Assembly (NCBI GenBank): GCA_012838135.1 | Contig: DUPV01000060.1 | Location: forward strand, 22,498 to 86,497 | Source: Clostridiaceae bacterium | Lineage (GTDB): Bacteria > Bacillota > Clostridia > Saccharofermentanales > DTU023 | DNA length: 64,000 bases | Direction of reading: 5' to 3' | Part shown: one piece after another, positions 1 through 64,000 of the stretch | How the letters are laid out: each line of letters begins with the position of its first letter | Numbering within the stretch: position 1 is the first letter of the stretch | The notes under the pieces: generated by a model | Databases searched by the model: none | Seen by the model: the letters and a program-made list of their open reading frames with translations, nothing else | Told to the model about the DNA's origin: nothing | Program-made: the position numbers and the translations under genes

Positions 1-122
1 TGGCTGTCTGTCCGGCTCAAGTATTAGCAAAACCGGGAATGGGTGTTGATGAGGCATACATGATTGCATTCAATGAAATGCAAAGAATTTTAGCAATCAG
101 AGCAACGAAAAAGACAGAATAA
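1..122 (+). CDS. 3' end of an unidentified gene that runs off the left edge
   Basis: Frame is open from base 3 to TAA at 120-122 (..AVCPAQVLAKPGMGVDEAYMIAFNEMQRILAIRATKKTE*). No family recognised. Confidence 0.35.
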   Translation, partial: AVCPAQVLAKPGMGVDEAYMIAFNEMQRILAIRATKKTE

Positions 123-308
123 ATTTAATTAACAAAATCAGATAAACATGATAAATTTCGGTTTAAATAACGAAATGTGCTAGAATTATACCTTAGTTAT
201 ATAATCATATAGTAAGTTTATATTTATATTAATATATTAAAAAAGTTTTATTACGAATTATGTTGTATATAGAAATAATTTGTTAGGAGTTTTTTAGGAG
301 AGTAAAAT

Positions 309-1949
309 TTGGAATTCCCTTTTGAACAAGACAGAAAAAGACGCAAATCAAACTCCGGTCGTCTTTTAAGGAAAAACCATAATATCAAAGCAAATGATTC
401 GCAGACAATAGCAAGAGCAACGCTAATTTCGATGATAGGCCTGTTTATGGCGAAAATCACCGGTTTTTTGCGCGAAGTTTTGATTGTGCCGATTTTAGGT
501 TACGGAATGTATTCCGATCCCTATTATATTGCATTTGCAATTCCGGATTTTTTATTTGCTTTATTAATCGGCGGTGCAGTTGCGGCGGCAATTACACCGA
601 CTTTATCCGGTGGTATAGAACAAAATCGTGAACGCGAAGTTTGGCGCAGTATCAGTATTTTTATCAGCATTGCCGGTCTTGTTATGGTAGCGGTTTTAGG
701 TTTGTCGGCAATTCTGATGCAATGGTTGTTGCCTTCAATTAATCCGGGCAGATCACAAGAAGTTATAAATGCCGCAATTCCTGTTTCGAGAATTCTACTC
801 GTTCAATGCTTTTTCATGACTTTAATTGCATTGACTCAAGGAGTTTTAACTTCATATAAACGTTTCGGTTTAGCTGCTTTTGGCGTAATGATTTACAATA
901 TTCTCTATATGATTGCTCTGCTGGCTTATGGCGAACAGAGTTTAGCAGGATTAAAGAAAGTTGCTTGGGGGGTTGTCGGTTCTGCAGCAATTTATTTTTT
1001 ATTCCAATTAGTTTTAGCACGCAGAGAATTAAAGCATTTTAAATTCAATTTAGACTATAATGATCCCGGTTTCAAACAATTACTCAGTTTAGCGATTCCT
1101 ACACTTTTGTCCGGATCGGTGCTGCACTTGAATGGTTTGATTATGAATGCTTTTACCAATCAGTTTACCGGTGCAATCACTTCGGTCAAACAGGCAGATC
1201 AAACATTTATGCTACCATACGGTGTGGTCGCAGTGGCTATAGGAACGGTTATGTTGCCCAATCTGACCGGTTTTTATGCTAAACGAGATTATCAGCAATG
1301 CAAGACTTTATTTACCAAAAGTGTCAGACAAGCCTTGTTTTTGATCGGACCGATTGCCGTGATCTTCTTTGTTTTGGATTTTGAAACAATCCAATTGATT
1401 TTTCAATGGAGCCCTAAATATAAGAATAGTGATGTAGCAATCACCGGAGAAATTTTACAGTGGCTCTGTGTCAGCTTAATTGCTCAAACAATTGTCTATA
1501 TGACTAATCAGGCATTTTATGCGAGGAAAGTTACCAGAATTGCTTTATTTAACGGTATTCTGACAATAATTCTCAATCCTTTGTTTTGTATTTTATTTAC
1601 CCGAGTCTTTAATTTCGGTGTTAAAGGAATTGCGATGGCTCACGCCGCCTATAGTGTGATTAGCGCATTTATTGTATATACTCTTTACAAGCTGCATAAA
1701 CCGCAAGCTAAACCATATCGGATCTTTCCTTTCATGTTGCGTTTGGCTTATTGCCTGATAGTTATGGGTTTAGTTCTTTCAGCAATTAATTTAATTCCTC
1801 TCTATCCTTCTGGTAAAGTTTGGCAAGCTGTAGTTTATCTGATTAAATTAATAATCGGCTTAATCGTATATTATATTGCAGGTATTTCTATTAATCTATA
1901 TGAAGTGGTTGATTTGCGGAAGAAACTTAAAATTAAATTTAGTTATTAA
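309..1949 (+). CDS. murJ: Lipid II flippase, MurJ/MviN family
   Basis: 546 aa polytopic membrane protein. N-terminal LISMIGLFMAKITGFLREVLI is typical of MurJ. TTG start lies 8 nt after AGGAG. Confidence 0.8.
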   Translation: MEFPFEQDRKRRKSNSGRLLRKNHNIKANDSQTIARATLISMIGLFMAKITGFLREVLIVPILGYGMYSDPYYIAFAIPDFLFALLIGGAVAAAITPTLSGGIEQNREREVWRSISIFISIAGLVMVAVLGLSAILMQWLLPSINPGRSQEVINAAIPVSRILLVQCFFMTLIALTQGVLTSYKRFGLAAFGVMIYNILYMIALLAYGEQSLAGLKKVAWGVVGSAAIYFLFQLVLARRELKHFKFNLDYNDPGFKQLLSLAIPTLLSGSVLHLNGLIMNAFTNQFTGAITSVKQADQTFMLPYGVVAVAIGTVMLPNLTGFYAKRDYQQCKTLFTKSVRQALFLIGPIAVIFFVLDFETIQLIFQWSPKYKNSDVAITGEILQWLCVSLIAQTIVYMTNQAFYARKVTRIALFNGILTIILNPLFCILFTRVFNFGVKGIAMAHAAYSVISAFIVYTLYKLHKPQAKPYRIFPFMLRLAYCLIVMGLVLSAINLIPLYPSGKVWQAVVYLIKLIIGLIVYYIAGISINLYEVVDLRKKLKIKFSY

Positions 1950-1994
1950 TAGATTATTAAAAATTATAAACTGTTTGTAAAAGAGGAGAACCAG

Positions 1995-2636
1995 ATGTCA
2001 AATAATTTCTATCAAGAAAAAATTCGTGATATTCGTTTTGCGTATGTTGACCATAAGCAACAAAGAAAAGCTGATTTATTTATAGGTTTATGGTTAGAAT
2101 TAAAAATTTCAGTTGCGCAAAGTCAATCTAAGCGTGTGATTGGTAAACAGGAGAAACATTTAAACAAATTTTTCTCGAATAAAGAAATATTGACAATGTT
2201 GGAAGAGAATGAGCAGGCAGTACGGAAAGCACTTTATGCGGAAATTTTAGATTCAGCTCTGATTTATCAAAGGGCTTGCCTTGAAGATCATAATTATGGT
2301 TCAAAGTTTTTAAATTTGATCAGGATGAAAAATAATGAAATTGCATATAAGGCGGCAAAAGAAGTTTATCAAATAATTATTCCGGCTTTAATGAGAATGA
2401 ATGAGCAGATTTGGCGGAATCAAATGATTACGGCATTACATGTAGCTTATCAGGAAATTTTTGCAGAAGATGCATTAAAACCGGAGATTCTCTTTGATGA
2501 TGCGAAATTACAATTAAATGAAGAATTTAATAAAATTGTTATGTGTACGCTGAAAAATGAAAGAGATGAATCGTTGGCAAATATTAATTCGGCGGAAGCC
2601 AAAGTAAATACGTTAGAAAATAGAGGAGTCGAATAG
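1995..2636 (+). CDS. Hypothetical cytoplasmic protein, probably helical
   Basis: 213 aa ORF with GAGGAG upstream. No motif recognised. Confidence 0.5.
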   Translation: MSNNFYQEKIRDIRFAYVDHKQQRKADLFIGLWLELKISVAQSQSKRVIGKQEKHLNKFFSNKEILTMLEENEQAVRKALYAEILDSALIYQRACLEDHNYGSKFLNLIRMKNNEIAYKAAKEVYQIIIPALMRMNEQIWRNQMITALHVAYQEIFAEDALKPEILFDDAKLQLNEEFNKIVMCTLKNERDESLANINSAEAKVNTLENRGVE

Positions 2637-2637
2637 C

Positions 2638-3903
2638 TTGCAAGATAATAACAGAGCAATTGTTCTGGGAATCCATTTAACTTCTGAAGGAAATTTCAAA
2701 GAAATTGCGGAATATTCCTTGGCAGAGCTGACAGAATTGGCGGAAACAGCGGGCTTGGAAGTTGTGGCGGAATCTTTACAAAGCCGACCCAAAATTGATC
2801 CGACTTATGCTGCCGGTAAAGGGAAATTAGATGAAATCTCTGAAATGGCAAAAGCTATGGATGCAGACACTCTTGTCTTTGATCTCAATTTAAGCGGATC
2901 TCAAATGCGAAATATTTCGGAATTAACCGGATTAAAAATAATTGATCGTACGTTGCTTATTTTGGATATTTTTGCGTCGCGGGCAAATACGATGGAGGGA
3001 CGGCTTCAAGTTGAGATCGCTCAGTTGAATGATCGAGCAACCAGATTGGTCGGTGCAGGGATGGCTTTGTCACGTTTAGGCGGCGGTATCGGCACCAGAG
3101 GTCCGGGTGAAACCCAACTGGAAACTGATCGCCGACATATTCAAAGACGCATTAAAACTCTAAAAAAACGACTTAAAGAATTGAGCAGGCGCAGACAATT
3201 AACGCGTGAGAACAGAACGAAAAATCAATTGATTACCGGAGCTATCGTCGGCTATACGAATGCCGGGAAATCAACTTTGATGAACGCTTTATGTGAGTCT
3301 GATTTATTTACGATGGATCAGGTCTTCGCAACACTCGATCCGACTGCCAGACGAATTAAGGATTCCGATATTCCGATTTTGTTAATTGATACGGTCGGTT
3401 TTATTCGAAAAATACCTCATCAATTGATTGAAGCATTTCAGTCTACGCTGGAGGAAGTAAGCTATGCAGATTTTATCGTTCAAGTAACGGATATTTCCGA
3501 TCCGGAATTTGAAGCACAGATGGATATAGCTGAAAGACAATTGGAAGCATTAGCGGCAGATAGCAAACCGAGAATTCATGTTTTCAATAAAATTGATTTG
3601 GTAGATCGTAAGATAATTGACAAGATCATGCAAACCAATCGTCACGCTGCCAAGCAAATATTTATATCAGCTCGTGACGGAATAGGACTTACGGATTTAA
3701 AACAAGCAATTAACGAGATTCCGAAAGCTCAAATGCTACCGTTTCTTTTGACGATTCCCTTCGATCAAAGTCAGATTGTTTCGGAATTGCGCAATGTTGC
3801 ATATATAGACAATGTTGAGTATACCGAGCAAGGTACGAAAATCAGTTTTCGCATCCATCAAGGACATTTGGGAATAATTAAACCGCTTTTACAACAATTT
3901 TAG
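2638..3903 (+). CDS. hflX: GTPase HflX
   Basis: Shows the HflX N-domain motif RGPGETQLETDRR and the P-loop GYTNAGKST, followed by DTVGF. Confidence 0.9.
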   Translation: MQDNNRAIVLGIHLTSEGNFKEIAEYSLAELTELAETAGLEVVAESLQSRPKIDPTYAAGKGKLDEISEMAKAMDADTLVFDLNLSGSQMRNISELTGLKIIDRTLLILDIFASRANTMEGRLQVEIAQLNDRATRLVGAGMALSRLGGGIGTRGPGETQLETDRRHIQRRIKTLKKRLKELSRRRQLTRENRTKNQLITGAIVGYTNAGKSTLMNALCESDLFTMDQVFATLDPTARRIKDSDIPILLIDTVGFIRKIPHQLIEAFQSTLEEVSYADFIVQVTDISDPEFEAQMDIAERQLEALAADSKPRIHVFNKIDLVDRKIIDKIMQTNRHAAKQIFISARDGIGLTDLKQAINEIPKAQMLPFLLTIPFDQSQIVSELRNVAYIDNVEYTEQGTKISFRIHQGHLGIIKPLLQQF

Positions 3904-3927
3904 ATTTCAAATTGTGTGTTTTAGATT

Positions 3928-4734
3928 TTATATTTTAGATTGTGCCGTGCTTTTATGAATTCTTTTCGGTTTTTTCCTTTTCTTTTTCCGAACACCCTGC
4001 GGCAGATCACGCAAAAGCCCCTTGTTTTTGATAAAATATTCATTTTCTCTTTCGAGTAGCCAATCTTCCAAGGCACTGGTCATTTCATCCGGCGAAGAAT
4101 AATCTTCAGGCATCAAGGCTTTACCGAAAATGATATTGACAATGAATTTTTTGCCGGTTTTCGGATTTCTGAAACGCGGTCGCTTATCGTGGCGTGAAAA
4201 CACTTCAAAGCCACCTTCAATATACACAGGGACAAGGGGAACTTTCCCGGCCTGGGCAATATATGCTGCACCATTCTGTAAAGGGCCCAGAGTTCCGTCA
4301 TGAGTACGTGTGCCTTCGGGATGTACCATCAGAATATTACCGGCATTACAGGCGCGACGAGCCATAACCAGACCACGCACCGGATTGCCGTATCTTTCCA
4401 CCTCAACACCGCGAGATACAGGTACGATTAATTTTCCAATCAAACCATGTTTGGATTTCAGGTCAGAGCCGATCAGTGCAGAGAATTTCTCGAAATGCTC
4501 TTTCGACAATCCTTTGCCTACCAATAAACCGTCAACATATGTCTGATGATTTGGAGCAATGACATATGGGCTTTTTTCAGGAATGTTTTCTTGCCCGAAA
4601 TAATTAATTTCTGCACACATTTTGGCAACAGTCATACCGAACCATGAAAAAATCCGCCCGAATACACTTCGTTTGCCGGGTAAAGAAGAGTATATTTTTC
4701 GATTTTTTTTATTTCTGTTTTTCTGTTTGTCCAT
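3928..4734 (-). CDS. plsC: 1-acyl-sn-glycerol-3-phosphate acyltransferase family protein
   Basis: Shows the HX4D motif NHQTYVD and PEGTRT, both acyltransferase motifs. Confidence 0.75.
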   Translation of the reverse strand: MDKQKNRNKKNRKIYSSLPGKRSVFGRIFSWFGMTVAKMCAEINYFGQENIPEKSPYVIAPNHQTYVDGLLVGKGLSKEHFEKFSALIGSDLKSKHGLIGKLIVPVSRGVEVERYGNPVRGLVMARRACNAGNILMVHPEGTRTHDGTLGPLQNGAAYIAQAGKVPLVPVYIEGGFEVFSRHDKRPRFRNPKTGKKFIVNIIFGKALMPEDYSSPDEMTSALEDWLLERENEYFIKNKGLLRDLPQGVRKKKRKKPKRIHKSTAQSKI

Positions 4735-5239
4735 GTTCCTTAGCCTCCTCTCTATTGACTTTGTTTAGTTTTGCCCCCAAACGTTTTTTTTGAAAAAAAT
4801 CTGTTAGTTTTTTTGCGCATTCTTCCTTCAATAAACCGCCGACAATATTTGTATGATGATTAAGTGCGGAATCCTTGAGTGTTGCTGTTTCAGCTACAGA
4901 ACCGCAAGCTCCTGTTTTCGGATCGTATGCCCCGAAGTAAACATTGGCAATCCTTGCTTGAATTATAGCACCAAAACACATCAAACATGGTTCAAGAGTT
5001 ACATATAATTCGCAATCATCCAGTATCCATCTGCCCAGCTTTTGACAAGCTGCACGAATAGCGATAATTTCGGCATGTGCCGTTGTATCAATAGCAAATT
5101 CTCTTTTATTGTGACCTCGAGCTATGATTTGTCCTGATTTGACAATTACAGCCCCTACCGGCACATCTCCATTTTGTTCTGCTAAGTCGGCTTCCGACAA
5201 AGCCTGTTGCATGAACAAGGAAATTTTCTCTGTTGTCAC
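4709..5239 (-). CDS. tadA: tRNA adenosine(34) deaminase
   Basis: Shows the CDA zinc motifs HAE and PCLMC. Overlaps the plsC-like start by 26 nt. Confidence 0.9.
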   Translation of the reverse strand: MTTEKISLFMQQALSEADLAEQNGDVPVGAVIVKSGQIIARGHNKREFAIDTTAHAEIIAIRAACQKLGRWILDDCELYVTLEPCLMCFGAIIQARIANVYFGAYDPKTGACGSVAETATLKDSALNHHTNIVGGLLKEECAKKLTDFFQKKRLGAKLNKVNREEAKEHGQTEKQK

Positions 5240-5336
5240 GATCTTTTCCTATAACTTGAAAATTAATTATATGATAACTATAATAACATAGATTACATCA
5301 ACTAAACTATTTTTTTTAATCACAAAGAGGTAATTA

Positions 5337-6086
5337 ATGCAAGAGGGAATGTGTAAAAATTGCGGTTCGATTGTTTATGTGAACCCGAAACAAGAAAATT
5401 GCCATTGTTTATTTTGCGACTGTGTTTTTCCGGCTCAAGAAGCTTTGGAAATTGCAAAAAATCCGCAAGATTATGAATTTTTAAATGAAGAACAACCTGA
5501 ATATACAGGTGAATCAATAAATCCTCAACATAAAAAAGTCAATGCAAATCTGGATCAATTAATTGAGCGAAGAGAAAAAAAGGTCAAGGCTACAGCTAGA
5601 CCGAAACCTAAATATGCAATTGAGAAAAAAGAAATTCCTGATGTTAATTTAAGTAAAAAACAGATTTTTACAATTGTGGGCATCATCGTGGCAATAGTTG
5701 CCATTTTTCTGGTAATAACTTTGCCTCAAACGGTTGCCCGTGATCAACATCGAGCGAATATTACTGATAAGTTCAAAAAAGCTCTAAGTGATGAAAAATA
5801 TAAGGATTCAATTGATTACGAGCACGGATTTGCCATTTCTCACATGAAAAACACACATGTTGACTTAATTGTGGAGGCTGGTCTGACAAAAGAAGATGCA
5901 CGTGATATTTTTGCTTTATATTGCAAGGCAAGAGCTGATGTCCATAATATCAATTTAGACAATACAAATAAGGCATATTCCGATGTTTCAATCAGAATTG
6001 CCATGCCGGGCAAAGGCGGATATTTAATTCAAGATAAAAATCTGGCAGATATGGATAACTTGGAATTAATTGAAGTTTTGCCGTAA
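5337..6086 (+). CDS. Zinc-ribbon membrane protein of unknown function
   Basis: N-terminal CKNCGS..CHCLFCDC zinc ribbon, one central TM helix (IFTIVGIIVAIVAIFLVITL), and a C-terminal extracytoplasmic domain. Confidence 0.55.
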   Translation: MQEGMCKNCGSIVYVNPKQENCHCLFCDCVFPAQEALEIAKNPQDYEFLNEEQPEYTGESINPQHKKVNANLDQLIERREKKVKATARPKPKYAIEKKEIPDVNLSKKQIFTIVGIIVAIVAIFLVITLPQTVARDQHRANITDKFKKALSDEKYKDSIDYEHGFAISHMKNTHVDLIVEAGLTKEDARDIFALYCKARADVHNINLDNTNKAYSDVSIRIAMPGKGGYLIQDKNLADMDNLELIEVLP

Positions 6087-6114
6087 TGCTTAGCCTCATT
6101 TTGGTGAATTGCAG

Positions 6115-6155
6115 AACTTGTTTTTAATTTTGTTGCATTTAATTATCAGTTTATA
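6115..6155. repeat. Copy A of a ~41 nt direct repeat flanking the TCS-ABC cassette
   Basis: aacttgtttttaattttgttgcatttaattatcagtttata matches 9962-10002 at 36/41 positions. Weaker similarity extends ~10 nt upstream and ~20 nt downstream. Confidence 0.8.
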
Positions 6156-6177
6156 TCTCATTAAAAAATTTTGTATA

Positions 6178-6216
6178 AAAGTCCGAAGCGATGCCAAAAC
6201 TTCGGACTTTTGTTAT
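6178..6216 (+). terminator. Rho-independent terminator or attenuator hairpin
   Basis: aaagtccgaag / cttcggacttt forms an 11 bp stem with an 11 nt loop, followed by a T-rich tail. It lies between the stop of ORF 5337-6086 and the regulator start. Confidence 0.6.
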
Positions 6217-6247
6217 ATTAATACAAGGATGTAATATAGGGGTACTT

Positions 6248-6925
6248 ATGGAGAATACGGTACTGATCGTGGAAGACGATACAAATATTAATAATTTGAT
6301 CAAAGAGGCATTGGAACAAGCTGATTATCGATGCGTTCAATCGTTTTCGGGAACAGAAGCATTATTATTAGCTAAAGATACAAACTTTACAGTTATTATT
6401 CTTGACTTGATGTTACCCGGGTTGTCCGGTGAAGAGCTTTTGCCGAAAATCAAAGAAATTCAAACAGCTCCTGTTATCATTCTTTCCGCTAAAGATGCTT
6501 TGGACTCCAAATTGCGTTTGTTAACGAGTGGTGCGGATGATTATCTGACAAAGCCCTTTTCCGTTGAGGAATTGATTGCCAGAGTGAATATTTTGGCGAA
6601 ACGTCATCAAAATGTACCTGATTCTCATTTTTATCAATTTAAAGATCTGAAGCTGGATTCGAAAAATTATACAGCATCACTGGCTGATCAAGATCTCAAT
6701 TTAACAGTTTTGGAATTAAAGATTTTGGAGATATTAATAAAAAATCCCAATCGTGTTTTTTCAAAACAGGATATTTATGATCTTGTTTGGAATGATTATT
6801 ATATTGGCGGTGACAAAACAATCAATGTCCATATTTCCAATATACGTAAAAAAATTAAACTATACACCGATGAAGAATATATTGAAACGGTATGGGGGAT
6901 TGGATTCAAATTAAGTTCCCGCTAA
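6248..6925 (+). CDS. OmpR/PhoB-family response regulator
   Basis: Receiver domain (LIVEDD.., ILDLMLPG, KPF) plus a winged-helix C-terminus. ATG at 6248 is preferred because the 6191 extension overlaps the terminator hairpin. Confidence 0.85.
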   Translation: MENTVLIVEDDTNINNLIKEALEQADYRCVQSFSGTEALLLAKDTNFTVIILDLMLPGLSGEELLPKIKEIQTAPVIILSAKDALDSKLRLLTSGADDYLTKPFSVEELIARVNILAKRHQNVPDSHFYQFKDLKLDSKNYTASLADQDLNLTVLELKILEILIKNPNRVFSKQDIYDLVWNDYYIGGDKTINVHISNIRKKIKLYTDEEYIETVWGIGFKLSSR

Positions 6926-7027
6926 TCTTTAATCTTTCTTTACCATTTCTTTGCGATATATTAAATAAGATTGGGCATCATATACATAAGCAAATAATTG
7001 CTGAAATATAATGATGGAGGTTTCGAG

Positions 7028-7948
7028 ATGACAATAATTTTAGAAACAAGTAATCTGACAAAAATATACGGTACCCAAAAAGCCGTTGATAATATTTCCA
7101 TCTCGATTAAACAAGGCGATATTTATGGCCTGATCGGGAGAAACGGGGCGGGTAAAACAACTCTGATGCGAATTGTTTCCGGCTTGGCAAGACCGAGTTT
7201 GGGGGATTATAAAGTGTTCGGAGAATCAGATGAAAGTACTTCTTTAACGAGGATAGGCTGTCTGATTGAAAACACGGGAATTTACCCGAACCTGACGGCA
7301 TTTGAACATTTATATTTAAAAAAAATAGCTGTCGGAATCAAGGAAAAAGGGATTGAAAATAAATTACTTGATTTAGTCGGGCTGGCAGATACCGGCAAGA
7401 AAAAGGTCAAGCAGTTTTCTCTAGGAATGAAACAAAGACTGGGCATAGCTTTAGCTTTAATCGGATATCCGGATTTGGTCATATTAGACGAACCGATTAA
7501 CGGTTTAGATCCGCAGGGAATCGTTGAAATTCGCAATATTATAGAACAATTAAATCAGGAAGAAGGAATTACGTTTATAATTTCCAGTCATATTCTGGAT
7601 GAATTGGCAAAAATAGGAACTCGCTTCGGTATTATCGAGCGGGGACAACTATTAGAAGAAATTGATCGTGCATCGCTTCTGGAGAAAAACAGTGATCGTA
7701 TTGAATTACAAACATCTGCAGCTGCAAATGCTTTACCGCTTTTAGATCAAATTCAGATAAAAGATTACAAATTAATTTCAGATAATCTGATCTATATCTA
7801 TGATTCTGTTGAACGTACAGGTGATATTTCATTAGTTTTAGCACAGCATAGTATTCCGATTGAAGCCTTAAGCATTCATCAAAATACCTTGGAAGATTAT
7901 TATCTGAATTTAACCGGCTATGCTCAAATCAAAAATATGGGAGGTTGA
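7028..7948 (+). CDS. ABC transporter ATP-binding protein, lantibiotic/bacitracin-protection type
   Basis: Walker A GRNGAGKTT, signature FSLGMKQR, Walker B LVILDEP. ATG at 7028 follows GGAGG. Confidence 0.85.
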   Translation: MTIILETSNLTKIYGTQKAVDNISISIKQGDIYGLIGRNGAGKTTLMRIVSGLARPSLGDYKVFGESDESTSLTRIGCLIENTGIYPNLTAFEHLYLKKIAVGIKEKGIENKLLDLVGLADTGKKKVKQFSLGMKQRLGIALALIGYPDLVILDEPINGLDPQGIVEIRNIIEQLNQEEGITFIISSHILDELAKIGTRFGIIERGQLLEEIDRASLLEKNSDRIELQTSAAANALPLLDQIQIKDYKLISDNLIYIYDSVERTGDISLVLAQHSIPIEALSIHQNTLEDYYLNLTGYAQIKNMGG

Positions 7949-7952
7949 ATAA

Positions 7953-8888
7953 ATGTTCAATTATACATGTATGGAATTAAGACGCTTAAATAAACAAAAA
8001 TCGACTTATATTATTTTGTTGACAGCTGCAATCTTATTATTCGGCTTGACCTTGATGTTGAATATCAGTCTGAAAGCCTTAGGCAATTTAGATAATTCCG
8101 TAAATAAGTCACCGGACAAAGGACCGGTTACGTTTGAAGTATCCTTTGAAGAACAACAATCAAGTACTCCTCTGGCTGTAGAAAAAAATGAAAATCCGGA
8201 TCCGGAAAAGATTTTTGCGGAATCTCTGGATGAACATTTAGATGGTGAGCCATTAGTGACGGAAGAAACCGGGGAAGATTTGTTACTTCATTACTTCAGC
8301 GGTTATAGTATGTTAATATTTTTAATTATTTTTGCCGCATTATTTTTTACGGCACCTTATCAAAATGGTTATGTCAAAAACTTTTTGGGAACCACCCGCA
8401 ATCGTTCTAAATTTGTTTTTGCCCAATTTTTTACCGGTATTGTTTACACTATATTGTTATTTGTCGTGTCAGTAATTGTTCTGCTGATTGCTCAACATAT
8501 ATTTTTAGCTGATCAATTTCCCCTTTCAGATATGGGCGGAATGGTTAAAACTTTGATGTATCAATTGTTTGCTCATATTGCATTTTTGGCTATACTATTA
8601 TTTATTGCAACTATATCGGGCAAGATGTCTATGGTATTAATATCAAGCTTTCTCTACTATCTTATCGGTCATAAATTAATCTTTGATCTGTTGACTATGT
8701 TAATTAATAAAGTAGTAAATTTCGGGGATGATTGGCATTTGCGTACTTATACGGTAATGGGAAGTATTGCGCAGTTTACCAGGAATATCGAGACAAAGAA
8801 CTTGATACAACCGTTACTCGTTTGTGCGATAATTATGATTATTGCAATCGGGGCAAGCTGCTTTACTTTACAGAAAAAAGATATTTAA
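7953..8888 (+). CDS. ABC-2 type permease
   Basis: 311 aa. TM1 is followed by a ~90 aa acidic extracytoplasmic loop and about five more TM helices. Adjacent to the ATPase gene. Confidence 0.7.
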   Translation: MFNYTCMELRRLNKQKSTYIILLTAAILLFGLTLMLNISLKALGNLDNSVNKSPDKGPVTFEVSFEEQQSSTPLAVEKNENPDPEKIFAESLDEHLDGEPLVTEETGEDLLLHYFSGYSMLIFLIIFAALFFTAPYQNGYVKNFLGTTRNRSKFVFAQFFTGIVYTILLFVVSVIVLLIAQHIFLADQFPLSDMGGMVKTLMYQLFAHIAFLAILLFIATISGKMSMVLISSFLYYLIGHKLIFDLLTMLINKVVNFGDDWHLRTYTVMGSIAQFTRNIETKNLIQPLLVCAIIMIIAIGASCFTLQKKDI

Positions 8889-9840
8889 TTGTAAAAAATT
8901 GGTTGAGGAAAACATTTTGCAATATTTTGTAATTGCCGTTCTGATTATTATAAGTTTAGCCATAGGTATATACCTATGGCTAACTATGCGTCAAATCAAT
9001 GATTTGTTGAAACAACTGGAGTTTTTGATGCAACATGAAAGTCGGATGCAGTTAACGACTTCATTCAGCAACAAATCAATCCTGAAAATAACGACATTAA
9101 TCAACTCTCAAATGAAAGACATGGCAGATTTGAGGATTCATCTGAAAAAAGAAAAAGTTACAAGTGAAGATACCATCGCCGGTCTTTCTCATGATATCAG
9201 AACACCCCTTACTTCATTAGACGGATATTTACAACTGTTAAAAAACACGGATGATCCGGTCAAACAACAATCTTATCTTGCCATTATGCAGGAACGAGTG
9301 GAAAGTCTGAGAAAAATTCTCGATGAATTATTTATATATGCCAAATTACAACAAGCAGATTATCAATTGGAATTAGAAACTATTAATATTAATGAAACTC
9401 TGACACAAAACATTTTTATGTTTTATGAAGATTTTAAGCGGCACAATATAGAACCGGAAATCAGCTTTGAAAAAGAAAATGTGATGATTCAAGCAAATGC
9501 CAATGCTTTAGAACGTGTGCTGCAAAATGTTTTGCGAAATGTCTTATTACATGGTGCAGGCGATTTGAAAATTTCATTAAACTTAATAAAAGCAGGAGAA
9601 GATGAAGAGTATGAATCGAAGCTTTCCTTATCGTTCTCTAATCGAATGCGTCCTGATAGTATGCTATGCACAGAACAGGTTTTTGATAAGTTTTATAAAG
9701 GTGATTCCAGCAGACAAAATAGTTCTACCGGTCTCGGTTTAGCAATTGCAAAAAATCTTACTGAAAAAATGAACGGTAAGCTATATGTTGAAGCAGAAGA
9801 TAATATTTTTGTTCTTCAAATTCAATTTCCTCTAAAGTAA
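8842..9840 (+). CDS. Sensor histidine kinase with a short sensing region
   Basis: H-box LSHDIRTPL and G-box STGLGLAI. The more likely start is TTG at 8917, 6 nt after GAGGAA. Confidence 0.8.
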   Translation: MQSGQAALLYRKKIFNCKKLVEENILQYFVIAVLIIISLAIGIYLWLTMRQINDLLKQLEFLMQHESRMQLTTSFSNKSILKITTLINSQMKDMADLRIHLKKEKVTSEDTIAGLSHDIRTPLTSLDGYLQLLKNTDDPVKQQSYLAIMQERVESLRKILDELFIYAKLQQADYQLELETININETLTQNIFMFYEDFKRHNIEPEISFEKENVMIQANANALERVLQNVLRNVLLHGAGDLKISLNLIKAGEDEEYESKLSLSFSNRMRPDSMLCTEQVFDKFYKGDSSRQNSSTGLGLAIAKNLTEKMNGKLYVEAEDNIFVLQIQFPLK

Positions 9841-9961
9841 TTATCTGGGAAAAATATATTTATTAAACTGTTAAACTGCCAAAGATAGATCCTTTTATCC
9901 CAAATTTACAATTTCATAATCTGAAGACAAGTTATTTTACTGAACAGTTATCTGATTGTAA

Positions 9962-10002
9962 AACTTGTTTTTAATTTTGTTACATTTACGTTTTAGTTTA
10001 TA
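9962..10002. repeat. Copy B of the ~41 nt direct repeat
   Basis: aacttgtttttaattttgttacatttacgttttagtttata matches 6115-6155 at 36/41 positions. Confidence 0.8.
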
Positions 10003-10072
10003 CAATTATTTTTGTAATAATTATACCAAAGAGTAAGTTATTTCTTATTCATACTTTTCTCCTCCAATGTTT

Positions 10073-10108
10073 AAACAGTTCTGGCTTCGCCGGAACTGTT
10101 TGTTTTTG
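10073..10108 (+). terminator. Rho-independent terminator
   Basis: aaacagttctgg / ccggaactgttt forms a 12 bp stem with one G-U pair, loop cttcg, then gtttttg. Confidence 0.65.
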
Positions 10109-10281
10109 TCACTATTAATTGTCATTATTCTTTTTGAGAAATAACTGTCAATAATTTCCTTATCCGGCATATTAAGTTTTCCAGAAAAAATGAAACATAA
10201 CTGGCATAGAGTGTGTTTGACAGTACGGTAATATCTTTAAAAAATGCAATCCAACTGTAAACCGAACAAAATTTTGCTTTC

Positions 10282-10310
10282 TTGACTTTATGCAGTACAG
10301 ATGATAAATT
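10282..10310 (+). promoter_or_regulatory. Sigma-A type promoter candidate
   Basis: TTGACT, 17 nt spacer, TAAATT, located 35 nt upstream of ORF 10345. Confidence 0.45.
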
Positions 10311-10344
10311 GTTTAGAGAACAAATGTTCTGAAAGGTGATTAAT

Positions 10345-10692
10345 ATGATTACAATATTTTTTTATATAACATTATTCGCAGTTGCAACCTTTACTTATCA
10401 TCGAATGAAACAAGAAGTCAGAGCAGAGAACTTTTTATTAGATGAGATTATTGAACTTGAGCAAAAGTTGCAAAATTATCGCTCTCAAGAATATTGGCTG
10501 AAACAAAATCAAACAAATAAATCAGAAAAATCAGATTCCAAGAATTACAAACAGAACGAATCCGGAAACATCAATTACCGACAATATACATGCCGGCAGA
10601 AAAATCGAAAAATTGAATCTCAAATGAAGCCTGAAATAATATCTGCACGAGGTTCAGCTTTTTATCTTGAAGAGATAGATAAAATTGCTTAA
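10345..10692 (+). CDS. Small membrane-anchored hypothetical protein
   Basis: ATG lies 5 nt after AAAGGTGA. N-terminal TM helix ITIFFYITLFAVATFTY, then a charged low-complexity tail. Confidence 0.45.
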   Translation: MITIFFYITLFAVATFTYHRMKQEVRAENFLLDEIIELEQKLQNYRSQEYWLKQNQTNKSEKSDSKNYKQNESGNINYRQYTCRQKNRKIESQMKPEIISARGSAFYLEEIDKIA

Positions 10693-10856
10693 TTTGTATT
10701 ACTTCGCTATAATTCTAAAGCGACTGTTTTTGTGAATTAAAAATGACCGAATGCCTATTTTGAAGAATGAAGTATCTGATTATTTGATTTTAATATTTCA
10801 TCATTAGGATTCAGTATTTAGTTATTAGGCTTTAATTTACAAAAAAGTTTATACGA

Positions 10857-10948
10857 GGAAGCGTAGCGAAGATGGCCGTAACGCGCCGCACTCGAAATGC
10901 GGTTGTCCAGAGATGGGCACGTGGGTTCGAATCCCACCGCTTCCGCCA
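10857..10948 (+). tRNA. tRNA-Ser (anticodon CGA), class II with long variable arm and encoded CCA
   Basis: Acceptor GGAAGCG/CGCTTCC, anticodon stem ccgca/tgcgg with loop cTCGAaa, 6 bp variable-arm stem, T arm gtgggTTCGAATcccac, discriminator G plus CCA. Confidence 0.9.
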
Positions 10949-10951
10949 GAC

Positions 10952-10994
10952 AGGACATCATATTTTGATAGAATATGGTGTCCTTTTTCTTTTG
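10952..10994 (+). terminator. Rho-independent terminator after the tRNA
   Basis: aggacatcatatt / aatatggtgtcct forms a 13 bp stem with one G-U pair, followed by tttttctttt. Confidence 0.75.
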
Positions 10995-11103
10995 CTTAAA
11001 AGCGTTGATTTCAATCAACTTGAGGGTTTGAGATATAAAACAATCTGTTTCGAGGTCTTTTTCGGGACGGTTTTTTCTTGTTTTTGTTTTTTTTATATCC
11101 CTG

Positions 11104-11176
11104 CTTGAAATAAAGCGAGTGATGCAGCCATCTTATTTCAAGTTTAGTTGATAGATTGAAATAAGATGGCTATAAT
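11104..11176 (+). promoter_or_regulatory. Promoter embedded in a 16 bp perfect inverted repeat, upstream of fic
   Basis: -35 TTGATA (11148-53), 17 nt spacer, -10 TATAAT (11171-76). IR arms are AGCCATCTTATTTCAA (11126-41) and TTGAAATAAGATGGCT (11156-71). A third half-site cttgaaataa lies at 11104-13. Confidence 0.6.
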
Positions 11177-11211
11177 ATGATTGCTATTTCAATTAGAATG
11201 GAGACGCTGAT

Positions 11212-12354
11212 ATGAACAATCGAGCAGGATCATACAGAACGAACCTTTCCGGAGAGGCGGAGTACAAATCCTTTATACCGAATCCCCTGCCGCCAAAGCC
11301 TGAGGTGGAAATGAACAATGACATTGTCTCTTTGCTAGTAAAGGCGAATAGGATGATTTCAACCCTTGAGAGTATATCCTCAAGGATTCCCGATATGGAT
11401 CTGTTTATCTCCATGTATGTCAGAAAAGAAGCTCTGATGTCATCTCAGATTGAAGGAACGCAAGCAACGCTTGAAGACATCTTCGATCCGATGATTGAGA
11501 AGAATACCAATAGAAATGTGGCGGATGTCGTCAATTATATTAAAGCGACAGAATATGCGGTAAAAAGATTGAATACGCTTCCACTCTGCAACAGACTGAT
11601 TAAAGAAACACACGCGGTATTAATGGAAGATGTACGTGGACAGGAAAAGAGTCCCGGAGAGTTCAGGCGCTCTCAGAACTGGATCGGCGGTCAGGGCAGC
11701 ACATTGAAAAATGCCAGATATATTCCCCCGAATCCGGAGGATATGAATTCGGCTATGTCTGACCTCGAAAAATATATGAACGCCGAGGACGATTTGGACT
11801 TTCTTATCCGGGCAGCGCTGATTCATTATCAATTTGAAACTATTCACCCGTTCCTTGACGGAAATGGCAGAGTCGGACGTTTGCTGATTACCTTGTTTCT
11901 GATGGATAAGAAAGTTCTGACAACCCCGGCACTTTATATTTCTTATTTCCTAAAAAAGAACCGTGTAGAATATTATGACCGGATGACCGAGGTAAGACTC
12001 AAGGGAAATTATGAACAGTGGATCAGGTTCTTCCTCATGGCAATTGACGAGTCTGCACAAGATGCTATCGCAGCAATTGATGAAATAACAGCCTTGCAAG
12101 CCGAAAACCGCAAAAAAGTAAGCGCAATGGGCAGAGCATCGAAAAACGCACTGTTAGTATTTGAATATTTAGCGTCCCATCCGATTATTGACATTGGAAA
12201 GACGGCTGAAGCATTAGATGTTTCCTATAACACGGTTTCTGCTGCGGTAAAACGGTTTATGGATGCGGATATTCTCGTTCAAATGGAAAATATAAACAGG
12301 AACCGTACCTTTGCCTACAGAGATTATCTGGACATCCTACGTAAAGGAACTTGA
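11212..12354 (+). CDS. Fic/DOC family protein, AMPylase-type with intramolecular inhibitory motif
   Basis: Fic motif HPFLDGNGRVGR, upstream SSQIEG matching (S/T)xxxE(G/N), and a C-terminal wHTH-like region. Confidence 0.85.
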   Translation: MNNRAGSYRTNLSGEAEYKSFIPNPLPPKPEVEMNNDIVSLLVKANRMISTLESISSRIPDMDLFISMYVRKEALMSSQIEGTQATLEDIFDPMIEKNTNRNVADVVNYIKATEYAVKRLNTLPLCNRLIKETHAVLMEDVRGQEKSPGEFRRSQNWIGGQGSTLKNARYIPPNPEDMNSAMSDLEKYMNAEDDLDFLIRAALIHYQFETIHPFLDGNGRVGRLLITLFLMDKKVLTTPALYISYFLKKNRVEYYDRMTEVRLKGNYEQWIRFFLMAIDESAQDAIAAIDEITALQAENRKKVSAMGRASKNALLVFEYLASHPIIDIGKTAEALDVSYNTVSAAVKRFMDADILVQMENINRNRTFAYRDYLDILRKGT

Positions 12355-12545
12355 AATTAACAGAACAAAAAACGGAAGGCACAGGGGATTCCATCAGCGC
12401 CTTTATGTTTGAGCTGCACGAAACCGATGAGCCGGTCACGGAGTTCGACAATAAGCTTTGGATCTCGGTCATGGATAACGTGCTGATAAGGTCTGACGGA
12501 ACACTGGTCTTCAGGTTTAGAAATGGGATGAAGATTGAAGGATAA
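12351..12545 (+). pseudogene. C-terminal remnant of a large serine recombinase
   Basis: ..TEFDNKLWISVMDNVLIRSDGTLVFRFRNGMKIEG resembles the conserved extreme C-terminus of TndX-like large serine recombinases. No catalytic domain lies upstream, and the frame overlaps the fic stop. Confidence 0.55.
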
Positions 12546-12561
12546 TCTTTAATAACAAATG

Positions 12562-12590
12562 GGTGTCGGAATCAAATCCGGTACCTTTTT
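12562..12590 (+). terminator. Rho-independent terminator
   Basis: ggtgtcgga / tccggtacc forms a 9 bp stem with two wobble pairs, followed by ttttt. Confidence 0.5.
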
Positions 12591-12688
12591 GATATATGAA
12601 TCAAAAAGCCTGTTTTAATACTCTTTATATTTTAGGAGTAGCTTGAAAGGTAGTCTTGTATATATACTCTGAAATTTCCCGAAAGTTA

Positions 12689-12733
12689 TTGACATATGCC
12701 ATAAACGACGTATAATGAAAACAAATGGCATAT
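12689..12733 (+). promoter_or_regulatory. Promoter with a flanking 9 bp inverted repeat (candidate operator)
   Basis: TTGACA (12689-94), 16 nt spacer, TATAAT (12711-16). ATATGCCAT (12694-702) and ATGGCATAT (12725-33) bracket the -10 box. Confidence 0.6.
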
Positions 12734-12760
12734 CTCATAAACCATAAGGAGATGAATAGC

Positions 12761-12883
12761 GTGCCTGGAAGAGATGGAACTGACCCGGTAGGTGTCGGAG
12801 CGATTACCGGAAGAGGTTTAAGGAATAACCAGAGGGCACTCTGGTTATTCCTGTTTAGAGTGGAGGTGGTGTGTTATAGCTAG
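12761..12883 (+). pseudogene. Truncated DUF5320-like mini-ORF (40 codons)
   Basis: GTG lies 8 nt after AAGGAG. VPGRDGTDPVGVGAITGRG matches the N-terminal MPxxDGTGPxGxGPxTGRG signature of DUF5320 proteins. The rest is unrelated and contains a hairpin. Confidence 0.45.
12821..12852 (+). promoter_or_regulatory. Strong 14 bp hairpin in the leader between the promoter and the DUF134 gene
   Basis: aggaataaccagag / ctctggttattcct with loop ggca, followed only by a weak T tail (gttta). Confidence 0.45.
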
Positions 12884-12887
12884 ACCA

Positions 12888-13256
12888 ATGAAATGGAGAA
12901 GGGTTTGCCGTTTGCCTGAAAATAACAGGTTCGGTCCTCTTGATTTGCCCATTGATGCAGAAAACCATGTAACCATGACTGTAGATGAGTATGAAACCAT
13001 AAGACTTATTGATCAGGAAGGTTTTACTCAAGAAGAGTGTGCCAAGCAAATGAATATCGCTCGCAGCACCGTTCAAGGTATTTATATAGAAGCCAGAAAA
13101 AAATTGGCGAACTCCCTGGTAAACGGAAAAGTGTTGCTGATTGAAGGTGGTGAATATCGGCTTTGTGAAGGCTTGGGGAATGGTTGTGGGCGCGGCTGTC
13201 ATAGGCATAGGCGTGGTCGACGATTCATAAATGATGATGCGGACCGAGATAGTTGA
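12888..13256 (+). CDS. DUF134 (UPF0251) putative DNA-binding protein
   Basis: KWRRVCRLPENNRFGP..MTVDEYETIRLIDQEGFTQEECAKQMNIARSTVQ (sigma-70 region-4-like HTH). The conserved N-terminus continues upstream to an ATA codon at 12876, which is correctly spaced from GGAGGTG. Confidence 0.75.
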   Translation: MKWRRVCRLPENNRFGPLDLPIDAENHVTMTVDEYETIRLIDQEGFTQEECAKQMNIARSTVQGIYIEARKKLANSLVNGKVLLIEGGEYRLCEGLGNGCGRGCHRHRRGRRFINDDADRDS

Positions 13257-13260
13257 TTAT

Positions 13261-13458
13261 ATATATTCAGAAAAAGTGATTGAGCTTTTTATGTGTCCAT
13301 AAAATGCCTATAGCATGCCTGATGCGGATATCGAGAGAAACTGCGGGATTTGTCCTTCTTTGGATGGACTTCCTGAAAATAAAGTACATTGTTCAAACTT
13401 AGGTGTGAGTGCCCTACGAAACGCAATTGAAAATTATTTTAAAAAATGGCTCTGTTAA
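13261..13458 (+). pseudogene. Degraded NifU/IscU-like Fe-S scaffold gene
   Basis: IYSEKVIELFMCP*NA.. then ..KVHCSNLGVSALRNAIENYFKKW match the N- and C-terminal ends of IscU-type scaffolds. There is no ATG, an in-frame TAA at 13300-02, and the central ~70 codons are missing. Confidence 0.6.
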
Positions 13459-13512
13459 CTAAAGATGAATTTTTAAGTTAACAGAACATAAAAAATAGAA
13501 TGGAGAATTATT

Positions 13513-13881
13513 ATGAAAATAGCAATTCCGGCAGATGGGAAAAACATGGAATCGAATGTATGTGTATCCTTTGGTCGTGCTCCCTATTTTCTTATTTATG
13601 ATGTAGAAACCAAGAAAAGTATATTTATTAACAACAGTGCGGCGGCAAGCACAGGAGGTGCAGGGATTAAAGCTGCACAAATAATAGTGGATAGCAAAGC
13701 AAATGTTTTAATCACTCCCCGCTTAGGAGAGAATGCTGCTGATGTAATTAAATCTGCTGATATTAAAATCTATAAAACGATAGCTGGTTCAGTCAAAGAT
13801 AATATTGATGCTTTTACTGCAAATAAACTTTCTTTACTGAATGAAATCCATGCCGGGTTTCATGGACGAGAAGAAAATTAA
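13513..13881 (+). CDS. NifB/NifX-family (dinitrogenase FeMo-cofactor-binding fold) protein
   Basis: MKIAIPADG..VSFGRAPYFLIYD..GGAGIKAAQ is typical of the NifX/NifB-C family. Confidence 0.75.
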   Translation: MKIAIPADGKNMESNVCVSFGRAPYFLIYDVETKKSIFINNSAAASTGGAGIKAAQIIVDSKANVLITPRLGENAADVIKSADIKIYKTIAGSVKDNIDAFTANKLSLLNEIHAGFHGREEN

Positions 13882-13882
13882 T

Positions 13883-14746
13883 ATGAAAATAGCTGTACTA
13901 AGCGGCAAGGGAGGCACAGGAAAAACGCTGGTATCAGTGAATTTAGCTGCGGCAGCAAAAGCATCCACATATATAGACTGTGATGTCGAAGAACCGAACG
14001 GGCATTTGTTTTTTAAACCCGAAGGAGTTCAAGAGGAAAATGTAACTGTAAAAATTCCAAAAGCGGATGATAAATTATGCAATGCCTGTCGTAAATGCGT
14101 TGATTTTTGCAACTTTAACGCCCTTGCCCATGTTAAAGACAAGTTGATTGTCTTTGAGGAAGTTTGTCATTCTTGTGGTGGTTGTATTCTGGTCTGTCCT
14201 GAAAAAGCACTAACAGAGAGAGAAAAGGTTATCGGTAAAGTTCAAAAGGGGACCTCTGACCAAGTATCGATATACACAGGAATATTAAAGATCGGTGAAG
14301 CATCGGGGGTTCCGATCATTAAAAAGCTGCTTGATGAGAAAAATCCTAAAACAAATAAATTAACCATTATTGACTGTCCCCCTGGAAGCGCCTGTATTGT
14401 AATGGAAAGCATAAAAGATGTGGATTATTGTATTTTAGTAGCTGAGCCTACATTGTTCGGTGTACATAACCTCAACATGGTATATGAGCTGGTAACATTG
14501 TTAAATAAGCCGTTCGGAGTTGTCCTTAATAAATGTTTGTTGGAAGAAAAAAATCCGGCAGAAAAGTTTTGTATAGAAAAAAACATTAAGATTATAGAGC
14601 GAATTCCATTTGACAATGAGCTCGGAACGTTGAACTCAAACGGGGAAATTGCTGTTCATAAAAATGAAAAGTACCGAGAACTGTTTTCTTCTCTGCTTAA
14701 CACGGTGACAAAGGAAGTGTGGCATGAAACAACTATTAATCCTTAG
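13883..14746 (+). CDS. MinD/ParA-type P-loop ATPase with inserted 2x[4Fe-4S] ferredoxin domain
   Basis: Deviant Walker A GKGGTGKT, plus CNACRKCVDFC and CHSCGGCILVCP. Confidence 0.8.
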   Translation: MKIAVLSGKGGTGKTLVSVNLAAAAKASTYIDCDVEEPNGHLFFKPEGVQEENVTVKIPKADDKLCNACRKCVDFCNFNALAHVKDKLIVFEEVCHSCGGCILVCPEKALTEREKVIGKVQKGTSDQVSIYTGILKIGEASGVPIIKKLLDEKNPKTNKLTIIDCPPGSACIVMESIKDVDYCILVAEPTLFGVHNLNMVYELVTLLNKPFGVVLNKCLLEEKNPAEKFCIEKNIKIIERIPFDNELGTLNSNGEIAVHKNEKYRELFSSLLNTVTKEVWHETTINP

Positions 14747-15599
14747 CGGTAAAGGCGGTACCGGAAAAACGACAATAGCAAGCGCATTTATAAAACTTGC
14801 GGATGCCAAAGCATATGCAGATTGTGATGTGGACGCACCTAACCTGCACCTTATAGCCGGATGGGATGCTGAGCCGGAGAGAACAGACTATTATGGGCTG
14901 TCAAAAGCAGAAATACATCCGGAATTATGCACCCAATGCGGTCAGTGCCAACAAAATTGCCGCTTCGATGCTATTTCAATAGATGAGAACTACAAAGTCG
15001 ATCCTTTTTCGTGTGAAGGTTGTGGTGTTTGTGAGTATGTTTGTCCTGTAAATGCGATCACGCTGATCCCGTCAGTAGACGGTGAGCTGACTCTTTATTC
15101 GGACTCCGGAAGAGTTTTTTCCACAGCACAGCTTAAAATGGGTAGCGGTAACTCCGGATTGCTTGTTACAGAGGTGAAAAAGCGAATGAAGTCGGCAGCA
15201 GTTAATGCCGAACTGGCTATTATTGATGGCTCACCCGGAATAGGTTGTCCTATTATCGCATCACTCAGCGGTGTGGATATGGTTTTGATAGTCGCAGAAC
15301 CCTCTATATCAGGTATCAGCGATATGGAACGCATTATAAAAACAGCAACGAATTTCAGAATTAAGACAGCAGTATGTGTAAATAAATTCGATACGAATAT
15401 TGAAATTACAGAAAAAATAGAAAGCTTCTGTAATCAACAAGGTCTTGAGTTTATGGGTAGAATACCTTTTGACTCTAAGGCAGTAAAGGCTGTTAACAAC
15501 GGCCAAACCATTGCAGACATAGACTGCACATCGGGGACGGCGGTTAAAGAAGTTTATCACAACACAATGAAACTACTCCTTAAGAAAGTTGGTGCCTGA
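14724..15599 (+). CDS. Second MinD/ParA-type ATPase with a 2x[4Fe-4S] ferredoxin domain
   Basis: GKGGTGKT, plus CTQCGQCQQNC and CEGCGVCEYVCP. Overlaps the upstream paralogue by 23 nt. Confidence 0.8.
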   Translation: MKQLLILSGKGGTGKTTIASAFIKLADAKAYADCDVDAPNLHLIAGWDAEPERTDYYGLSKAEIHPELCTQCGQCQQNCRFDAISIDENYKVDPFSCEGCGVCEYVCPVNAITLIPSVDGELTLYSDSGRVFSTAQLKMGSGNSGLLVTEVKKRMKSAAVNAELAIIDGSPGIGCPIIASLSGVDMVLIVAEPSISGISDMERIIKTATNFRIKTAVCVNKFDTNIEITEKIESFCNQQGLEFMGRIPFDSKAVKAVNNGQTIADIDCTSGTAVKEVYHNTMKLLLKKVGA

Positions 15600-15602
15600 G
15601 TC

Positions 15603-16430
15603 ATGCTTATTAAAACTTTGGTTGAAAATACAACGATATCAAATGATTTTGGGAAAGAACATGGTCTTAGCCTGTATATAGAAACAGGGAAACATAAAAT
15701 ATTATTTGACGTGGGTGCAAGCGACTTGTTTCTGCAAAATGCAAAAAAACTTGATGTGAATATTGCTGATATTGACTTTCTTGTGATTTCGCATGGACAC
15801 TATGATCATGGCGGAGGGCTAAGAACATTTTTCAAAGAGAACACAAGAGCTGAAGTATTTGTACATCGACTCGCTTTTGGAAAACACTATGCTATTCGCT
15901 CGAATGATGAATTAGACTTTATAGGTCTTGCTGAAGAACTAAAACACAATAAACAAATCGTTTTCACCTCAGACCGCTTTTTTATCAACAGTAGAATTCA
16001 AGTTTTCTCGAATGTACTCCAAAGGGAGCCGCGCCTAAAATCAAACAATGGCTTGCTCAGAAAGCATGAGGTTCAGGGACAAATGCTAGATGATACATTT
16101 GCGCATGAACAACACCTTGTGATAGAGGAAGAAGGAACAATTCTATTGGTAACAGGCTGCGCTCATAATGGTATCATAAACATACTTGAGCATTTTTACA
16201 TGCTTAAGGGTCAAATGCCCGACTATGTGATAGGTGGATTCCACCTTTCCAGCCGTTCAGGCGGCGATGAAGACTCTGAAATGATAGATAGAATTGGTAA
16301 ATATCTAATGGGTACAAAAGCAAAGTTTTACACCTGCCACTGTACAGGTATCGAACCTTATAAAAGACTAAAAGCCAATATGGGTGACAACATTGACTAT
16401 CTGTCGACTGGAAACCAAATAAAAATTTAG
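15603..16430 (+). CDS. MBL-fold metallo-hydrolase
   Basis: Beta-lactamase-fold motif ISHGHYDHGGG, with later His/Cys ligands (GCAHNG, CHCTG). Confidence 0.7.
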   Translation: MLIKTLVENTTISNDFGKEHGLSLYIETGKHKILFDVGASDLFLQNAKKLDVNIADIDFLVISHGHYDHGGGLRTFFKENTRAEVFVHRLAFGKHYAIRSNDELDFIGLAEELKHNKQIVFTSDRFFINSRIQVFSNVLQREPRLKSNNGLLRKHEVQGQMLDDTFAHEQHLVIEEEGTILLVTGCAHNGIINILEHFYMLKGQMPDYVIGGFHLSSRSGGDEDSEMIDRIGKYLMGTKAKFYTCHCTGIEPYKRLKANMGDNIDYLSTGNQIKI

Positions 16431-16642
16431 TAACTAAGAAAACTACTAAATAAGTGGATGCGCATATGAAAGGGTTTAATACGTGTGCTTGAATTTAAAT
16501 TTTTGCAATTAGTGCGATGTTGGTAAACAGTTTTGGAATTTGTTCTATTCCCTGTTAAAACAAAGACCGGCATTGATATTATGTCCGTTAACTTGCTTAT
16601 AGAGCCGGTCGCGAAAATATTAAAAAAATGGAGGAAAACTAA

Positions 16643-17002
16643 ATGATTAAAATAGCAGTAGCAAGCGAAAATGATATGGTGACAGAGCATTTTGGACATT
16701 GTATAAACTTCAATATATTTGAAATCCAAAATGACCGAATTGTAAAGAGCGAGTCCATAGCAAATCCTGGACATAAGCCCGGATTTCTGCCAAACTTCCT
16801 GAATGATATGGGTGTGAATGTTGTTATATCAGGTGGTATGGGTGGTGGAGCCATCGATATTTTCAATGAGAAAGGGATCGAAGTAATTGTCGGTGCCAGT
16901 GGATATGCCAAAGCGGCTGCAGAAGCATATTTGGCAGGAACTTTAAAATCAACTGGTTCTATTTGCCATGAACATAAACACCACGATAAATGTGGAAATT
17001 AA
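16643..17002 (+). CDS. NifB/NifX-family protein, second copy
   Basis: MIKIAVASE..VTEHFGHC..GGMGGGAIDIF, with a C-terminal His/Cys-rich tail CHEHKHHDKCGN. Confidence 0.75.
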   Translation: MIKIAVASENDMVTEHFGHCINFNIFEIQNDRIVKSESIANPGHKPGFLPNFLNDMGVNVVISGGMGGGAIDIFNEKGIEVIVGASGYAKAAAEAYLAGTLKSTGSICHEHKHHDKCGN

Positions 17003-17300
17003 AATAATTCTTTTTTAGAGAGTTGTGTAAGTTCTGAGAAATAGAAATCACAGAGCGAAAAATAGAGAAAACAACTTCAAAACTCTATAGTTGGGTTGTG
17101 GGTTAGATGTTTTTAGCCTGCCGAGGCTGTACATTAGATGTTTTGATAGGTTATGGCTGTGGATAGATGGACCTGAAGTAAAAGTATAGATTAATTTGCA
17201 ATTTTATTGATTGCTTCATATGTTTATCTTGGTTTCGGGATATATAATATTGATGGGCAATCTTTATTCGGCCTCAATTTGTTTATATGGGGGTGTAATT

Positions 17301-17974
17301 GTGAAGTTACTATATGCCGAGGATGAATTGGCTCTATCCGAAGCAGTCGTAGATTATCTTACATATCATAAATATATCGTTGATGCCGTATATGACGGTG
17401 CTGATGCTTACGATTATGCCATATCCGGTGAATATGACGGCATCATTCTTGATATCATGATGCCAAAGTGTGATGGCTTGGAAGTTCTTTCTGCGCTTCG
17501 CAAAAATGGATGTAAAACACCTATACTTTTGTTAACTGCAAAAACACAGATAGAGGATCGGATTCGCGGTCTGGATATAGGTGCAGATGATTATCTGCCC
17601 AAGCCCTTTGACATGGGCGAGTTGATTGCAAGAATCCGCGCCATGCTGAGACGACGAGAAGAATTTCACCCTGATTTGATATGCTTTGGTGACTTAACGT
17701 TAAATATGAGTCCGGGGAAATATGTGTGAAAGATATTTCTTTTCAGTTGCCAAAGCAAGAATATCGTCTTATGGAGCAATTAATGCTGAATCATACGATG
17801 TATCTTTCCACGGAGGATTTACTTGTAAAAGCATGGGGTTATAACGCGGAAACAGATGTAAACAGCGTATGGTTATATATCTCATATTTACGGAAACGTC
17901 TTTCGGCAATTAACTCTAAGGTGAAGATTATCTCAAAACGGAATATTGGATATAAATTAGAGTTAAAGTCATGA
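17301..17974 (+). pseudogene. OmpR-family response regulator split by a frameshift
   Basis: The receiver domain (17301-17729) and winged-helix domain (17726-17974) lie in different frames. Adding one G to GGGG at 17714-17 restores ..NMSPGEICVKDISFQLPKQEY... The true start is probably GTG at 17301. Confidence 0.75.
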
Positions 17975-19191
17975 CGAAGACATTAAAAAAACGATTTATT
18001 ATATTCACAATGACGGCAGTTACTTGTCTTTTGGTATTTATTGTATTTGCTGTCAACGGACTTAATTGGATGATGCTGGAACGTCAATCCGATATGGTAA
18101 TGAAAATCCTTGTGGACTCTGATGGTGTCTTTAATAAGATGGATTTTAATCGTCCGCCGCCTTTCTCAAGACCGCTTGATATGGATAGAATGCGTTCTTC
18201 AAGATTCTTTATTGTTCTAAGTGATACAAACGGCAACATCATAGATGTAGATATTACTCAAATATCCTCGATAGATTACAAGACTGCAAAAAGCTATGCT
18301 TTGGCAGTATTAAAATCAGACAAAGAATCCGGACGGATGAACGGATATAAATTTGCCACAAAAAAGATGGGGCCGAATCAGCTTACATTTTTCATGGATA
18401 TGTCAGGGCAGAGCGAAAGCTTCTATAGAGTCTTGTTTGCTTCGGGTGCGATAGTGGCACTTTGCTGGCTTGTTCTCCTGATTATTGTTATTCTGCTTTC
18501 GGGCAAAGTTATTCATCCCGTTCTTATGGGCATGGAAAAGCAAAAGCAGTTTATAACCAACGCCGGCCATGAGATGAAAACGCCGCTTGCAATTATTCAA
18601 TCAAATAACGATACGATGGCACTCATTCACGGAGAGAACAAGTATAATGTCAATATTCGTACACAGACAAAAAGGCTTAACGTATTGATGTCGAACCTGC
18701 TGACACTCGCCAGGCTTGATGAGGAAATTCCTTTACAGGCGGAGCCGGTAAATGTAAGCGAAGTTACAACGAAAGTGCTTTCTGTCTATCAAGAGTATGC
18801 CGGGCTTCGCAATCTTCATTTTGATGTTAAGATTGAGCCTGATATTATTATATCGGTTAACAAAGACGGTTTTCGTCAGATTGTGACAATCCTTATGGAT
18901 AATGCTCTAAAGTACACCCCTGACAATGGATATATTAATTTGTCATTGGTTAGAAACGGCAGACATATTCAAATTATCGAAGAAAATACCTGTGACGTAT
19001 CTCTTGAGGCAGATCCGGAGAGACTGTTTGAAAGATTTTATCGTGGAGATGCCGCACGGACACAGAGTAAAGAATTCTCCGGTTACGGAATTGGTCTTTC
19101 CGCTGCCCGTGCAATTTGTGAGAATTTCGGCGGAAAGCTGACAGCGGAATACTCATCTTCAGAAAGTATCCGTTTTATTGCCCGATTTTGA
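17971..19191 (+). CDS. Sensor histidine kinase
   Basis: Two TM helices, H-box AGHEMKTPLA, and G-box GYGIGLS. Start/stop overlap with the regulator gene (ATGA). Confidence 0.85.
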   Translation: MTKTLKKRFIIFTMTAVTCLLVFIVFAVNGLNWMMLERQSDMVMKILVDSDGVFNKMDFNRPPPFSRPLDMDRMRSSRFFIVLSDTNGNIIDVDITQISSIDYKTAKSYALAVLKSDKESGRMNGYKFATKKMGPNQLTFFMDMSGQSESFYRVLFASGAIVALCWLVLLIIVILLSGKVIHPVLMGMEKQKQFITNAGHEMKTPLAIIQSNNDTMALIHGENKYNVNIRTQTKRLNVLMSNLLTLARLDEEIPLQAEPVNVSEVTTKVLSVYQEYAGLRNLHFDVKIEPDIIISVNKDGFRQIVTILMDNALKYTPDNGYINLSLVRNGRHIQIIEENTCDVSLEADPERLFERFYRGDAARTQSKEFSGYGIGLSAARAICENFGGKLTAEYSSSESIRFIARF

Positions 19192-19312
19192 AAATACAAC
19201 AAATTCGATATGCGTTCACAAACTTTCTTGTATTTGTTTACAAACAGTTTTTTTCTTATGTACATCATAGGTTCGTTTTTTATAATGCCAGTATGGAAAG
19301 GGGGAGTACCTT

Positions 19313-19984
19313 ATGCAATTCAGACATGAAGTTAAACATGAAATCAGTAATCACGATATGCTTATTCTGCGTCAGAGACTGCGGGCTGTAATGAAACCGG
19401 ACAGTCATGCCGTAAATGGAAAATATGAAATACGAAGTCTGTATTTTGACAATCTTGATGATAAAGCTCTTCGGGAGAAACTGGATGGTGTAAGCATTCG
19501 TGAAAAATATCGAATTCGTCTGTATAACAACGATAAATCCCAAATATGTTTGGAGAGAAAATATAAGTGCGGCGGACTCGGCTATAAAACCTCGGTCAAC
19601 CTTACGCCTAAGCAAGCTCAAGCGGTTGCAGACGGTGATATAGGTTGGATGGCTGCAAGCACCGATGAAGTTATTATAAACTTTTATATGTGTGCACGAA
19701 ACGAAGGACTGAGGGCCAAGGTAATTGTGGATTATACCCGTGAGCCGTTTGTATTTGCTTCCGGCAATACAAGAGTAACGATGGATTATAACATCCGCAC
19801 CGGTATGGGCTGCACGGATTTTCTGAATCCCGCTTGTGTAACAGTTCCGATTGAAGGTGCGCCTTGCATCCTCGAATTGAAGTGGGATGACTATCTTCCC
19901 GATGTAATCAGGGGTGCGATACAGCTTGAAGGCAGACACAGTGCGGCATTTTCAAAGTATGCCGCTTGTCGGATGTATGACTGA
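19313..19984 (+). CDS. VTC-domain (polyphosphate polymerase catalytic-type) protein
   Basis: FRHEVKHEI..GKYEIRSLYFDN..REKYRIRLYN..LERKYK matches the bacterial VTC-domain family. Confidence 0.75.
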   Translation: MQFRHEVKHEISNHDMLILRQRLRAVMKPDSHAVNGKYEIRSLYFDNLDDKALREKLDGVSIREKYRIRLYNNDKSQICLERKYKCGGLGYKTSVNLTPKQAQAVADGDIGWMAASTDEVIINFYMCARNEGLRAKVIVDYTREPFVFASGNTRVTMDYNIRTGMGCTDFLNPACVTVPIEGAPCILELKWDDYLPDVIRGAIQLEGRHSAAFSKYAACRMYD

Positions 19985-20024
19985 TGAATCATTTAATAAT
20001 AAACACAAAGGAGTAATATAAATC

Positions 20025-20696
20025 ATGACTTTTAACGATATTTTCAAATCAAGCTTTCTGGAAAATGTATCTTCTATCAGCATTCTTGATATGCTGCTCA
20101 CCATCGTGCTGTCTTTCGGAATAGGTCTGTTTATCTTTCTCATATATAAGAAAACCTACCGTGGTGTTATGTATTCCACAGGCTTTGGCACAACACTAAT
20201 CGCCCTTACAATGATAACTTCCATCGTTATCCTTGCCGTAACTTCTGATGTTGTCTTGTCTCTCGGTATGGTCGGTGCGCTTTCCATCGTCCGCTTTCGT
20301 ACAGCAATTAAAGATCCTTTGGATATTGCGTTTTTGTTTTGGGCTATCGGTGCAGGTATTATCCTTGCGGCAGGCATGATTCCGCTGGCAATAATAGGCA
20401 GCGTATGTATCGGTCTGATTTTGTTGGTATTTATCAATCAAAGATCCCATACACATCCCTACATGGTTGTACTGAACTGTATAAATCATGATGCGGAATT
20501 GAAAGCCAAGGAATTTCTTGTAAAGAATGTAACCCGCACCACGGTAAAAAGTAAATCCGCTGTAAAGGGTGCGGTTGAAATGAACATTGAAGTTCGTCTC
20601 AAGGAGGATGACACAGATTTTATCAATATCCTCTCCGAAATGCCCGGTGTGAACAGCGCAGTTATAGTCTCCTATAATGGCGATTACATGGGGTAA
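20025..20696 (+). CDS. DUF4956 membrane protein
   Basis: Four to five TM helices. SLGMVGALSIVRFRTAIKDPLDIAFLFWAIGAGI is the DUF4956 signature. Confidence 0.75.
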   Translation: MTFNDIFKSSFLENVSSISILDMLLTIVLSFGIGLFIFLIYKKTYRGVMYSTGFGTTLIALTMITSIVILAVTSDVVLSLGMVGALSIVRFRTAIKDPLDIAFLFWAIGAGIILAAGMIPLAIIGSVCIGLILLVFINQRSHTHPYMVVLNCINHDAELKAKEFLVKNVTRTTVKSKSAVKGAVEMNIEVRLKEDDTDFINILSEMPGVNSAVIVSYNGDYMG

Positions 20697-22678
20697 GTCG
20701 ATGGCAGGAAGTAAACATTTTGATAAAATTGCATGGATAGTCACAGCCTTGATGTTGATCATCACCGTTCTGTTTATGTATGGCGGCGCTTTTGGCCTTG
20801 AAGTTATGGCGCGTACTATTGGATACGAAAATCGTCTGTTCGACAATACAAGGGTACATACCATTGATATTGTCATGAACAATTGGGACGAATTTATTGC
20901 AGATGCCACAAGTGAAGAATACTATCCTGCCGCTGTAGTGATTGACGGTGAAACTTATAGAAATATCGGTATACGGGGCAAGGGCAATACATCTCTTTCA
21001 ACGGTTTCTTCCATGAACAGCGACCGCTACAGTTTCAAGGTGGAGTTTGACCACTACGACAGCTCAATCACATATTATGGCCTTGATAAATTGAATTTGA
21101 ATAATTTAATTCAGGATTCCACAATGATAAAAGACTATCTTACCTACACCATGATGAAAGAGTTCGGTGCGGTGACTCCTCTATGTAGTTTCGTATACAT
21201 CACGGTCAACGGTGAGGACTGGGGATTATATCTAGCGGTAGAAGGTGTGGAAGACAGTTTTCTTGAAAGAAATTACGGTTCAAATTACGGTAAGCTGTAT
21301 AAGCCGGACAGCATGAGTTTTGGGGGCGGTCGTGGTCATGGTAAAGATTTCAATATGGAAGATTTTATGAATCGTGATAACCCGGATGAAAACACCGATA
21401 AATCTACTCAAGTCATGACCGTGCCGGAAATGCCGGATATGACTCAGACTGAATCTGATTTCAGAAAAAGAGATGATTTACCCCTTAGCGGTAGCAGGGG
21501 CGGATTCGGCAGCAGGGGGAGCTTCCGATGTGAAGTTACAGTATATAGATGACGATGCTGATAGTTATTCGAACATCTGGGAAAGTGCCAAAACCGATAT
21601 TACTACAGCCGACCGGATACGGCTCATTGAATCTTTGAAAAATCTGTCAAACGGCGAACAGATTGAATCGGTGGTAGATATTGAGCAAGTTATTCGTTAT
21701 TTTGTGGTACATAACTATGTTTGCAACGGAGACAGCTACACCGGGACTATGATTCATAATTACTATCTGTATGAAGAAAACGGGCAGATGGTGATGATTC
21801 CATGGGATTACAATCTGGCATTCGGTACTTTCCAAGGAGGAAATGCGCAGAGTACAATCAATACACCCATTGACTCCCCTATATCCGGCGGCTCTTCCAC
21901 TGACCGTCCGATGTGGAACTGGATTGTAGCAAATAAAGAATATACCGAACTGTACCATCAGTATTTTGAGGAGTTTTTTGATACAGTGGATATTGACGGA
22001 ATTATCAACAACACCTATAGTCTGATAAAATCTTATGTAGAAAAGGATCCGACATCATTCTATTCTTACGAGGAATTTAAAACAGGTATTAATACAATGC
22101 GGCAGTTTTGTACACTGCGTTCTGAATGCATATCCATGCAGCTTGAAAACAATGAAACTAAAAGCAATATGAGCTATGTGGACGGTTCCGAGCTTACATT
22201 GTCCGATATGGGTTCTATGGAGATGGGTGGTAGATTCGGTAGAAGCGGCATGCCGGATATGGGTGAAAATCAAGGTAGCTTAGGTGGGGAGATCCCAGAA
22301 GGCTTCAATCCTCCGCAGATGCCTGATGACTTTGGTGGTAACATCCCGGAAGGTTTCGATCCTTCGCAGATACCCGACGGCGAAATACCAAAAGGTTTTG
22401 ATCCTTCACAAATGCCCGGAGGATTTAACGGTAGATTCCCGGAGCAGTCGTTTGATGGAGCAGAAATAACACCTTCAGAAAATGAAAACCGAACAGATAT
22501 AAAGGGGAACGGCAACCGTTCTTCCCGCGACAATATGCAAATGCCCGGAGGCGATTTTAATTTCAATATAAACGGTATGGACAATCCTGATTCGAGTAGC
22601 ACAAACTTGATACCGCTCGTCGTATCCGTACTGATTCTTTGCGCGGGTTTAATCATTGCAAAAGCATATAAGTATTAA
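20677..22678 (+). pseudogene. CotH-family kinase-like protein, frameshifted
   Basis: The CotH core (RYSFKVEFD.., GLDKLNLNN, GKLYKPD) is in ORF 20677-21552 and continues (DVKLQYIDDDADSY..) in ORF 21473-22678. Removing one G from GGGGG at 21515-19 fuses them. N-terminal anchor and C-terminal TM helix are present. Confidence 0.75.
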
Positions 22679-22689
22679 CGAGAAATAGG

Positions 22690-22740
22690 AAAATCGCTGT
22701 AGTTTTTATCTTCATGTAGGACAGAAGTTACAGCGATTTT
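22690..22740. terminator. Hairpin between convergent genes (putative bidirectional terminator)
   Basis: aaaatcgctgta / tacagcgatttt forms a perfect 12 bp stem with a 27 nt loop. A/T runs flank both sides. Confidence 0.5.
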
Positions 22741-22745
22741 GTATT

Positions 22746-23339
22746 TTAAGAACAAGGGTGTAAAAGTTGATTTTGGTTACCTAAGAGGAAATAACCAGAA
22801 ATTAATATTAACCCCAAAATAGGAATCACAAGAGCGAAAATATTCTTAAAGCCATTTTGAAGAAAAATAAAACCGAACAAGGCGTTTTCGGATCCTATAA
22901 AAATCTCGGGAACAAAACCGTGCGAGGCGGCTCTCTGGGAAAAAAGGGAAATTTCTATTTCTTTTCCCTTACACTCCGCTTCGGTCTTTATAAACGCCCA
23001 AAAGTCACCGAAATCTTTTCCTGAAAATTTACTGCTGTCATTGCCTATGTCATAAACCGTTTCTCCGTCAATTTTTACAAGAACGGACTGTGCATTGGAT
23101 TTCATAGCTATAACTGAACCGTCCGGCATATTGCCGGGAAGAGTGTTTTTTATCACTAAAGGTTCGGTTTCTTCCATATTAAAATGGTAAGGCAAACTAA
23201 ATTTTTCCTTATATCCGTCGCCTTTCCAAGTCCAACCGTCTGAAAAAGCGATCACGTTTTTATCAATAAGATAGATATCCGGCATATCTATCTTATTCGG
23301 ATAAATCAATATGGAAGAAAATAAAACGGCTAATAGCAC
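22746..23339 (-). CDS. Probable 5' fragment of a membrane sensor: TM helix, ~150 aa extracytoplasmic domain, one TM helix
   Basis: 197 aa. The architecture resembles the N-terminus of 7TMR-DISM-type sensors but stops right after the first distal TM helix. No output domain. Confidence 0.4.
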   Translation of the reverse strand: MLLAVLFSSILIYPNKIDMPDIYLIDKNVIAFSDGWTWKGDGYKEKFSLPYHFNMEETEPLVIKNTLPGNMPDGSVIAMKSNAQSVLVKIDGETVYDIGNDSSKFSGKDFGDFWAFIKTEAECKGKEIEISLFSQRAASHGFVPEIFIGSENALFGFIFLQNGFKNIFALVIPILGLILISGYFLLGNQNQLLHPCS

Positions 23340-23387
23340 AAAGAAAACAATCTCATTAATTTTTTTAAACCTTACTTACCCCAAAGT

Positions 23388-24290
23388 TTAAATTAATGCA
23401 GTACTGAAATATCTTTCCACCCTGTCCGGCAGAATAGTGACGATGTTTGTATCTTGACCATATTTTTGCGAGATCTGAATAGATGCCCAGACATTGGCGC
23501 CGGCCGAAGTGCCAACCAAAAGACCTTGCCCGCTGGCCAATGCTCTTGTAGTATTAAAAGCATCTTCATCCGTCACCTCAATAACTTCGCTAATCAGGCT
23601 GACATCAAGCACGCTGGGGATGAAACCATCGCCAATACCCTGAATCTTATGAAATCCCGGTTCGTGTCCTAATAGCGCAGAAACATTTTTCGGCTCCACG
23701 GCGATGATCCTGGCCTGTGGATTCTTTTCTTTAATAAAGCGGCCAACTCCCGTCAATGTTCCACCGCTCCCCAGCCCGGAAACAAAGACATCTACTTTGC
23801 CATCCATTTGTTCCCATATTTCCGCCGCCGTGGTTAAGTAGTGGATATAAGGATTATGCATATTTTCAAACTGTTGCGGAACAAAAATATTCACATCAGC
23901 AGCTTGTTGCCGTTCTACCTCCGCGACTGCTCCACCAATGTTTTCCTCGGCATCAGTCAGGATCAGCTCGGCACCCAGAGCGCGGATGATCTTTTTTCTT
24001 TCCTCACTCATATTTTCCGGCATGACTATTACCACCCGGTAGCCCTTTTGCACACCGACTAATGCCAGACCAATTCCGGTATTGCCCGAGGTGGGCTCCA
24101 TTATCGTCATGCCGGGCTTTAATTTCCCTTCAGCTTCAGCCTGCTCAATCATATATTTAGCCACCCGGTCTTTGATGCTGCCGCCGGGATTCAAGTACTC
24201 AGCCTTTGCAAATATATTTAGTCCTGTGGCCTTTTTTAGGTTAATAATCGGTGTATTGCCGATAATATCAAGAATGCTTTCAGTAATCAT
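23388..24290 (-). CDS. cysK: Cysteine synthase A (O-acetylserine sulfhydrylase)
   Basis: PLP lysine motif GGSIKDR, plus SGNTGIGLA and GSGGTLTG. Confidence 0.9.
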   Translation of the reverse strand: MITESILDIIGNTPIINLKKATGLNIFAKAEYLNPGGSIKDRVAKYMIEQAEAEGKLKPGMTIMEPTSGNTGIGLALVGVQKGYRVVIVMPENMSEERKKIIRALGAELILTDAEENIGGAVAEVERQQAADVNIFVPQQFENMHNPYIHYLTTAAEIWEQMDGKVDVFVSGLGSGGTLTGVGRFIKEKNPQARIIAVEPKNVSALLGHEPGFHKIQGIGDGFIPSVLDVSLISEVIEVTDEDAFNTTRALASGQGLLVGTSAGANVWASIQISQKYGQDTNIVTILPDRVERYFSTALI

Positions 24291-24395
24291 ATTTATCCAT
24301 CTTTCATATCAGTATTTTTTCTTGCATAACCTGGAATAACTTAGCAAACGAAAAATGCCATATTAATTCCTGGTAGTGTACTAATTTAATATATT

Positions 24396-24424
24396 AATTT
24401 AATAAGTTAAACTGTACAAGTCAA
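24396..24424 (-). promoter_or_regulatory. Sigma-A type promoter candidate for cysK
   Basis: On the minus strand: TTGACT, 17 nt spacer, TAAATT. Confidence 0.45.
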
Positions 24425-24675
24425 AAGAATGCCGAGTTTGATCAAGTCGTTTCGGTTCATGAAGTCCTCCTGATTAAATAACCGCATTGCTACTGCGAAA
24501 GAAAATGTTATGCCAAAAGTAACTGATATCTTCTCACTGGAGGATTACAAAGAATCAAAGAGGTTGTTGGCTCTAAACGTGATAATAAAATTTATAGAAT
24601 TAAATATAGAGATATAGCGGACTATCTTTTGAACTGGTACGCAAAGTATAGGTGATATTGAAAGGGCTGAAGAAC

Positions 24676-25851
24676 TTAGTCACACTTATTGAGCGCATCT
24701 CTTCTATCGGGAAGTATTCCTTCACAAATCTTTCTATTCTTTTCTTCATACATAGAAACATCGATTCTCCTCAAAAAATTATCTATTGAGTCATGCTTGC
24801 TTTTGTATGTACTGTAACCGATTGAATAAGTTATCTTATAAGGTTTCTTTTCTGATTCATTGAACAATGTTGCTTGTGTTTTAATGATATCAATCATATC
24901 TGTAATTTCTTTCTGAGAGTTTACTTGCATTAATATGACAAACTCATCACCTCCACACCTAAATATTATCCCTTTATTATTCACAGCTGTGCGTAATATC
25001 TTTCCGGTTATAGAAATAGCATCATCACCTACAAGATGTCCAAATCTATCATTTATGCTTTTGAAGCCATCAATGTCTAACATGATTCCGGCAAGTATAT
25101 AAGGAGTATCTCCTTTTTCACTATACAGTAACAACATCTTATTAAAGTACTGTCTGTTGAATAATCCCGTCAGTACATCTATATACGCTGCTTCATTTTG
25201 AACACTAATGAATAGCGAAACTATCCCTACAGCCACTCCAAGCCACATGAGAGAGTATCCATAAAAGAAGAACTGCAACAGACTTCCGATTATAATGGGA
25301 GTTATAAATACAAGAGCAGGAAAAAACAAGTACTTATGAACCTTCTTACGATACAAATAAATTAATATAACCCCGTATGCAACATAAAAATACGTCACAG
25401 CATATGGAATTATATATAAATCTGCTCTTTGATAAACATTATATTCATCGATTAAAAAAAATACAGGTGTGACCAAGTTTATTAAGCAGCCAATTATTGT
25501 TAGCACGGCAGGTATAGCAACAAAAGAATATAGTCGCTTGATTCTTTTCATATTTGCAAACAATTTATAGTCCACATAAATTACCCATAAATAAGAAAAT
25601 ATAATACTGTTAATAAATAGAGTGGTATTCAGTACTAGCGTCAGCGTACGATATCCATCTTCCATTTTACCATCCATAAAAAAACCGGCTGATTCAAGAA
25701 AGCATTGCAGAATATTTAAAATAACCATTGCATAGAATATCTTTTCTTCAAACAATCCATGCCGTAGTGGACTTTTAAAATTCAATAAGATAACTGCTAA
25801 CAACAGAATTGCTGTTCCATTTGCAATATATATAGCCGGAAAATTAATCAT
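24676..25851 (-). CDS. Membrane-bound diguanylate cyclase (polytopic TM domain plus GGDEF)
   Basis: About 6-7 TM helices, then a GGDEF domain with an intact RCGGDEF. No RxxD I-site seen upstream. Confidence 0.85.
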   Translation of the reverse strand: MINFPAIYIANGTAILLLAVILLNFKSPLRHGLFEEKIFYAMVILNILQCFLESAGFFMDGKMEDGYRTLTLVLNTTLFINSIIFSYLWVIYVDYKLFANMKRIKRLYSFVAIPAVLTIIGCLINLVTPVFFLIDEYNVYQRADLYIIPYAVTYFYVAYGVILIYLYRKKVHKYLFFPALVFITPIIIGSLLQFFFYGYSLMWLGVAVGIVSLFISVQNEAAYIDVLTGLFNRQYFNKMLLLYSEKGDTPYILAGIMLDIDGFKSINDRFGHLVGDDAISITGKILRTAVNNKGIIFRCGGDEFVILMQVNSQKEITDMIDIIKTQATLFNESEKKPYKITYSIGYSTYKSKHDSIDNFLRRIDVSMYEEKNRKICEGILPDRRDALNKCD

Positions 25852-26168
25852 TTCTGAGATGTCCCTTCTTTCTCTACTATACTATAACTCAATAACCTAT
25901 TTCATGTTAATTTTATGTGAGTTAGACAGCGAAAAAATTGAGAACTATTTCCGCAACCACTAAGGCGGAAATCGTGTTTCCCTGTACGGTACTATCTCAT
26001 ATGATTTTTGCTTCGCGGGCTTTTTATTATTACGATAATCTGATAAAGCAAAGAGGACGCAAAGAGAATTCTTCCCGGTGCTGGAAGTTCCCATCAGTTA
26101 CCATGATTTGAACATCTGCAATGATGCGAAAGCTACCGGGAGAAGCAGCAGAGACAAACGACTATTTG

Positions 26169-27410
26169 TTAATGGAAGAAATCTTCATTCAAATTGGGAT
26201 ATTCGCAAGTCATACTTGCCTCGGCAAGTATGTGCCCCTTAATAGCAGCATCAAATTCCTCTTTCGTAAATCCATTCTGTAAGTCGAGCATGGTGTCCAA
26301 TGCATAGGCGGTAATGACATAAGTGTGCGTCTTGTCAGGTGGAGTTGGACCGCCGTAGCCGATGGTTCCGAAATCGTTTGTTCCCTGGATCAATTGTGCA
26401 GCTCTTAGTTTGCTGGCGTTCTCGGGAAGATCGACGGTTTCAAGATTTACGACCATCCAGTGTACCCATTCATATCCTGCAATCGGTACAGAATCCGGGT
26501 CGGTCATCAGAATGGCAAATGATACTGTGTCTGCCGGTGCAAATTCTACCAACAGGGGCATTGAGCATGTCGGAACATCCCCATCCTTCTGTTCACCGAA
26601 CATTCCATGTTGCGGGAAGAGTTGTCCGTCCATAAGATTATCACTGCTTACAGTCATTTCGATTTCATTGTTGGCATATTTTAAAGCGCAGTTTACGGCA
26701 TCCAATATAGGAAAGCTTCCATCAATATATTTGTCGTCCTTATGATAGGTAACTAAGCCTTGGGGGCGACTTCCGGTAAAAAAATCAAAAAATGTTTTGC
26801 CGGTATCCGTATACAGACAGGAAACCTGAATTTCCCACTGGATGATGCTTAACTTCCCCTGAGTTGAAACAAGATTAGGGCTGGCGATGATTTCAATGAG
26901 CTTGTCATAGTTGCGCAGGCTGTCCGGAATCTTTTCATCAGGCAGCTGTGCCATGACATCCAGTAGAATACCGGAGTGTTCTTTTATGGAATCATAATCA
27001 CCGAACTGGGTATAAGAGATCATAACTTTATCGGAGCCTGTCGGTTGAGCATTGGCAGGCAGATTCACCTTAAAGAGCGTTCCGGTGTGAAATGCTCTAA
27101 AATCCTCAGGATTTACAATTCCCAGGTGATTCTCTGTCTTATAGTCCGCAAAAAATGCGCCGAACGTACCGGGATCTGCTTGAACCCGATCCAATCCGTC
27201 TGCTATAAATTCATCGCTGACGTAGCCTTCCTGATCTGCCGGAGTAGCTGGTGCATCTGTAGGCTCAGCCGGCTGAGCTGCCGGCTCTGTCATAGCAGAA
27301 CTGCCCGGAGCTGATACATTGTTTGGTACAGAAGACTTCTTAGATGCACAAGAACAAACTGTAAGCATTAAAAATATGATTATAAGTATACTTGATATTT
27401 TTTGTTTCAT
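26169..27410 (-). CDS. Lipoprotein with C-terminal YbhB/YbcL (PEBP) family domain
   Basis: Start at MKQK follows GAGAGG. Lipobox LTVCSC. C-terminal YGGPTPPDKTHTYVITAYALD is the bacterial PEBP signature. Confidence 0.7.
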   Translation of the reverse strand: MKQKISSILIIIFLMLTVCSCASKKSSVPNNVSAPGSSAMTEPAAQPAEPTDAPATPADQEGYVSDEFIADGLDRVQADPGTFGAFFADYKTENHLGIVNPEDFRAFHTGTLFKVNLPANAQPTGSDKVMISYTQFGDYDSIKEHSGILLDVMAQLPDEKIPDSLRNYDKLIEIIASPNLVSTQGKLSIIQWEIQVSCLYTDTGKTFFDFFTGSRPQGLVTYHKDDKYIDGSFPILDAVNCALKYANNEIEMTVSSDNLMDGQLFPQHGMFGEQKDGDVPTCSMPLLVEFAPADTVSFAILMTDPDSVPIAGYEWVHWMVVNLETVDLPENASKLRAAQLIQGTNDFGTIGYGGPTPPDKTHTYVITAYALDTMLDLQNGFTKEEFDAAIKGHILAEASMTCEYPNLNEDFFH

Positions 27411-27595
27411 TTTCACACCTCTCGTGTCATTCTTTAAAATAGAAAAGATCATCTTTTCACTATCAAATAAATTTTACCAGGGAGTATGCCTTTAGCAATA
27501 CCTTGGAATCGTCTTGCTGCAACAATACCATGGTTTGGGGTCTTCATTATTATTTTAAAAGCCCGTCCTTCTTCAATTGTATGCTATCTGCATAC

Positions 27596-27629
27596 AATTA
27601 AAAAAGCCTTTAGAACGAATTCTAAAGGC
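27596..27629 (-). terminator. Rho-independent terminator (minus strand)
   Basis: gcctttagaa / ttctaaaggc forms a 10 bp stem with loop cgaa. A T5 run follows on the minus strand. Confidence 0.7.
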
Positions 27630-27673
27630 AACAAATTGTAAAATTGGGATTTCTAATATGGGATTAATACTAT

Positions 27674-28333
27674 TTATTCCAATTCGACAATTTCATTTTT
27701 GTTTTTGTAAATTTTATTCGGTTCAATGACGCCTCTGACCATTGAGAGCGGATAGATTACTGCATTTCTGCCGATGATAACTCCCGGATTAAGCACTGCA
27801 TTGCAACCGACTTCGACATGATCACCGATGATCGCACCGAATTTTTTCAAGCCGGTTTCAAATTTTTGATTTTGATAATTTATTACTACATTCTTGCGAT
27901 CAGATTTAATGTTTGAAGTGATTGATCCGGCACCGAGATGACTATATGGGGCAAGAATTGAGTCACCAACATAATTAAAATGAGGAGCTTCCACATGAGA
28001 AATTAAAATACAGTTTTTTAATTCGGTTGAATTCCCTACTACACAGGAATCTCCGACAATAACGCTACCTCTGATAAATGCATTATGTCTGATTTCATTG
28101 TCAGGTCCAATGATCAGTGGTCCGTTGAGTAAAGCAGATTCTGTTATTTTTGCAGTATGGTGAACCCAAATGTCATCTTTGATTTGTTTGTATTCTGATT
28201 CCGGCAAAGTAGGTCCTAAGTCTAGAATATATTGATTAATCAGGGGGAGAGCCTGCCAAGGATATTCTACTTGTTCTAATAATTTTTCCGCTAGGGTTCC
28301 CTGGTATGAAATTAAATTTTTAGTTTTTAGCAT
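27674..28333 (-). CDS. Left-handed beta-helix (hexapeptide-repeat) transferase-like protein
   Basis: Repeated [LIV]G-x4 hexapeptide pattern (IRGSVIVGDSCVVGNSTELKNCIL, IGDHVEVGCNAVLNPGVIIG). Confidence 0.6.
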   Translation of the reverse strand: MLKTKNLISYQGTLAEKLLEQVEYPWQALPLINQYILDLGPTLPESEYKQIKDDIWVHHTAKITESALLNGPLIIGPDNEIRHNAFIRGSVIVGDSCVVGNSTELKNCILISHVEAPHFNYVGDSILAPYSHLGAGSITSNIKSDRKNVVINYQNQKFETGLKKFGAIIGDHVEVGCNAVLNPGVIIGRNAVIYPLSMVRGVIEPNKIYKNKNEIVELE

Positions 28334-28462
28334 AATTCACTCCGTATTCTTAATTGAAATTATTAAATCTAAGTTTTTATATTTTAATTGTCAGTTTTTA
28401 AAAAAATATTTTTTCTTTAAAATCAGAATGGCACTAATGACACTCTAATATATTTAAATCAA

Positions 28463-29239
28463 TTATTTAAATAAGTCAAAAGGTTTTTGCTTCGGTTGAC
28501 TTTTAAAAATGCACATCTCATTTTTGGTAGGATGTTTGAATTGTAAAAATGAAGCATATAGAGCCGGTCCGTCCGTATTACGATCTAAATCGGTAATTTT
28601 GCCGTATAACCTGTCACCGACCAAAGGATTTTTATGGGCTTTCATTTGTGCTCTGATCTGATGACTGCGTCCGGTTTTCAAGTCAACCTCAACTAGGCTG
28701 ATATCGACCTTGGGCAAATAATCTTGCAATTGATAACTTAACTCACATTTCTGATATTTCGTTTGATGTGATTTGTCAGGTTGATTTGTCACGATATATT
28801 TTCCCTGAATTTTATTACGTGAAATATAATCAGACCAAATAGCATTTTTCGCTTCAGGTTGTCCATGGATTACCGCTGCATATTTTCTGACGAATCGATG
28901 TTCTCTGATTTGAACGGATAACCTTGAAGCTGATTTTGAAGTTTTGGCGAAAACCATTAAACCGCCGACCGGACGATCTAAACGATGGACCAAGCCCAGC
29001 CAGGCATCACCGGGTTTATTATATTTAACACGCAGATATTCTTTGACTATATTGAGGAGATCGGGATCTCCGCTATGATCTTCTTGTGATAGTAAACCGA
29101 CCGGTTTTTCTACAACAATTAAATGATTGTCTTCGAAAACAATTGGTATGTTATATTCTTTATTTTTATAAATTATTTTTGTCATATTTTCCCTTTTGAC
29201 TATTGACCATTGATGAGACTCGGCATTATTGTCAAGCAT
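28463..29239 (-). CDS. RluA-family pseudouridine synthase
   Basis: Catalytic motif HRLDRPVGG, plus GRSHQIR. The start may be the internal MTKIIY (29185). Confidence 0.8.
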   Translation of the reverse strand: MLDNNAESHQWSIVKRENMTKIIYKNKEYNIPIVFEDNHLIVVEKPVGLLSQEDHSGDPDLLNIVKEYLRVKYNKPGDAWLGLVHRLDRPVGGLMVFAKTSKSASRLSVQIREHRFVRKYAAVIHGQPEAKNAIWSDYISRNKIQGKYIVTNQPDKSHQTKYQKCELSYQLQDYLPKVDISLVEVDLKTGRSHQIRAQMKAHKNPLVGDRLYGKITDLDRNTDGPALYASFLQFKHPTKNEMCIFKSQPKQKPFDLFK

Positions 29240-29366
29240 GAAATATCTATAATATTATCATTTAAAAACCGGTTTTTCTTGAGAATATATAATGTACTAA
29301 CAATTAAACAAAGAATCATATAAATAATTGTAAAAATTAGCTATAATGTAAAAAACATATAGAAAT

Positions 29367-30740
29367 ATGAGAGATATGGGAAAAGCACAACTTGAACGAA
29401 ATCAACAAAGACTGAATGATAAAAAACAAATTAAATCTAATTTGAGTGAAAATTCAGATTCAGATGTGTATATCAAATACAATTGGTTAATCTGCTTGAC
29501 AATGTTTTCAGTATTCATGATTTTGGGATTTGTTCTGGATACCCCAAGTAATTTATGGCGTGGAATTACCCGGATTCTTTTGTCTTCTTCAATATTAACT
29601 ACAGACTATCTAGCGGTTGGCGGAGTCGGTGCAGCTTTAATCCACAATGCTTGTTTTATGCTTTTGCTTTTGGTGATAGTTTTGCTTAGCAGAACAAAAT
29701 TAACCGGAATAATTATGGTGCATATTTTTATGCCGGTAGGTTTTGCTTTTTTCGGAATGAATATTTTAAACATTTTGCCATTTATTCTAGGTGTCTATTT
29801 ATATGCTAAACGACAAAAACAATCATTTAGTGATTATATCATCAATGCTTATAATTTCGGATCTCTGGGACCTATAGTCAGTTTTATCGCTTTACACAGC
29901 GGATTGCCGCTTTATTTTTCGATCCCTTTGGCCATTATGTGCGGTACGATGATCGGATTTTTCGGCGTTCCTTTTGCTGCGAACTGTTTTAAGCTACATC
30001 AAGGATTTACTTTATATAATACGGGATTTACCGGAGGTTTTATCGGGATCTTGATTTTTGCGCTCTTAAGTGTTTTTAAGATTGAGGTAATTAGGCCGAA
30101 TATCTTAATTGAGCGAACCTCTTTGCCTCTTGCTGTTTTTTTAATTACTTATTCTGTTTGTATTCTTTTTCTGGGAATTTTTCTTACCCGAAAAAACGGT
30201 TCTTCTGATTCGAAAAAATCAAAATCGTATTACAAGCTTCTTAAATGCACCGGATATAATGAAATTATTTACGAGTCTTACGGAGCAGAAACGACCTATA
30301 TCAATATGGGAATAATGGGTTTGTTGGCAATCGGGTTTGCTTTATTAATGGGAGTAACTCTAACCGGACCGATTCTGGCAGGTATCCTATCTGTAATAGG
30401 CTATGCGGCACTCGGGAAGCAGCCATTCAACACTATTCCAATTATAACCGGAGTGACTTTAAGCGGATTGGTGGCGGGTGCTGATTTATCAAGTACAGGT
30501 TTTGTAATGACAGGACTTTTCAGTACTGCTCTGGCACCGGTGACAGGTAAGTTCGGCTTAATTCCGGGTGTGGTTGCCGGTTTTGTACATTATGCCATTG
30601 CCAGAATGACTTCGGATTTTCATGGCGGATTTGTTTTATATAATAACGGATTTACCAGTGGTATAGTTGCCATTTTGTTAATAAGTATTCTGATGAATTT
30701 ACCGCAAAACATCTTTCGCAGAAATAATACAAATTCTTAA
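29367..30740 (+). CDS. DUF1576-like polytopic membrane protein
   Basis: About 11 TM helices. TPSNLWRGITRILLSSSILTTDY and HQGFTLYNTGFTGG resemble DUF1576 signatures recalled from memory. Confidence 0.55.
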   Translation: MRDMGKAQLERNQQRLNDKKQIKSNLSENSDSDVYIKYNWLICLTMFSVFMILGFVLDTPSNLWRGITRILLSSSILTTDYLAVGGVGAALIHNACFMLLLLVIVLLSRTKLTGIIMVHIFMPVGFAFFGMNILNILPFILGVYLYAKRQKQSFSDYIINAYNFGSLGPIVSFIALHSGLPLYFSIPLAIMCGTMIGFFGVPFAANCFKLHQGFTLYNTGFTGGFIGILIFALLSVFKIEVIRPNILIERTSLPLAVFLITYSVCILFLGIFLTRKNGSSDSKKSKSYYKLLKCTGYNEIIYESYGAETTYINMGIMGLLAIGFALLMGVTLTGPILAGILSVIGYAALGKQPFNTIPIITGVTLSGLVAGADLSSTGFVMTGLFSTALAPVTGKFGLIPGVVAGFVHYAIARMTSDFHGGFVLYNNGFTSGIVAILLISILMNLPQNIFRRNNTNS

Positions 30741-30974
30741 TAAAAACAACATTTTTTCCTGTTAGATTAGTAAATATTATATTTAAACGTGTTTTATTAA
30801 TTAAAATCTGTTTATTATGGTTTACGATTAATACTGTCAATTTATCTTTAAAGTGAAGTATAAATTGATATGAGTATTAATAGAGAGAAAAATTTTTACT
30901 TAACTTAATATAATAAAAATTGCAGAAAGAACAAACTATACTTAATAAAAGAAAAGATATATTAGGAGAAAAAA

Positions 30975-31724
30975 ATGTCAGAAAGAAATAGAAAATTTGT
31001 ACCGGAAGTTAAATCCAGTTTAAGAGATGATTCTATAATTATTACACCTTCGGTCATCCGCAATTCAAGTGGAATAAAAGTATATAATCGGAGAATTAAA
31101 TCATTTATTTTTACGACTGATGTTGCGACTATCACATATTCCGATGCAGATGCCATTATGGCGGTTTATCCTCAAACACCGCATCCGTCAATTATTGAAG
31201 CAATTACTGCTGTGGCAAGTCAGCCGGTTTTTGCCGGTGTCGGTGGCGGAACGACAGGTGGTAAGCGTAGTGCATATGTTGCCGAATTTGCCGAAGCAAG
31301 AGGTGCAATGGGGATCGTAGTTAATTCTCCGACTACAATATCGACTATTCGTTTACTGGAGAATTCGGTAGAGTGCCCGATTGTTGCAACTATTGTTTCT
31401 CATTATGATGATATTGAAAGCAAATTAAACGCCGGAGCTGATATTTTGAATGTTGCAAATGGTAAAGAAACTGCAGCACTTGTAAAATGGCTTCGCGAGC
31501 GTTATCCGGAAGTTCCGATTATAGCTACCGGTGGTCCGACCGATGAAACGATTCAAGAAGCGATTGATGCCGGGGCTAATGCTATCAGCTGGACTCCGCC
31601 GACTAATGCTGAACTGTTCAAAAACAAAATGGTCAAGTACAGAATAGAGAAACGTCAGACTTTCATGGATAATCATGGAGGCATGACAATGAATGAATAT
31701 GAAAATAGAAATTTCGAACATTAA
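30975..31724 (+). CDS. Putative TIM-barrel protein of unknown function
   Basis: Alternating beta/alpha pattern with GVGGGTTGG and IIATGGPTDETI phosphate-binding-like loops. Family not recognised. Confidence 0.4.
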   Translation: MSERNRKFVPEVKSSLRDDSIIITPSVIRNSSGIKVYNRRIKSFIFTTDVATITYSDADAIMAVYPQTPHPSIIEAITAVASQPVFAGVGGGTTGGKRSAYVAEFAEARGAMGIVVNSPTTISTIRLLENSVECPIVATIVSHYDDIESKLNAGADILNVANGKETAALVKWLRERYPEVPIIATGGPTDETIQEAIDAGANAISWTPPTNAELFKNKMVKYRIEKRQTFMDNHGGMTMNEYENRNFEH

Positions 31725-32032
31725 TTAATACGGTTATTATTTGTAATAATCAGATTTTTGTTTTATCTTAACTATATTGAATTGATGTTTTATAAGAAAT
31801 CTGTTACTTATAATTGATCAAGCTTATTAGAAGAACAGCAAGGGCAAATGAGATTCAATGATAAGTTATTTGAGATACTTTTCATGAAATCTGAATTGTC
31901 CTTTCTCAGAGGTAGAGATTATTTCTTCAGACATTCTGCCGGAGGCTTTTCAAACAGAGGCTTTTCAAATTTTTTCAGATCTCTTTTTAATTTTTGAGTT
32001 TACAAAACAACATAGCGAGCCGGGAGGAGAGT

Positions 32033-32728
32033 ATGGGCAATATACCACTAATTTTAATCAGCGATGATGATCCTGTTGTACATGAAGCTTTAAGTATTTA
32101 CTTAGATGAAGAAAACTATCAATATATTTCAGTTTATGATGGTGAAGCAGCATTGACAGCATTTAAAGAAAAACAACCTGACTTAATTATTTTGGATTTA
32201 ATGATGCCTAAAATGTCAGGAATGGATGTTTGCAAAGAAATCAGGAAATCAAGCAATGTACCGATTATTATATTGACCGCTAAAGGTGAAGAAATTGATC
32301 GGATTTTGGGATTGGAGCTCGGTGCTGATGACTATATAGTAAAACCTTTCAGTCCACGCGAAGTAGTAGCCAGGATCAAAGCCGTTTTACGCAGAGCCAA
32401 TGATCCGGAAAGTGGTAAATCTTCCTCGATTTTGCGTTTTGACGGATTGGAAATTAATATCGATAATTATGAAGTGTTAGTTGACGGTGTTCCGGTAGCA
32501 TGTACGCCGAAAGAAGTTGAAATATTGCATCTTTTAGCTGCTAATCCGGGTCAGGTTATGGACCGCGAACAAATACTATCTAAAGTTTGGGGTTATGATT
32601 ATTTTGGTGATACCAGGACTGTGGATACCCATATTAAAAGAATCAGACAAAAAATTGACAGTGATAATCACAAATATGCATTGCTTACGGTCTATGGTGT
32701 AGGTTACAAATTCGAACCGGGTCAATAA
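32033..32728 (+). CDS. OmpR/PhoB-family response regulator (WalR/PhoP-like)
   Basis: ATG follows GGGAGGAG. Shows DLIILDLMMP, LTAKGEEIDRILGLELGADDYIVKPF and a winged-helix C-terminus. Confidence 0.9.
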   Translation: MGNIPLILISDDDPVVHEALSIYLDEENYQYISVYDGEAALTAFKEKQPDLIILDLMMPKMSGMDVCKEIRKSSNVPIIILTAKGEEIDRILGLELGADDYIVKPFSPREVVARIKAVLRRANDPESGKSSSILRFDGLEINIDNYEVLVDGVPVACTPKEVEILHLLAANPGQVMDREQILSKVWGYDYFGDTRTVDTHIKRIRQKIDSDNHKYALLTVYGVGYKFEPGQ

Positions 32729-32749
32729 ACAATTGATTAGCGAATCTTT

Positions 32750-34600
32750 ATGCAGAAAAATTTTATTTTACGTCGAATTTTATTTTTGTTGCTTTTGGCT
32801 ATTGTTTTATGGTCTATTTTAACCAGCATCGTATATCTGAGAATCGCCCGTCCGATTTTTCGCAATTTAAAATCCGAAGATCTATATGATCAAGCCAGAA
32901 TAATTTCTTACGTGGCATCCAAAGGAGATAAAATTATTACCGATGATGTCATTCAGCTTTTGACTTTGTCGATTCAATTTTATGAATCCGGCGTATTTAT
33001 TTCTGATGAAACCGGAATGAATTTAATCAGTAATTATCCTCAGGATATAGCGGACTATTATTTGGACGGTATAGATCATGAATTCAATCATTTTGTTAAT
33101 GATATTTTGTCATTGCAGTCACGCCAATCAATGATTATTTTTTCGAAAAATTTAAATAAAGATTTGATTTTTGTCGGTGTACCGATTATTAAAACGATTG
33201 CAAATAAGAGCTATCTGATGGGTTCAGTTGTCATAATGCAAACAGTTGATGAACTTCAAGCGAGTTACTCAAGCCTGAACTCGGCACTTCTGATTTCGAC
33301 GATTATTGTCGGCTTATTAGTTGCAATTCCGATTGTATTCTTTGCAGGTAAAGTGGTACAACCTTTGACTGAAATGCGAGAAGCGGCATCTGCAATGGTT
33401 AAAGGCGATTTTTCACAAAGGCTGGAACCGATGGAAGAAGATAATGAAATTTCCTATCTGATCAATGCCTTTAACCATTTAGCAAGTGAGCTGGATTCCA
33501 ATATCTCAAAACTGACCAATGAGCGTAATCAATTACAACATATTATTGATGGTATTGCCGAAGGTATTATTGCAGTTAACAGTGACGGTAAAGTCACCCA
33601 AAATAATGATATGGTTTGGCATTTATTCCACCAAAATACACGACTTTACACTTCTGATGAATTGTTGAAAATCACCGGTTTAGATAAATTATTTAAAATT
33701 TGTTTAAATGAACAAAGAATTGTTATCGAAATTAAGGAGTCAGGTAACGATTTAATTAATTGTTTGATCTCTCCTTTGCTGGATCAGGAAAATGTTCTCT
33801 ACGGAGCGGTCGGTCTGTTCAGAGATGTTACCGAATCGGAAAAACTGGAAGAAACCAGGCGTGAATATGTTGCCAATGTATCCCATGAATTGAGAACTCC
33901 GATTACTGCAATGCGCGGATTACTTGAACCGTTGAATGATGGTCTGGTCAAAAATGAAGAAAATCAACAAAAATATTATGCGATTTTATTACGTGAAACC
34001 AAGCGTTTATCAGATTTGATTGATGATATGCTTGAATTGTCACGCATCCAAACTTCAGAAAAAATTATCAACTTGGAACCGGTATATTTGAAAAACGACC
34101 TGCTTGATTTGGCGGTTCGTTTTGAGGTTTTGGCAGATCAAAAACAGGTTACTTTTGAAATACAGGATTCGAAAGAACAATGGTCAACGGTTTGGGGCAA
34201 AGCGGATCGGATAATTCAAATTCTTTCGGCAATTATGGAGAATGCTGTTAAATTTACTCCGGAAGGCGGTAAGATTGTGATGTCGGTTGCTGAAGATGAA
34301 ACCGGCTTAACCGTATCAATCACCGATAACGGACCGGGTATTTCGATTGAAGACTTGCCTCATGTTTTTGAAAGATTTTATAAAGCCGATAAAGCGCATA
34401 ATGAGCGTGGAACAGGACTTGGTTTATCAATTGCTGCTGAGTTAGCCGAACAGATGGGACATACTTTGGAGGTGACCAGTGCAGAGGGAAAAGGCTCAAC
34501 TTTTTCACTTACGATGCCGTTTGCCAGAGATGTTATGAAATCGGAACCGCATCTTAAAGATGTTTATGAAAGTGATTTTGATCACGAAGAACAGATGTGA
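32750..34600 (+). CDS. Sensor histidine kinase (2 TM, HAMP, PAS, HisKA, HATPase)
   Basis: H-box VSHELRTPIT and G-box GTGLGLSI. Domain order is WalK-like. Confidence 0.85.
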   Translation: MQKNFILRRILFLLLLAIVLWSILTSIVYLRIARPIFRNLKSEDLYDQARIISYVASKGDKIITDDVIQLLTLSIQFYESGVFISDETGMNLISNYPQDIADYYLDGIDHEFNHFVNDILSLQSRQSMIIFSKNLNKDLIFVGVPIIKTIANKSYLMGSVVIMQTVDELQASYSSLNSALLISTIIVGLLVAIPIVFFAGKVVQPLTEMREAASAMVKGDFSQRLEPMEEDNEISYLINAFNHLASELDSNISKLTNERNQLQHIIDGIAEGIIAVNSDGKVTQNNDMVWHLFHQNTRLYTSDELLKITGLDKLFKICLNEQRIVIEIKESGNDLINCLISPLLDQENVLYGAVGLFRDVTESEKLEETRREYVANVSHELRTPITAMRGLLEPLNDGLVKNEENQQKYYAILLRETKRLSDLIDDMLELSRIQTSEKIINLEPVYLKNDLLDLAVRFEVLADQKQVTFEIQDSKEQWSTVWGKADRIIQILSAIMENAVKFTPEGGKIVMSVAEDETGLTVSITDNGPGISIEDLPHVFERFYKADKAHNERGTGLGLSIAAELAEQMGHTLEVTSAEGKGSTFSLTMPFARDVMKSEPHLKDVYESDFDHEEQM

Positions 34601-34661
34601 TGTTCAAAGATGATTTTAAATTTAAATATGAAGATAAGATGCTTATAATGTGATTTAGATC

Positions 34662-35375
34662 ATGAAAAACAATGGTATTCGTTTAAATAAATATATTGCG
34701 TCTGCCGGATATTGCAGCCGCCGTCAAGCTGATCGGTTAATTGCAGAGAATAAAGTTCTTCTGAATGGAGCAATTGCTGAATTGGGAACAATCGTTATGC
34801 CTGGTGATACAGTTGAAATAGAAGGCAAATTGATTGTTGCGCAAACTGAGGAAGATTTAATTTATTTAGCATTTAACAAACCTCAAGGTATAGTGTGTAC
34901 TGCCAATCCTAAAGCAAAAAATAATATTATTGATTTTATTGATTATCCGCAAAGAATTTTCACAATCGGACGTTTGGATAAGGATTCAGAAGGATTAATT
35001 CTTTTAACTAATGATGGTTCGATTTTTAATAAGATTGTCAGAGCTGAAAATCAAAATGAAAAAGAATATATTGTGGAATTAAATCGTCCTTATAACCGGT
35101 CTTTTGTTGAGTCCATGGAAAAAGGAGTGCAAATTTCGGATCAGATGACCAATCCGACCCAAGTTAAACCATTGAGCAATACAAAATTCAAACTGATTTT
35201 AACACAAGGTTTAAATCGACAGATTCGTCGCATGTGTGATGCACTTGGTTATCGGGTAATATTTTTGCAAAGAATTCGAATTATGAACATAACTTTGGGC
35301 AAATTGTCACACGGTATGTATCGAAAACTTTCACAACCTGAATTACGAGATTTATTTGAACTTTTAAATAAGTAA
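34662..35375 (+). CDS. RsuA/RluB/RluF-family pseudouridine synthase with S4 domain
   Basis: S4 domain RLNKYIASAGYCSRRQADRLI and catalytic motif GRLDKDSEGL. Confidence 0.85.
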   Translation: MKNNGIRLNKYIASAGYCSRRQADRLIAENKVLLNGAIAELGTIVMPGDTVEIEGKLIVAQTEEDLIYLAFNKPQGIVCTANPKAKNNIIDFIDYPQRIFTIGRLDKDSEGLILLTNDGSIFNKIVRAENQNEKEYIVELNRPYNRSFVESMEKGVQISDQMTNPTQVKPLSNTKFKLILTQGLNRQIRRMCDALGYRVIFLQRIRIMNITLGKLSHGMYRKLSQPELRDLFELLNK

Positions 35376-35478
35376 GTAATTTGCTTATTTTGGATATTTG
35401 CTTAAACTTTTAATAGAAGTTAAATGGCTATGGCAATAAGACAGGATACACGGTATTTCAGATTAGACAGGGGGAAAA

Positions 35479-36348
35479 ATGCGAAAAACAAAATTTTTCT
35501 TAGGAGTTATATTAAGTTTTAGCCTGCTGACGAGTCTGGCAGGTTGTGGTTACAGCTCTGATCAAAGTACTAACTTTGAAAAACAATCAACGATTGTTTC
35601 TGAAAATGAGATAACAGATCGAATTGAATCGGATCAACCGGCAGACCGAAAATCCGATATTCAAGCAGAGCAATCTTCTGAAAAAACAGCAAATGTAGAG
35701 AAAAAATCAAAACAAGATAATACGATTAATGCAAATTCAGAATCAAATCCAAATTCAAATTCAGCAGACACTTCAGAGAAAACAAATGGCACAACCCGGA
35801 ACCGTTCAACTGCCGATACGACGTCAAAAGAGAACTCATCCGATACAGGATCGACTCATCTGAGCACAACATCAAGTAACCGGACTTCCAATGTACCGAC
35901 TGAACCGGCAATTCAAACTGAAGCAACTTCTACAGCAACAACTCCGGTAGCAACAACGAGTCCGCCGACAACGACAGAAGCTGTTCCTGATACAATTCGG
36001 GTACAAATCAGTGTGGACTGTATCAATGCGTATAAAGCCGGCAATGAGATAGCACAGGCGATTTCTTCTGAGGGTTGGATTCTGGGTGCAACGGTCTATG
36101 AAATGCCGAAAAATTCGACTGCCTACGATTTATTAATGGCTACCGGTCTGGTTATAGGTTCAACTTCAACAAACCTCGGTGTATATGTTTATTCGATTCA
36201 GTCTTTAGCGGAATTTGCTTTAGGCGGAAGCAGCGGCTGGATCTATACTGTAAATGGCTCAATGCCTTCAGTTGGAGTTGATTCCTACATTCTGCAGCCG
36301 GGAGACATTGTGCGTTTCAGCTATACGATTGAATTAGGGGATATTTGA
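35479..36348 (+). CDS. Lipoprotein with S/T-rich stalk and C-terminal DUF4430 (transcobalamin-like) domain
   Basis: Lipobox LAGC, a long S/T/N-rich linker, and C-terminal GWIYTVNGSMPSVGVDSYILQPGDIVRFSYT. Confidence 0.7.
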   Translation: MRKTKFFLGVILSFSLLTSLAGCGYSSDQSTNFEKQSTIVSENEITDRIESDQPADRKSDIQAEQSSEKTANVEKKSKQDNTINANSESNPNSNSADTSEKTNGTTRNRSTADTTSKENSSDTGSTHLSTTSSNRTSNVPTEPAIQTEATSTATTPVATTSPPTTTEAVPDTIRVQISVDCINAYKAGNEIAQAISSEGWILGATVYEMPKNSTAYDLLMATGLVIGSTSTNLGVYVYSIQSLAEFALGGSSGWIYTVNGSMPSVGVDSYILQPGDIVRFSYTIELGDI

Positions 36349-36372
36349 TGTAAAGCACATAGGAGATGTCTG

Positions 36373-37311
36373 ATGCAAAGTTTAAAAGATTATCATCCAA
36401 TAGTCAGTTTTTTATATTTTATTTGTGTTTTGACTTGCAGCATGATCACCAGAAATCCGATCTGGGTTTTGCTTTGTTTGATTTTTGCTGTAATCTATGT
36501 AATTCAACTTAAAGGTATCAAATATTTCCTGTTTCAATTGCTCTACTTTTTTCCGATGTTGATTTTTATTATTTTTATGAATAGCTATTTTAACAGTTTG
36601 GGACTTACGGTTTTGTTTTATTTGGGTAAAGGTAGTCCGGTTACAGTAGAAAATCTGACCTATGGTTTGATCAGCGGTTTAGCCTTATTTACAATATTAT
36701 TATGGTTTATTTGTTTTAATTCACTTCTGACTGCTGATGAAATTTTGGCAATTATGGGTAAGCGTTTACCGACAATCGGTTTAAGCTTAGCGATGATCAT
36801 TAAATTTATTCCGGATACAATCAAGCAGGGCAGAGAGGTATTATTAAACCAAAAAGCAATGCTCGGTGAACAAAAATTGACCGGACAGCAAAAAGTAAAA
36901 TTTGCTGCTCGGATGCTTACAGTATTGCTTAGCTGGAGTATGGAAAATTCGTTGGAAACAGCAGACAGTATGTTAGCCAAAGGATATCCTGCGAAGAATC
37001 GGATCAATTACAGCAGAGAGCATTTCAATTTAGGAGATGCCGGTATGATTTTGACCATGTTGCTTTTGTTTATAGGTCATTTGATGTGTGCATTTTCCGG
37101 TTCAATCAAATTTGCCTATTATCCATTTCTGAATTGGACCGGTTTAACAACAAATAGAGTTCTGCTGATTATTTCGCTGATCAGTCTATGTCTGATTTTG
37201 ATATTTCCTTTGATTTTAGACATGATTAATTGGTTCAAATGGCAGAAAATTCTTAAACAAGAACAAACAATGCAACAACAGATTATTGACGGAATTATAG
37301 TATATGAATGA
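36373..37311 (+). CDS. ecfT: ECF transporter transmembrane (T) component, CbiQ/EcfT family
   Basis: Polytopic membrane protein directly upstream of and overlapping the duplicated ECF-type ATPase gene. Confidence 0.65.
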   Translation: MQSLKDYHPIVSFLYFICVLTCSMITRNPIWVLLCLIFAVIYVIQLKGIKYFLFQLLYFFPMLIFIIFMNSYFNSLGLTVLFYLGKGSPVTVENLTYGLISGLALFTILLWFICFNSLLTADEILAIMGKRLPTIGLSLAMIIKFIPDTIKQGREVLLNQKAMLGEQKLTGQQKVKFAARMLTVLLSWSMENSLETADSMLAKGYPAKNRINYSREHFNLGDAGMILTMLLLFIGHLMCAFSGSIKFAYYPFLNWTGLTTNRVLLIISLISLCLILIFPLILDMINWFKWQKILKQEQTMQQQIIDGIIVYE

Positions 37312-39049
37312 ACCGCTAACCTTAATTGAATTTCGAGATTTTTCTTTTACCTATTCTACGGGCGAGGATCTGCCGGCTTTGCAAAAAATTAATTTACAGA
37401 TTAAGGCCGGTAATTTGACTGTGCTTTGCGGAATGAGCGGCAGCGGAAAAACAACCCTCTTGCGCCACTTAAAGCCGGAATTAAGTCCTGCCGGGAAAAA
37501 TACGGGTGATTTAATATTCGCAGACAGTTTAAGTCAAAAAAACACCCCGAATAATCGACAAAAAATTGCTTATGTAATGCAAAATCCATCCAATCAAATA
37601 ATTATGGATTCAGTCTGGCATGAATTAGCTTTCGGTTTAGAAAATCAAGGTCTGAAAGTCCAAGAAATAGAACGCCGGATAGCTGAAATTGCAATTTTTT
37701 TCGGTATAGAAACTTGGATTGAGAAAAAAGTCACAGAGCTCTCAGGCGGCGAAAAACAAATCTTGAATTTGGCATCAAATATGATTTTACAGCCGGATTT
37801 ACTGGTTCTGGATGAACCGACTGCTCAATTAGATCCGATTGCAAGGCGTGACTTTTTACAAATGCTGTTTTATATACATTCGGAAACCGGAATTTCTATC
37901 GTCATTTCTGAACATAATCTCAATGATTTATTGGAAAATGCTGATCATGTATTTTTCTTGGATGAGGGCAAGCTTGATTTTTCAGGTTCAGCAACCGGCT
38001 TGGCAGATTATCTGTTCAACAATAATCATCCTTATAAAGCTGTACTGCCAATTGCAACCCAAATCGGGTACTTACCGGGTGTAAATCAAATAACGGATAA
38101 TTCCTTAATTCGTTCATTAAGCATCAAACAAGGTCGTGATTTATTAAATCGGATTTTGTTGAAACAATCGGCTGCAATTTTTGCTGATACTGAAATTAAT
38201 ATTTCTAATGATAAGAATAGAAATTCAAATAAAAATACTAAAATATCTAATGATTCGATAAAAAAATCAGATCTCAAATCGGATAAGATGGTTAAAATTC
38301 TTACTGCTGATCGAATTTGGTATCGCTATAATCCGGATGATGATTTAGTTCTCAAAGAAGCCGATCTCGATTTATATAAAAATGAAATTTTTGTCATTAT
38401 GGGTGGTAATGGCAGCGGCAAAAGCACTTTGCTTTATTTAATGAGCAGAGCTTTAAAACCTTTTAAAGGACAAATCAAAAGTGCAGAACAAAAAAGAATT
38501 GCGATGTTAGGACAAAATCCGGAGGCTGTTTTTGCTCAAGACACCGTATTGCAAGTACTGACCGAATTCAGACAGCGTTTTGCAAATACCGAGCAGGAGA
38601 TCAGCGACATGATTGATTTATTTGATTTACGTGAATTTTTACAACGTCATCCCTATGATTTGAGCGGTGGTGAAAAACAAAAACTGGCTTTAGCAAAAGT
38701 TTTGTTAATTAAACCGGATATCTTATTGCTTGATGAGCCTCTCAAGGGTCTGGATATAATTAACAAACAGAAAATTAAGCGAATACTGTTAGAGTTAAAA
38801 CAAAAAATGTCAATTGTGATTGTGACGCATGATGTGGATTTTATTGCTGAAATTGCGGATCGTTGTGCGATGATCTTTAACAGACAAATAATAGCACAGG
38901 CTCCTACGACAGACTTTTTTCAAAAAAATTCATATTTTACAACGACCACTTATCGTTTAACCAGAGATATTATACCGGAATGTATAGTTTTTCAAGATTT
39001 ACAAAAAAAACTGCAAAATCTCGTAAACGGAGCATTATCTGATGCGTAA
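37304..39049 (+). CDS. Fused tandem ABC ATPase (EcfA-EcfA' type)
   Basis: Two complete cassettes: GMSGSGKTT..LSGGEKQ..LLVLDEP and GGNGSGKST..LSGGEKQ..ILLLDEP. They are joined by an N/K/S-rich linker. Confidence 0.85.
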   Translation: MNEPLTLIEFRDFSFTYSTGEDLPALQKINLQIKAGNLTVLCGMSGSGKTTLLRHLKPELSPAGKNTGDLIFADSLSQKNTPNNRQKIAYVMQNPSNQIIMDSVWHELAFGLENQGLKVQEIERRIAEIAIFFGIETWIEKKVTELSGGEKQILNLASNMILQPDLLVLDEPTAQLDPIARRDFLQMLFYIHSETGISIVISEHNLNDLLENADHVFFLDEGKLDFSGSATGLADYLFNNNHPYKAVLPIATQIGYLPGVNQITDNSLIRSLSIKQGRDLLNRILLKQSAAIFADTEINISNDKNRNSNKNTKISNDSIKKSDLKSDKMVKILTADRIWYRYNPDDDLVLKEADLDLYKNEIFVIMGGNGSGKSTLLYLMSRALKPFKGQIKSAEQKRIAMLGQNPEAVFAQDTVLQVLTEFRQRFANTEQEISDMIDLFDLREFLQRHPYDLSGGEKQKLALAKVLLIKPDILLLDEPLKGLDIINKQKIKRILLELKQKMSIVIVTHDVDFIAEIADRCAMIFNRQIIAQAPTTDFFQKNSYFTTTTYRLTRDIIPECIVFQDLQKKLQNLVNGALSDA

Positions 39050-39713
39050 ATGGGGTTGGCTGGCAATAATCAGTTTGATTTCAGTAATGGTTATTTGCAC
39101 TATATTGCGGATTGAGCAAACTGCTTTATTTATTTTTTTTGCGGCAGTTATTGCCATAATTCCCTTTTTTATTTCTTATGAACAAAAGAAGCCCAAACCG
39201 CGTGATTTGATGCCGGTGGTTGTTATGTCGGCTTTAGCCGTTGCCGGCAGAATATTGTTTGCGGCATTGCCGAACTTTAAACCGGTAACTGCAATTGTCA
39301 TAATTACCGGTATGGCTTTCGGCTCAGAAAGCGGATTTATGACCGGAGCATTGTCCGGTTTAGTCAGCAACCTGTTTTTCGGTCAAGGTCCGTGGACGCC
39401 GTGGCAGATGTTAGCTTGGGGTATAATCGGCTTTGTAGCCGGGATATTATCTGAAAAAAATATTTTAGTCAAACCGTGGTCGATATTTTTGTATGGCTTT
39501 TTGGCAAGTATCGGTTTCGGTTTGTTTATGGACACATGGACTATTTTGGGTTTTGTTCAACCTTTAAATTATAAAAATATAATTTCATCTTATCTTTTAG
39601 GTGTTCCTTTTAATATCAGTCATGCGGTTTCCACCGTGGTTTTTCTTTTGCCGATTTATAAAACCTGGCTTTGTCAATTAAATCGAATCAAACTCAAATT
39701 TAATCTCAAATAA
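39042..39713 (+). CDS. ECF transporter substrate-capture (S) component candidate
   Basis: 223 aa with six TM helices. Overlaps the ATPase stop. Substrate unknown. Confidence 0.6.
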   Translation: MRKWGWLAIISLISVMVICTILRIEQTALFIFFAAVIAIIPFFISYEQKKPKPRDLMPVVVMSALAVAGRILFAALPNFKPVTAIVIITGMAFGSESGFMTGALSGLVSNLFFGQGPWTPWQMLAWGIIGFVAGILSEKNILVKPWSIFLYGFLASIGFGLFMDTWTILGFVQPLNYKNIISSYLLGVPFNISHAVSTVVFLLPIYKTWLCQLNRIKLKFNLK

Positions 39714-39742
39714 TGTGCATTTAATAAATTTACAATATCTTA

Positions 39743-39771
39743 TTGACAGTTATTACATGATTAAGTATATT
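39743..39771 (+). promoter_or_regulatory. Sigma-A type promoter of the fatty-acid synthesis operon
   Basis: TTGACA, 17 nt spacer, TATATT, ~70 nt upstream of acpP. Confidence 0.5.
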
Positions 39772-39839
39772 TTATTTAGTTAAAAAAATTTAATTAAAAT
39801 GTTAAAACTATTTAAGTTCTTAGTTTGAAAGGGCATGAA

Positions 39840-40067
39840 ATGATATTTAATCAAGTTAAAGCTGTACTAGTTGATGTGATGGGCGTAGCTGAAGCGGACG
39901 TAGTTCCAAGTGCGTATCTGATTGACGATTTGGGTGCAGATTCATTAGATGCAGTTGAAATATCAATTGCTTTACAAGATATATTCAAGATTGAAATAGA
40001 GGATGACGATATCCTTGAAATGCATACAGTTAGCGATATTGTTGATTACATTGAGCAATATAAATAG
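39840..40067 (+). CDS. acpP: Acyl carrier protein
   Basis: Phosphopantetheine-attachment motif DLGADSLDAVE. 75 aa from ATG at 39840. Confidence 0.85.
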   Translation: MIFNQVKAVLVDVMGVAEADVVPSAYLIDDLGADSLDAVEISIALQDIFKIEIEDDDILEMHTVSDIVDYIEQYK

Positions 40068-40079
40068 AACGGTAGAATT

Positions 40080-40535
40080 ATGGATAAACAAGATATAAAA
40101 GATTTAATGCAACAATTTGATCGCAGTTCTCTAACTAAATTCAAATTTAAAAATACAGATTTTGAATTGAGTTTTACCAAAGAAATTAATGTTGATTTTT
40201 CACAAGCGGAGTTGACAAAAATGATGCAAGTAACACCTCAATCTGTTGCTGCTAATGCCGATTTTGAACAAGCTGAACCAGATAATTTAGTTGAAGTCAG
40301 ATCACCGATGGTTGGGACATTCTATGCTTCAGGTGAGGAAGGCGGTAAACCTTATGTTGAGATAGGTGACCAAATTAAAGCCGGTCAGATTGTTTGCATA
40401 ATTGATGTAATGAAGACAATGAATGAAATTCCGGCACCTGTCGATGGAAAAGTTGTCAGCATTCATGCTGAGGATGGTGAATTAATCGAATTTGATTCAT
40501 TATTAATGATATTGGATACTGAAAATGTTTCGTAA
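40080..40535 (+). CDS. accB: Biotin carboxyl carrier protein
   Basis: Biotinyl-lysine motif IDVMKTMNEI in a lipoyl-like C-terminal domain. Confidence 0.85.
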   Translation: MDKQDIKDLMQQFDRSSLTKFKFKNTDFELSFTKEINVDFSQAELTKMMQVTPQSVAANADFEQAEPDNLVEVRSPMVGTFYASGEEGGKPYVEIGDQIKAGQIVCIIDVMKTMNEIPAPVDGKVVSIHAEDGELIEFDSLLMILDTENVS

Positions 40536-41934
40536 GATCTTAATTGCCAATCGGGGAGAGATAGCGGTTCGCATCATGCGTTCATGCCGTGAAATGGGAA
40601 TTGAGACGGTGATGATCTATTCGACAGCGGATAAGCATGCATTGCATGTCCAATTGGCCAGGGAGGCTTATTGCATTGGCGGACCGGCACCGAAAGACAG
40701 CTATCTCAATATGCAGGCAATTCTCACAGTTGCCTTGGCAACAGGTTGTGAAGCGATTCATCCCGGTTACGGCCTTTTATCGGAAAACGCAGATTTTGCC
40801 GATATGGTAGAAGCAGCCGGTCTGAAATTCATAGGACCTTCCGGCAAGACGATTGATGTATTGGGCGATAAAGCCAATGCCAGACGTTTGATGATAGAAG
40901 CCGGTGTTCCTGTTCCTCCCGGTTCCGACGGAGTTTTAACCGATGTTCAACAGGCGATTGAAATTGCAAATCAAATCGGATATCCGGTCCTAATTAAAGC
41001 CTCCGCCGGTGGCGGCGGTCGCGGTATGCGCCGAGTTGATAGTGCGGAGCAAATGCTGCAAGCTTTTAATGAAGCAACTCTGGAGGCCAAAAGTGCATTT
41101 GGCGACGGGTCTTTATATCTGGAAAAATTAATTGAGAATCCGAAACATATTGAATTTCAGATATTGGCGGATCAACAAGGCAATGCAATCCATCTCGGAG
41201 ATCGTGATTGCTCATGGCAAAGACGCAAACAAAAAGTAATTGAAGAAACTCCATGTACCAGATTGTCCGATGATTTAAGAATTAAAATGGGAGAGGCTGC
41301 CATTCGTGCGATTAAATCTGTTGAATATGAGGGTGCAGGTACAGTTGAATTTGTTTTAGACAAGCAGCAAAATTTCTACTTCATAGAAGTAAATACCCGA
41401 ATTCAAGTGGAACACCCGGTTACTGAAATGGTAACCGGAATCGATATTGTGCGTGAACAAATTCGGATTGCCAACGGTGCCGGTTTACCGATTACGCAAG
41501 ATGAAATGCAAATTAAAGGTCATGCGATTGAATGTCGAATCAATGCGGAAAAGCCTTCGGATAACTTCAGACCGAGTCCCGGAAAAATAAACAACTATAT
41601 TATGCCGGGTGGCCGTTCGGTCAGAATCGACTCAGCAATATATCCCGGATATGAAATAAGTCCGTTTTATGATTCGATGGTGGCGAAAATTATTGTCCAC
41701 GGCAACAACCGTAGTCATGCGATCAGACGTATGCGCCGCTGTCTGGAAGAATTGATTATTGACGGAGTGGAGACCAATGCTGCTTTGCTTTATGTATCAC
41801 TGTTTGATCAATCAATGATTCGTGGAACTTATGACACTTCCACTTTAGAAAATAAATTAGATGAGTTGTTAAAATATGAAACCGTTTTTCATCTTCCGAC
41901 AGATGTGGAAATTAATGTTGAAGAAAACGAATAA
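40525..41934 (+). CDS. accC: Biotin carboxylase
   Basis: KILIANRGEIAVR, the ATP-grasp loop GGGGRGMR, and EVNTRIQVEHPVTE. Confidence 0.95.
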   Translation: MFRKILIANRGEIAVRIMRSCREMGIETVMIYSTADKHALHVQLAREAYCIGGPAPKDSYLNMQAILTVALATGCEAIHPGYGLLSENADFADMVEAAGLKFIGPSGKTIDVLGDKANARRLMIEAGVPVPPGSDGVLTDVQQAIEIANQIGYPVLIKASAGGGGRGMRRVDSAEQMLQAFNEATLEAKSAFGDGSLYLEKLIENPKHIEFQILADQQGNAIHLGDRDCSWQRRKQKVIEETPCTRLSDDLRIKMGEAAIRAIKSVEYEGAGTVEFVLDKQQNFYFIEVNTRIQVEHPVTEMVTGIDIVREQIRIANGAGLPITQDEMQIKGHAIECRINAEKPSDNFRPSPGKINNYIMPGGRSVRIDSAIYPGYEISPFYDSMVAKIIVHGNNRSHAIRRMRRCLEELIIDGVETNAALLYVSLFDQSMIRGTYDTSTLENKLDELLKYETVFHLPTDVEINVEENE

Positions 41935-41961
41935 TATTTGCATAAGAAAGGAAATCAGACA

Positions 41962-43674
41962 ATGAAAGATTTTTTTAATCTTAGGCGTAACCAACTGGAA
42001 AAAATGGATAAATTGACACGTTTAAGAGCTCCGGCAAAGAAAAAAGAGATTCCGGCAAATATTTTTACGGCTTGTCCTAAATGTGGAAAATCATTTACGC
42101 ATCAGGTTTGGCATGAAAATCTTTATGTTTGTCCGGAATGTAATAAACATCTTAGATTAGGTGTTAAAGCCCGTCTTAATCTCATTATGGATGACGATTA
42201 TGAATTTATTGATGAGCCGGCTGAATTCCGTAATCCGATCGATTTTCCGGGATATGAAGAAAAGTGGCGTAACGCATACGATAATACCGATGCTGATGAG
42301 GCGATTGTTTTTGTTAAAGGGACAATTGCTGAACAACCTTGTATTGTCGGTGTAATGGATACCAATTTTCTAATGGGTTCATTGGGCAGTATAGTCGGAG
42401 AAAGAATTATTAAAGCTTTGGAGCTGGCGACACAAGAAGAGCTGCCGGTAATAATATTTACGGCAAGTGGCGGAGCAAGAATGCAAGAAGCTATTATCAG
42501 TTTAATGCAAATGCGTTATGTTTCAGCTGCTGTAGGCAAGTTCCAACGTGCCGGAGGTTTATATATTACAGTAATGACCGATCCGACAACCGGTGGAGTT
42601 ACTGCGAGTTATGCCTCTTTGGGTAATATTATTTTGACGGAACCTGGCACTTTGATTGCTTTTGCCGGACCGCGGGTGATTCGCGATACAATCAAAGAGG
42701 AATTACCTGAAGGTTTCCAAACTGCTGAACATTTGGAAAAACGTGGTTTTGTAGATCGGATTATTGAACGAAAAGACATTAAAATAAGTTTAGCAAAGTT
42801 GCTGAAAATGCATAACAGCAAACAGGTAAAAGTGGAATTTTCAGATGCCGACTTAGAACCCCTCAGATGTTTGATCAATGATAAAAAATTAAACGAACAA
42901 AAATCCGACAATTTAACAGCTTTTGAACGGGTTAAAATGGCACGCGATCCTGATCGGATCAGTCCGAAGCAAGTATTGGAATATCTTTGTTCGGATATTT
43001 TTGAATTACGAGGAGATCGCTTATACGGTGATGATCAAACGATTTGCGGCGGACTTGCCTCTCTTGGCGGCTTGCCGATAACGTATATCTATACGCAAAA
43101 AGGTGACGATCTGGAAAGCCGAATAAAATTGAATTTTGGAATGCCGCATCCTGAAGGTTATAGAAAAGCCCGACGTTTAATGCAAGAAGCAGAAAATTTC
43201 GGTCGACCGATTCTGACAATTATTGATACTCCGGGGGCATACCCGGGCATAGGTTCGGAAAACAGGGGAATGGGTGAGGCTATTGCCCAGAATTTGAGAT
43301 TCATGTCAGCTCTGAAAACACCGACTATAGCTTTGATTACCGGTGAAGCCGGCAGTGGCGGAGCGATAGCTCTGGCATGTACGGATAAATTATTTATGCT
43401 CGAAAATGCAGTCTATACAATTTTGTCACCTGAGGGTTTTGCAACCATTCTCTGGAAAGACGTTTCAAGAGTAGAAGAAGCATCAACCAATATGCGTTTA
43501 ACAGCTGAGGATATGTATGAATTACAAGTGTGCGATCAGATTTTTCCGGATGATTTGACGGGCTTGAAACGAGCAATTGCAGATACATTTAACCAATTGT
43601 TGGAAGAAAAAGCGAATCAAATGCCGGAAGAAAAAATTATTCAATTGATGAAAAAAAGTCTAATCAATTTTTAG
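41962..43674 (+). CDS. accD-accA: Fused acetyl-CoA carboxylase carboxyltransferase, beta (AccD) and alpha (AccA) in one polypeptide
   Basis: N-terminal half has the Zn ribbon CPKCG..CPECNKH and ASGGARMQE. C-terminal half has IDTPGAYPG and GEAGSGGA. There is no stop between the halves. Confidence 0.85.
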   Translation: MKDFFNLRRNQLEKMDKLTRLRAPAKKKEIPANIFTACPKCGKSFTHQVWHENLYVCPECNKHLRLGVKARLNLIMDDDYEFIDEPAEFRNPIDFPGYEEKWRNAYDNTDADEAIVFVKGTIAEQPCIVGVMDTNFLMGSLGSIVGERIIKALELATQEELPVIIFTASGGARMQEAIISLMQMRYVSAAVGKFQRAGGLYITVMTDPTTGGVTASYASLGNIILTEPGTLIAFAGPRVIRDTIKEELPEGFQTAEHLEKRGFVDRIIERKDIKISLAKLLKMHNSKQVKVEFSDADLEPLRCLINDKKLNEQKSDNLTAFERVKMARDPDRISPKQVLEYLCSDIFELRGDRLYGDDQTICGGLASLGGLPITYIYTQKGDDLESRIKLNFGMPHPEGYRKARRLMQEAENFGRPILTIIDTPGAYPGIGSENRGMGEAIAQNLRFMSALKTPTIALITGEAGSGGAIALACTDKLFMLENAVYTILSPEGFATILWKDVSRVEEASTNMRLTAEDMYELQVCDQIFPDDLTGLKRAIADTFNQLLEEKANQMPEEKIIQLMKKSLINF

Positions 43675-43766
43675 AATAAAATATAGTTAACAGATAGGGT
43701 AGTTAGAAAAAAGCCTAATCGTTTGATGGCAGAAACTAATTAATTGTCAGAAGAAAAGAGGATAGA

Positions 43767-44708
43767 ATGGGCGTTAGTTTGATAAGTGCAGCAAGATATT
43801 TGCCAAAAGGCAGTTTAACCAATTTTGATTTGGAAAAAATGGTTGAAACCAGTGATGAGTGGATTCAGCAAAGGACCGGTTTAATTTCCCGGACAATCGC
43901 TGAAGATGAAACGATTGCGGACATGGCAATTAAAGCCGGTACTAAATGTTTAGAAAATGTAGCTCCGGAAATTAAAGACAAGATCAAGATTTTAATTGTG
44001 ACCACAGCTTCTTATCTGCAAGTTGTACCGCATGTTTCATCGGAAATTGTTGAACCGTTAGGATTAAACAAGGATATTTTGGCATATGACTTAAATGCCG
44101 GATGTACAACTTTTATTTATGCGCTTAATACAGTTGAAAGGTTCTTAACCGAACCCGGGGACTATGCTTTGATCGTATCTTCAGATAAATTAAGTGATTA
44201 TATCGACTATACGGATCGCGGAACTTGTATTTTATTCGGTGACGGTGCAGCGGCAACACTTTGGGGATATGCGCAAGCAACGGATTATTATTCAATTAAT
44301 CAAACTATAACCAATCCTGAAGTTCTTTACCGTGAAGGGAAATATGTTCATATGAACGGAGCGGAAATATTTAAATTTGCCGTGGGTACTTTGCCTGGTT
44401 TAATCGAAGATGTTTGTGCAAAAGGTAATGTCGCAATTGAAGACGTGGATTTATTTCTTTTACATCAAGCAAACGGTCGTATTATTGAGTCTGTAGCTCG
44501 TAAATTAAAAATTGATAATGAAAAATTCCCAGTCAGATACCAAAATATTGGCAACACATCATCACCGAGCATCCCGATTTTGATGACTCAATTGATGGAT
44601 GAAAATATATTGCAAAAAGCAAAAAACATAGTTTTAGCCGGTTTCGGTGCCGGATTAAGTTTAGGCATTGTTTTATTGAAAGGAAACGGACAATATGTGG
44701 TTAAGTGA
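43767..44708 (+). CDS. fabH: 3-oxoacyl-ACP synthase III
   Basis: Catalytic triad contexts NAGCTTF, LHQANGRI and GNTSSPS. Confidence 0.9.
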   Translation: MGVSLISAARYLPKGSLTNFDLEKMVETSDEWIQQRTGLISRTIAEDETIADMAIKAGTKCLENVAPEIKDKIKILIVTTASYLQVVPHVSSEIVEPLGLNKDILAYDLNAGCTTFIYALNTVERFLTEPGDYALIVSSDKLSDYIDYTDRGTCILFGDGAAATLWGYAQATDYYSINQTITNPEVLYREGKYVHMNGAEIFKFAVGTLPGLIEDVCAKGNVAIEDVDLFLLHQANGRIIESVARKLKIDNEKFPVRYQNIGNTSSPSIPILMTQLMDENILQKAKNIVLAGFGAGLSLGIVLLKGNGQYVVK

Positions 44709-45639
44709 AAAATTCAATTTAAAATATCCGGTAATATCAGGCGGCATGGCAAATATCAGTACAGCCGTTTTTGCAGCTGCGGTAAGTAATGCGGGAGCTC
44801 TCGGAATGATCGGTACCGGTGCCTGGACAGCTGATCAGGTAAGAGCTGAAATCAGAAAAGCAAGAGAATTAACTGATAAACCTTTTGGTGTCAACTTGAT
44901 GTTGATGAATCCGCATTCGGAAGAAGTTTCAGATGTTGTAGTGGAAGAAGGTATCAAAGTAGTCACAACCGGCGCCGGCAATCCGGCCCCTTATATAGAT
45001 AAATGGCATGAAGCAGGAATTTCGGTCATACCGGTAATTTCTTCACTATCCCAGGGTGAACGTATGCAAAAATTGGGTGTCGATGCTGTTGTCGGTGAAG
45101 GCCAGGAAGCCGGTGGACATATCGGCGATTCAACTTCGATGATCCTGTGGCCTTTATTAGCGAAAAATCTTGATATACCGGTAATCGGTGCAGGTGGTGT
45201 GGCATTAGGCAGTCATATTATTGCCGGTCGTGTTTTAGGCGTTCAGGGTTTTCAATTAGGTACTTTGTTGCTTTCAGCAGAAGAATGTCCGATTCATGAC
45301 GGTTTCCGCGAACAATTACTTAAAGCCCGTGACTCACAAATTACAGTTGTCGGTCGTGCCGGTGGCGGTATGCCAACCAGAATTATGAAGAATCCTTTAG
45401 CCAGAAAATATATACAATTTGAAAAAGAAAACAGACCGAAAGAAGATTATGAGCAAATCATGAATGGTGCTTTGAAGAAAGCTGTTTTCTATGGCGATAA
45501 AAATGAAGGATGTTTCATGATGGGCTTGGTAGCTTCTTTAATCGATGAAATCAAACCGATGGAAAAAGTATTAGCTGATTTGTTTGCAGAAGCTGAAGCC
45601 GAATATGCAAGAATTAAAACAGAGGATATTTTAGCATGA
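44695..45639 (+). CDS. fabK: Enoyl-ACP reductase II (FMN-dependent, FabK type)
   Basis: YPVISGGMA, KPFGVNLML, VVTTGAGNP and QEAGGHIG closely resemble streptococcal FabK. Confidence 0.85.
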   Translation: MWLSEKFNLKYPVISGGMANISTAVFAAAVSNAGALGMIGTGAWTADQVRAEIRKARELTDKPFGVNLMLMNPHSEEVSDVVVEEGIKVVTTGAGNPAPYIDKWHEAGISVIPVISSLSQGERMQKLGVDAVVGEGQEAGGHIGDSTSMILWPLLAKNLDIPVIGAGGVALGSHIIAGRVLGVQGFQLGTLLLSAEECPIHDGFREQLLKARDSQITVVGRAGGGMPTRIMKNPLARKYIQFEKENRPKEDYEQIMNGALKKAVFYGDKNEGCFMMGLVASLIDEIKPMEKVLADLFAEAEAEYARIKTEDILA

Positions 45640-46586
45640 AAAAAGTATTTCTTTTTGGGGGACAGGGTAGTCAATTGCCCGGAATGGCATTGGATATACG
45701 TCAGGAGTTTCCTCAAACCGAAGAACTCTTTCAAACAGCATTCAATGTGAATCCGGATTTAGAGAAAGTGTTGCAGAGCGGATCAGAAGATATTAATCAA
45801 ACCAGATTCACACAAGCGGCAATTGCTTTATTCGGGGCAGCAATGACTTATATTTTAAGTGAAAATGGTATTGCAGCAGATGCTGCAATCGGTTCAAGTA
45901 TAGGTGAATATCCTGCACTTGCTGCACTTGGTGTCTGGTCTTTAACCGATATGATCAAAATTGCATCCGCTCGCGGCAGTCTGATGACAGAACGATTAAA
46001 TAGACGCAAAGCTGAAGGCTATTCAGATGGTATGCATGCAGTACTGGGTCTGACTGAAACTACGATTGCACCTTTGCTTAAAAAATATGATCAAATATGG
46101 ATTACAAATATCAATGATGAACACCAGGTGGTAATCAGCGGTCAGACTGAGCAATTGGCTGAACTTAAAGCAGAACTTAAACAAGCCGGGGCACGCAGAA
46201 TTGTACCCTTAGCTGTAGAAGGAGCCTTCCACACACCGATTTTTGAGGAAGAACAAAAAGAATTGTTGAATATCATTGAACAATATCCGCTAACCGTTTT
46301 ACAAAAAGAATTCTACTTTAATCGTAATGCTGAACCGTTATATGATACTTCAATCTCGGCTGATCAGCAGCAAAGAAATGTTCAACTCCGGATGTCCGAA
46401 CAAATGATTTCACCGGTCAGATTTTACGAATGTGGTGAGAAACTGTTCACAGATAATGAATTTGATTTGGCGATCGAAATTTCGGCAAAACCGGTTATAG
46501 CAGGAATGTTGAGAAGAAAACTGAAGAATATTCCAACTGTACAAATCAATTCGGCAGAACAGTTGAAAGAGTTTTTACAACAATAA
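45636..46586 (+). CDS. fabD: Malonyl-CoA:ACP transacylase
   Basis: FGGQGSQ, the active-site GSSIGEY, and GAFHT. Confidence 0.9.
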   Translation: MKKVFLFGGQGSQLPGMALDIRQEFPQTEELFQTAFNVNPDLEKVLQSGSEDINQTRFTQAAIALFGAAMTYILSENGIAADAAIGSSIGEYPALAALGVWSLTDMIKIASARGSLMTERLNRRKAEGYSDGMHAVLGLTETTIAPLLKKYDQIWITNINDEHQVVISGQTEQLAELKAELKQAGARRIVPLAVEGAFHTPIFEEEQKELLNIIEQYPLTVLQKEFYFNRNAEPLYDTSISADQQQRNVQLRMSEQMISPVRFYECGEKLFTDNEFDLAIEISAKPVIAGMLRRKLKNIPTVQINSAEQLKEFLQQ

Positions 46587-46602
46587 AGAAAGGTTAGCTT
46601 AA

Positions 46603-47340
46603 ATGGAAAAAGAAATTGTATTAGTCACAGGTGGTGGTACAGGTATCGGTCAAGCCATTTGCGAACAATTGGCAAACCCTGATAGACACATTTATATACA
46701 TTATGGCGGTTCACAACAAGGTGCTGAACAGACTTTGAGTTTAGTAGAGGCCCAAGGCGGATCAGGTGAAATTATTCAAGCCGATCTCAATGACAGCACG
46801 CAAATTACTGCAATGATTCAAAAAATCAAAGAACAATCAGGTCGTTTGGATATTCTGGTTAATAATGCCGGGATTACTAAAGACGGTTTGGCAGTTCGGA
46901 TGTCTGATCAAATGTATGACGATGTAATCAGAGTTAATCAAAAAGCGGTTTTTGTCACGATGCGGGAAGCCGGTAAACTCATGATGCGTCAAAGAAAAGG
47001 CAAAATTATCAATATCAGCAGTGTCGTGGGTTTACACGGTAATGCCGGTCAGATTAATTATGCGGCAGCCAAATCAGCAGTTTTTGCCATGAGTAAATCT
47101 TTGGCACAAGAATTGGCTACCAGAAACATTACGGTTAATTGTGTTGCGCCGGGCTATATTAATACGGCAATGACGGACGAGTTATCCGACCAGGTTAAAG
47201 AGGCAATTATCAGTCAAATTCCGATGCAAAGAACCGGTGAACCGAAAGAAGTTGCTTATGCAGTAAAGTTTTTGGCAAGCAGGGAAGCCGATTATATCAC
47301 GGGACAAAGCATTTCTGTTGATGGCGGAATGAACATGTAA
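46603..47340 (+). CDS. fabG: 3-oxoacyl-ACP reductase
   Basis: SDR motifs TGGGTGIG, NNAG and YAAAK. Confidence 0.9.
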   Translation: MEKEIVLVTGGGTGIGQAICEQLANPDRHIYIHYGGSQQGAEQTLSLVEAQGGSGEIIQADLNDSTQITAMIQKIKEQSGRLDILVNNAGITKDGLAVRMSDQMYDDVIRVNQKAVFVTMREAGKLMMRQRKGKIINISSVVGLHGNAGQINYAAAKSAVFAMSKSLAQELATRNITVNCVAPGYINTAMTDELSDQVKEAIISQIPMQRTGEPKEVAYAVKFLASREADYITGQSISVDGGMNM

Positions 47341-47354
47341 AAGGAAGGCTAATT

Positions 47355-48593
47355 ATGGATAATAGAGTAGTTATAACAGGTATTGGTTTAGTCACCCCGC
47401 TGGGAATTGATCGTGAAACAACATGGCAGAATCTTAAAGACGGAAAGGTCGGGATTACCGAACTTACCAGATTCAGTGCGCCGGAGATTGATGTACATGT
47501 AGCCGGTCAGATTCATGATTTTAATACAAAAGAATATTTTGATCATAGAACAGCACGTCGTATGGATCCTTTTACACAATATGCGGTAGTTGCTGCCAGA
47601 GAAGCTTTTGTACAAAGCGGACTGAATGACGCTGAATTCGATCGTGATCGAGTTAATGTTATTGTATCCACCGGTATTGGAGGAATTATAACATTGGAAG
47701 CGAATAAAGTAACCGGCGAAGAAAAAGGCTATAACAGAATATCACCTTTCTTTATTCCGATGGCAATAGCAAACATGGCTTCTGCAGCCATTTCCATGGA
47801 GTTCGGTCTGCATGGTCACTCCTCTTCGATTATTACAGCTTGTGCCGGCGGTACTGATGCCATCGGTGAATCTTATCGCCAAATTAAGCACGGGTATACG
47901 GATGTAGCAATTACCGGAGGTACGGAAGCAACAATTACACCTCTATGTATCGGTGGATTTGCTGCGATGCGAGCTTTATCCACATCCAAAGATCCTTTAT
48001 CCGCCTCAAGACCTTTTGATAAAGATCGTGACGGTTTTGTCCCAAGTGAAGGTGCCGGAATTCTGATTCTTGAATCATTGGATCATGCTTTGGCAAGGAA
48101 AGCACCGATTATTGCGGAAATTATCAGCTATGCTACAACCAGCGATGCATACCATATAACAGCTCCGGATCCCGAAGGTACTCAAGCAACCAGAGCGATG
48201 CAAGAATGTATGAATTTTGCCGGTCTTGAACCGACGGATATCGATTATGTTAATGCTCATGGGACATCAACACCGTTAAATGATACAATTGAAACTCAAG
48301 TTATCAAAAATGCACTTGGCGAACATGCGTATAATGTAAAAATATCATCTACCAAATCCATGTTAGGACATGCTTTAGGTGGCAGCGGTGCTATAGAACT
48401 TTCAGTTGCGGCTCTAACCATTCGTGATCAATTTATCCATCCGACCATGGGCTTGAAAGAAGCTGATCCGGAATGCGATTTGGACTATGTACCGGGCAAA
48501 GGGCAATCACATCAAGTTAACACTGCAATCAGTAATTCGCTAGGTTTCGGCGGACATAATGCCTGTATCGCAATCAAGAAATTCAACGGATAA
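47355..48593 (+). CDS. fabF: 3-oxoacyl-ACP synthase II
   Basis: Active-site contexts ACAGGT, NAHGTSTP and GHALGGSG. Confidence 0.95.
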   Translation: MDNRVVITGIGLVTPLGIDRETTWQNLKDGKVGITELTRFSAPEIDVHVAGQIHDFNTKEYFDHRTARRMDPFTQYAVVAAREAFVQSGLNDAEFDRDRVNVIVSTGIGGIITLEANKVTGEEKGYNRISPFFIPMAIANMASAAISMEFGLHGHSSSIITACAGGTDAIGESYRQIKHGYTDVAITGGTEATITPLCIGGFAAMRALSTSKDPLSASRPFDKDRDGFVPSEGAGILILESLDHALARKAPIIAEIISYATTSDAYHITAPDPEGTQATRAMQECMNFAGLEPTDIDYVNAHGTSTPLNDTIETQVIKNALGEHAYNVKISSTKSMLGHALGGSGAIELSVAALTIRDQFIHPTMGLKEADPECDLDYVPGKGQSHQVNTAISNSLGFGGHNACIAIKKFNG

Positions 48594-48746
48594 TTAAGAA
48601 AACTTGTATTAAAATCAAAAACAAAACTTATGTCGGAATTAAGAAAAGAAGAAGGCATCTATTGCAATTGTGGATTTTAGTGAATAAATCTAAAAGAAAG
48701 GTTGTCTGCCAATAAAAAAGTTCAGTAAAATAGTCTAGGAGGAAAA

Positions 48747-49193
48747 ATGTCATTAAAATTAGAAAGTTTTGAAATAGAAAAAATTTTACCGCATCGTTAT
48801 CCCTTTCTTTTGGTAGATCGAATTATAGATGGTGAGTGGGGAGAATTTGCGGTAGGAATTAAACAGGTAACTCGCAATGAATGGTATTTTGACGGACACT
48901 TTCCGGGAAAACCGATCATGCCCGGTGTCTTACAACTTGAAGCAATGGCACAAGTTGGCGGAATAGCTTTTCTCGGCTTACCTGAAAACGAAGGAAAATT
49001 GGCTCTGTTTGCCGGCGTAAAAAATGCGCGTTTTGCAAAACCGGTCTTGCCCGGCGATACGCTGACTATTCGCACAGAATTTACCGGTAAAAAGTTGAAT
49101 ATCGGTTTTGCCACGGGTGAAATTCGTTCAACTGATCAATTGGTATGTAAAGCTGAAATGATATTTTCCATAGTTGATACCGACCAAATTTAA
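48747..49193 (+). CDS. fabZ: 3-hydroxyacyl-ACP dehydratase
   Basis: LPHRYPFLLVDR and HFPGKPIMPGVLQLEAMAQ. Confidence 0.95.
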   Translation: MSLKLESFEIEKILPHRYPFLLVDRIIDGEWGEFAVGIKQVTRNEWYFDGHFPGKPIMPGVLQLEAMAQVGGIAFLGLPENEGKLALFAGVKNARFAKPVLPGDTLTIRTEFTGKKLNIGFATGEIRSTDQLVCKAEMIFSIVDTDQI

Positions 49194-49267
49194 TTGAAAA
49201 AATATTATAAAATGATTTAAGGCAAAAAGACAAACGAATACAAATTATATAAATGAGGGCTGTTAAA

Positions 49268-49750
49268 ATGCGTAATACTGTAACCGGAGATAATATTGCT
49301 CAAGATCTATATGAGATTTATCGAAAAGTTAAATTGTACACTTTTCATAGAATATTTCGTAAAATAACAACCAAAGAAGAAGATTCTTTAACAGCGCTTG
49401 AAGTATTGAGCCTGGATTTAATCCAAGGGATGGATAATCCGACTCAAACAGAATTTGCCAGATATATCAATGTTTCGATGCCGAATGCAACATACAAATT
49501 GAATAGTCTTGAGAAAAAAGGTTATTTGACCAAGGAGCAATCGGCTGAAGACGGTAGAATATTTTATTTAAGAGTCACCGAAAAAACAAGGGAACTTCTC
49601 GGAACGAGTGAAAGATATTTAGATATTCTTTACAGAAGGCTTCAACGCGAATTTAAACCGGAAGAACTAAAGGTATTTGAAAAGGTAATCCATACTGTTT
49701 CCAAAGATTTGATGGTTGAATTAGATCGTTACGTAGAATATAAAATATAA
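49268..49750 (+). CDS. MarR-family transcriptional regulator (candidate FabT-like regulator of the fab operon)
   Basis: wHTH core PTQTEFARYINVSMPNATYKLNSLEKKGYL. Last gene of the fab cluster. ATG at 49268 follows GAGGG. Confidence 0.65.
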   Translation: MRNTVTGDNIAQDLYEIYRKVKLYTFHRIFRKITTKEEDSLTALEVLSLDLIQGMDNPTQTEFARYINVSMPNATYKLNSLEKKGYLTKEQSAEDGRIFYLRVTEKTRELLGTSERYLDILYRRLQREFKPEELKVFEKVIHTVSKDLMVELDRYVEYKI

Positions 49751-50013
49751 GAAAAACCATACGTTAATCAATTATAGCGGAACTAACTGGCGCTTTGGCG
49801 AGTAATCTCATTGTTAATGACAATAAGAAGCAAATTAAGAAGAATAGAGTTGTGTTAAGAAGCCTGTCTCTTTTCTTTTAATGTGCTTTGTTTTTGTATA
49901 TAATGTATATATTAGATTAAATATATGTAAATATACTAAGTAAATATATTTACATCTGGAAGTAGTTATAAACTTAATTCTGTTTGGGCAGAATGCAGAA
50001 GGGAGTACATAAA

Positions 50014-50556
50014 ATGAAAATCAATATCGTAGGACAAGGTGTAAAAATTACGGATCATTTAGAGGACATGATAAAAAGCAGATTAGATAAATTTCATCGT
50101 TATTTTGATGATCGAACAACTGCTGAAGTCAAATTACAGCCTGTTCAAGAACAATTAAAAGTAGAGATTACTTTGAATATTGATCGTCATTATTATCGGG
50201 CAGAAGCTGTTGCACCGGATGCACTTTCGGCTATGCAAGTTGCGGTAGATATTATGGAAGGTCAGATCCGCAAGCATAAAAGCAGAATCAAACGGCAGCG
50301 TAAACAATTCGGTTATATGAAACAATACTTGACTGAAGAAGCATTTGAATCCGATATTCAAAATGAAGAACATTCCAGTATCTCGCGGCGTAAATCTTTT
50401 CAAATTTTACCTATGGATCCGGATGAAGCAACTCTGCAAATGGAAATGTTGGGTCATGACTTTTTTGCTTTCCTCAATGTGGATACCGGTATGGTAAATC
50501 TTGTCTATAAAAGACACGATGATGCGGATTACGGTTGGATAGAGTTTGAATACTAA
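50014..50556 (+). CDS. hpf: Ribosome hibernation promoting factor, long form
   Basis: MKINIVGQGVKITDHLEDMI.. N-domain plus the C-terminal dimerisation domain (FFAFLNVDTGMVNLVYKR.DGDYGWIE). Confidence 0.9.
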   Translation: MKINIVGQGVKITDHLEDMIKSRLDKFHRYFDDRTTAEVKLQPVQEQLKVEITLNIDRHYYRAEAVAPDALSAMQVAVDIMEGQIRKHKSRIKRQRKQFGYMKQYLTEEAFESDIQNEEHSSISRRKSFQILPMDPDEATLQMEMLGHDFFAFLNVDTGMVNLVYKRHDDADYGWIEFEY

Positions 50557-50615
50557 TAATGCTAATTAATATAAATTAAAATACAGATTAAATATTGATT
50601 ATTTTATTTCATTTT

Positions 50616-50646
50616 AAAATCGCCTCAGTCGAGGCGATTTTGTTTA
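50616..50646 (+). terminator. Rho-independent terminator
   Basis: aaaatcgcctc / gaggcgatttt forms an 11 bp stem with loop agtc, followed by gttt. Confidence 0.75.
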
Positions 50647-50692
50647 TGTCAGTATGCTAGAATATGAAAGAAACTTTTTGCTTGGAGTGTAT

Positions 50693-53170
50693 ATGAACAA
50701 GTCGGAAATTCAATCGGAAATATTAAACAAGGCTGAATTACGGGAGTTATTTACGGATGACTTAAATCAGATTCAAAAAGAGGCCGTTTTACATGAAAAC
50801 GGACCATTATTGATTTTGGCCGGAGCAGGTTCAGGCAAAACCAGAGTAATTACTTATCGTATTGCTTATCTGGTTAAGTTTTGCAATATTTGGCCGAGTG
50901 AAATACTGGCTATTACTTTTACTAATAAAGCTGCTAATGAAATGAAGGAAAGAGTTGAGCAATTATTAGGTTTTAACAGCCGAGGCATTTGGATCGGTAC
51001 TTTTCATTCGATGATGTTGCGCATACTTCGTCAACATGCGGATCGCATCGGTTTTGAAGCAAATTTTACGATTTTAAATACTGATGACCAACAACGATTG
51101 ATTAAGGAAATAATGACTGAGTTAAAGATTAATGATGATCTTTTGAATTTACGCTATGTGCAAAACCGCATAAGTTCAGCTAAAAATCAAATGCAGACTT
51201 GGCAGGAACTTGAGCAGGAATCCGGTTATGATAACCTGCATAAGCAGATTGTCGAAATATACAGACTTTATCAAGCGGCTTTGAAACGTGGCAACAGTAT
51301 GGATTTTGATGATATTTTGGTTTATGCGGTAGAACTTTTGCAGCAGAATGCGGATGTTCTGGATGCTTATCAGACGAGGTTCAAACATATCTTGGTAGAT
51401 GAATATCAAGATACGAATCATGTTCAGTATTTATTGGTTAAATTATTATCCGGTAAATATAAAAATGTTTGTGTGGTAGGTGATGATGATCAATCAATCT
51501 ATAGTTTCCGCGGTGCCAATATTGAAAATATTCTCAATTTCGAAAAAGATTTTAAAGACAGTAAAGTCATTAAATTAGAACAAAATTATCGATCGACTCA
51601 GACAATTCTTGCAGCTGCCAATTCAGTTATTAAGCAAAATGCAGGTCGTAAGAGTAAGCGTCTTTGGACCGAGAAGGTTAAGGGTGATCCGATCAACTTT
51701 TATTTGGCGGAAAATCAATATGAAGAAGCACGTTATGTAGCCACGGAGATCAGACGTTTAACTAAACGGGGCAAAGATCCGATTCCGGCAGGTAATATCG
51801 GAATATTATATCGTGTGAATGCTCTATCCAGAAATTTGGAGTTCGCTTTAAGGGAGCAAGGTATCAAATATAATATCTATGGAGGTTTACGTTTTTATGA
51901 TCGCAAAGAAATTCGCGATTTCCTAGCTTACTTGCGTGTGATTTTTTCGGATAATGATGAACTGGCGATTGCTCGAATAATCAATGTACCACGTCGAGGT
52001 ATCGGAGATTTAACAATAGAGCGTTCACGTAATATTGCTCACAGAGAGAATTTACCTTTAATGCAAGTACTTGCCAATGCAGATCAATTTCCGGAATTAT
52101 CCCGTACTGCGAATAATATTAGACAATTTGTTCAGATCATTGCGGAATTACGTACAATAATGCTTGATAACCAAATTTCTTTTCCGGAATTTGCTCGGAT
52201 AATTCAAGAAAAAAGTGGTTTGCTGCAGGAATTAATTGAGCAAAAAGAGGGCGGCCAGGAACAAGCTATCAGCAGAATAGAGAATTTGCAGGAAATTCTG
52301 TCTGATACAATTGAATTTACCGAAAGGACCAAACAAGAAATTGAACAATTTAAATTATTGGATGAAAATTTTGATCAAGCTGAAGTTCCTGGATTAGCTC
52401 AAGACAATATGGATATTTATTGTCAGGACTTAAGTTTGTATTCATTGATGAAGGGTTTTTTAGAACAGACAGCTTTGTTTTCCGATTTGGATCAGGAAGA
52501 AGCAGAAAATACCGTACGTTTAATGGCAATTCATAGTGCAAAAGGCTTGGAATTTGATGCTGTTTTTTTAATTGGTATGGAGGAAGGCTTATTCCCCGGT
52601 TATCGTTCATTTGAAACACCCGAACAAATGGAAGAAGAACGCCGTTTGGCATATGTTGGAATTACGAGAGCCAGACGTTTTTTACATATGACAGCAACCA
52701 GATCCCGTTTGCTATATGGTCAGACTAAATATAATTTGGTTTCACGTTTTATGTCTGAAATTCCGGATGAATATATTAGAGAAATTGGTGGCAGCAGACA
52801 AAGTAATTTCGACAATAAGTTCGGAGCGGGAAATTTTGGTGGTGATGATTCGGGTGTACGAGTTTTTGGAGGCAGTTATTCCGGTACATCAATTCCGGAT
52901 AAAAGCAGCTATTCTAACCATAGTCCGGGGGGAAAATCCAAGATTTTAGGCTCATTCGGTTTAAGAGATAAGCAACAGGCAAATTTAAACAAGAATACCA
53001 AGCTGAATTTAAGTGATATTTCAATCGGACAATCTTTTAAGCATAAAAAATTCGGTATAGGTATAATTGAGAAGATAGATTATGTGGCCAGTGATGCAAT
53101 CTTGACTCTGAATTTTAACGGTCGAATAAAACGTATGATGGCAAGTTCAGCACCGCTCGAAAAAAATTGA
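50693..53170 (+). CDS. pcrA: ATP-dependent DNA helicase PcrA (UvrD family)
   Basis: GAGSGKT, VDEYQDTN, QNYRST, and a C-terminal Tudor-like KHKKFGIGII. ATG at 50693 follows GGAG. Confidence 0.9.
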   Translation: MNKSEIQSEILNKAELRELFTDDLNQIQKEAVLHENGPLLILAGAGSGKTRVITYRIAYLVKFCNIWPSEILAITFTNKAANEMKERVEQLLGFNSRGIWIGTFHSMMLRILRQHADRIGFEANFTILNTDDQQRLIKEIMTELKINDDLLNLRYVQNRISSAKNQMQTWQELEQESGYDNLHKQIVEIYRLYQAALKRGNSMDFDDILVYAVELLQQNADVLDAYQTRFKHILVDEYQDTNHVQYLLVKLLSGKYKNVCVVGDDDQSIYSFRGANIENILNFEKDFKDSKVIKLEQNYRSTQTILAAANSVIKQNAGRKSKRLWTEKVKGDPINFYLAENQYEEARYVATEIRRLTKRGKDPIPAGNIGILYRVNALSRNLEFALREQGIKYNIYGGLRFYDRKEIRDFLAYLRVIFSDNDELAIARIINVPRRGIGDLTIERSRNIAHRENLPLMQVLANADQFPELSRTANNIRQFVQIIAELRTIMLDNQISFPEFARIIQEKSGLLQELIEQKEGGQEQAISRIENLQEILSDTIEFTERTKQEIEQFKLLDENFDQAEVPGLAQDNMDIYCQDLSLYSLMKGFLEQTALFSDLDQEEAENTVRLMAIHSAKGLEFDAVFLIGMEEGLFPGYRSFETPEQMEEERRLAYVGITRARRFLHMTATRSRLLYGQTKYNLVSRFMSEIPDEYIREIGGSRQSNFDNKFGAGNFGGDDSGVRVFGGSYSGTSIPDKSSYSNHSPGGKSKILGSFGLRDKQQANLNKNTKLNLSDISIGQSFKHKKFGIGIIEKIDYVASDAILTLNFNGRIKRMMASSAPLEKN

Positions 53171-53192
53171 GAATTTTTAACGGAGAAAGCAT

Positions 53193-54335
53193 ATGCAAGT
53201 TATTCCTCGAAAACTCAAGCAACAGAGAGAATTGGAACATTTGAGCAAATATGCTACGGCAAGCTTAAAGACACGAGGACGTCAAAGGCAGGAAACGGAT
53301 TGTCGGATCAGAAGTCCTTTTGAACGAGATGTTGGTCGAATTATATACTCGGTTGATTTCAGGCGTTTAAGGCAAAAGACCCAAGTTTTCTTTAATCCGC
53401 GTAATGATCATATATGTACGCGGATGGAACATGTTTTATATGTGAATTATATTGCTTCAACCATCGGCAAAGCGTTAAATCTGAATGTTGATTTGATTGA
53501 AGCAATTGCCTTGGGTCATGATATCGGTCATACTCCTTTTGGCCACACCGGTGAAAAAGAGTTGCAAGTCTGTTTAGAAAAATATAATGCAGATTTCAGT
53601 TTTCAACATGAATTACACAGTTTACGTGTGGTTGATGTTTTAGCTCAACGCAAACCGAATCAAAATGGGCTTAACCTAACTTTTGAAGTTCGTGATGGCA
53701 TCGTCTCACATTGTGGTGAAAAATATAATGAATATGAATTAAGACCAAATCGGGAGAAAACTGAATTGGAATTAATTACCGACGCCCAGAATCATAAACC
53801 TCCGGCAACACTGGAAGGTTGTGTCGTGAGAATGGCTGATAAAATCGCATATGTCGGACGTGATATTGAAGACGGCGCAAGAGCCGGTCTGATGAGCTTT
53901 GATGCTTTGCCGGTAGAGATTAAAACCGAACTAGGTACGACAAATGGCGAAATCATCAATACTTTAGTTGAAGATATTATCGAGCACAGTTACGGTTATG
54001 ATGCTGTTATAATGTCGCAGGGCAAGGGGCAGGCGATGGAAGAACTCCTGAATAATAATATGCGCCATATCTATCGTTCAGATCGGATTCAGCGTTATGA
54101 TTTTACTGTACGCAATATAGTACGTGGTTTATTTGAAGTTTTTCTCGAATATGCAATGAAGCCGAATCGGTTGGCAAAAGAATCAGAATATAATATGATG
54201 TTTCGCAATTTCAAAGAATATCTTGTAAAACATCCTGAACCGAAAGCTAATGCAATTCGTAAGGTTACAGATTATATAGCAGGTATGACGGATCATTTTG
54301 CCCAAACCTGTTTTAATCAAATTTTCCAGATCTAA
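53193..54335 (+). CDS. dGTPase-family HD-domain triphosphohydrolase
   Basis: RSPFERDVGRIIYS, HD motif GHDIGHTPFGH, and C-terminal DYIAGMTD. Confidence 0.8.
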   Translation: MQVIPRKLKQQRELEHLSKYATASLKTRGRQRQETDCRIRSPFERDVGRIIYSVDFRRLRQKTQVFFNPRNDHICTRMEHVLYVNYIASTIGKALNLNVDLIEAIALGHDIGHTPFGHTGEKELQVCLEKYNADFSFQHELHSLRVVDVLAQRKPNQNGLNLTFEVRDGIVSHCGEKYNEYELRPNREKTELELITDAQNHKPPATLEGCVVRMADKIAYVGRDIEDGARAGLMSFDALPVEIKTELGTTNGEIINTLVEDIIEHSYGYDAVIMSQGKGQAMEELLNNNMRHIYRSDRIQRYDFTVRNIVRGLFEVFLEYAMKPNRLAKESEYNMMFRNFKEYLVKHPEPKANAIRKVTDYIAGMTDHFAQTCFNQIFQI

Positions 54336-54438
54336 AGCAATAGTGAAGTTAAATTGGTGTAAAGTTTTAAGAAATATAAGCAGAAAATCAAGAGGTAATG
54401 TTTCAAGGTTTTTTAAGAGATTAATTTGAGGTAATAAT

Positions 54439-55143
54439 GTGAAAAATAATTGTCCCGTAGCATTCTTCGCAATGTTATACAGAATGAAATATATTGAACG
54501 CTGGGGTTTGATGCGTAATACGGAAAAAGAAAACTTGAAAGAACACACTTTTGATGTTGCGTTACTTGCCCATGCTTTATGTGAAATACGCCAAGTCTAT
54601 TTTCCGGAAGAGAAACCGCAACCGGATCCGGGCAAGGTTGTTTTGTATGCTCTTTATCACGATGCAAGTGAAATTATTACGGGCGATTTGCCTACTCCGG
54701 TCAAATATTTTAATTCGCAAATACGTACTCAATATTCCAAAGTTGAAAATTATGCGATTGAACATCTGCTGAACATGCTGCCTGAAAAACTACAACAACG
54801 ATATGCTGAATATTTTCCCTGCGATGTAAATAACTTAAATTCAGCAGATAATTTAAACTCTATAGATGCAGAAATTACTGAATTTGTTGATGATAATGTT
54901 ATTTCTGAAAGAGTTTATCTGCAAAAAATGGTTAAGCAAGCAGATCGTTTAGCGGCTTATATTAAATGTATTATTGAAATAAAACAGGGTAATACTGAAT
55001 TTGTTGATGCGGCAGAAGCAACCAAAGCAAAACTGACCAATGACAGTTCGCCGGAATTGCAATGGTTTATCACGAATATTTTGCCGGCTTATCAGTTAAA
55101 TCTGGATCAATTGCAAGTATCACAAACAGAAGAATCAATATAA
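54439..55143 (+). CDS. YfbR-like HD-domain 5'-deoxynucleotidase
   Basis: RMKYIERWGLMRNTEKENLKEHTF..LYHDASE..GD. GTG start follows GAGGT. Confidence 0.75.
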   Translation: MKNNCPVAFFAMLYRMKYIERWGLMRNTEKENLKEHTFDVALLAHALCEIRQVYFPEEKPQPDPGKVVLYALYHDASEIITGDLPTPVKYFNSQIRTQYSKVENYAIEHLLNMLPEKLQQRYAEYFPCDVNNLNSADNLNSIDAEITEFVDDNVISERVYLQKMVKQADRLAAYIKCIIEIKQGNTEFVDAAEATKAKLTNDSSPELQWFITNILPAYQLNLDQLQVSQTEESI

Positions 55144-55299
55144 ACCGTATAATCTCGAGTGCTGATAAAAATTCAAAAACTAAGGCTTATTACCTATAAA
55201 TCGCAAACTCGGGCTAACGCCCTCAAACATGCGATTTATTAACGGTAATTTCGCCAAGTTTTTTAGAATTTTTCCATCAATCTCTCGCTCATACGGTTT
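55142..55299. repeat. ~158 nt extended imperfect palindrome / long hairpin
   Basis: Paired blocks: aaaccgtat/atacggttt, tgat/atca, aaaaattc/gaattttt, attacc/ggtaat, ataaatcgca/tgcgatttat, gggc/gccc. The apex is taac at 55215-18. Confidence 0.7.
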
Positions 55300-55526
55300 A
55301 TATTGAAAATAAATATTTGTTTTAAAACACTCATACATCATAAAGTTTAAATATTCATTTTGTATATTTTAAAGCAAGATTACTATTACAAAATAATCTC
55401 TGATTTCAGTTATTGTTGCAACGATTTTACAGACATAATAAATCTGCATCACGTACCGGTTTTCTTGTTCTGAAGAGCTTTTTAACATGTTAAAATAATT
55501 TTTACAACAAATGTTTGGAGTGGCGG

Positions 55527-57584
55527 ATGAATAAAGAACGTGCGAAAAATATCAGTACAATTATTATTGCTGTTTTTTTGTTAAGCATAATTCCTTTTAC
55601 TTTGCTTCTTAATCGAGAAACCGTAGCTGAATTGAATTTTCCGATTGAAGCAAAAGTTATTGCCATGCCCAGCCTTAACATCAGAAAAACTCCTGATTTA
55701 TCGCAAAATCCGATTGGTTCAATTCCTGCAGGTCAAGAGATTCTGCTTTTAGAACATACTGAAGGTCAGGCAATTAACGGTGATACAAATTGGTACAGAA
55801 TTGATTTCAGAAACCAGGATGGCTATGTTTCTGCCCAATTTATTGAATTTTCACCTTGGGAGATTGAGTTGCCACCGACAGCAAACGATCAGGATTTTGA
55901 AAACTATCTCGAAGAGCAGGGTTTTCCTTTTTCTTATCGAGCCGGATTACATAAATTACATAAAAAATATCCGAATTGGGTTTTTACACCGATCAAATTA
56001 AATATCGATTTTAGTTCTGCAGTCAATGGACAGTATAAGCCTGACAGTTCAATTAATTTCGTTCCTGCTGCATCAGAGGATGCTTTAAAATCAACCTCGT
56101 CAGCAGATTTTAACAAGGAAGCTAATCAATGGATTGAGAAAGAACGAGGTTGGGTTGCCGCAAGTAAAGAAATAATTGCTCATCAGCTTGACCCGAGAAA
56201 TTTTTTAGATGAACAGCATATCTTTCAATTTGAAAGTTTGAGCTATAATCCGGATGTTCAAAATTGGCAAGGTATTCGCAGTCAACTGACAGGAACGTTT
56301 ATGGATTCAGATGAATATGCAGATATTTTCTATAATGCAGCAGTGACTTCATCAGTATCCCCCTATCATTTGATTGCCAGAGTCAGACAAGAAGTATCAC
56401 CTAATGGTTCCGGCTCTTCAAGCGGCACTTATCCCGGCGTTGAAGGTTATTACAACTTCTTTAATATCGGTGCATATGGTACGGATCCGGTCTATGAGGG
56501 TTTAGTCTTCGCTCGGGACGGTTACAAAAACAATCCTGCAGCTAACGAGCGAATTATGATTCCTTGGAATACACCTGAAAGATCGATTACGGGGGGAGCT
56601 ATCTTTTTAGGTAATGATTATATTAATAATTTGCAAAACACTTTGTATTTTCAAAAATTCGACTTAAGACATGGTCCGGATTATTGGCACCAATATATGG
56701 CAAATGTATTTGCTCCGCAAAGTGAATCACGTACAATCTATCATGCTTATGCAGCGCAAGGCAGTCTGGCTGAGCCGAAGGAATTTTTAATTCCGGTATT
56801 TACTTCAATATCTGATTTGCCGACACCTTATCCAACCGGAGGTTTGGGCACACCAAATAACTGGTTGCGTTCAATCTCAATTGACGGAGCGTTATTGCCC
56901 GGCTTCGAGAGCTCTACCTATTCATATCAGCTGGAAGTAGATGCACCGAATTCTGAAATTACAATAGATGCAACACCATATAATCCTTATGCCGAAGTTA
57001 CCGGTCGAGGATCTTATTTTTTAAAAGAAGGCAAAAATCCGATTTTAATTGCGGTTACTGCAACCAACGGTTCAATTCGCAATTATGAAATAATTATCAA
57101 TTATCATGGCGGAACAACGGCAGAAGTTCCGCGAGTAGAGAGTTCTGTTTATCAAATCCAACCGGATGGTAATATTTACGGTTTGGATTTTACCCGGAAT
57201 TTAAACCTGGTAGAAAATGCTTTAAGCAATATAACAACTACAGATCAATATACATTGAGTATAGTTGATCTTGCTGATCAGGAAGTGACTCAAGGTTCAA
57301 TTGCCACCGGATATAAACTATTACAAAAACAAAACGGCAATGTAGTAGGTAAATATACATTTATCATATTGGGCGATGTGAATCGTGACGGTGATGTTGA
57401 TGTTTTGGACGTGGATTCGATATATCGATACATCACAGGTTTTTTGAATCTGGATGATACGCAGCTGCTTGCTGCAAATGTTTTACAAGATTCGGAAGTA
57501 GATATTTTGGATGCAGATCAGATTTATCGTTCTGTAGTCGGCTACACAAAAATTTCTCAATATTTAGAACCGTTATCCGAGTAG
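55527..57584 (+). CDS. Membrane-anchored peptidoglycan hydrolase: SH3b, GH73-like glucosaminidase, cadherin-like beta-sandwich, C-terminal dockerin
   Basis: SPYHLIARVRQE..YNFFNIGAYG..TLYFQKFD (glucosaminidase), LRSISIDGALLPGFESSTYSYQLEV, and dockerin repeats GDVNRDGDVDVLDVDSIYRYI / ANVLQDSEVDILDADQIYRSV. Confidence 0.75.
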   Translation: MNKERAKNISTIIIAVFLLSIIPFTLLLNRETVAELNFPIEAKVIAMPSLNIRKTPDLSQNPIGSIPAGQEILLLEHTEGQAINGDTNWYRIDFRNQDGYVSAQFIEFSPWEIELPPTANDQDFENYLEEQGFPFSYRAGLHKLHKKYPNWVFTPIKLNIDFSSAVNGQYKPDSSINFVPAASEDALKSTSSADFNKEANQWIEKERGWVAASKEIIAHQLDPRNFLDEQHIFQFESLSYNPDVQNWQGIRSQLTGTFMDSDEYADIFYNAAVTSSVSPYHLIARVRQEVSPNGSGSSSGTYPGVEGYYNFFNIGAYGTDPVYEGLVFARDGYKNNPAANERIMIPWNTPERSITGGAIFLGNDYINNLQNTLYFQKFDLRHGPDYWHQYMANVFAPQSESRTIYHAYAAQGSLAEPKEFLIPVFTSISDLPTPYPTGGLGTPNNWLRSISIDGALLPGFESSTYSYQLEVDAPNSEITIDATPYNPYAEVTGRGSYFLKEGKNPILIAVTATNGSIRNYEIIINYHGGTTAEVPRVESSVYQIQPDGNIYGLDFTRNLNLVENALSNITTTDQYTLSIVDLADQEVTQGSIATGYKLLQKQNGNVVGKYTFIILGDVNRDGDVDVLDVDSIYRYITGFLNLDDTQLLAANVLQDSEVDILDADQIYRSVVGYTKISQYLEPLSE

Positions 57585-57599
57585 TATTTAGGAGATAAT

Positions 57600-58925
57600 A
57601 TGCGCAAATATATGAAACAATTATTTTTATTCATAATAAGCTTGTTGTATCTCGGGGTTTTGATGGTCCGTCCGGTTTACGCTGCGGGTGCGGAATTCGT
57701 CATATCAGCGGAAAATGCATCTCCCGGTGATACCGTTACGGTTTCAATTGTAAATAACAGCGGTATAGCAGTTACTTCAGGTCAATTTGATTTAGTGTAT
57801 GATTCGGAGCGTTTTGAACTTGTGGGGGCAACTTTGTTTCAGGAAAGTGCAATGCCGTTTTATCTTGAAGAAGGCAGAACTGATAAATTCAGAATATCTA
57901 CGATACCTCTTACACCGAATCAGGCATATGCCGAACAGGTTATTGCATCAATTACTTTTAAGTTAAAAGATTCAGCAGATGGTCAAGCAACTTTTGAATT
58001 AGTAAAATCAAAAATCGGTTATGGCAATATTTATGAAAATGTTCAAAATTTGGAAGTTAGCGGAACAACCGTAGGCGTAAAAATTATGAATCCTGAACCG
58101 GGTGAACCGGCTGATCAGGGAATGGAAATTTCTGAAAAACCTGATCCGGATCCGCCACAACAGCCGACAGAAGATGAGCATTTGCAACCGTCAGAGCCTA
58201 AGCCGACCGAATCAACTGAACCGACCGAATCAACTGAACCAAACGAGCCAACGGAATCGAGCAAGCCGACTGACTTGAATGAGTTGACCGAACCGACCAA
58301 GCAGGAACAGCCAATTGTGACTTCTCAGCCGGACGGATCGGCAAAATCTGGCGATGATGTTACAACTAATCAATCAGACAATGAAAACAGAGAAACCAAT
58401 ACGACAACTTCTGAAGTTCTAAAGATTGCGACTGATGCTACAACACAAGATGAAATAAGAATTATTTCTACATTGGCACCCGCTGATACACAGACAACAC
58501 CTGCTCAGATTACGGAGCAGGCGATGAGTCGAACTGTGGTGCATACTGTTGAGACCGTGCCGACAATTGCTCTGGCTGTAATTACTTCTGCCGAAACGGA
58601 AGAAGTGTTGCAAAATAATACGCAAACTATGACCGAGCAATCTCAAACAATTACTACTAAAACTGAAACGACTACGAGTGCTGCAACTGAAAAAACGACT
58701 CCTGCAACTGTGCAGCAAATTATGGAAAATAGTCAAAATACTGAATTAAATTCAATTAATATAGAAGAACAGAAACAAGCTAAACAAGAACAAGCTTTTG
58801 AATTGACAGGTAATGAATTAAATATTAATAATAAACTTATGGTGGGAGGCTTGGCTATTACGGCAATAAGTTCCTTAGGAGCTCTGATTTTTTTAATCAT
58901 CAAAAATAATCTCAGACTAAGGTAG
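57600..58925 (+). CDS. Cohesin-domain protein with P/T/E-rich stalk and C-terminal membrane anchor
   Basis: Signal peptide ..VRPVYAAGA. Cohesin-like FVISAENASPGDTVTVSIVNNSGIAVTSGQFDLVYDSERFELVG. C-terminal TM helix LMVGGLAITAISSLGALIFLII. Confidence 0.7.
   Translation: MRKYMKQLFLFIISLLYLGVLMVRPVYAAGAEFVISAENASPGDTVTVSIVNNSGIAVTSGQFDLVYDSERFELVGATLFQESAMPFYLEEGRTDKFRISTIPLTPNQAYAEQVIASITFKLKDSADGQATFELVKSKIGYGNIYENVQNLEVSGTTVGVKIMNPEPGEPADQGMEISEKPDPDPPQQPTEDEHLQPSEPKPTESTEPTESTEPNEPTESSKPTDLNELTEPTKQEQPIVTSQPDGSAKSGDDVTTNQSDNENRETNTTTSEVLKIATDATTQDEIRIISTLAPADTQTTPAQITEQAMSRTVVHTVETVPTIALAVITSAETEEVLQNNTQTMTEQSQTITTKTETTTSAATEKTTPATVQQIMENSQNTELNSINIEEQKQAKQEQAFELTGNELNINNKLMVGGLAITAISSLGALIFLIIKNNLRLR
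58203..58292 (+). repeat. 18 bp in-frame tandem repeats encoding PTESTE-like hexapeptides
   Basis: ccgaccgaatcaactgaa occurs twice exactly (58203-38), followed by three degenerate units. Confidence 0.8.
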
Positions 58926-58946
58926 GAAGGCCACCTGTTCTTAATA

Positions 58947-59402
58947 ATGAGTAAAGCAGTCTTGGAAAAATTCCGTCAACGTGAATTTATTCTGTACTTA
59001 ATCAGTGGAATAATTGTTACGTTAACGAATTGGATAACTTATTATCTATTAGAGAATTTAGTTGAATTTGCCAATTGGCGAATTTCGAATATTATTTCAA
59101 TAGGTTTTTCAATTTTCGTTGCATATCTTTTGAACCGAATTTTTGTTTTTCACTCTGAACAAAATATTTTTCCGGAAATATTTAAATTCTTTGTTTCAAG
59201 ATTTTTAATATCTTTGATTTTTGAGCATGGGCTAATGGAACTTCTTCTCACAGTAATCGGTTTTGACCCGAGAATATTAATATTTGGTTATGAATTCCAA
59301 GTTGTAAAAGTCTTAGGTTCAGTATTTGTAGTTTTGGCAAATTATTTTGTCAGCAAATATCTGGTATTTAGAAAAAGTAAAAGCAAAATAAAGGAATCAT
59401 GA
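58947..59402 (+). CDS. GtrA-family membrane protein
   Basis: 151 aa with four TM helices. Shows ..LNRIFVF.. and a C-terminal ..NYFVSKYLVFRK typical of GtrA-like proteins. Confidence 0.7.
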   Translation: MSKAVLEKFRQREFILYLISGIIVTLTNWITYYLLENLVEFANWRISNIISIGFSIFVAYLLNRIFVFHSEQNIFPEIFKFFVSRFLISLIFEHGLMELLLTVIGFDPRILIFGYEFQVVKVLGSVFVVLANYFVSKYLVFRKSKSKIKES

Positions 59403-61030
59403 TAATGGGCATGAACGTTTGGAAAAAAAGGTATAAAAGCAGAAATGGTGAAGGTATATACTGGTCTTTAGAAAAATCACTTGAATATTTGGCTGAAGCC
59501 AGAAAGTTTGGGATTAGACCCGGTTTGGCAAGAATTGAACAATTGTTAGAACGTTTAGGGAATCCGCAAAATGCTTGTCCGGTTATTCACATTGCAGGAA
59601 CTAACGGAAAAGGCTCAATCAGTTCTATGTGTGCTTATATCGCAGCAAATTCCGGTTTGCGTACAGGTCTTTTTACTTCACCGTATTTAACAAATTTCAA
59701 CGAACGGATTCGCATTATTGACGGACATGAAGGAATTCAAAATCTATATAAAGATGCACGTTCATCAGAAATCAGTGATGAAGATTTTGCTAAAACTTTA
59801 ATGTTAATTGCTTATGAAGTAGAAATCATGAGTGTCAGAGGTTTTGACAGACCGACCGAATTCGAAATGATCACAGCTGCTGCATTCGTATATTTTGCAG
59901 AAATGCGTTGTGATTTGGTCGTATTGGAAACCGGCATGGGTGGCAGACTGGACTCAACAAATGTTGTAGAAGAACCGCTTGCGACAATTATTTCGGCTTT
60001 GAGTTATGATCACACAGGCAGATTAGGCAGTACAATCTCAAAAATTGCTGCGGAAAAAGCCGGAATCATGCGACCGAATGTACCTGTTTTCGTGTATAAT
60101 CCTTATGATACGGAATTGACAGAATCAGATGCAGCTATTGTTAAACAAACATTATCAGAACACGCAAAAAATGTTAATGCACCGTTATCAATAGTCAATA
60201 GATCGGATATTGAATATCAATCGTCATATTTAACAGGTCAGACTTTTACTTATAAATCTGCCGGACCTTTCCATCTTCAATTAAGCGGTGACTATCAAGC
60301 TCAAAATGCGGCGTTGGCAATTGAAGCTTGTCGTTTGATTATCAAAGATGAAAATTTAATTCAGAGTGGTATTTCTTTAGCAAAATGGGCGGGGCGTTTG
60401 GAGTGTATTTCACAAGCGCCTTTTATTTTGATTGACGGAGCTCACAATAAGCAAGGAGTTTACGGTTTGAGGCAACATCTGGAAAAATTCCTCAAAGGTC
60501 ATAAATTAGTTATTTTAGCGGGTGTTTTACACGACAAAGACTATAAAGCAATGTTGGATATTATTTGCAGTTCTGAACTTTATGATATTGCTGAAATAAT
60601 TTGTACTAGTCCGGATTTCCCGCGTGCTCTTAAAGCAAAGAATTTGGCTGTTGAATTTGCTAAACATTATAATCAAAAAAATTCACGTACTAAATTCCGA
60701 GAAGAGTCACAAAATAAATTTCTAGAGAAATCAGATATTGATTCACGAGATAATTTTTACGATCAATTACCAAACAAGTCACAACTCAAAACACAAAACA
60801 AGCCTCGGGATAAATATCAAATCAAGGAAATAACTGAACTGGAATCGAAAGAAATTCCTTTGTATAATGAAAATCGGATTTGGTTTACGTCTGACAGAAA
60901 AGCAGCAACTGAATTTGCTTATGGATTAGCATGCAAAAAACGCTTGCCGCTGGTTATGTTTGGTTCGCTTTATTTGCTTGGTGAAGTCAGACCCTATTTA
61001 CTTGATTTATTGGAGGGATTAGATAATTGA
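59399..61030 (+). CDS. folC: Folylpolyglutamate synthase / dihydrofolate synthase
   Basis: Mur-ligase P-loop HIAGTNGKGS, plus LETGMGGRLD and IDGAHN. Carries a ~80 aa K/N/Q-rich insertion near the C-terminus. Confidence 0.85.
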   Translation: MIMGMNVWKKRYKSRNGEGIYWSLEKSLEYLAEARKFGIRPGLARIEQLLERLGNPQNACPVIHIAGTNGKGSISSMCAYIAANSGLRTGLFTSPYLTNFNERIRIIDGHEGIQNLYKDARSSEISDEDFAKTLMLIAYEVEIMSVRGFDRPTEFEMITAAAFVYFAEMRCDLVVLETGMGGRLDSTNVVEEPLATIISALSYDHTGRLGSTISKIAAEKAGIMRPNVPVFVYNPYDTELTESDAAIVKQTLSEHAKNVNAPLSIVNRSDIEYQSSYLTGQTFTYKSAGPFHLQLSGDYQAQNAALAIEACRLIIKDENLIQSGISLAKWAGRLECISQAPFILIDGAHNKQGVYGLRQHLEKFLKGHKLVILAGVLHDKDYKAMLDIICSSELYDIAEIICTSPDFPRALKAKNLAVEFAKHYNQKNSRTKFREESQNKFLEKSDIDSRDNFYDQLPNKSQLKTQNKPRDKYQIKEITELESKEIPLYNENRIWFTSDRKAATEFAYGLACKKRLPLVMFGSLYLLGEVRPYLLDLLEGLDN

Positions 61031-61956
61031 ATTGGCAAAAACAATATCAATTTTTTGAAGAATTAACGATAGATCAGGTGGGGTTGTTTGCGACACCGCG
61101 CGAATTAGAAAAAGCTCTTATGACCTATAATCGAGCTCTGGATTTGTTGAAATCAGGTAAGCAAAATCAAGCAATTCCGATGTTAAAGACAGTAGCTGAT
61201 GATTATCCGATGTTCTCATATGCTTCACATCTTTATGGCACTGTGATGGCTGCACAAAAAGATTTCAAACAAGCGAATGACTATTTCAAAAAAGTTGCTC
61301 TGTTGGACATTGACCAAGATCAAGCTGATTTGTTGCAACAACAGATGAAACTTGTTGCTCATGAAATAAATTTGCTTGAACATCAAGAAAGCTTGCTGAA
61401 AAAACGAAATGCTGCATACAGCTCAGTTAAAAAAGAAATTTCTATTGCGGATATTTTGGAAAAGGCACCGCGTAAAAAATATGTTTCCGGTGCAAACAAA
61501 GAAGAAATAGCTTTGATAAATCGTCAATTAGGTAATGAAGATCCTGCTGATTTATCCGGTGAAATGGCTTTGGAAGATCGCAAAGCAAATTTGAAGTTTG
61601 CTGCAATTGTTGTTGCAATTGCGGGAATAGTTTTTTTAATTTTTTATTTTGGTATTAGACCGGTTATTTTGAATTATCGTACGGAATCTAACCAATCTCT
61701 TAAGCATTTGCAATGGTTGGAACGAGAAATGGAATCCAGAGCAGAGCAAGGTCAAATGGAAATTCAAAAATTATTGACGGATTATCTAAACAATTATTCT
61801 ACCTCTGAACCGGCTGATTCAACGAAAGTAACTGATATATCCGATACAACAATCCGGGAGTCTTCTGATAAAACAAGCCAAGAATCTGTCGAACCAACAG
61901 CAGAGGAATCTACTCAAGAGGCAACAGAAGAATCTGCGGTTGAAACCGGAGAATAG
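61027..61956 (+). CDS. Hypothetical bitopic membrane protein with a possibly TPR-like N-terminus and an acidic S/T/E-rich tail
   Basis: TTG start overlaps the folC stop (TTGA). Central TM helix FAAIVVAIAGIVFLIFYFGI. No catalytic motif seen. Confidence 0.5.
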   Translation: MNWQKQYQFFEELTIDQVGLFATPRELEKALMTYNRALDLLKSGKQNQAIPMLKTVADDYPMFSYASHLYGTVMAAQKDFKQANDYFKKVALLDIDQDQADLLQQQMKLVAHEINLLEHQESLLKKRNAAYSSVKKEISIADILEKAPRKKYVSGANKEEIALINRQLGNEDPADLSGEMALEDRKANLKFAAIVVAIAGIVFLIFYFGIRPVILNYRTESNQSLKHLQWLEREMESRAEQGQMEIQKLLTDYLNNYSTSEPADSTKVTDISDTTIRESSDKTSQESVEPTAEESTQEATEESAVETGE

Positions 61957-61965
61957 GAGAATAAA

Positions 61966-63627
61966 ATGCAATATCAATCGACGATTCAAGCAAGCAGAAA
62001 ATATACATTTTCTCAAATGCTGCGTGAAAGTGTGCCAATGCACGGAGGACTTTTTGTGCCTTGTGAATTGCCGAAGATTGACCAGGATTTCCTCAATCAA
62101 TTAAAACCGCTCTCTTTTCAAGCTCGGGCAGCCTGCATAATTCGATTATTTGCGCCTGAATTATCTGAACCGCAAATTAATCAAATATGTCAAACAGCAT
62201 TTAATCCGATGCATTTTCAATCAGAATTACTTTATGAAGCAAAACCGCTCAATCCATATTTAACCAACCCTTTATTTTTGTTTGTTGAGCGTGGACCTAC
62301 AAGTTGTTATATGGACTTAACTCATGCATTCAGTTTAGCTTGCCTGCAAACAGTGATGCAAGAAAATGAACAATGGCTTGTAATGACCGGTGAATCGTTG
62401 CAAAGTATTAAAAGTTTGGTTGCTTTGCATCTTGATGATTCGGCATGGGTTCCTGTCTTAATTACTGATAGTAAAGCAACCAACACTTATATTCTGAAAG
62501 AAATCCAACATATGCACAGTGTGGCAGCTCGATCTCAATATCGCTTATCCTATGCATTTTCTGACAAGGATTCAAATGATATGCCAAAACAAAATAAATT
62601 GGCTGTTGAGATGCCGATTATAGGCGATGCAGATGAATCGGAAAAAATAACAAATGATAATTTTAGCGAGCATGACGGTCGATTAAAATTGTACACAATC
62701 AACGGTAGAGTTCAAGATGTAGAATATTTTACACAAAATTTATTTTATCAAGAAAAACTTCGTTTAAGACTTAAAGAACAAAACAAATTTCTCGCAGCCA
62801 CGGGAAGTTTGTCCTTTACTCATCATTTAGCACTGATCATCATATTGCTATCGGCTTATTTGGATTTATTGAAGCAAGAATTAATTGCTGACAGCGAAAA
62901 TTTTTGCTTAGCCTTCCCCAATATGAATCTTGATTTCCTATATGCCGGTCAACTTTTGCAAAAAATGGGTTTGCCGGTGTCAAACTTGATTGCTGCATCC
63001 AATAGCAATCGGGCAATTGATGATTTTCTGCGTCAGGGAAAATACAAATTGAAACGCAGATTTTCACGAACTACTGCACCGGCTCTTGATCAAATCTATT
63101 TACCGAATTTGGAACGAGTCCTGTTTGAGATTACTGAGCATGATTGTCAAACAACATATCAAATAATGACAGATTTATTTAAATTCGGACGGATCAATTT
63201 AGTTCCTGAAATTAAGCAGAAACTTTCTGACTTGATTCAATCAGGTTATGCCAACAATAACCAAATTATAGAACAAATTCGAAATTGGTATCTAAGGACA
63301 GATTATCTTTTTGATCCGTATACGGCTTTAGCTTTAATTGTATTGGAGCGTTTTGAGCAAAGTCTATCAAATACAAACAAAACGATTGTGCCTGTGATTG
63401 AGAGTCCGTTATTGTCTGTTCAAGTTACAGCTGAGGCAATTATTGAACAAGACAAAAACATTAAAATGAATTACAATCGCTTACTGGAGGCACTATCTGA
63501 AGAATCCGGCATTGAAATTCCTTTGGCTGCTCTTTCCGGTGAACAAAAACCGGAAGTCATCAACCTTGATATTGAACAGATGAGTGAGCGTATTCAGGCA
63601 GATTTACTCAAGATTGGTCAAAACTGA
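61966..63627 (+). CDS. Threonine-synthase-like protein lacking the PLP lysine (probable pseudoenzyme)
   Basis: Thr_synth_N-like YQSTIQ..HGGLFVPCELPKI. Colinear with long-type ThrC, but GPTLAFKD is replaced by GPTSCYMD, and SGDTG and SGNFG are replaced by GESLQ and NMNLD. Confidence 0.65.
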   Translation: MQYQSTIQASRKYTFSQMLRESVPMHGGLFVPCELPKIDQDFLNQLKPLSFQARAACIIRLFAPELSEPQINQICQTAFNPMHFQSELLYEAKPLNPYLTNPLFLFVERGPTSCYMDLTHAFSLACLQTVMQENEQWLVMTGESLQSIKSLVALHLDDSAWVPVLITDSKATNTYILKEIQHMHSVAARSQYRLSYAFSDKDSNDMPKQNKLAVEMPIIGDADESEKITNDNFSEHDGRLKLYTINGRVQDVEYFTQNLFYQEKLRLRLKEQNKFLAATGSLSFTHHLALIIILLSAYLDLLKQELIADSENFCLAFPNMNLDFLYAGQLLQKMGLPVSNLIAASNSNRAIDDFLRQGKYKLKRRFSRTTAPALDQIYLPNLERVLFEITEHDCQTTYQIMTDLFKFGRINLVPEIKQKLSDLIQSGYANNNQIIEQIRNWYLRTDYLFDPYTALALIVLERFEQSLSNTNKTIVPVIESPLLSVQVTAEAIIEQDKNIKMNYNRLLEALSEESGIEIPLAALSGEQKPEVINLDIEQMSERIQADLLKIGQN

Positions 63628-63959
63628 ATTTTAAAAACGTTCTTTAAGCCTTGTTCGCGGCATTTGTGAAAGAGTAGCGGTAATACTGAACCCGGATAAA
63701 AACGTATTATCAAATTCCCGGAACTGAACTAACATCATCAATTGAGATAGAACCCATCGGGCATGCTTTGGCACAAGCTTTATAATCTAACCTTTGAGAT
63801 TATTCTATAAGATTACACATAAATTACTGCAAATAAAAATTGTGCTATACTGTCTAGGTTAAGATGAATTAATTGATTTTATAGAAAGCCAATATCTATT
63901 AATGATTGCTTTGTATAGTTTTTAATATAGCAGAAATTTGAAATTGTTTGGTGGTATTT

Positions 63960-64000
63960 ATGAAAAAAATTAAAAGTAGATTTCCCGAAATCAGCAAAAT
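63960..64000 (+). CDS. 5' end of an unidentified gene that runs off the right edge
   Basis: ATG lies 5 nt after GGTGG. MKKIKSRFPEISK.. Too short to classify. Confidence 0.3.
   Translation, partial: MKKIKSRFPEISK

Follow-up and report, generated by a model that had tools for sequence, protein, structure and literature searches.

In Desulfovibrio, the proteins Orp3, Orp4, Orp5, Orp8 and Orp9 form a complex, and both Fe-S binding and the transfer of clusters from MrpORP to Orp3/Orp4 have been shown (PMC6345978). The regulator OrpR senses redox via a [4Fe-4S] cluster (PMC8359166). The corresponding gene order in D. alaskensis G20 (L082) is ORP, small protein, ATPase, ATPase, MrpORP. Here we compare with this system a cassette at positions 12689-17002 of a 64-kb stretch of DNA, which we refer to as the window.

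The first-pass annotation had described the cassette as self-contained and uncharacterised, and as being in partial decay. All of the items it listed were found where it had placed them, as open reading frames and by Pfam and NCBIfam matches (Table 1), and we agree that they constitute a self-contained operon for handling metal-sulfur clusters, predicted to be a single sigma-70 operon. The cassette is not an orphan, however, because it is orthologous to and collinear with the Desulfovibrio orp cluster; profile searches of the reading frames and their neighbourhoods led to this already known system, which removes part of the earlier reading. We consider it probable that the cassette represents the Firmicute type of the ORP cluster described in Desulfovibrio, in a copy that has been cut down to its core, has lost its helpers and is horizontally mobile.

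Table 1. Features of the cassette and its upstream border (positions in the window).
Feature	Position	Strand	Remarks
Large serine recombinase, C-terminal remnant	12345..12545	+	~65 codons; directly upstream of cassette
Sigma-70 promoter	12689..12716	+	TTGACA-16 nt-TATAAT, 12/12 consensus
Palindromic box 1, TGACATATGCCA	12690..12701	+	12 bp; overlaps -35 hexamer; candidate operator
DUF5320 remnant mini-ORF	12725..12883	+	likely start GTG 12761
Palindromic box 2, TGGCATATCTCA	12726..12737	+	one mismatch; directly 3' of -10 hexamer; candidate operator
Conserved 14-bp stem-loop	12821..12852	+	RNA element between DUF5320 and DUF134
DUF134 (UPF0251) HTH protein	12876..13256	+	Pfam E 3e-19
IscU/NifU-type scaffold pseudogene	13291..13458	+	start 13291
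NifX1, single-domain Nitro_FeMo-Co	13513..13881	+	Pfam E 5e-22; MTH1175/ORP type
ATP1, MinD-class deviant Walker A ATPase	13883..14746	+	inserted 2x[4Fe-4S] ferredoxin domain
ATP2, MinD-ferredoxin ATPase	14724..15599	+	paralogous to ATP1
MBL-fold protein	15603..16430	+	Pfam Lactamase_B; accessory gene
Mrp/NBP35 gene wreck	16431..16642	+	212-bp "spacer" between MBL and NifX2
NifX2, stand-alone Di-Nase domain	16643..17002	+	Nitro_FeMo-Co, Pfam E 2e-21; MrpORP type

The order in the window is NifX1, ATP1, ATP2, (MBL), Mrp remnant, NifX2. NifX1 matches the solved structures 1eo1 (6e-19), 1rdu (5e-18) and D. gigas ORP (2wfb, 3e-12), is 33% identical to G20 ORP (E 2e-15), and is the predicted counterpart of ORP/Orp8. 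ATP1 (287 aa from its most likely start at 13883, with which the GenBank record agrees; an alternative start lies at 13841) and ATP2 each carry GKGGTGKT, CxxCxxCxxxC and CxxCxxCxxxCP, and the ferredoxin cysteines are invariant both in 70 homologues of ATP1 (8/8) and in 80 of ATP2. Their best reciprocal partners in G20 are ATPase-316 (34% identity, E 7e-60) and ATPase-308 (37% identity, E 4e-68) respectively; judged by sequence, ATP1 and ATP2 are the counterparts of Orp3/Orp4, the first and second ATPases of the G20 orp cluster. They had been taken for cluster carriers of the Mrp/MinD type, yet they are not Mrp-type, but MinD-class with a ferredoxin insert, as are Orp3 and Orp4, which in Desulfovibrio receive clusters. 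We also rejected them as the cassette's Mrp carrier, the real gene for which has been deleted here.

NifX2 matches positions 265-365 of the NCBIfam MrpORP model (112 bits) and is 42% identical to the C-terminus of G20 MrpORP (E 4e-20), and its motifs HFGHC, NPGHxPGFLP and C-terminal CHEHKHHDKC (tail, CHEHKHHDKCGN) agree with those described for MrpORP (PMC6345978). It appears to be the counterpart of the MrpORP C-terminal domain. MrpORP would be split here into two halves, NifX2 with the NifX fold and, with the P-loop, probably the wreck that precedes it. Overlooked previously, this region is not the mere spacer it resembles, since an Mrp/NBP35 remnant is recognisable by comparison with relatives: ∼35 codons survive (codons 95-117 and the last ∼12), 16603 marks a deletion of ∼450 bp, and ∼130 bp of unalignable sequence stand in place of the 5' third. 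The intact Mrp of the related locus L013 scores 347.5 bits on positions 1-246 of NCBIfam MrpORP and, when joined to NifX2, 461.4 bits across the whole profile, for which the cut-off is 450 bits. Identity to the Desulfovibrio proteins is low (33-42%), which counts against the ORP-cluster reading, and the G20 cluster is without counterparts of the window's DUF134, MBL and IscU. The MBL protein carries HGHYDHGGG and the conserved motifs CAHNG and CHC; the structures it matches, 2p4z (7e-38) and TM1679 (3h3e, 6e-24), are of proteins of which neither has a known function.

Genome matches numbered at least 547, and from these we fetched 80 related loci, many of them from metagenome-assembled genomes whose phylum labels may be wrong. 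The same set of genes is found, with its order unchanged, in these 80 loci, arguing that the grouping is not due to chance. Among the 55 loci that were fully visible, NifX1-ATP1-ATP2 is present in every one, whereas four other genes are often absent or fragmentary: IscU is missing from 33, Mrp from 22 and DUF5320 from 19, and MBL is present in 25. Given that architectures lacking IscU or Mrp are common, the losses in the window have hit dispensable genes, and the window copy appears to be pared down to the core shared by all relatives.

The partial decay reported earlier is borne out by breakpoints in DUF5320, IscU and Mrp, all of which are encoded in full at L013. The IscU pseudogene is interrupted by TAA at its fourth codon (13300-13302) and lacks approximately codons 26-77, an internal deletion that has removed the central Cys ligand. 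Its recognisable C-terminal fragment (13315-13458; E 6e-6) covers profile positions 88-124 of 127 of NifU_N; the intact L013 homologue is 124 aa long and scores 105.8 bits. The DUF5320 match of the mini-ORF is weak when considered alone (Pfam E 0.0095, profile positions 2-20 of 99 only), and our assignment is made because relatives bear a DUF5320 protein of 92-104 aa in the matching position, one intact example scoring 100.8 bits. Comparison with L013, L009 and L007 places the breakpoint after ∼20 genuine N-terminal codons, where a deletion of ∼230 bp has fused the gene to the downstream intergenic hairpin; the conserved Cys has been lost along with the Gly/Arg repeats and coiled coil. The hairpin itself is still intact; RNAalifold on 32 loci gives 13 pairs, 7 with compensatory double changes, and it has no match in Rfam. 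DUF5320 can be equated only tentatively with Orp5, a small [2Fe-2S] protein: profile comparison with the 89-aa small protein of G20 gave 4% probability, and the sole positive hint is the N-terminus of DVU2105, MPYGDGT, as read from a published primer. Erosion has thus struck DUF5320 together with IscU and Mrp, by which the cassette appears to have supplied its own Fe-S clusters, and these same three genes have been lost repeatedly among the related loci.

The first-pass annotation had the regulatory and the scaffold half eroding together. This holds for the scaffold, IscU, but not for the regulatory half, because no protein of the cassette is better conserved than DUF134 (91% identity to L013) and the promoter and candidate operators are intact. 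DUF134 carries an HTH resembling sigma-70 region 4 (Pfam), has a dN/dS of 0.04-0.08 and shares five invariant cysteines with its relatives (11, 55, 97, 104 and 108 in L013 numbering). Its sole blemish is the change of the ancestral ATG at 12876 to ATA; the next in-frame ATG is four codons on at 12888, and the GenBank record gives a protein of 126 aa. The promoter is conserved across 29 aligned related loci, as are the palindromes. Across 792 kb of related loci, TGRCATATGYCA has 71 exact matches, every one of them at the cassette promoter (chance expectation, 0.19), and boxes 1 and 2 are the only palindrome matches in the window. DUF134 is a putative Cys-rich sensor-repressor that would act on the consensus promoter via the two 12-bp palindromes, which cover the -35 hexamer and roughly +1 respectively, with an Fe-S, redox or metal signal as its trigger. 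Such a role parallels that of OrpR. The sigma-54 promoter, OrpR and IHF logic of the Desulfovibrio system are all absent from the window cassette, which also counts against the ORP-cluster reading.

The cassette moves horizontally, several times adjoining large serine recombinases: nucleotide identity reaches 99.2-99.9% over 8.4-10.8 kb between isolates from two clostridial families, one belonging to Herbinix (Lachnospiraceae) and the other to Thermoclostridium (Oscillospiraceae). Flanking genes vary from locus to locus, and serine recombinases adjoin the cassette in 8 loci, full-length ones (Resolvase, Recombinase and Zn_ribbon_recom) occupying the equivalent position in L013, L017, L031 and L033. 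The remnant in the window resembles the C-terminal end of the L013 recombinase (34% identity across its final 50 residues, E 5e-11; tblastn, BLASTP).

The window cassette sits in a decaying island, and this raises the possibility that it is wholly a non-functional leftover whose open reading frames have simply not yet been hit. Four lesions within 4.3 kb, the recombinase remnant upstream, an adjoining tRNA-Ser gene with a shift in GC, and a downstream response regulator and CotH-like gene, each split by frameshifts, are all in keeping with such a relic. We nevertheless think it unlikely, as NifX1, ATP1, ATP2, MBL, NifX2 and DUF134 add up to ∼1,300 codons uninterrupted by any stop, no conserved Cys or His ligand is missing, and dN/dS in five intact reading frames is 0.04-0.29, pairwise values that mirror long-term rather than recent selection. 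The perfect consensus promoter, candidate operators and hairpin are also kept, and the losses are confined to the dispensable genes noted above.

We find it improbable that the cassette is a storage or mobilisation device resembling IssA, in which the NifX-fold proteins and a Gly/Arg-rich DUF5320 would hold anionic Fe-S or Mo/W/Cu-sulfide while the ATPases load or release it. MTH1175, the best solved relative of NifX1 (6e-19), is the protein on which IssA was modelled, and the cationic Gly/Arg/Trp tail by which IssA binds thioferrate (PMC5524996) recalls the GRGFGRGF-type repeats of which DUF5320 is made in relatives. ORP, moreover, binds a Mo-Cu-sulfide cluster non-covalently (PMC6345978), and metal transporters occur in or beside the cassette (ZIP, inside, at 4 loci; P1B-ATPase at 7; ChrA at 3). 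However, these associations are a heterogeneous minority, a cationic tail is lacking in NifX1, many loci dispense with DUF5320 and the window copy of it is destroyed, and the link between ATPases and storage is without experimental support.

Nor do we favour a dedicated maturation factor for one complex metalloenzyme encoded elsewhere in the genome (a hydrogenase, CODH or radical-SAM enzyme, for example), which seems to us doubtful. This is the "unknown client" of the first-pass annotation, and by analogy with NifX, NafY and NifH, the combination of NifX-fold carriers, SIMIBI-class Fe-S ATPases, scaffold and carrier mirrors the logic of nitrogenase cofactor assembly; a radical-SAM gene is even embedded in one variant of the cassette (L031, L032). 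Against this, no recurrent client gene lies beside the cassette in 80 loci, the OrpR regulon of D. vulgaris is restricted to the orp operons (PMC8359166), and no nitrogenase, hydrogenase or radical-SAM genes were found within the window, the earlier remark on nitrogenase holding for all reading frames of at least 180 aa.

A device positioning the septum from the membrane or pole, the role originally suggested for the ORP complex, is very improbable here: despite the morphological defects of D. vulgaris on loss of orp expression, the polar location of MrpORP (PMC6345978, PMC8359166), the closeness of the ATPase domains to MinD, ParA and CooC and their moderately amphipathic C-terminal segments, these C-termini are not conserved, MinD equivalog models score far below cut-off (49.5 vs 212.9 bits), a MinC/MinE partner is absent, and a core division function would hardly be expected of a mobile cassette whose content varies.

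On the reading that we prefer, a reduced ORP cluster, ATP1 and ATP2 would form an ATP-dependent sandwich heterodimer holding four [4Fe-4S] clusters, and this would associate with NifX1 and NifX2 as holders of a labile metal-sulfur cluster. Loading, which falls to MrpORP in Desulfovibrio, would here be performed by the general ISC/SUF machinery of the host. With four lesions and frameshifted neighbours, the operon in its entirety may be in the course of being lost. The cassette is a regulatory and architectural variant of an already known system, and gives a clostridial version of an ORP set known from sulfate-reducing bacteria.

All of the items described by the first-pass annotation at 12689-17002 (+) were confirmed by ORF, Pfam and NCBIfam analysis, and they are collected in the table below. 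The interpretation placed on them, that of an uncharacterised metallocluster-handling cassette in partial decay, is supported only in part: the cassette is a reduced copy of the known ORP system (the orange protein system of Desulfovibrio), of which it is a regulatory and architectural variant, and not a new pathway. Profile searches and a check of gene neighbourhoods assign its ORFs to an ORP-type cluster.

Features of the cassette and its leader, in window coordinates
Feature	Position	Strand	Basis or remark
Terminator-like hairpin ending the preceding unit	12561-12586
Sigma-70 promoter, TTGACA-16 nt-TATAAT	12689-12716	+	Perfect consensus
Stem-loop, 14 bp, between DUF5320 and DUF134	12821-12852		Covariation
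DUF134	12888-13256	+	Pfam E 3e-19; sigma-70 region 4-like HTH
NifU_N C-terminal fragment (IscU wreck)	13315-13458	+	Pfam/NCBIfam
NifX1, Nitro_FeMo-Co protein	13513-13881	+	Pfam/NCBIfam
ATP1, P-loop ATPase with GKGGTGKT and two ferredoxin Cys motifs	13841/13883-14746	+
ATP2, paralogue of ATP1 with GKGGTGKT and two ferredoxin Cys motifs	14724-15599	+
MBL-fold protein with HGHYDH	15603-16430	+
NifX2, Nitro_FeMo-Co protein	16643-17002	+

The window derives from a third-party MAG labelled Clostridiaceae bacterium, and in GenBank the cassette proteins stand under generic names (HHT25297-25303), with ATP1 at 287 aa (start 13883) and DUF134 at 126 aa. The DUF5320-like ORF, of 52 aa, matches Pfam over the first 20 profile positions only (E 0.0095), and its identity was confirmed through its relatives. 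The statement that the window has no nitrogenase genes holds for its ORFs of at least 180 aa, and the same set contains neither hydrogenase nor radical-SAM genes, which had been named as possible clients; the other genes near the cassette are housekeeping and two-component genes. Rfam returned nothing at gathering level across the whole window and nothing at E<=1 within 12.5-17.3 kb, and on this basis we rejected the idea that the leader or a spacer contains a riboswitch or other known RNA.

The ORP complex is conserved and anaerobe-specific, its proteins bind Fe-S and Mo-Cu clusters, and it has been a puzzle since 2011 (Fievet 2011). [quoted passage not shown] Complex formation, Fe-S binding and this MrpORP-to-Orp3/Orp4 transfer have been shown for the Desulfovibrio homologues, and the regulator, OrpR, is a PAS-type sigma-54 activator with a redox-sensitive [4Fe-4S] cluster that acts with IHF (PMC6345978; PMC8359166).

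The D. alaskensis MrpORP, rebuilt from the supplement of PMC6345978, was found in the protein collection, and its locus in strain G20 (L082) runs in the order OrpR, a 142-aa protein, ORP (119 aa), an 89-aa protein, ATPases of 316 and 308 residues, and MrpORP. BLASTP paired the G20 proteins cleanly, and in collinear order, with best partners: ATPase-316 with ATP1 (34% identity, 7e-60) and ATPase-308 with ATP2 (37%, 4e-68), both reciprocally, and G20 ORP with NifX1 (33%, 2e-15). The N-terminus of G20 MrpORP is likewise paired with the Mrp protein of L013, an intact relative, at 37%, and its C-terminus with NifX2 at 42%. On the NCBIfam MrpORP equivalog (NF041136), NifX2 covers the C-terminal domain with 112 bits (cut-off 450); the L013 Mrp and NifX2 joined together cover the whole profile with 461.4 bits, and therefore pass the cut-off, from which we conclude that the ancestral cassette had MrpORP as a split gene. 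NifX2 also carries the HFGHC, PGHxPG and C-terminal Cys/His motifs of the Di-Nase domain stressed in PMC6345978, save that Thr replaces the first Cys of CxHFGHC. Among solved structures, NifX1 matches the D. gigas ORP 2wfb at 3e-12, with MTH1175 and TM1290 somewhat closer, and NifX2 matches TM1816 and PH0822; none was found for the MinD-ferredoxin ATPases or for DUF134. In the literature searched on COG1149, COG1433, COG1342 and UPF0251/DUF134 the cassette is not treated, save for a note on C. difficile CD2169.

The cassette thus shares with the ORP systems of D. vulgaris Hildenborough and D. alaskensis G20 an ORP-type protein, paired MinD-ferredoxin ATPases and the Mrp/NBP35 and Di-Nase parts, in like order. 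ATP1 and ATP2 are the two adjacent MinD-type ATPases with two [4Fe-4S] ferredoxin motifs each, and NifX1 is the single-domain Orp8-type protein 5' of them. Both systems occur in anaerobes only, and both have, encoded locally, a dedicated regulator that is probably Cys-based and would act at palindromic sites. Identity to the Desulfovibrio proteins is only 33-42%. The cassette is one operon rather than two divergent orp operons (G20 likewise has a single direction), and in place of sigma-54, OrpR and IHF it has a sigma-70 consensus promoter and DUF134; no enhancer-binding protein gene was found in the window. It has IscU and MBL in addition, and DUF5320 instead of the small Orp5/Orp7. MrpORP is split into two genes in the relatives, and in the window the functional P-loop half is deleted, leaving only NifX2. 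Clostridial Mrp proteins (L013 7721-8560 and 40 homologues) have an N-terminal CX3CX2CX3C motif, and CPDxG at the site where MrpORP and other characterised Mrp/NBP35 proteins have the [4Fe-4S]-bridging CxxC.

DUF5320, truncated in the window, is Gly/Arg-rich with conserved Cys and occupies a place comparable to that of the Orp5 gene. We rejected homology to the G20 89-aa protein, given an hhalign probability of 4% and no Pfam match in the latter. The N-terminus of DVU2105, MPYGDGT as read from a published primer, agrees with the N-terminal motif of DUF5320; in the D. vulgaris orp3-5 operon, the single contig recovered with DVU2109 stops short of DVU2105.

The complete version in L013 comprises two large serine recombinases, DUF5320 (100.8 bits; 92 aa counted from MPRRDGTGP), DUF134 (125 aa, beginning MARPMKW), an IscU-type scaffold with its full set of three Cys ligands (124 aa, 105.8 bits), NifX1, ATP1, ATP2, MBL, Mrp/NBP35 (279 aa) and NifX2, and its proteins are 76-91% identical to those of the window. 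Nucleotide alignment of the window to L013 and five other loci mapped four lesions. In DUF5320, ~230 bp are deleted at about 12822, joining codon ~20 to the intergenic hairpin downstream, and the 3' end of the deletion falls exactly on the 5' edge of the stem-loop. The ancestral start of DUF134 is now ATA (12876-12878), with an in-frame ATG four codons on, a change also present in the related locus L002. In IscU, CAA has become TAA at codon 4 (13300-13302), and an internal deletion of roughly 50 codons takes out the central Cys ligand. At 13291-13458 there is no full scaffold (~120 aa, Cys ligands CGD, GC and HC); HC is the only ligand in open frame and the fragment scores 31.6 bits against a cut-off of 187.9. 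Judged by its sequence, 13291-13458 is an IscU/NifU pseudogene. In Mrp, the 5' third has given way to about 130 bp that cannot be aligned, and ~450 bp are absent at 16603; what had been treated as a spacer upstream of NifX2 is, by these alignments, the remnant of this gene, a wreck of ~35 codons within 16536-16642 whose only recognisable parts are FPVKTKTGIDIMSVNLL and EPVAKIL. Three JGI contigs (L001, L085 and L086) are 100% identical to the window and, as they may share its sample, are not independent support for the lesions.

NifX1, ATP1, ATP2, MBL, NifX2 and DUF134 are all open frames in the window, and the six proteins retain all the Cys and His residues that proved invariant in 33-80 homologues. 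Compared pairwise with eight relatives, DUF134 has a dN/dS of 0.04-0.08, ATP1, ATP2 and MBL of 0.08-0.14, and NifX1 of 0.16-0.29; for NifX2, dS is saturated and hence gives no ratio. The claim that the regulatory half of the cassette is eroding therefore fails for DUF134 and the promoter, since DUF134 is open, keeps its ligands and has a low dN/dS, and the promoter is a perfect consensus. The dS to the same relatives is uneven along 13513-17002 (NifX1 0.33-0.56, the ATPases about 0.7-1.2, NifX2 saturated), which points to a mosaic history through recombination.

A scan with ATP2 over one genome per species gave at least 547 matching stretches. In the best 80 of these loci, ATP2 is 69-83% identical to that of the window, and tblastn with all window proteins found gene set and order conserved. 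Modularity was counted in the 55 related loci visible in full. NifX1, ATP1 and ATP2 are each present in 55/55, NifX2 is complete in 52 and partial in one, and DUF134 is found in 53 (12 of them partial by coverage). DUF5320 is complete in 30 loci and partial in six, Mrp complete in 29 and partial in four, and MBL complete in 21 and partial in four, while for IscU the remnants equal the intact genes in number (11/55 each). These loci form a natural deletion series, setting a constant core of NifX1, the two ATPases, NifX2 and DUF134 against dispensable IscU, Mrp, MBL and DUF5320, and the loss counts make the window pattern one among many reduced forms. Other variants have an added radical-SAM gene, a ZIP transporter within the operon, or a C_GCAxxG_C_C domain fused to NifX2; in the Oscillospiraceae MAG JAGPMA01 the cassette occurs on five contigs. 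That the window copy is a dead relic seems to us rather unlikely, given that its core is intact and conserved and that matching reduced architecture is frequent elsewhere.

A second possibility is that the cassette is an Fe-S or thiometallate store like IssA of Pyrococcus furiosus, a thioferrate store (PMC5524996). NifX1 shares with IssA the IPR003731/Nitro_FeMo-Co fold of MTH1175 type, and a setting rich in Fe-S and sulfide. It lacks the cationic Gly/Arg/Trp tail of IssA, ending instead in a short His-rich HAGFHGREEN (NifX2 ends in a His/Cys tail), and IssA has no known partnership with MinD-ferredoxin ATPases; we regard a storage role as improbable. That DUF5320 could supply the cationic tail in trans is only an idea.

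We give a similarly low probability to the cassette being the dedicated maturase of an unlinked enzyme. As with NifX, NafY, the NifB C-terminus and NifH in nitrogenase cofactor assembly, NifX-fold proteins that would carry labile complex clusters go together with an IscU/NifU scaffold and with Fe-S ATPases of the deviant Walker A kind, here predicted to dimerise. It differs from nif assembly in that its ATPases have ferredoxin inserts, not the bridging NifH cluster, and in having no nitrogenase genes; no nif genes were found in the window, and scores of about 17.4 bits, against cut-offs of 112 (TIGR02663) and 343.65 (TIGR01290), place its proteins outside NifX and NifB.

A MinD-like division device is highly improbable: ATP1 and ATP2 share the deviant Walker A GKGGxGK[ST] and its signature lysine with MinD, ParA and CooC (SIMIBI), and the closest solved structures for the ATPase part are 4v03, 1hyq, 6non and 3kje, but they have a 2x[4Fe-4S] domain inserted after the P-loop and extra conserved Cys (DCD, PGxxC), and they score only 49.5 and 44.3 bits against MinD cut-offs of 212.9 and 201.75 (TIGR01968/TIGR01969). 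Hydrophobic-moment values for a possible MinD-type C-terminal membrane-targeting helix are unremarkable. Nor are ATP1 and ATP2 members of Mrp/NBP35 (ApbC). Matches to PF10609 are partial (45.7 and 35.4 bits, in two short stretches), scores on the MrpORP/ApbC models are 41-45 bits against a cut-off of 450, and there is no bridging CxxC at the position after Walker B.

Across 29 aligned loci the promoter takes the form GTTATTGACATATGcCAtAAAC - N - GTATAAT - N7 - ATGgCATATGyCA, and hence contains two copies of a 12-bp palindrome, TGRCATATGYCA, one over the -35 hexamer and the other at about +1. These two boxes are the only matches in the 64-kb window, a count that is weak alone, since 16/100 shuffles also give two. 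Related loci totalling 792 kb contain 71 exact copies, every one of them at a cassette promoter and none in the flanks, with 0.19 expected by chance. DUF134, with five invariant cysteines, suggests itself as the candidate Cys-cluster repressor of the operon that encodes it, and its regulon would be as narrow as that of OrpR. Some loci (L039, L040 and L065) have no DUF134 or DUF5320 in cis; in L039 (4700-4800) the promoter and both palindromes lie immediately 5' of NifX1, which implies regulation in trans. The stem-loop between DUF5320 and DUF134 shows compensatory changes in 7 of its 13 predicted pairs across 32 loci. It has a conserved GACG-type loop, no U-tract and no Rfam match.

The genes flanking the cassette vary between loci. 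Among those that recur, serine recombinases turn up in 8 loci, P1B metal ATPases in 7, rubrerythrin-type proteins in 4-5, and NifS and flavodiiron proteins in 3 each; a Crp/ferredoxin-membrane/cupin trio also recurs. Over 8.4-10.8 kb, the cassette included, nucleotide identity reaches 99.2-99.9% between isolates of Herbinix hemicellulosilytica (Lachnospiraceae), Clostridium sp. N3C and Thermoclostridium caenicola (Oscillospiraceae), a near-identity that evidently reflects recent transfer. The shared stretch (L030-L032) carries a serine recombinase, a radical-SAM gene, two DUF5320 genes, the ZIP transporter in the operon, the C_GCAxxG_C_C-NifX2 fusion and two chrA genes. ATP2 matches just three plasmid records, each of them non-mobilizable and as large as a megaplasmid or chromosome, and on these we rejected carriage by small plasmids; it is therefore adjacency to recombinases and near-identity across genera that make the case for mobility. 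That the ORP system spreads horizontally has been proposed before (PMC8359166). Nucleotide homology between loci runs from the promoter to the NifX2 stop codon in nearly all of them; we do not claim these as defined ends of a mobile element, given that at about 80% identity the non-coding flanks may simply have diverged.

In the window, 10857-12545 holds a tRNA-Ser (CGA), then a Fic-family gene, then a C-terminal serine recombinase remnant (64 aa, E 5e-11) whose start is overlapped by the Fic stop. The GC content climbs from 0.33-0.37 to 0.40-0.42 across 12-24 kb, and the region probably marks the border of an integrated element. Beyond the cassette, an OmpR-type response regulator (17211-17974) is split into receiver and Trans_reg_C ORFs by a frameshift next to a GGGG run (about 17705-17725), with the partner histidine kinase (17971-19191) intact, and a CotH-like gene (20677-22678) forms two overlapping ORFs, split at a GGGGG run (21515). 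Taken with the recombinase remnant and the lesions in the cassette, this suggests that the 12-23 kb stretch is a decaying island; alternatively, the splits may be assembly errors at G-runs. The G20 orp cluster (L082 1-12000) lies between dfx-rub-roo (oxygen defence) and cydAB (cytochrome bd oxidase), and genes of rubrerythrin or flavodiiron type adjoin the cassette in several clostridial loci. Such neighbours may link the ORP system to redox stress.

What this analysis shows directly is the orthology, the conservation of the ligands, the pattern of deletions and the conserved architecture of the promoter. In the mechanism we propose, DUF134 would repress through the palindromes and sense an Fe-S, redox or metal signal; ATP1 and ATP2 would pair as a sandwich heterodimer of the deviant-Walker-A kind, holding four [4Fe-4S] clusters; NifX1 and NifX2 would hold labile metal-sulfur species; and in the reduced window copy the general Fe-S machinery of the host would stand in for the lost IscU and Mrp. 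The fuller reading that we would put forward, in its entirety little more than a conjecture, is of a mobile, self-regulated module with NifX1-ATP1-ATP2-NifX2 as its minimal unit under a Cys-cluster DUF134 repressor, serving ATP-driven holding and release of an anionic metal-sulfide. DUF5320 would be a detachable IssA-like cationic partner, the module's own IscU and Mrp supply would be dispensable because host ISC/SUF can feed the unit, and the window would hold a minimised but still functional copy.

The message from the window itself is modest, and its main value is as a handle on the ORP question. Many clostridial genes whose sole annotation is "4Fe-4S binding protein", "dinitrogenase iron-molybdenum cofactor protein" or "DUF134" are now tied to the ORP system. 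A simple sigma-70 promoter whose two palindromes are exclusive to it, together with a putative Cys-rich repressor, is far easier to dissect than sigma-54, OrpR and IHF, and with cultivable carriers in C. tyrobutyricum, Herbinix and Thermoclostridium, genetics could probe the proposed roles.

Follow-up and report, generated by a model that had tools for sequence, protein, structure and literature searches.

Bacterial polyphosphate (polyP) is attributed to PPK1 and PPK2, and VTC-type polymerases are regarded as eukaryotic. What, then, does a Vtc4-like protein do in a bacterial locus in which its gene is followed directly by those for a DUF4956 membrane protein and a CotH-family kinase? The locus lies within a 64,000-nucleotide stretch of DNA, hereafter the window, the source genome of which is described as gut Clostridia. 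It covers positions 17301-22678 with five genes, all under purifying selection (dN/dS 0.03-0.12):

17301..17974, forward strand: response regulator of the OmpR/PhoB type, in which a 1-nt frameshift puts the receiver in one frame and the winged helix in the next
17971..19191, forward strand: sensor histidine kinase, 406 aa, intact (HisKA and HATPase_c, Pfam)
19313..19984, forward strand: soluble Vtc4-type triphosphate-tunnel (TTM) protein, 223 aa (PF09359, E 2e-35)
20025..20696, forward strand: DUF4956 membrane protein, 223 aa (PF16316, E 4e-12)
20701..22678, forward strand: CotH kinase-family protein, predicted to face outwards (PF08757), with a 1-nt frameshift

Matches to PF09359, PF16316 and PF08757 in the Pfam search confirm the domain identities and coordinates that a first-pass annotation had given to the last three genes (hereafter the trio), and the motifs quoted there (RHEVKHEI, SLYFDN, REKYRIRLYN and SLGMVGALSIVRFRTAIKDP) are found in the window translations. 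The two-component system placed 5′ of the trio is likewise borne out by Pfam domains, although the frameshift in the regulator, correctly recognized as OmpR-type, had been overlooked. The VTC, DUF4956 and cotH genes are contiguous, and because the identical gene order is found in hundreds of genomes, chance occurrence is far exceeded. The flanking genes encode Fe-S/CbiA, Nitro_FeMo-Co and metallo-beta-lactamase proteins on the 5′ side, and cysteine synthase, GGDEF, PEBP and other proteins on the 3′ side.

The VTC protein, named ‘polyphosphate polymerase domain-containing protein’ by NCBI, carries its VTC domain at residues 3-219 of 223. A TM scan of the 223 residues found no membrane segment, the Pfam search found no N-terminal SPX domain, and there is no covalently attached three-helix channel domain, the neighbouring gene encoding DUF4956 and not DUF202. 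The family profile matches Vtc4 (PDB 3g3q) with E 3.9e-11. All nine triphosphate/Mn2+ residues of Vtc4, as listed in the VTC cryo-EM preprint, are kept, namely K8, R67, R69, K83, Y141, R143, E188, S214 and K215, equivalent in the same order to K200, R264, R266, K281, Y359, R361, E426, S457 and K458; the last of these separates catalytic Vtc4 from the inactive Vtc2/3, which have Ile/Leu there. These positions are invariant or nearly so across 40 diverse bacterial homologues, and the check on tunnel residues suggested by the first-pass annotation has thus come out in favour of a complete Vtc4 site, the Lys458 equivalent included. In a Foldseek search with an AF2 model of moderate confidence (pLDDT 65), the best 13 matches were all Vtc4/2/3 tunnel domains (E about 3e-9, TM about 0.5-0.56). 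The same search bears on an alternative in which the tunnel enzyme is not a polymerase and instead hydrolyses tripolyphosphate or NTPs, or cyclizes a nucleotide, as a signal or phosphatase activity, the VTC name being misleading. The TTM fold supports many chemistries, other TTM/CYTH enzymes appear lower in the Foldseek list (ygiF, archaeal TTMs, thiamine triphosphatase, adenylyl cyclases), and the searched literature contained no biochemistry or assay of a bacterial VTC-domain protein. Nevertheless, the nearest matches in both sequence and structure are to Vtc4 and the complete Vtc4 residue set is kept, including the polymerase-specific lysine, and we consider this alternative very unlikely.

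Synteny outside the source genome, a check named beforehand, proved strongly conserved: the genes for VTC and DUF4956 form an almost invariant co-directional pair, side by side at about 75 of the 81 genome loci and at 58 of the 60 from metagenomes. VTC and DUF4956 are the invariant core. In 48 of 66 sister loci the third gene encodes CotH, and in 46/53 loci cotH is found no more than 6 kb away; in the other 18 of the 66, its place is taken by a Cthe_2159 beta-helix carbohydrate-binding protein (PF14262) with the same anchor, and a few loci have neither. The proposal that the trio forms a unit therefore stands for the VTC-DUF4956 pairing but not for CotH as a fixed partner. The regulator-kinase pair adjoins the trio in about half of the loci, and apart from it no neighbour is conserved among related loci. 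The bacterial VTC family itself is large (4156 clusters at 50% identity, hundreds of species-level genomes), and many of its genomes are those of gut and rumen Clostridia. The best explanation of the locus is that it is one copy of a conserved, two-component-controlled envelope module.

The third gene product has a characteristic build, of which the window protein shows the following parts:

20701..20811, forward strand: dedicated anchor module at the N terminus, in which a TM helix ending LFMxGGAFGLE comes after a short cytoplasmic peptide, MAGSKHFDKIAW
22190..22603, forward strand: acidic Gly/Pro/Asn-rich low-complexity spacer with degenerate IPEGFDPSQMP-like repeats in translation
22604..22660, forward strand: C-terminal TM helix and basic tail AKAYKY (hydropathy scan)

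The N-terminal TM helix (aa 15-33), the acidic Gly/Pro-rich spacer and the C-terminal TM helix (aa 643-661), all described in the first-pass annotation, were recovered by the hydropathy/TM scan; no tandem repeat was found in the spacer DNA at 22190..22603. The anchor family has the consensus MSTHKHIDKIC-TM-LFMNGEALG, and an HMM built from CotH-type proteins alone and searched against 6359 ORFs matched third-gene products only, including 18/18 of the Cthe_2159 type (E 2.5e-19 to 3.7e-8); its single match within the window was cotH (E 1e-20). Spacers of a similar kind are found in CotH-type and Cthe_2159-type products alike, and 35/48 CotH-type and 15/18 Cthe_2159-type orthologues have a C-terminal TM helix; in the window protein this helix probably tethers the second end of the ecto-protein. 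A single anchor module is common, and specific, to two unrelated ectodomains, and the third gene encodes a bitopic ecto-protein in which a clade-specific anchor is followed by an outside domain that can be exchanged, then by an acidic spacer and a TM helix at the C terminus. Cthe_2159, which is absent from the window and occupies the exact CotH position in the 18 sister loci, with the same anchor before it and the same spacer and TM helix after it, binds cellulose and polygalacturonate in a non-catalytic or lyase-like manner and is not a kinase.

The CotH domain, in turn, matches B. cereus CotH (PDB 5jd9) with E 6.9e-11, and its catalytic Asp (..CNGDS..) and metal Asp (..IPWDYN..) align to the B. 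subtilis D228 and D251 equivalents. Both motifs are found in 48/48 CotH-type orthologues, and the retention of the aspartates argues for enzymatic use. The Bacillus spore-coat kinase shares the PF08757 fold and these residues; however, it acts in the mother-cell cytoplasm on coat proteins, whereas the window CotH has two TM helices as tethers and belongs to a module with no relation to sporulation genes, and its gene is frameshifted. The positive-inside rule at both anchors, together with the extracellular location of Cthe_2159 and of a streptococcal CotH homologue, predicts that the kinase domain lies outside the cell, and the question of its phosphate donor is accordingly a real one.

The remaining partner, DUF4956, has five predicted helices followed by a cytoplasmic beta-alpha-beta-beta-alpha-beta (ACT-like) domain (AF2 model, pLDDT 53). 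Its 18-residue motif SLGMVGALSIVRFRTAIK, which holds three basic residues, is invariant at 35% overall identity, and its best 120 homologues are 91-96% identical; the protein is under extreme constraint. Kinship with the VTC channel domain (DUF202) was considered and rejected, DUF4956 being unrelated to it and resembling MgtC. The idea of a split VTC analogue thus holds for the Vtc4-type enzyme, with its nine residues and Vtc4-like model, and for the synteny, but not for the channel. DUF4956 looks MgtC-like: it matches NCBIfam MgtC/SapB with E 1.3e-6, below the cut-off, and PRK09977 with 28 bits against a cut-off of 214; a Planococcus homologue scores 25.2 bits against the Pfam MgtC threshold of 31.4; and the best Foldseek PDB match of the pLDDT 53 model is the MgtC C-terminal domain 2LQJ (E 1.2e-3, TM 0.65, target-normalized). 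The authors of a study on S. intermedius likewise read SIR_1592 as MgtC-TM plus ACT (PMC12345266). With the MgtC/SapB proteins (Salmonella and M. tuberculosis MgtC; 2LQJ) DUF4956 shares, as far as the model goes, a multi-helix N-terminal membrane domain and an ACT-like C-terminal domain, as well as weak but collinear sequence matches and the theme of ATP/phosphate balance; it differs in scoring far under the family thresholds, in its own invariant motif and in an obligate VTC-domain neighbour that MgtC lacks. MgtC is a virulence factor of debated molecular activity that is known for regulating ATP synthase and phosphate balance rather than as a channel, and it is not known to conduct anything. 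No recognizable channel fold was seen in DUF4956, and no convincing natural VTC-DUF4956 fusion was found. Because DUF4956 resembles a family of non-channel regulators, polyP export is purely conjectural.

These resemblances suit an alternative in which polyP stays inside and serves cytoplasmic phosphate and energy homeostasis, with DUF4956 as an MgtC-like membrane regulator with ACT-type ligand sensing and the ecto-protein merely co-regulated; ATP synthase, Pi uptake and the adjacent kinase are examples of targets for such a regulator. The MgtC-like signals come by three routes, and the lack of a recognizable channel fold fits as well, yet the MgtC matches stay under curated thresholds, and homeostasis leaves unexplained both why the product of the third gene is in every case an outward-facing protein with a dedicated and specifically conserved anchor and why distant versions of the trio lie in exopolysaccharide loci. 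We regard it as unlikely, and retain the envelope module as the preferred reading.

Such distant versions are documented. The cotH/polyP-polymerase/DUF4956 genes are known as accessory genes beside Gram-positive pel operons (Whitfield et al., 2020, PMC7112168), and the SIR_1594-1592 trio of S. intermedius has been studied by deletion, the DUF4956 and CotH mutants aggregating less and the VTC mutant showing no clear phenotype (PMC12345266). The trio, for which the first-pass annotation named no experimentally defined function, had thus already been described, even if the published phenotypes are mild aggregation phenotypes only. The pel-associated trio consists of the same three contiguous families, with CotH predicted to be secreted or outside and DUF4956 read as MgtC-TM plus ACT. 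In contrast, inspection of the flanking genes showed no pelDEA(DA)FG, DUF4832 or glycoside hydrolase contiguous with the window trio, the order is VTC-DUF4956-CotH behind the regulator and kinase, and the window CotH carries the special N-terminal anchor, acidic spacer and C-terminal TM helix instead of FN3. The published claim that the trio is confined to pel loci fails for the Clostridia loci sampled here. A second precedent is C. perfringens NELoc-2, which encodes VTC, a ‘tubulin/FtsZ-like’ protein, CotH, a 685-aa protein, a HEAT protein and a chitin-synthase-like GT (PMC2879425); by position and size, the ‘tubulin/FtsZ-like’ gene is DUF4956. The trio and its order, found also on a Planococcus maritimus plasmid, are the same, whereas no ~700-aa protein, HEAT-repeat protein or chitin-synthase-like GT2, genes for which occur in about 24-30 metagenome loci as well as on the Planococcus plasmid, is encoded downstream of the window cotH, and CotH proteins of the NELoc-2 type carry an ordinary hydrophobic leader in place of the MSTHKxIDKIC anchor. 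The pel-free, two-component-linked trio is thus a new context of an already described gene set.

Pel is cationic, and the exopolysaccharide loci invite an alternative in which exported polyP would be the end product and, as a polyanion, cross-link or organize a cationic exopolysaccharide (Pel or partly deacetylated GlcNAc-type), with CotH and Cthe_2159 as surface binders or organizers and not as consumers of a phosphate donor. The embedding of distant trios in pel operons and GT2 (chitin-synthase-like)/HEAT clusters, the binding of the polyanion polygalacturonate by Cthe_2159 and the lowered Pel-dependent aggregation on deletion of the DUF4956 or CotH homologues would all be in line with this. 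Its weaknesses are that no EPS genes lie near the loci of the window clade, that the CotH catalytic aspartates are kept and that the S. intermedius VTC deletion is unlike the other two in phenotype; we deem it distinctly unlikely, and return to the two-component-controlled envelope module.

Control of this module would begin with the histidine kinase, in which the TM scan places helices at aa 10-28 and 160-178 around an outside loop of ~130 aa, and which is 81% identical to the L003 orthologue (dN/dS 0.087). Between kinase and trio lies a candidate regulatory site:

19256..19286, forward strand: conserved promoter/operator-like element TTATGTACATCATAGGTTCGTTTTTTATAAT, with two half-sites at a spacing of ~11 bp and a TATAAT -10 box directly adjoining

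The element ends 26 nt 5′ of the VTC start and contains a promoter-like match at 19259-19286; of 80 related loci, 19 show its pattern 5′ of VTC, as against 1.25% of random 150-nt windows. The adjacent regulator presumably binds this putative operator.

Whether the copy in the window is active is a separate question, raised by two homopolymer runs:

17714..17717, forward strand: GGGG run, likeliest position of the frameshift in the regulator gene, with one base missing
21515..21519, forward strand: GGGGG run, likeliest site of the cotH frameshift, one base extra

In the regulator, Response_reg (E 3.8e-27) falls in ORF 17211-17729 and Trans_reg_C (E 1.8e-16) in ORF 17726-17974, and tblastn with the intact 224-aa L003 orthologue sets the frame switch between 17693 and 17729; one added G restores a 224-aa protein, the repaired reading of which (...LTLNMSPGEICVKDISFQLPKQEY) agrees with the orthologues. 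In cotH, PF08757 is divided between ORF 20677-21552 (profile 1-133, E 5.5e-30) and ORF 21473-22678 (profile 115-320, E 1.6e-29). A single frame change joins the halves, the switch is also seen by tblastn with the intact L003 CotH, both frames are open over the overlap 21443-21552, and the run lies within a ~50-aa low-complexity insertion missing from the L003 orthologue. The repaired gene has 666 codons from an alternative upstream ATG at 20677 and 658 from 20701, the latter (MAGSKHFDK...) being the likely true start as judged by orthologue alignment. Given these single-base frameshifts, the copy is probably off or very recently inactivated, unless they are assembly errors. Compatible with any functional explanation, a locus-level reading would have the module in the source organism as a decaying or switched-off relic, or both indels as G-run consensus errors in the metagenome assembly. 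Both frameshifts indeed lie in G-runs, regulator and cotH are the only split genes detected in a screen of about 64 long ORFs, two random events would both fall within 5.4 of 64 kb with a chance of about 0.7% (our own arithmetic), and an independent JGI contig has identical indels. However, that contig is probably built from the same reads, as it is 100% identical over 12.2 kb, the VTC and DUF4956 genes are intact, and beyond both shifts purifying selection persists with no further stops (dN/dS 0.04 and 0.12), from which it follows that the indels are very recent, population-heterogeneous or artefactual. We judge the relic-or-error reading quite possible, if short of probable.

For the envelope module, a coupling of membrane polyP synthesis to the ecto-protein is plausible from the predicted proteins. 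A cue from the envelope or from outside the cell would be perceived by the sensor kinase, and the regulator, once phosphorylated, would switch on the promoter at 19256-19286. Docked on a DUF4956 oligomer, the VTC-like enzyme would, in the manner of Vtc4, make polyP from ATP on the inner side of the membrane. The polyanion may be taken up by the VRFRTAIK cluster of DUF4956, which is invariant, basic and predicted to cap helix 3 on the cytoplasmic side; polyP, or phosphoryl units from it, would arrive at the outer face, where the tethered CotH domain could use polyP as donor, or bind it, and phosphorylate or organize a surface polysaccharide or protein. The yeast VTC complex (Vtc4/Vtc3/Vtc1; PDB 3G3Q, 8I6V) has in common with this scheme the PF09359 tunnel domain with its nine residues and the pairing of a catalytic unit with a membrane protein whose predicted cytoplasmic face bears conserved basic residues. 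It differs in that the window enzyme is a free soluble protein of 223 aa without SPX, without a fused DUF202-type three-helix channel and without a Vtc1 homologue, that the membrane partner is an unrelated MgtC-like protein, and that control lies with a two-component system and not with inositol pyrophosphates. In favour of the mechanism, the yeast channel likewise has Lys/Arg rings at its cytoplasmic mouth. Against it count the S. intermedius deletions, of which that of the VTC-like gene alone had no clear phenotype, the distance of DUF4956 (model pLDDT 53) from the VTC channel domain together with the want of a convincing fusion, the replacement or absence of CotH in some loci, and the frameshifts in two of the five window genes. 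Accordingly, we advance the full chain from sensor through polyP to ecto-CotH tentatively, at well under an even chance. The broader proposal of a bacterial polyP synthase-translocase, in which a free Vtc4-like enzyme on oligomeric MgtC-like DUF4956 delivers a high-energy phosphate polymer outside to be used or bound by interchangeable ecto-proteins recruited through the anchor (MSTHKxIDKIC-TM-NGExLG), we hold to be unlikely as it stands.

Taken together, the combination of a polyP synthase, a membrane protein and an ecto-CotH makes the phosphate-donor question of ecto-kinases directly testable and offers a first concrete hypothesis for the MgtC-related DUF4956 family. In the third gene product, the anchor forms a specific and transferable unit from which a physical complex is predicted. 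If the proposed synthase-translocase exists, then in loci with a CotH partner protein or glycan phosphorylation outside the cell would be powered independently of ATP.

Domain searches resolve window 17301-22678 into five genes, all oriented in one direction, and bear out the first-pass annotation, which had described here a trio of VTC-domain, DUF4956 and CotH genes behind a two-component system:

17301-17974, OmpR-type response regulator, frame broken within 17693-17729
17971-19191, histidine kinase of 406 aa, with two TM helices flanking an outside loop of ~130 aa
19313-19984, soluble VTC-domain protein of 223 aa (PF09359, E 2e-35)
20025-20696, DUF4956 membrane protein of 223 aa (PF16316, E 4e-12)
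20701 (or 20677) to 22678, CotH kinase-family gene, frame broken within 21443-21552

No second copy of any family of the trio was found within the window. The trio was reported in 2010 from the NELoc-2 locus of C. perfringens, with DUF4956 mislabelled ‘tubulin/FtsZ’ (PMC2879425), and in 2020 an accessory group of cotH, polyphosphate (polyP) polymerase, DUF4956 and DUF4832 genes was described beside Gram-positive pel operons (PMC7112168). In a 2025 study of S. intermedius, each gene of the trio was deleted: without the DUF4956 or CotH homologue, aggregation in sputum medium fell by >50% and Pel levels changed, deletion of the VTC homologue showed no clear effect, and the authors proposed a role ‘in phosphate metabolism’ (PMC12345266). 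The first-pass annotation knew of no experimentally defined function for the trio; the literature searched contains no biochemical study of a bacterial VTC-domain protein, a DUF4956 protein or an ecto-CotH, but the trio itself had already been described and its deletion phenotypes published. In contrast to the known pel-linked trio, pel and EPS genes are absent within ~10 kb of the window version, which stands behind a two-component system and carries a special anchor, and which therefore represents a new context for a known gene set.

The gene order is widely conserved, which disposes of the possibility that the trio is a peculiarity of this genome. A scan for VTC motifs, drawn from a 13-sequence subset, over one genome for each species yielded at least 596 matches, of which we analysed the best 80 loci (57-82% identity), mostly from Lachnospiraceae and Oscillospiraceae MAGs plus [Clostridium] aminophilum DSM 10710, together with L003, a sister locus with intact orthologues. 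In 79 of these 81 loci, DUF4956 lies on the same strand within ~3 kb downstream of VTC, immediately after it in nearly all, and the other two contigs end first. A regulator-kinase pair adjoins the module in about half of the 81, either co-directionally upstream or divergently, and no other conserved neighbours were found among the VTC-anchored loci. A more diverse metagenome sample anchored on DUF4956 (80 loci, 35-59% identity to a Planococcus DUF4956) gave the same picture, with VTC immediately upstream in 58 of the 60 loci with room for it and CotH within 6 kb in 46 of 53. The VTC-DUF4956 pair is therefore the invariant core of the module. In L162 (7142-12541) the arrangement is unusual, with DUF4956 and VTC followed by Cthe_2159 in the opposite orientation and then by another VTC gene. 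In ~24-30 metagenome loci, the trio is followed by genes for a ~725-aa protein, a HEAT protein and a chitin-synthase-like GT2; this six-gene order, whose ~700-aa product has no Pfam match, is common to a Planococcus maritimus plasmid (L088; NZ_CP059541.1, 5389-12824) and C. perfringens NELoc-2, and the cluster also occurs in L089, L093, L096, L099-L105, L110-L114, L117-L119, L123, L129 and L141. On a Pseudobutyrivibrio plasmid, the order CotH-VTC-DUF4956 is embedded within an exopolysaccharide cluster. Loci of the latter kind, like the Pel phenotypes in S. intermedius, would suit a reading in which exported polyP serves as a matrix polyanion for cationic exopolysaccharides; given the pel- and EPS-free surroundings of the window module, we regard this reading as quite unlikely.

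The VTC protein is identical to a database entry annotated as ‘polyphosphate polymerase domain-containing protein’. A single-sequence phmmer search against the PDB returned no match, and a 42-column C-terminal mini-profile did not retrieve Vtc4, but a profile of 40 diverse bacterial homologues matches yeast Vtc4 structures (3g3q, E 3.9e-11). The VTC cryo-EM study identified K200, R264, R266, K281, Y359, R361, E426, S457 and K458 as residues that bind triphosphate/Mn2+ and are required for polyP in vivo, K458 being Ile or Leu in the inactive paralogues Vtc2/3. According to our alignments, their counterparts in the window protein are K8, R67, R69, K83, Y141, R143, E188, S214 and K215, the last two settled by aligning a fungal Vtc4 fragment (‘..PKFSKFIHG’ against ‘AFSKYA’). 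All nine tunnel residues, including the equivalent of Lys458, are thus retained, and the positions are invariant or nearly so over the 40 bacterial homologues. The 13 best PDB fold matches of an AF2 model of moderate quality (pLDDT 65, pTM 0.62) are the tunnel domains of Vtc4, Vtc2 and Vtc3, with other TTM enzymes ranking lower. As far as sequence can tell, the protein works like the catalytic core of Vtc4; unlike Vtc4, it has neither an SPX domain nor a fused channel domain, and it stands outside the VTC complex architecture. It is probably a polyP polymerase. Non-polymerase TTM chemistry in the same tunnel, to which the wider TTM fold lends itself, appears improbable in view of the ranking of the fold matches and the complete set of Vtc4 residues. 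Eight VTC proteins among those compared (P0197, P0205, P0218, P0244, P0247, P0248, P0260 and P0262) are longer, 365-488 aa, with N-terminal extensions of 140-260 aa that have no Pfam match. The sole apparent natural VTC-DUF4956 fusion, P0243, is a single ORF with a truncated VTC domain and probably a frameshift artefact.

The best 120 database matches to the window DUF4956, from various genera, are 91-96% identical to it; those of the neighbouring VTC protein are 76-85% identical. An 18-residue stretch, SLGMVGALSIVRFRTAIK, is unchanged in DUF4956 homologues with only 35% overall identity. Relative to L003 (window 20025-20696 against L003 10705-11376), dS of the gene is 0.62, about half of its neighbours' 1.2-1.7, and dN is also very low; the low dS could stem from RNA- or codon-level constraint or from gene conversion. 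Three independent weak signals liken DUF4956 to MgtC: a collinear NCBIfam MgtC/SapB match over residues 71-212 (E 1.3e-6, far below the cut-off), a Pfam MgtC match of the Planococcus homologue (E 2e-5, below the cut-off), and a best PDB fold match of the modelled C-terminal domain to the MgtC C-terminal domain (2LQJ), with ACT/PII folds next in rank, which is supportive rather than decisive. The AF2 model, built from an alignment of 91-96% identical rows, is poor (pLDDT 53) and was relied on only for the order of secondary structure, namely, five helices followed by beta-alpha-beta-beta-alpha-beta. The S. intermedius homologue has likewise been described as MgtC-TM plus ACT (PMC12345266). With five helices and a cytoplasmic C-terminal domain, the basic cluster R90/R92/K96 is predicted to lie at the cytoplasmic end of helix 3. 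Such features, together with the suggestion in the S. intermedius preprint, whose authors did not find the trio outside pel loci, that polyP may remain cytoplasmic, would fit a purely cytoplasmic phosphate homeostasis with DUF4956 as an MgtC-like regulator; we consider it unlikely in view of the predicted extracellular placement of the third gene product discussed below. In B. thetaiotaomicron, a DUF4956 gene adjoins a DUF2490 gene (BT3498-BT3499), both iron-regulated (PMC10434189), and this pair is possibly the module's Gram-negative form, one that includes a component of the outer membrane.

CotH, after repair of its reading frame, aligns with B. cereus CotH (5jd9, E 6.9e-11) and retains aspartates equivalent to the catalytic D228 and the metal-binding D251 of B. 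subtilis, mutation of which inactivates CotH. Lys residues precede the N-terminal TM helix and AKAYKY follows the C-terminal one, so that the positive-inside rule at both helices would place the kinase domain outside the cell, with either end held at the membrane by way of an acidic Gly/Pro-rich spacer, in which no DNA tandem repeat was found; the recovery of a streptococcal CotH homologue in secretomes supports this location. CotH is, however, exchangeable: of the 66 sister loci whose third gene is full-length, 18 (L027, L034, L038, L044, L048, L049, L051, L056, L058, L061, L066, L070-L072, L074, L077, L078 and L086) have in this place a gene for a Cthe_2159 beta-helix protein (PF14262, E 1e-57 to 1e-87), of a family that binds cellulose and polygalacturonate. 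An initial ‘CotH’ label for these 18 was rejected, the clade HMM having matched only the N-terminal anchor. Both types share a layout of N-terminal peptide and TM helix, ectodomain, acidic low-complexity spacer and C-terminal TM helix with a basic tail (the latter in 35 of 48 CotH-type and 15 of 18 Cthe_2159-type proteins), with the anchor consensus MSTHKHIDKIC-TM-LFMNGEALG. An HMM built from CotH-type anchors alone and run against 6359 six-frame ORFs of the sister loci matches third-gene products only, all 18 Cthe_2159 proteins among them (E 2.5e-19 to 3.7e-8), with no other match even at E <= 10; in the window, cotH is the sole match (E 1e-20). An anchor of this type is missing from CotH at NELoc-2-type and EPS-type loci, and the literature searched does not mention an exchangeable third gene with a shared anchor. 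Being common to two ectodomain types and confined to third-gene products, the anchor probably does something specific; most simply, it would hold the ecto-protein against the VTC/DUF4956 pair.

A promoter-like site, TGTACA-16-TATAAT (19259-19286), precedes VTC and is overlapped by a TTATG-N6-CATAGGT motif with two half-sites ~11 bp apart. Such spacing and overlap is the usual layout for OmpR/PhoB-type activators, and the motif, which is found again ahead of VTC in 19 of 80 related loci, compared with 1.25% of random windows, is by its layout a candidate regulator site. The kinase and regulator match PhoR/PnpS/PhoB-type models only far below equivalog cut-offs, so we claim no phosphate-sensing role for the pair. 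The region contains no Rfam RNA and no significant PADLOC defence family, a match to MzaC being insignificant. Upstream, at 12822-17002, and without relation to the module lies a cluster, missing from L003, with genes for DUF134, two Nitro_FeMo-Co (dinitrogenase cofactor-binding-like) proteins, two CbiA/ParA-type Fe-S ATPases and one protein of the metallo-beta-lactamase fold. On the minus strand downstream, an ORF of 197 aa (22746-23339) with one C-terminal TM helix and no Pfam or PADLOC match ends 68 nt from the cotH stop and may represent a gene for a sensor-type ectodomain that has been truncated. The gene for a GGDEF diguanylate cyclase with multiple TM helices (24676-25851, minus strand) lies 2 kb downstream of the module, a neighbour that the related loci surveyed do not conserve; in bifidobacteria, the trio is reported to adjoin a DGC/PDE gene (PMC7112168).

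The window copy is damaged in two places. The N-half of PF08757 falls in 20677-21552 and the C-half in 21473-22678, in different frames, most simply owing to a surplus G in the GGGGG run at 21515-21519, within a low-complexity loop of ~50 aa missing from the L003 orthologue. In the regulator, too, receiver and DNA-binding domain are in different frames, a break overlooked by the first-pass annotation and most simply explained by one missing G at GGGG 17714-17717. One-base repair of each yields a CotH of 666 aa, if ATG 20677 upstream is taken as the start, and a regulator of 224 aa; both align with intact orthologues over their full length. Across window 11981-24181, a JGI metagenome contig (3300002898) matches at 100% identity, split genes included, which suggests the same reads and hence offers no independent confirmation. 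A screen of the whole window for adjacent same-strand ORFs with overlapping open frames, which is blind to other kinds of damage, gave 12 pairs, including the two splits. Among the other 10, Pfam identified distinct complete genes in five and the JGI gene table separated two more; these seven candidates were ruled out, the remaining three pairs overlapping by 22-29 nt. The regulator and cotH were the only split genes the screen detected among ~64 long ORFs, and by our own arithmetic the chance of two random hits both falling inside 5.4 of 64 kb is ~0.7%. Intact two-component genes elsewhere in the window (31991-34600, OmpR-type regulator and HAMP-kinase; a further kinase follows an ABC-2-type membrane protein at 7953-9840) indicate that the regulator frameshift is no general trait of such genes here. 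Every gene or part of the module is under purifying selection relative to L003 (~81% identity), with dN/dS of 0.07 for VTC, 0.055 for DUF4956, 0.087 for the kinase, 0.03 and 0.04 for the regulator before and after the shift, and 0.07 and 0.12 for the respective parts of CotH. As there are also no further stops downstream of either shift, the indels are very recent, population-variable or consensus errors; programmed frameshifting was rejected because the orthologues of both genes read through without a break. Whatever the mechanism of the module, the copy in this genome may be inactive.

In intact relatives, the module is almost certainly a functional unit. The earlier proposal that the trio makes and exports polyP for an extracytoplasmic CotH kinase is partly supported: its observations are confirmed, and the synteny and the tunnel residues speak for it; it has to yield on CotH, which is exchangeable, and on novelty, the trio having been partly described before. 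We tentatively favour a chain in which polyP would be synthesised at the membrane and passed through or along DUF4956 to its outer face, to be used or bound there by the tethered CotH or Cthe_2159 domain, a possibility that, taken as a whole, is less likely than not. Collectively, the module combines a Vtc4 catalytic core in a split bacterial architecture with a new form of a known trio, free of pel genes, linked to a two-component system and exchangeable in its ecto-partner. It is widespread rather than peculiar to the window, where this copy is damaged, and it raises testable questions about bacterial polyP synthesis and about the supply of kinases outside the cell.

Follow-up and report, generated by a model that had tools for sequence, protein, structure and literature searches.

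A cohesin–dockerin gene pair conserved across Clostridia probably holds a GH73 autolysin on the producing cell

The cohesin–dockerin interaction is the textbook means by which plant-fibre-degrading machines are put together, and the lone cohesin and dockerin of many non-cellulolytic gut Firmicutes are a recurring puzzle of cellulosome genomics. The window analysed here, a 64-kb stretch of DNA, contains one dockerin and one cohesin only, encoded by neighbouring genes, and raises the question of what such a pair is for. From profile searches, structural models and the comparison of homologous loci, we arrive, with a probability of roughly 0.6, at a co-transcribed 1:1 cohesin–dockerin module that keeps a GH73 autolysin on the producing cell.

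Results

Two adjacent genes, both on the forward strand like every feature described below, make up the pair. ORF A (55527–57584) encodes a 685-aa protein predicted to be a GH73 N-acetylglucosaminidase, either secreted or anchored in the membrane, that ends in a dockerin, and ORF B (57600–58925) a 441-aa bitopic membrane protein predicted to display a single cohesin. The two lie in one reading frame, with a 15-nt gap between them. By sequence inspection, ORF A is preceded by a GGAG ribosome-binding site (55517–55520) 6 nt 5′ of its ATG, a placement that favours the ATG at 55527 over an upstream TTG at 55515, and ORF B by an AGGAG site (57590–57594) that lies in the gap, 5 nt 5′ of its ATG. No convincing terminator was found in the gap between the two genes, which, judging from this layout, are probably co-transcribed.

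The cargo was proposed in the preliminary description to be a wall-cutting enzyme of the GH73 type in a non-cellulosomal setting, and both parts of that proposal hold. The catalytic domain spans residues 122–424 (55890–56798), including a conserved N-terminal extension. Pfam Glucosaminidase (PF01832), one of four families named beforehand as diagnostic for the pair, has no match in ORF A at E ≤ 1, and the NCBIfam SagB model matches with an E value of 2.4e-16, yet far under its equivalog cut-off. A phmmer search of the PDB retrieves S. aureus SagB, Atl and AtlE structures (E values of 1e-11 to 3e-7), and the AlphaFold2 (AF2) model (pLDDT 88.8) has the lysozyme-like alpha/beta fold of GH73: its best 13 Foldseek matches are all GH73 autolysins, led by 6u0o_B (3.9e-12) and including 6fxp, 6fxo, 4pi7-a, 5wqw/8yxn and 7pj4/4q2w (LytB among them), with target-normalised TM scores of 0.56–0.77 for the top eleven and 0.41–0.43 for two LytB entries. 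SagB, Atl, AtlE, Acp and LytB, all of them endogenous autolysins, are its nearest structural relatives.

Both the catalytic glutamate and the QYATD-type tyrosine motif of the family are present. Glu289 (codon 56391–56393), the predicted catalytic general acid, aligns with the Glu of SagB LLE(T), in the catalytic-Glu column, and is invariant in alignments of 14 and of 105 sequences. The HQY(M/A)xN motif, aligned by phmmer, reads HQYMAN in ORF A and HQYATD in SagB, and H388, Q389, Y390 and M391 are likewise invariant in the alignments. Sequence and model together make the GH73 assignment solid despite the absent PF01832 match, and ORF A is predicted to be active as a glucosaminidase.

Around this core, ORF A carries the accessory domains expected from the preliminary description. 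An N-terminal hydrophobic helix, modelled by AF2 over residues 2–28 (55530–55610), has a hydrophobic run of 20 aa compared to a family median of 18, and may act as a signal anchor or as a signal peptide that could be cleaved after ETVA. It is followed by an SH3b (SH3_3) domain at residues 40–108 (55644–55850), supported by Pfam (residues 49–106, E 7e-10), by a beta domain in the AF2 model and by Foldseek matches to bacterial SH3 domains, which is likely a wall-binding module. After the catalytic domain comes a cadherin-like beta-sandwich at residues 447–527 (56865–57107), seen as AF2 strands and matched by PF12733, another of the four families, at residues 448–524 (E 2.8e-8). We also observed a small alpha/beta module of unassigned family at residues 535–612 (57129–57362), directly 5′ of the dockerin, that had gone unmentioned before; AF2 models it as mixed strands and helix with a pLDDT of ~81–96 per 10-residue block, the alignments show it kept in relatives, and it may act as an X-module-like helper.

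The dockerin occupies residues 613–678 (57363–57560) and is built from two repeats of 22 residues, in each of which a helix follows an EF-hand-like Ca loop. This agrees with the duplicated Ca-loop segment of the preliminary description, and a family HMM detects the dockerin with an E value of 8e-21; by Pfam alone it is borderline, as Dockerin_1 (PF00404) matches residues 615–667 (E 1.5e-4) with 22.4 bits, just under the gathering cut-off of 22.9. Repeat 1 (DVNRDGDVDVLDVDSIYRYITG) is canonical and so is its Ca loop (DVNRDGDVDVLD). Repeat 2 (NVLQDSEVDILDADQIYRSVVG) is degenerate, as had been noticed: its loop (NVLQDSEVDILD) deviates from the family consensus DVNxDG at positions 1, 3 and 6, and the Leu at position 3 is incapable of Ca ligation, whereas most relatives have two canonical loops. 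The helix of repeat 2 is conserved, so that both recognition helices are kept, and AF2 places helices at residues 626–636, 644–650 and 660–670, all three with a pLDDT above 90.

[quoted passage not shown] The signal peptide (residues 1–28; 57600–57683), recognized by sequence inspection, ends in RPVYA before AG, a cleavage-site context conserved among homologues. The cohesin module follows at residues 29–170 (57684–58109), where Pfam Cohesin (PF00963) matches residues 33–143 (E 4e-6) with 27.5 bits, above its cut-off of 24.1. The AF2 model (pLDDT 82.2) is all-beta with 10 strands and has the nine-stranded jelly roll of cohesins, and its top ~45 PDB matches in Foldseek are all cohesins, of types I, II and III, with a probability of 1.00 (for example 2jh2, 5nrm, 6kgf, 1g1k and 3ul4). 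The stalk, at residues 172–415 (58113–58844), is a 244-aa acidic low-complexity segment with 57% P/T/E/Q/S and a net charge of −31 that ends in the conserved juxtamembrane segment EEQKQAKQEQAFELTGNELN. A hydropathy scan places the transmembrane helix at residues 416–434 (58845–58901), and the protein closes with a basic tail of 7 aa, KNNLRLR (58902–58922).

For the pair and the 64-kb window around it, a cellulosome- or amylosome-type complex was considered and rejected, given one cohesin, one dockerin and neither a carbohydrate-binding module (CBM) nor a plant-polymer or starch hydrolase.

The pair is not peculiar to this window, a family-wide conservation that had not been described for it. 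Homologues of the hydrolase number more than 1455, a precomputed PF00404 match being present in most of the 120 listed, and it is encoded in at least 582 species genomes, including those of abundant human-gut Lachnospiraceae. Of 82 loci examined, 70 combine a hydrolase that bears a dockerin with an adjoining cohesin gene; across the 82, the cohesin gene lies downstream on the same strand in 71 cases and upstream and divergent in 4. Pfam recognizes Cohesin in 31 of 67 downstream proteins and Cadherin-like in 59 of 67, all 66 full-length partners have a signal peptide and a single transmembrane helix, and the spacer between cohesin and membrane always measures 183–359 aa. The 1:1 layout recurs in relatives, and the pair is kept where the surrounding genes differ completely. 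This adjacency, conserved across Clostridia, strongly backs the tethering idea, and the occurrence of the pair in hundreds of mostly non-cellulolytic Clostridia makes it look like a housekeeping use of the cohesin–dockerin interaction, by which an autolysin is kept at the surface of the cell that makes it.

Two minorities depart from this pattern: at 5 loci, a cohesin-like partner is kept next to a longer hydrolase without a dockerin, and at another 5, a dockerin is present with no cohesin within 5 kb. In view of these loci, the partner may have a role beyond that of a tether, or a binding target elsewhere. Two alternative readings of the pair were weighed in this regard.

The first, which we regard as unlikely, is that ORF B serves as a regulator or localizer instead of a passive tether, spanning the membrane as a bitopic adaptor by which the hydrolase is activated, inhibited or positioned. 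Such a logic resembles that of FtsEX–PcsB/CwlO, SagB–SpdC and LytH–ActH, and in most family members the acidic tail would link the hydrolase to a cytoplasmic factor. Consistent with it, the partner persists beside dockerin-less hydrolases, cytoplasmic tails reach at least 50 aa in 41 of 66 partners, a terminal motif of the D-L-E-F-I-D-L type is found in 20 of 66 compared to 0.3 expected by shuffling, a cadherin-like domain is usual in both proteins, and the best structural match, SagB, acts in complex with a membrane protein. However, ORF B and the partners at its closest relatives (L005, L006 and L008) have a tail of only 6–8 aa and no cadherin-like domain, which leaves the lineage of the window with little besides cohesin, stalk and transmembrane helix to regulate with.

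The second, that the dockerin and the cohesin are non-cognate, each binding something else, for instance dockerin proteins encoded at other sites of the genome or a wall polymer, and adjacent through shared regulation or ancestry, appears improbable. The loci that lack one of the two modules would fit it, as would the mirror-tree comparison of dockerins and cohesins, where the partial correlation (r = 0.23–0.29) is no dockerin-specific signal, with SH3 and cadherin-like domains reaching 0.26 each. Against it, both modules are kept in 70 of 82 loci, rearranged neighbourhoods and divergent orientation included, the 64-kb window has one of each, and so, by a remark in PMC4611034, does Ruminococcus bicirculans, together with a GH73 enzyme. 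We expect the ORF A dockerin to bind the ORF B cohesin.

Whether the enzyme is an autolysin or an inter-bacterial lysin was left undecided in the preliminary description, and the former fits better. Core housekeeping genes flank the pair (purD, prfC, a dgt-like HD gene, clpC/mcsB, folC and gtrA), with no mobile, toxin, immunity-like or secretion-system genes seen among them, one copy of the pair was seen per locus, and its synteny extends across distant taxa. As a rule, GH73 enzymes kill poorly when they attack an intact Gram-positive wall from the outside. These observations, and the kinship of ORF A with endogenous autolysins, make it very improbable that the pair is a weapon whose stalk projects a lytic glucosaminidase past the cell's own wall onto neighbours on contact, even though 244 extended residues could in principle span a wall, dockerin-bearing lysozymes and carboxypeptidases in rumen metagenomes have been read as possible means of attack or defence (PMC6487960) and dockerin-bearing wall hydrolases are discussed as a possible 'lyticome' (PMC6403190; PMC6487960).

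Discussion

We propose that ORF B is exported, its signal peptide cleaved and its C-terminal helix retained in the membrane, so that the cohesin would be held ~250 residues out on a flexible acidic stalk, in or just beneath the wall. ORF A would be exported as well and dock onto this cohesin through the dockerin at its C terminus, in which at least loop 1 probably carries Ca2+. Its SH3b and GH73 domains would then work on the peptidoglycan of the producing cell, to trim glycan strands, turn over the wall or separate daughter cells. Such a tether would fix the distance from the membrane at which the enzyme can cut and, by restricting diffusion, reduce both self-lysis and enzyme loss. A tether for retention would be redundant should ORF A keep its N-terminal helix as an uncleaved anchor.

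A more speculative and, to us, doubtful extension takes the cohesin protein as a device that couples across the membrane and represents a new class of autolysin controller, in which the cohesin–dockerin plug known from cellulosomes replaces contacts of the FtsEX or SpdC type. The spacer of ~180–360 residues would then serve as a ruler for the depth at which the glucosaminidase cuts in the wall, and in most lineages the complex would be brought to a cytoplasmic landmark, for instance the divisome or elongasome, by the acidic cytoplasmic tail with its DLEFIDL-like terminal motif. The pair in the window would be a stripped-down form, its tail lost and its folded spacer turned into a disordered stalk.

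Several known systems resemble the proposed tether in part. The anchoring scaffoldins of cellulosomes (C. thermocellum SdbA/OlpB via SLH, R. flavefaciens ScaE via sortase) also capture a dockerin protein with a surface cohesin; here, by contrast, there is one cohesin per enzyme, with neither a multi-cohesin scaffoldin nor a CBM, the cargo cuts the cell's own wall polymer rather than a plant polymer, the anchor is a C-terminal transmembrane helix rather than SLH or LPXTG, and the taxa are mostly non-cellulolytic. ClcC–ClcD of Cellulosilyticum lentocellum, encoded by adjacent co-transcribed genes in a genome that has a single cohesin and a single dockerin, has been shown experimentally to form a heterodimer, and its dockerin has a single intact recognition repeat, as in ORF A; it differs in its GH5 cellulase cargo, a CBM3 on the cohesin protein, the lack of a membrane anchor and a role in cellulose degradation (PMC13487519). 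The non-cellulosomal single cohesins (X82) of C. perfringens, the top structural match of the ORF B cohesin (2jh2, 2w1n and 2vo8), sit on secreted host-glycan glycoside hydrolases and form enzyme–enzyme toxin/glycosidase complexes rather than autolysin membrane anchors (PMC12997984).

SagB–SpdC of S. aureus (6u0o), the closest relative of the catalytic domain, also places a GH73 enzyme near the membrane with a dedicated membrane-protein partner. SagB binds the polytopic SpdC through its own transmembrane helix in the bilayer, whereas the predicted contact with the bitopic ORF B is an extracellular cohesin–dockerin one. We rejected a release complex of this type for the pair: in place of a polytopic CAAX-protease-like protein, the partner is one with a single transmembrane helix and an extracellular cohesin, and only the catalytic domain is related.

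Closest in content is R. bicirculans, a gut Firmicute that is likewise non-cellulolytic and has one dockerin, one cohesin and GH73 cargo, the two modules being 'associated with a GH73 enzyme' (Ze et al. 2015, PMC4611034, citing Wegmann 2014) in what is, in that text, a one-line genomic remark without topology, distribution, binding or function. As our search recovered Ruminococcus and Oscillospiraceae loci (L010, L012, L014, L025 and L075), its genes very probably belong to the same family. Single-cohesin proteins with a C-terminal transmembrane helix, architecturally like ORF B, have been named 'nonSLH-anchoring scaffoldins' in H. luporum, C. cibarium and Lachnoclostridium sp. MSJ-17, with partners stated to be unclear (PMC11557425), and we suggest the adjacent GH73-dockerin protein as a candidate partner for cohesin proteins of this type. 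In the literature, we found no functional study of a lone cohesin/dockerin–GH73 pair. To call this use of the interaction under-described, as the preliminary description did, is thus fair in substance and overstated in degree, since remarks in PMC4611034, PMC6403190, PMC6487960 and PMC11557425 precede it.

For one large class of lone cohesins and dockerins, the module offers a testable answer, most likely a GH73 autolysin held on a membrane stalk. If true, it would name the missing partner of 'TM-anchored single-cohesin scaffoldins', caution against inferring cellulosomes in metagenomes from such cohesins and dockerins, provide a natural, minimal and orthogonal surface-display pair, and represent a new mode of cell-wall hydrolase control in Gram-positive bacteria.

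An adjoining dockerin-bearing hydrolase and cohesin gene

Direct inspection of the window placed both genes where the preliminary description had put them, on the forward strand. ORF A, the hydrolase gene, occupies 55527-57584 (685 aa), and ORF B, the cohesin gene, follows at 57600-58925 (441 aa) in the same reading frame, with a gap of 15 nt that holds an AGGAG ribosome-binding site 5 nt ahead of the ORF B ATG. Because a GGAG lies 6 nt ahead of the ATG at 55527, we prefer this start of ORF A to the alternative TTG at 55515. There is no convincing terminator between the two genes and they are therefore likely to be co-transcribed; promoter and terminator scans returned counts at or under shuffle expectation and were left out of the argument. 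Nested inverted repeats (AAACCGTAT...ATACGGTTT around AAATCGCA...TGCGATTT) lie at 55143-55308, in the 371-nt region 5' of ORF A; they could be the yfbR terminator or a regulatory leader. An Rfam scan of this region gave no match at E ≤ 1, and riboswitch control of the hydrolase is unsupported, as scans of the upstream region and the whole window gave tRNA only. The sole RNA gene found in the window by Rfam and ARAGORN is a tRNA-Ser (anticodon CGA) at 10857-10948.

ORF A combines a predicted GH73 core with a C-terminal dockerin

The AlphaFold2 model of ORF A, computed from a 105-sequence alignment, is confident (mean pLDDT 88.8) and comprises an N-terminal helix (residues 2-28), an SH3 barrel (40-108), a catalytic domain (122-424), a beta-sandwich (447-527), a small alpha/beta module (535-612; window 57129-57362) and a three-helix dockerin (helices 626-636, 644-650 and 660-670). 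Pfam matches agree with the model for the SH3b-like segment (SH3_3, residues 49-106, E 7e-10) and the cadherin-like sandwich (residues 448-524, E 2.8e-8), both of which had been proposed from the sequence, while Dockerin_1 (residues 615-667, E 1.5e-4) scores 22.4 bits, slightly under its gathering score of 22.9.

The glucosaminidase assignment holds too, by another route than the HMM scan proposed in the preliminary description. That scan finds the cadherin-like domain and comes just short of the gathering score for the dockerin; the Pfam Glucosaminidase model (PF01832) has no match to ORF A at E ≤ 1, so this check alone would look negative. The NCBIfam SagB model, on the other hand, matches residues 187-408 (E 2.4e-16), and phmmer searches of PDB chains retrieve Staphylococcus aureus SagB (6fxp and 6u0o; E 1e-11), the Atl glucosaminidase (6fxo) and AtlE (4pi7). 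In these alignments, E289 of ORF A (RQEVS) falls in the column of the catalytic glutamate (LLETG) and HQYMAN aligns with HQYATD; E289 and H388-M391 do not vary across the 14 homologues of one alignment or the 105 of another. The top Foldseek matches of the model in the PDB are exclusively GH73 autolysins, namely the SagB-SpdC complex (3.9e-12), SagB, Atl, AtlE, Clostridium perfringens Acp and pneumococcal LytB. Homology and modelled fold both point to a GH73 core.

In the dockerin, calcium loop 1 (DVNRDGDVDVLD) is canonical and loop 2 (NVLQDSEVDILD) has lost ligand positions, in keeping with the degenerate second repeat described earlier. Both recognition helices are intact, with VDxLDxDxIYR in each repeat. 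Most relatives of ORF A have two canonical loops, and their repeats are often near-identical. Directly N-terminal to the dockerin lies the alpha/beta module at residues 535-612, absent from the preliminary description, which is conserved in the family, confidently modelled and matched by no Pfam family; it might have a role like that of the X-module in type II/III X-dockerins.

ORF B is a bitopic protein with a single cohesin

ORF B begins with a signal peptide (ending ...RPVYA|AG), followed by one cohesin (residues 33-143; Pfam E 4e-6, 27.5 bits against a cut-off of 24.1), a stalk of 244 aa (residues 172-415, window 58113-58844; 57% P/T/E/Q/S, net charge -31) and a TM helix (residues 416-434), after which only a 7-aa tail, KNNLRLR, remains. 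Residues 29-180, modelled with AlphaFold2 from 8 sequences (pLDDT 82), are all-beta, and the first ~45 Foldseek matches in the PDB are all cohesins, led by non-cellulosomal C. perfringens cohesins (2jh2, 2w1n, 2vo8) and type-I cohesins solved with dockerins (5nrm, 6kgf, 2vn5, 3ul4). Pfam, modelled fold and sequence features thus agree on the anatomy that had been read from the sequence.

Before the TM helix is a conserved juxtamembrane segment, EEQKQAKQEQAFELTGNELN. Homologues of ORF B whose overall identity is as low as 33% (43-44% in local alignments) still have it, in the form EEQKQAKQEQAF(E/K)LTGNELN (window 58764-58835, residues ~389-412); the rest of the stalk is not conserved among them.

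The pair is conserved across changing neighbourhoods

At E ≤ 1e-3, ORF A has over 1455 homologues. Most share its architecture and carry a precomputed match to dockerin, and the nearest (88-94% identical) belong to MAGs with the label Saccharofermentanales or Clostridiaceae. ORF B diverges much faster: a word-indexed search found 6 homologues, and an exhaustive search with phmmer and the window's cohesin, over 1.84 billion representatives, found 58 at E ≤ 1e-3 and gave no annotation. A profile of 66 partner cohesin modules was uninformative, with only 3 matches in the word-indexed database, where it was probably swamped by signal-peptide and low-complexity words.

Scanning one genome per species, we found ORF A relatives in at least 582 species, including Lachnospira eligens, L. 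intestinalis, Bovifimicola, Roseburia, Agathobacter, Faecalimonas, Ruminococcus, Acutalibacteraceae, Oscillospiraceae and 'Bacilli' MAGs. We surveyed the best 80 loci, together with two others, with family-specific HMMs. In 70 of the 82, the hydrolase carries a dockerin and adjoins a cohesin gene; the cohesin gene lies directly downstream on the same strand in 71, and contig ends account for 5 apparent absences. At four loci of a Ruminococcus/Oscillospiraceae group (L014, L025, L075 and L083) it lies directly upstream and divergent, so that the pairing is retained and the operon structure is not. Pfam calls a cohesin in 31 and a cadherin-like domain in 59 of 67 downstream proteins. Each of the 66 genuine full-length partners starts with a signal sequence and has a single strong TM helix, placed towards the C-terminus.

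The distance from cohesin to TM helix in these 66 partners spans 183-359 residues (median 276), consistent with a length constraint. The same range holds for folded spacers, built of a cadherin-like domain and Tyr-rich PxG[FY]...YxY repeats, and for the acidic disordered stalk of the window. With that stalk in place of the cadherin-like domain and Tyr-rich region of typical partners, and with no long cytoplasmic tail, ORF B is a reduced variant of the family; its short tail is shared with its nearest relatives in named genomes (loci L005, L006 and L008).

In the window, the neighbourhood runs fabF ... hpf, pcrA, an HD dGTPase-like gene, yfbR, the pair, gtrA, folC, a TM protein gene and a ThrC-like gene, and the 64 kb hold one dockerin and one cohesin and no others. 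The pair persists where its surroundings change completely: the homologous locus L001 retains synteny with the window (HD, YfbR, the pair, GtrA, FolC, TPR and ThrC), whereas in L003 the upstream genes are dapF and those for an aminotransferase and an LD-carboxypeptidase, and a cold-shock gene follows the pair. Across loci, the commonest neighbours are purD (11), prfC (6) and HD/dgt (6) upstream and clpC (12, with mcsB in 4) and folC (5-6) downstream, and none of the pair's neighbours is a phage, transposon, secretion-system or toxin-immunity gene. The ThrC-like ORF of the window (61966-63627, 553 aa) matches only the threonine-synthase N-terminal domain (Thr_synth_N) at E ≤ 1e-4, whereas its syntenic counterpart in L001 also matches PALP and THR4_C; it may encode a divergent or degenerate ThrC-like protein.

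A proposed one-to-one tether for a predicted autolysin

The pair is real and was correctly described, and the tethering interpretation first put forward for it is reasonable. Based on the observed domains, folds, catalytic residues, topology, adjacency and conservation, the most economical reading is a one-to-one cohesin-dockerin tether of a predicted GH73 autolysin. Such a dedicated tether would keep the enzyme attached to its producer and fix how far from the membrane it sits. The closest characterised relatives of ORF A, which are SagB, Atl, AtlE, Acp and LytB, act in wall turnover, glycan-strand trimming and daughter-cell separation, and the tethered enzyme would serve in one of these tasks.

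The partner may do more than passively tether the enzyme. It is retained at five loci (L069, L079, L081, L082 and L084) whose hydrolases, 835-1114 aa long with 2-5 SH3_3 domains, end at the cadherin-like domain and have no dockerin; at L084, for example, the hydrolase spans 2967-6308 and the partner 6320-7636. The five partners still adjoin the hydrolase and have a cohesin-like domain, a cadherin-like domain and a TM helix, so either another contact joins the pair in this sub-lineage or the partner does something else as well. In addition, the cytoplasmic tail is acidic and at least 50 aa long in 41 of the 66 partners, and 20 of 66, against 0.3 expected from shuffles, end in a motif of the pattern [DEN]-hydrophobic-[DEKTS]-hydrophobic-hydrophobic-[DES]-hydrophobic, such as DLEFIDL, DIEVIDF(NDL) or EIEFVDL (loci L010, L020, L021, L023, L027, L029, L035-L037, L039, L050, L051, L054, L056, L057, L070, L071, L073, L074 and L076). 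These tail sequences suggest that in most lineages the partner binds something in the cytoplasm. Moreover, the N-terminal helix of ORF A could remain uncleaved and serve as an anchor, in which case a partner that only retained the enzyme would be redundant.

The preliminary description had left the cargo as either an autolysin or an inter-bacterial lysin. Kinship with GH73 autolysins favours the former; the same kinship and the core-genome context of the pair disfavour a weapon. A role in sporulation or germination has no supporting context that we could see, and the family occurs across taxa of mixed sporulation ability.

Co-evolution of the predicted interface adds nothing to the tether reading. 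In a mirror-tree analysis with partial Mantel tests, dockerin and cohesin showed a partial correlation of 0.23-0.29 given the catalytic domain (0 of 2,000 permutations as high), but the SH3 and cadherin-like controls correlate equally (0.26 each), so we attribute the signal to shared ancestry and reject it as interface evidence.

Relation to known cohesin-dockerin systems

The pair is not a cellulosome, because the multi-cohesin scaffoldin and the polysaccharide-degrading cargo that define one are both missing from the window; nor is it a SagB-SpdC complex, in which the partner is of a different type. It is best filed under cohesin-dockerin surface anchoring, as a one-to-one, TM-anchored case with a predicted autolysin as cargo and a housekeeping context. 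The minimal adjacent pair of Cellulosilyticum lentocellum, for which binding was shown experimentally, joins a GH5 cellulase to a CBM3 cohesin protein and is not the same module (PMC13487519), and the lone cohesin of Ruminococcus albus, a ScaF-like adaptor, is a different protein from ORF B.

For Ruminococcus bicirculans, a lone cohesin and a lone dockerin linked to a GH73 enzyme are reported (Wegmann et al. 2014, as cited by Ze et al. 2015, PMC4611034). Dockerins occur on lysozyme-like and DD-carboxypeptidase modules, for which attack or defence was suggested (Bensoussan et al. 2017, PMC6487960), a 'lyticome' has been floated as an idea (Vermassen et al. 2019, PMC6403190), and GH73 was listed with the glycoside hydrolases found in R. 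albus alone (Dassa et al. 2014, PMC4081043). Secreted glycosidases and toxins pair through cohesins and dockerins in C. perfringens (summarised in PMC12997984), and single-cohesin proteins with C-terminal TM helices have partners called 'unclear' (Minor et al. 2024, PMC11557425). One or two earlier remarks touch on the existence of the module. In the literature outside subscription journals we found no study of it: no description of the module as a gene pair, of its bitopic partner or of how widely it occurs, and no functional test. The components are thus familiar and precedent exists. The breadth of the pair in dominant gut Clostridia, and the lone cohesins that stand unexplained in non-cellulolytic genomes, make it a useful and directly testable lead, to whose value the hints of transmembrane coupling add.
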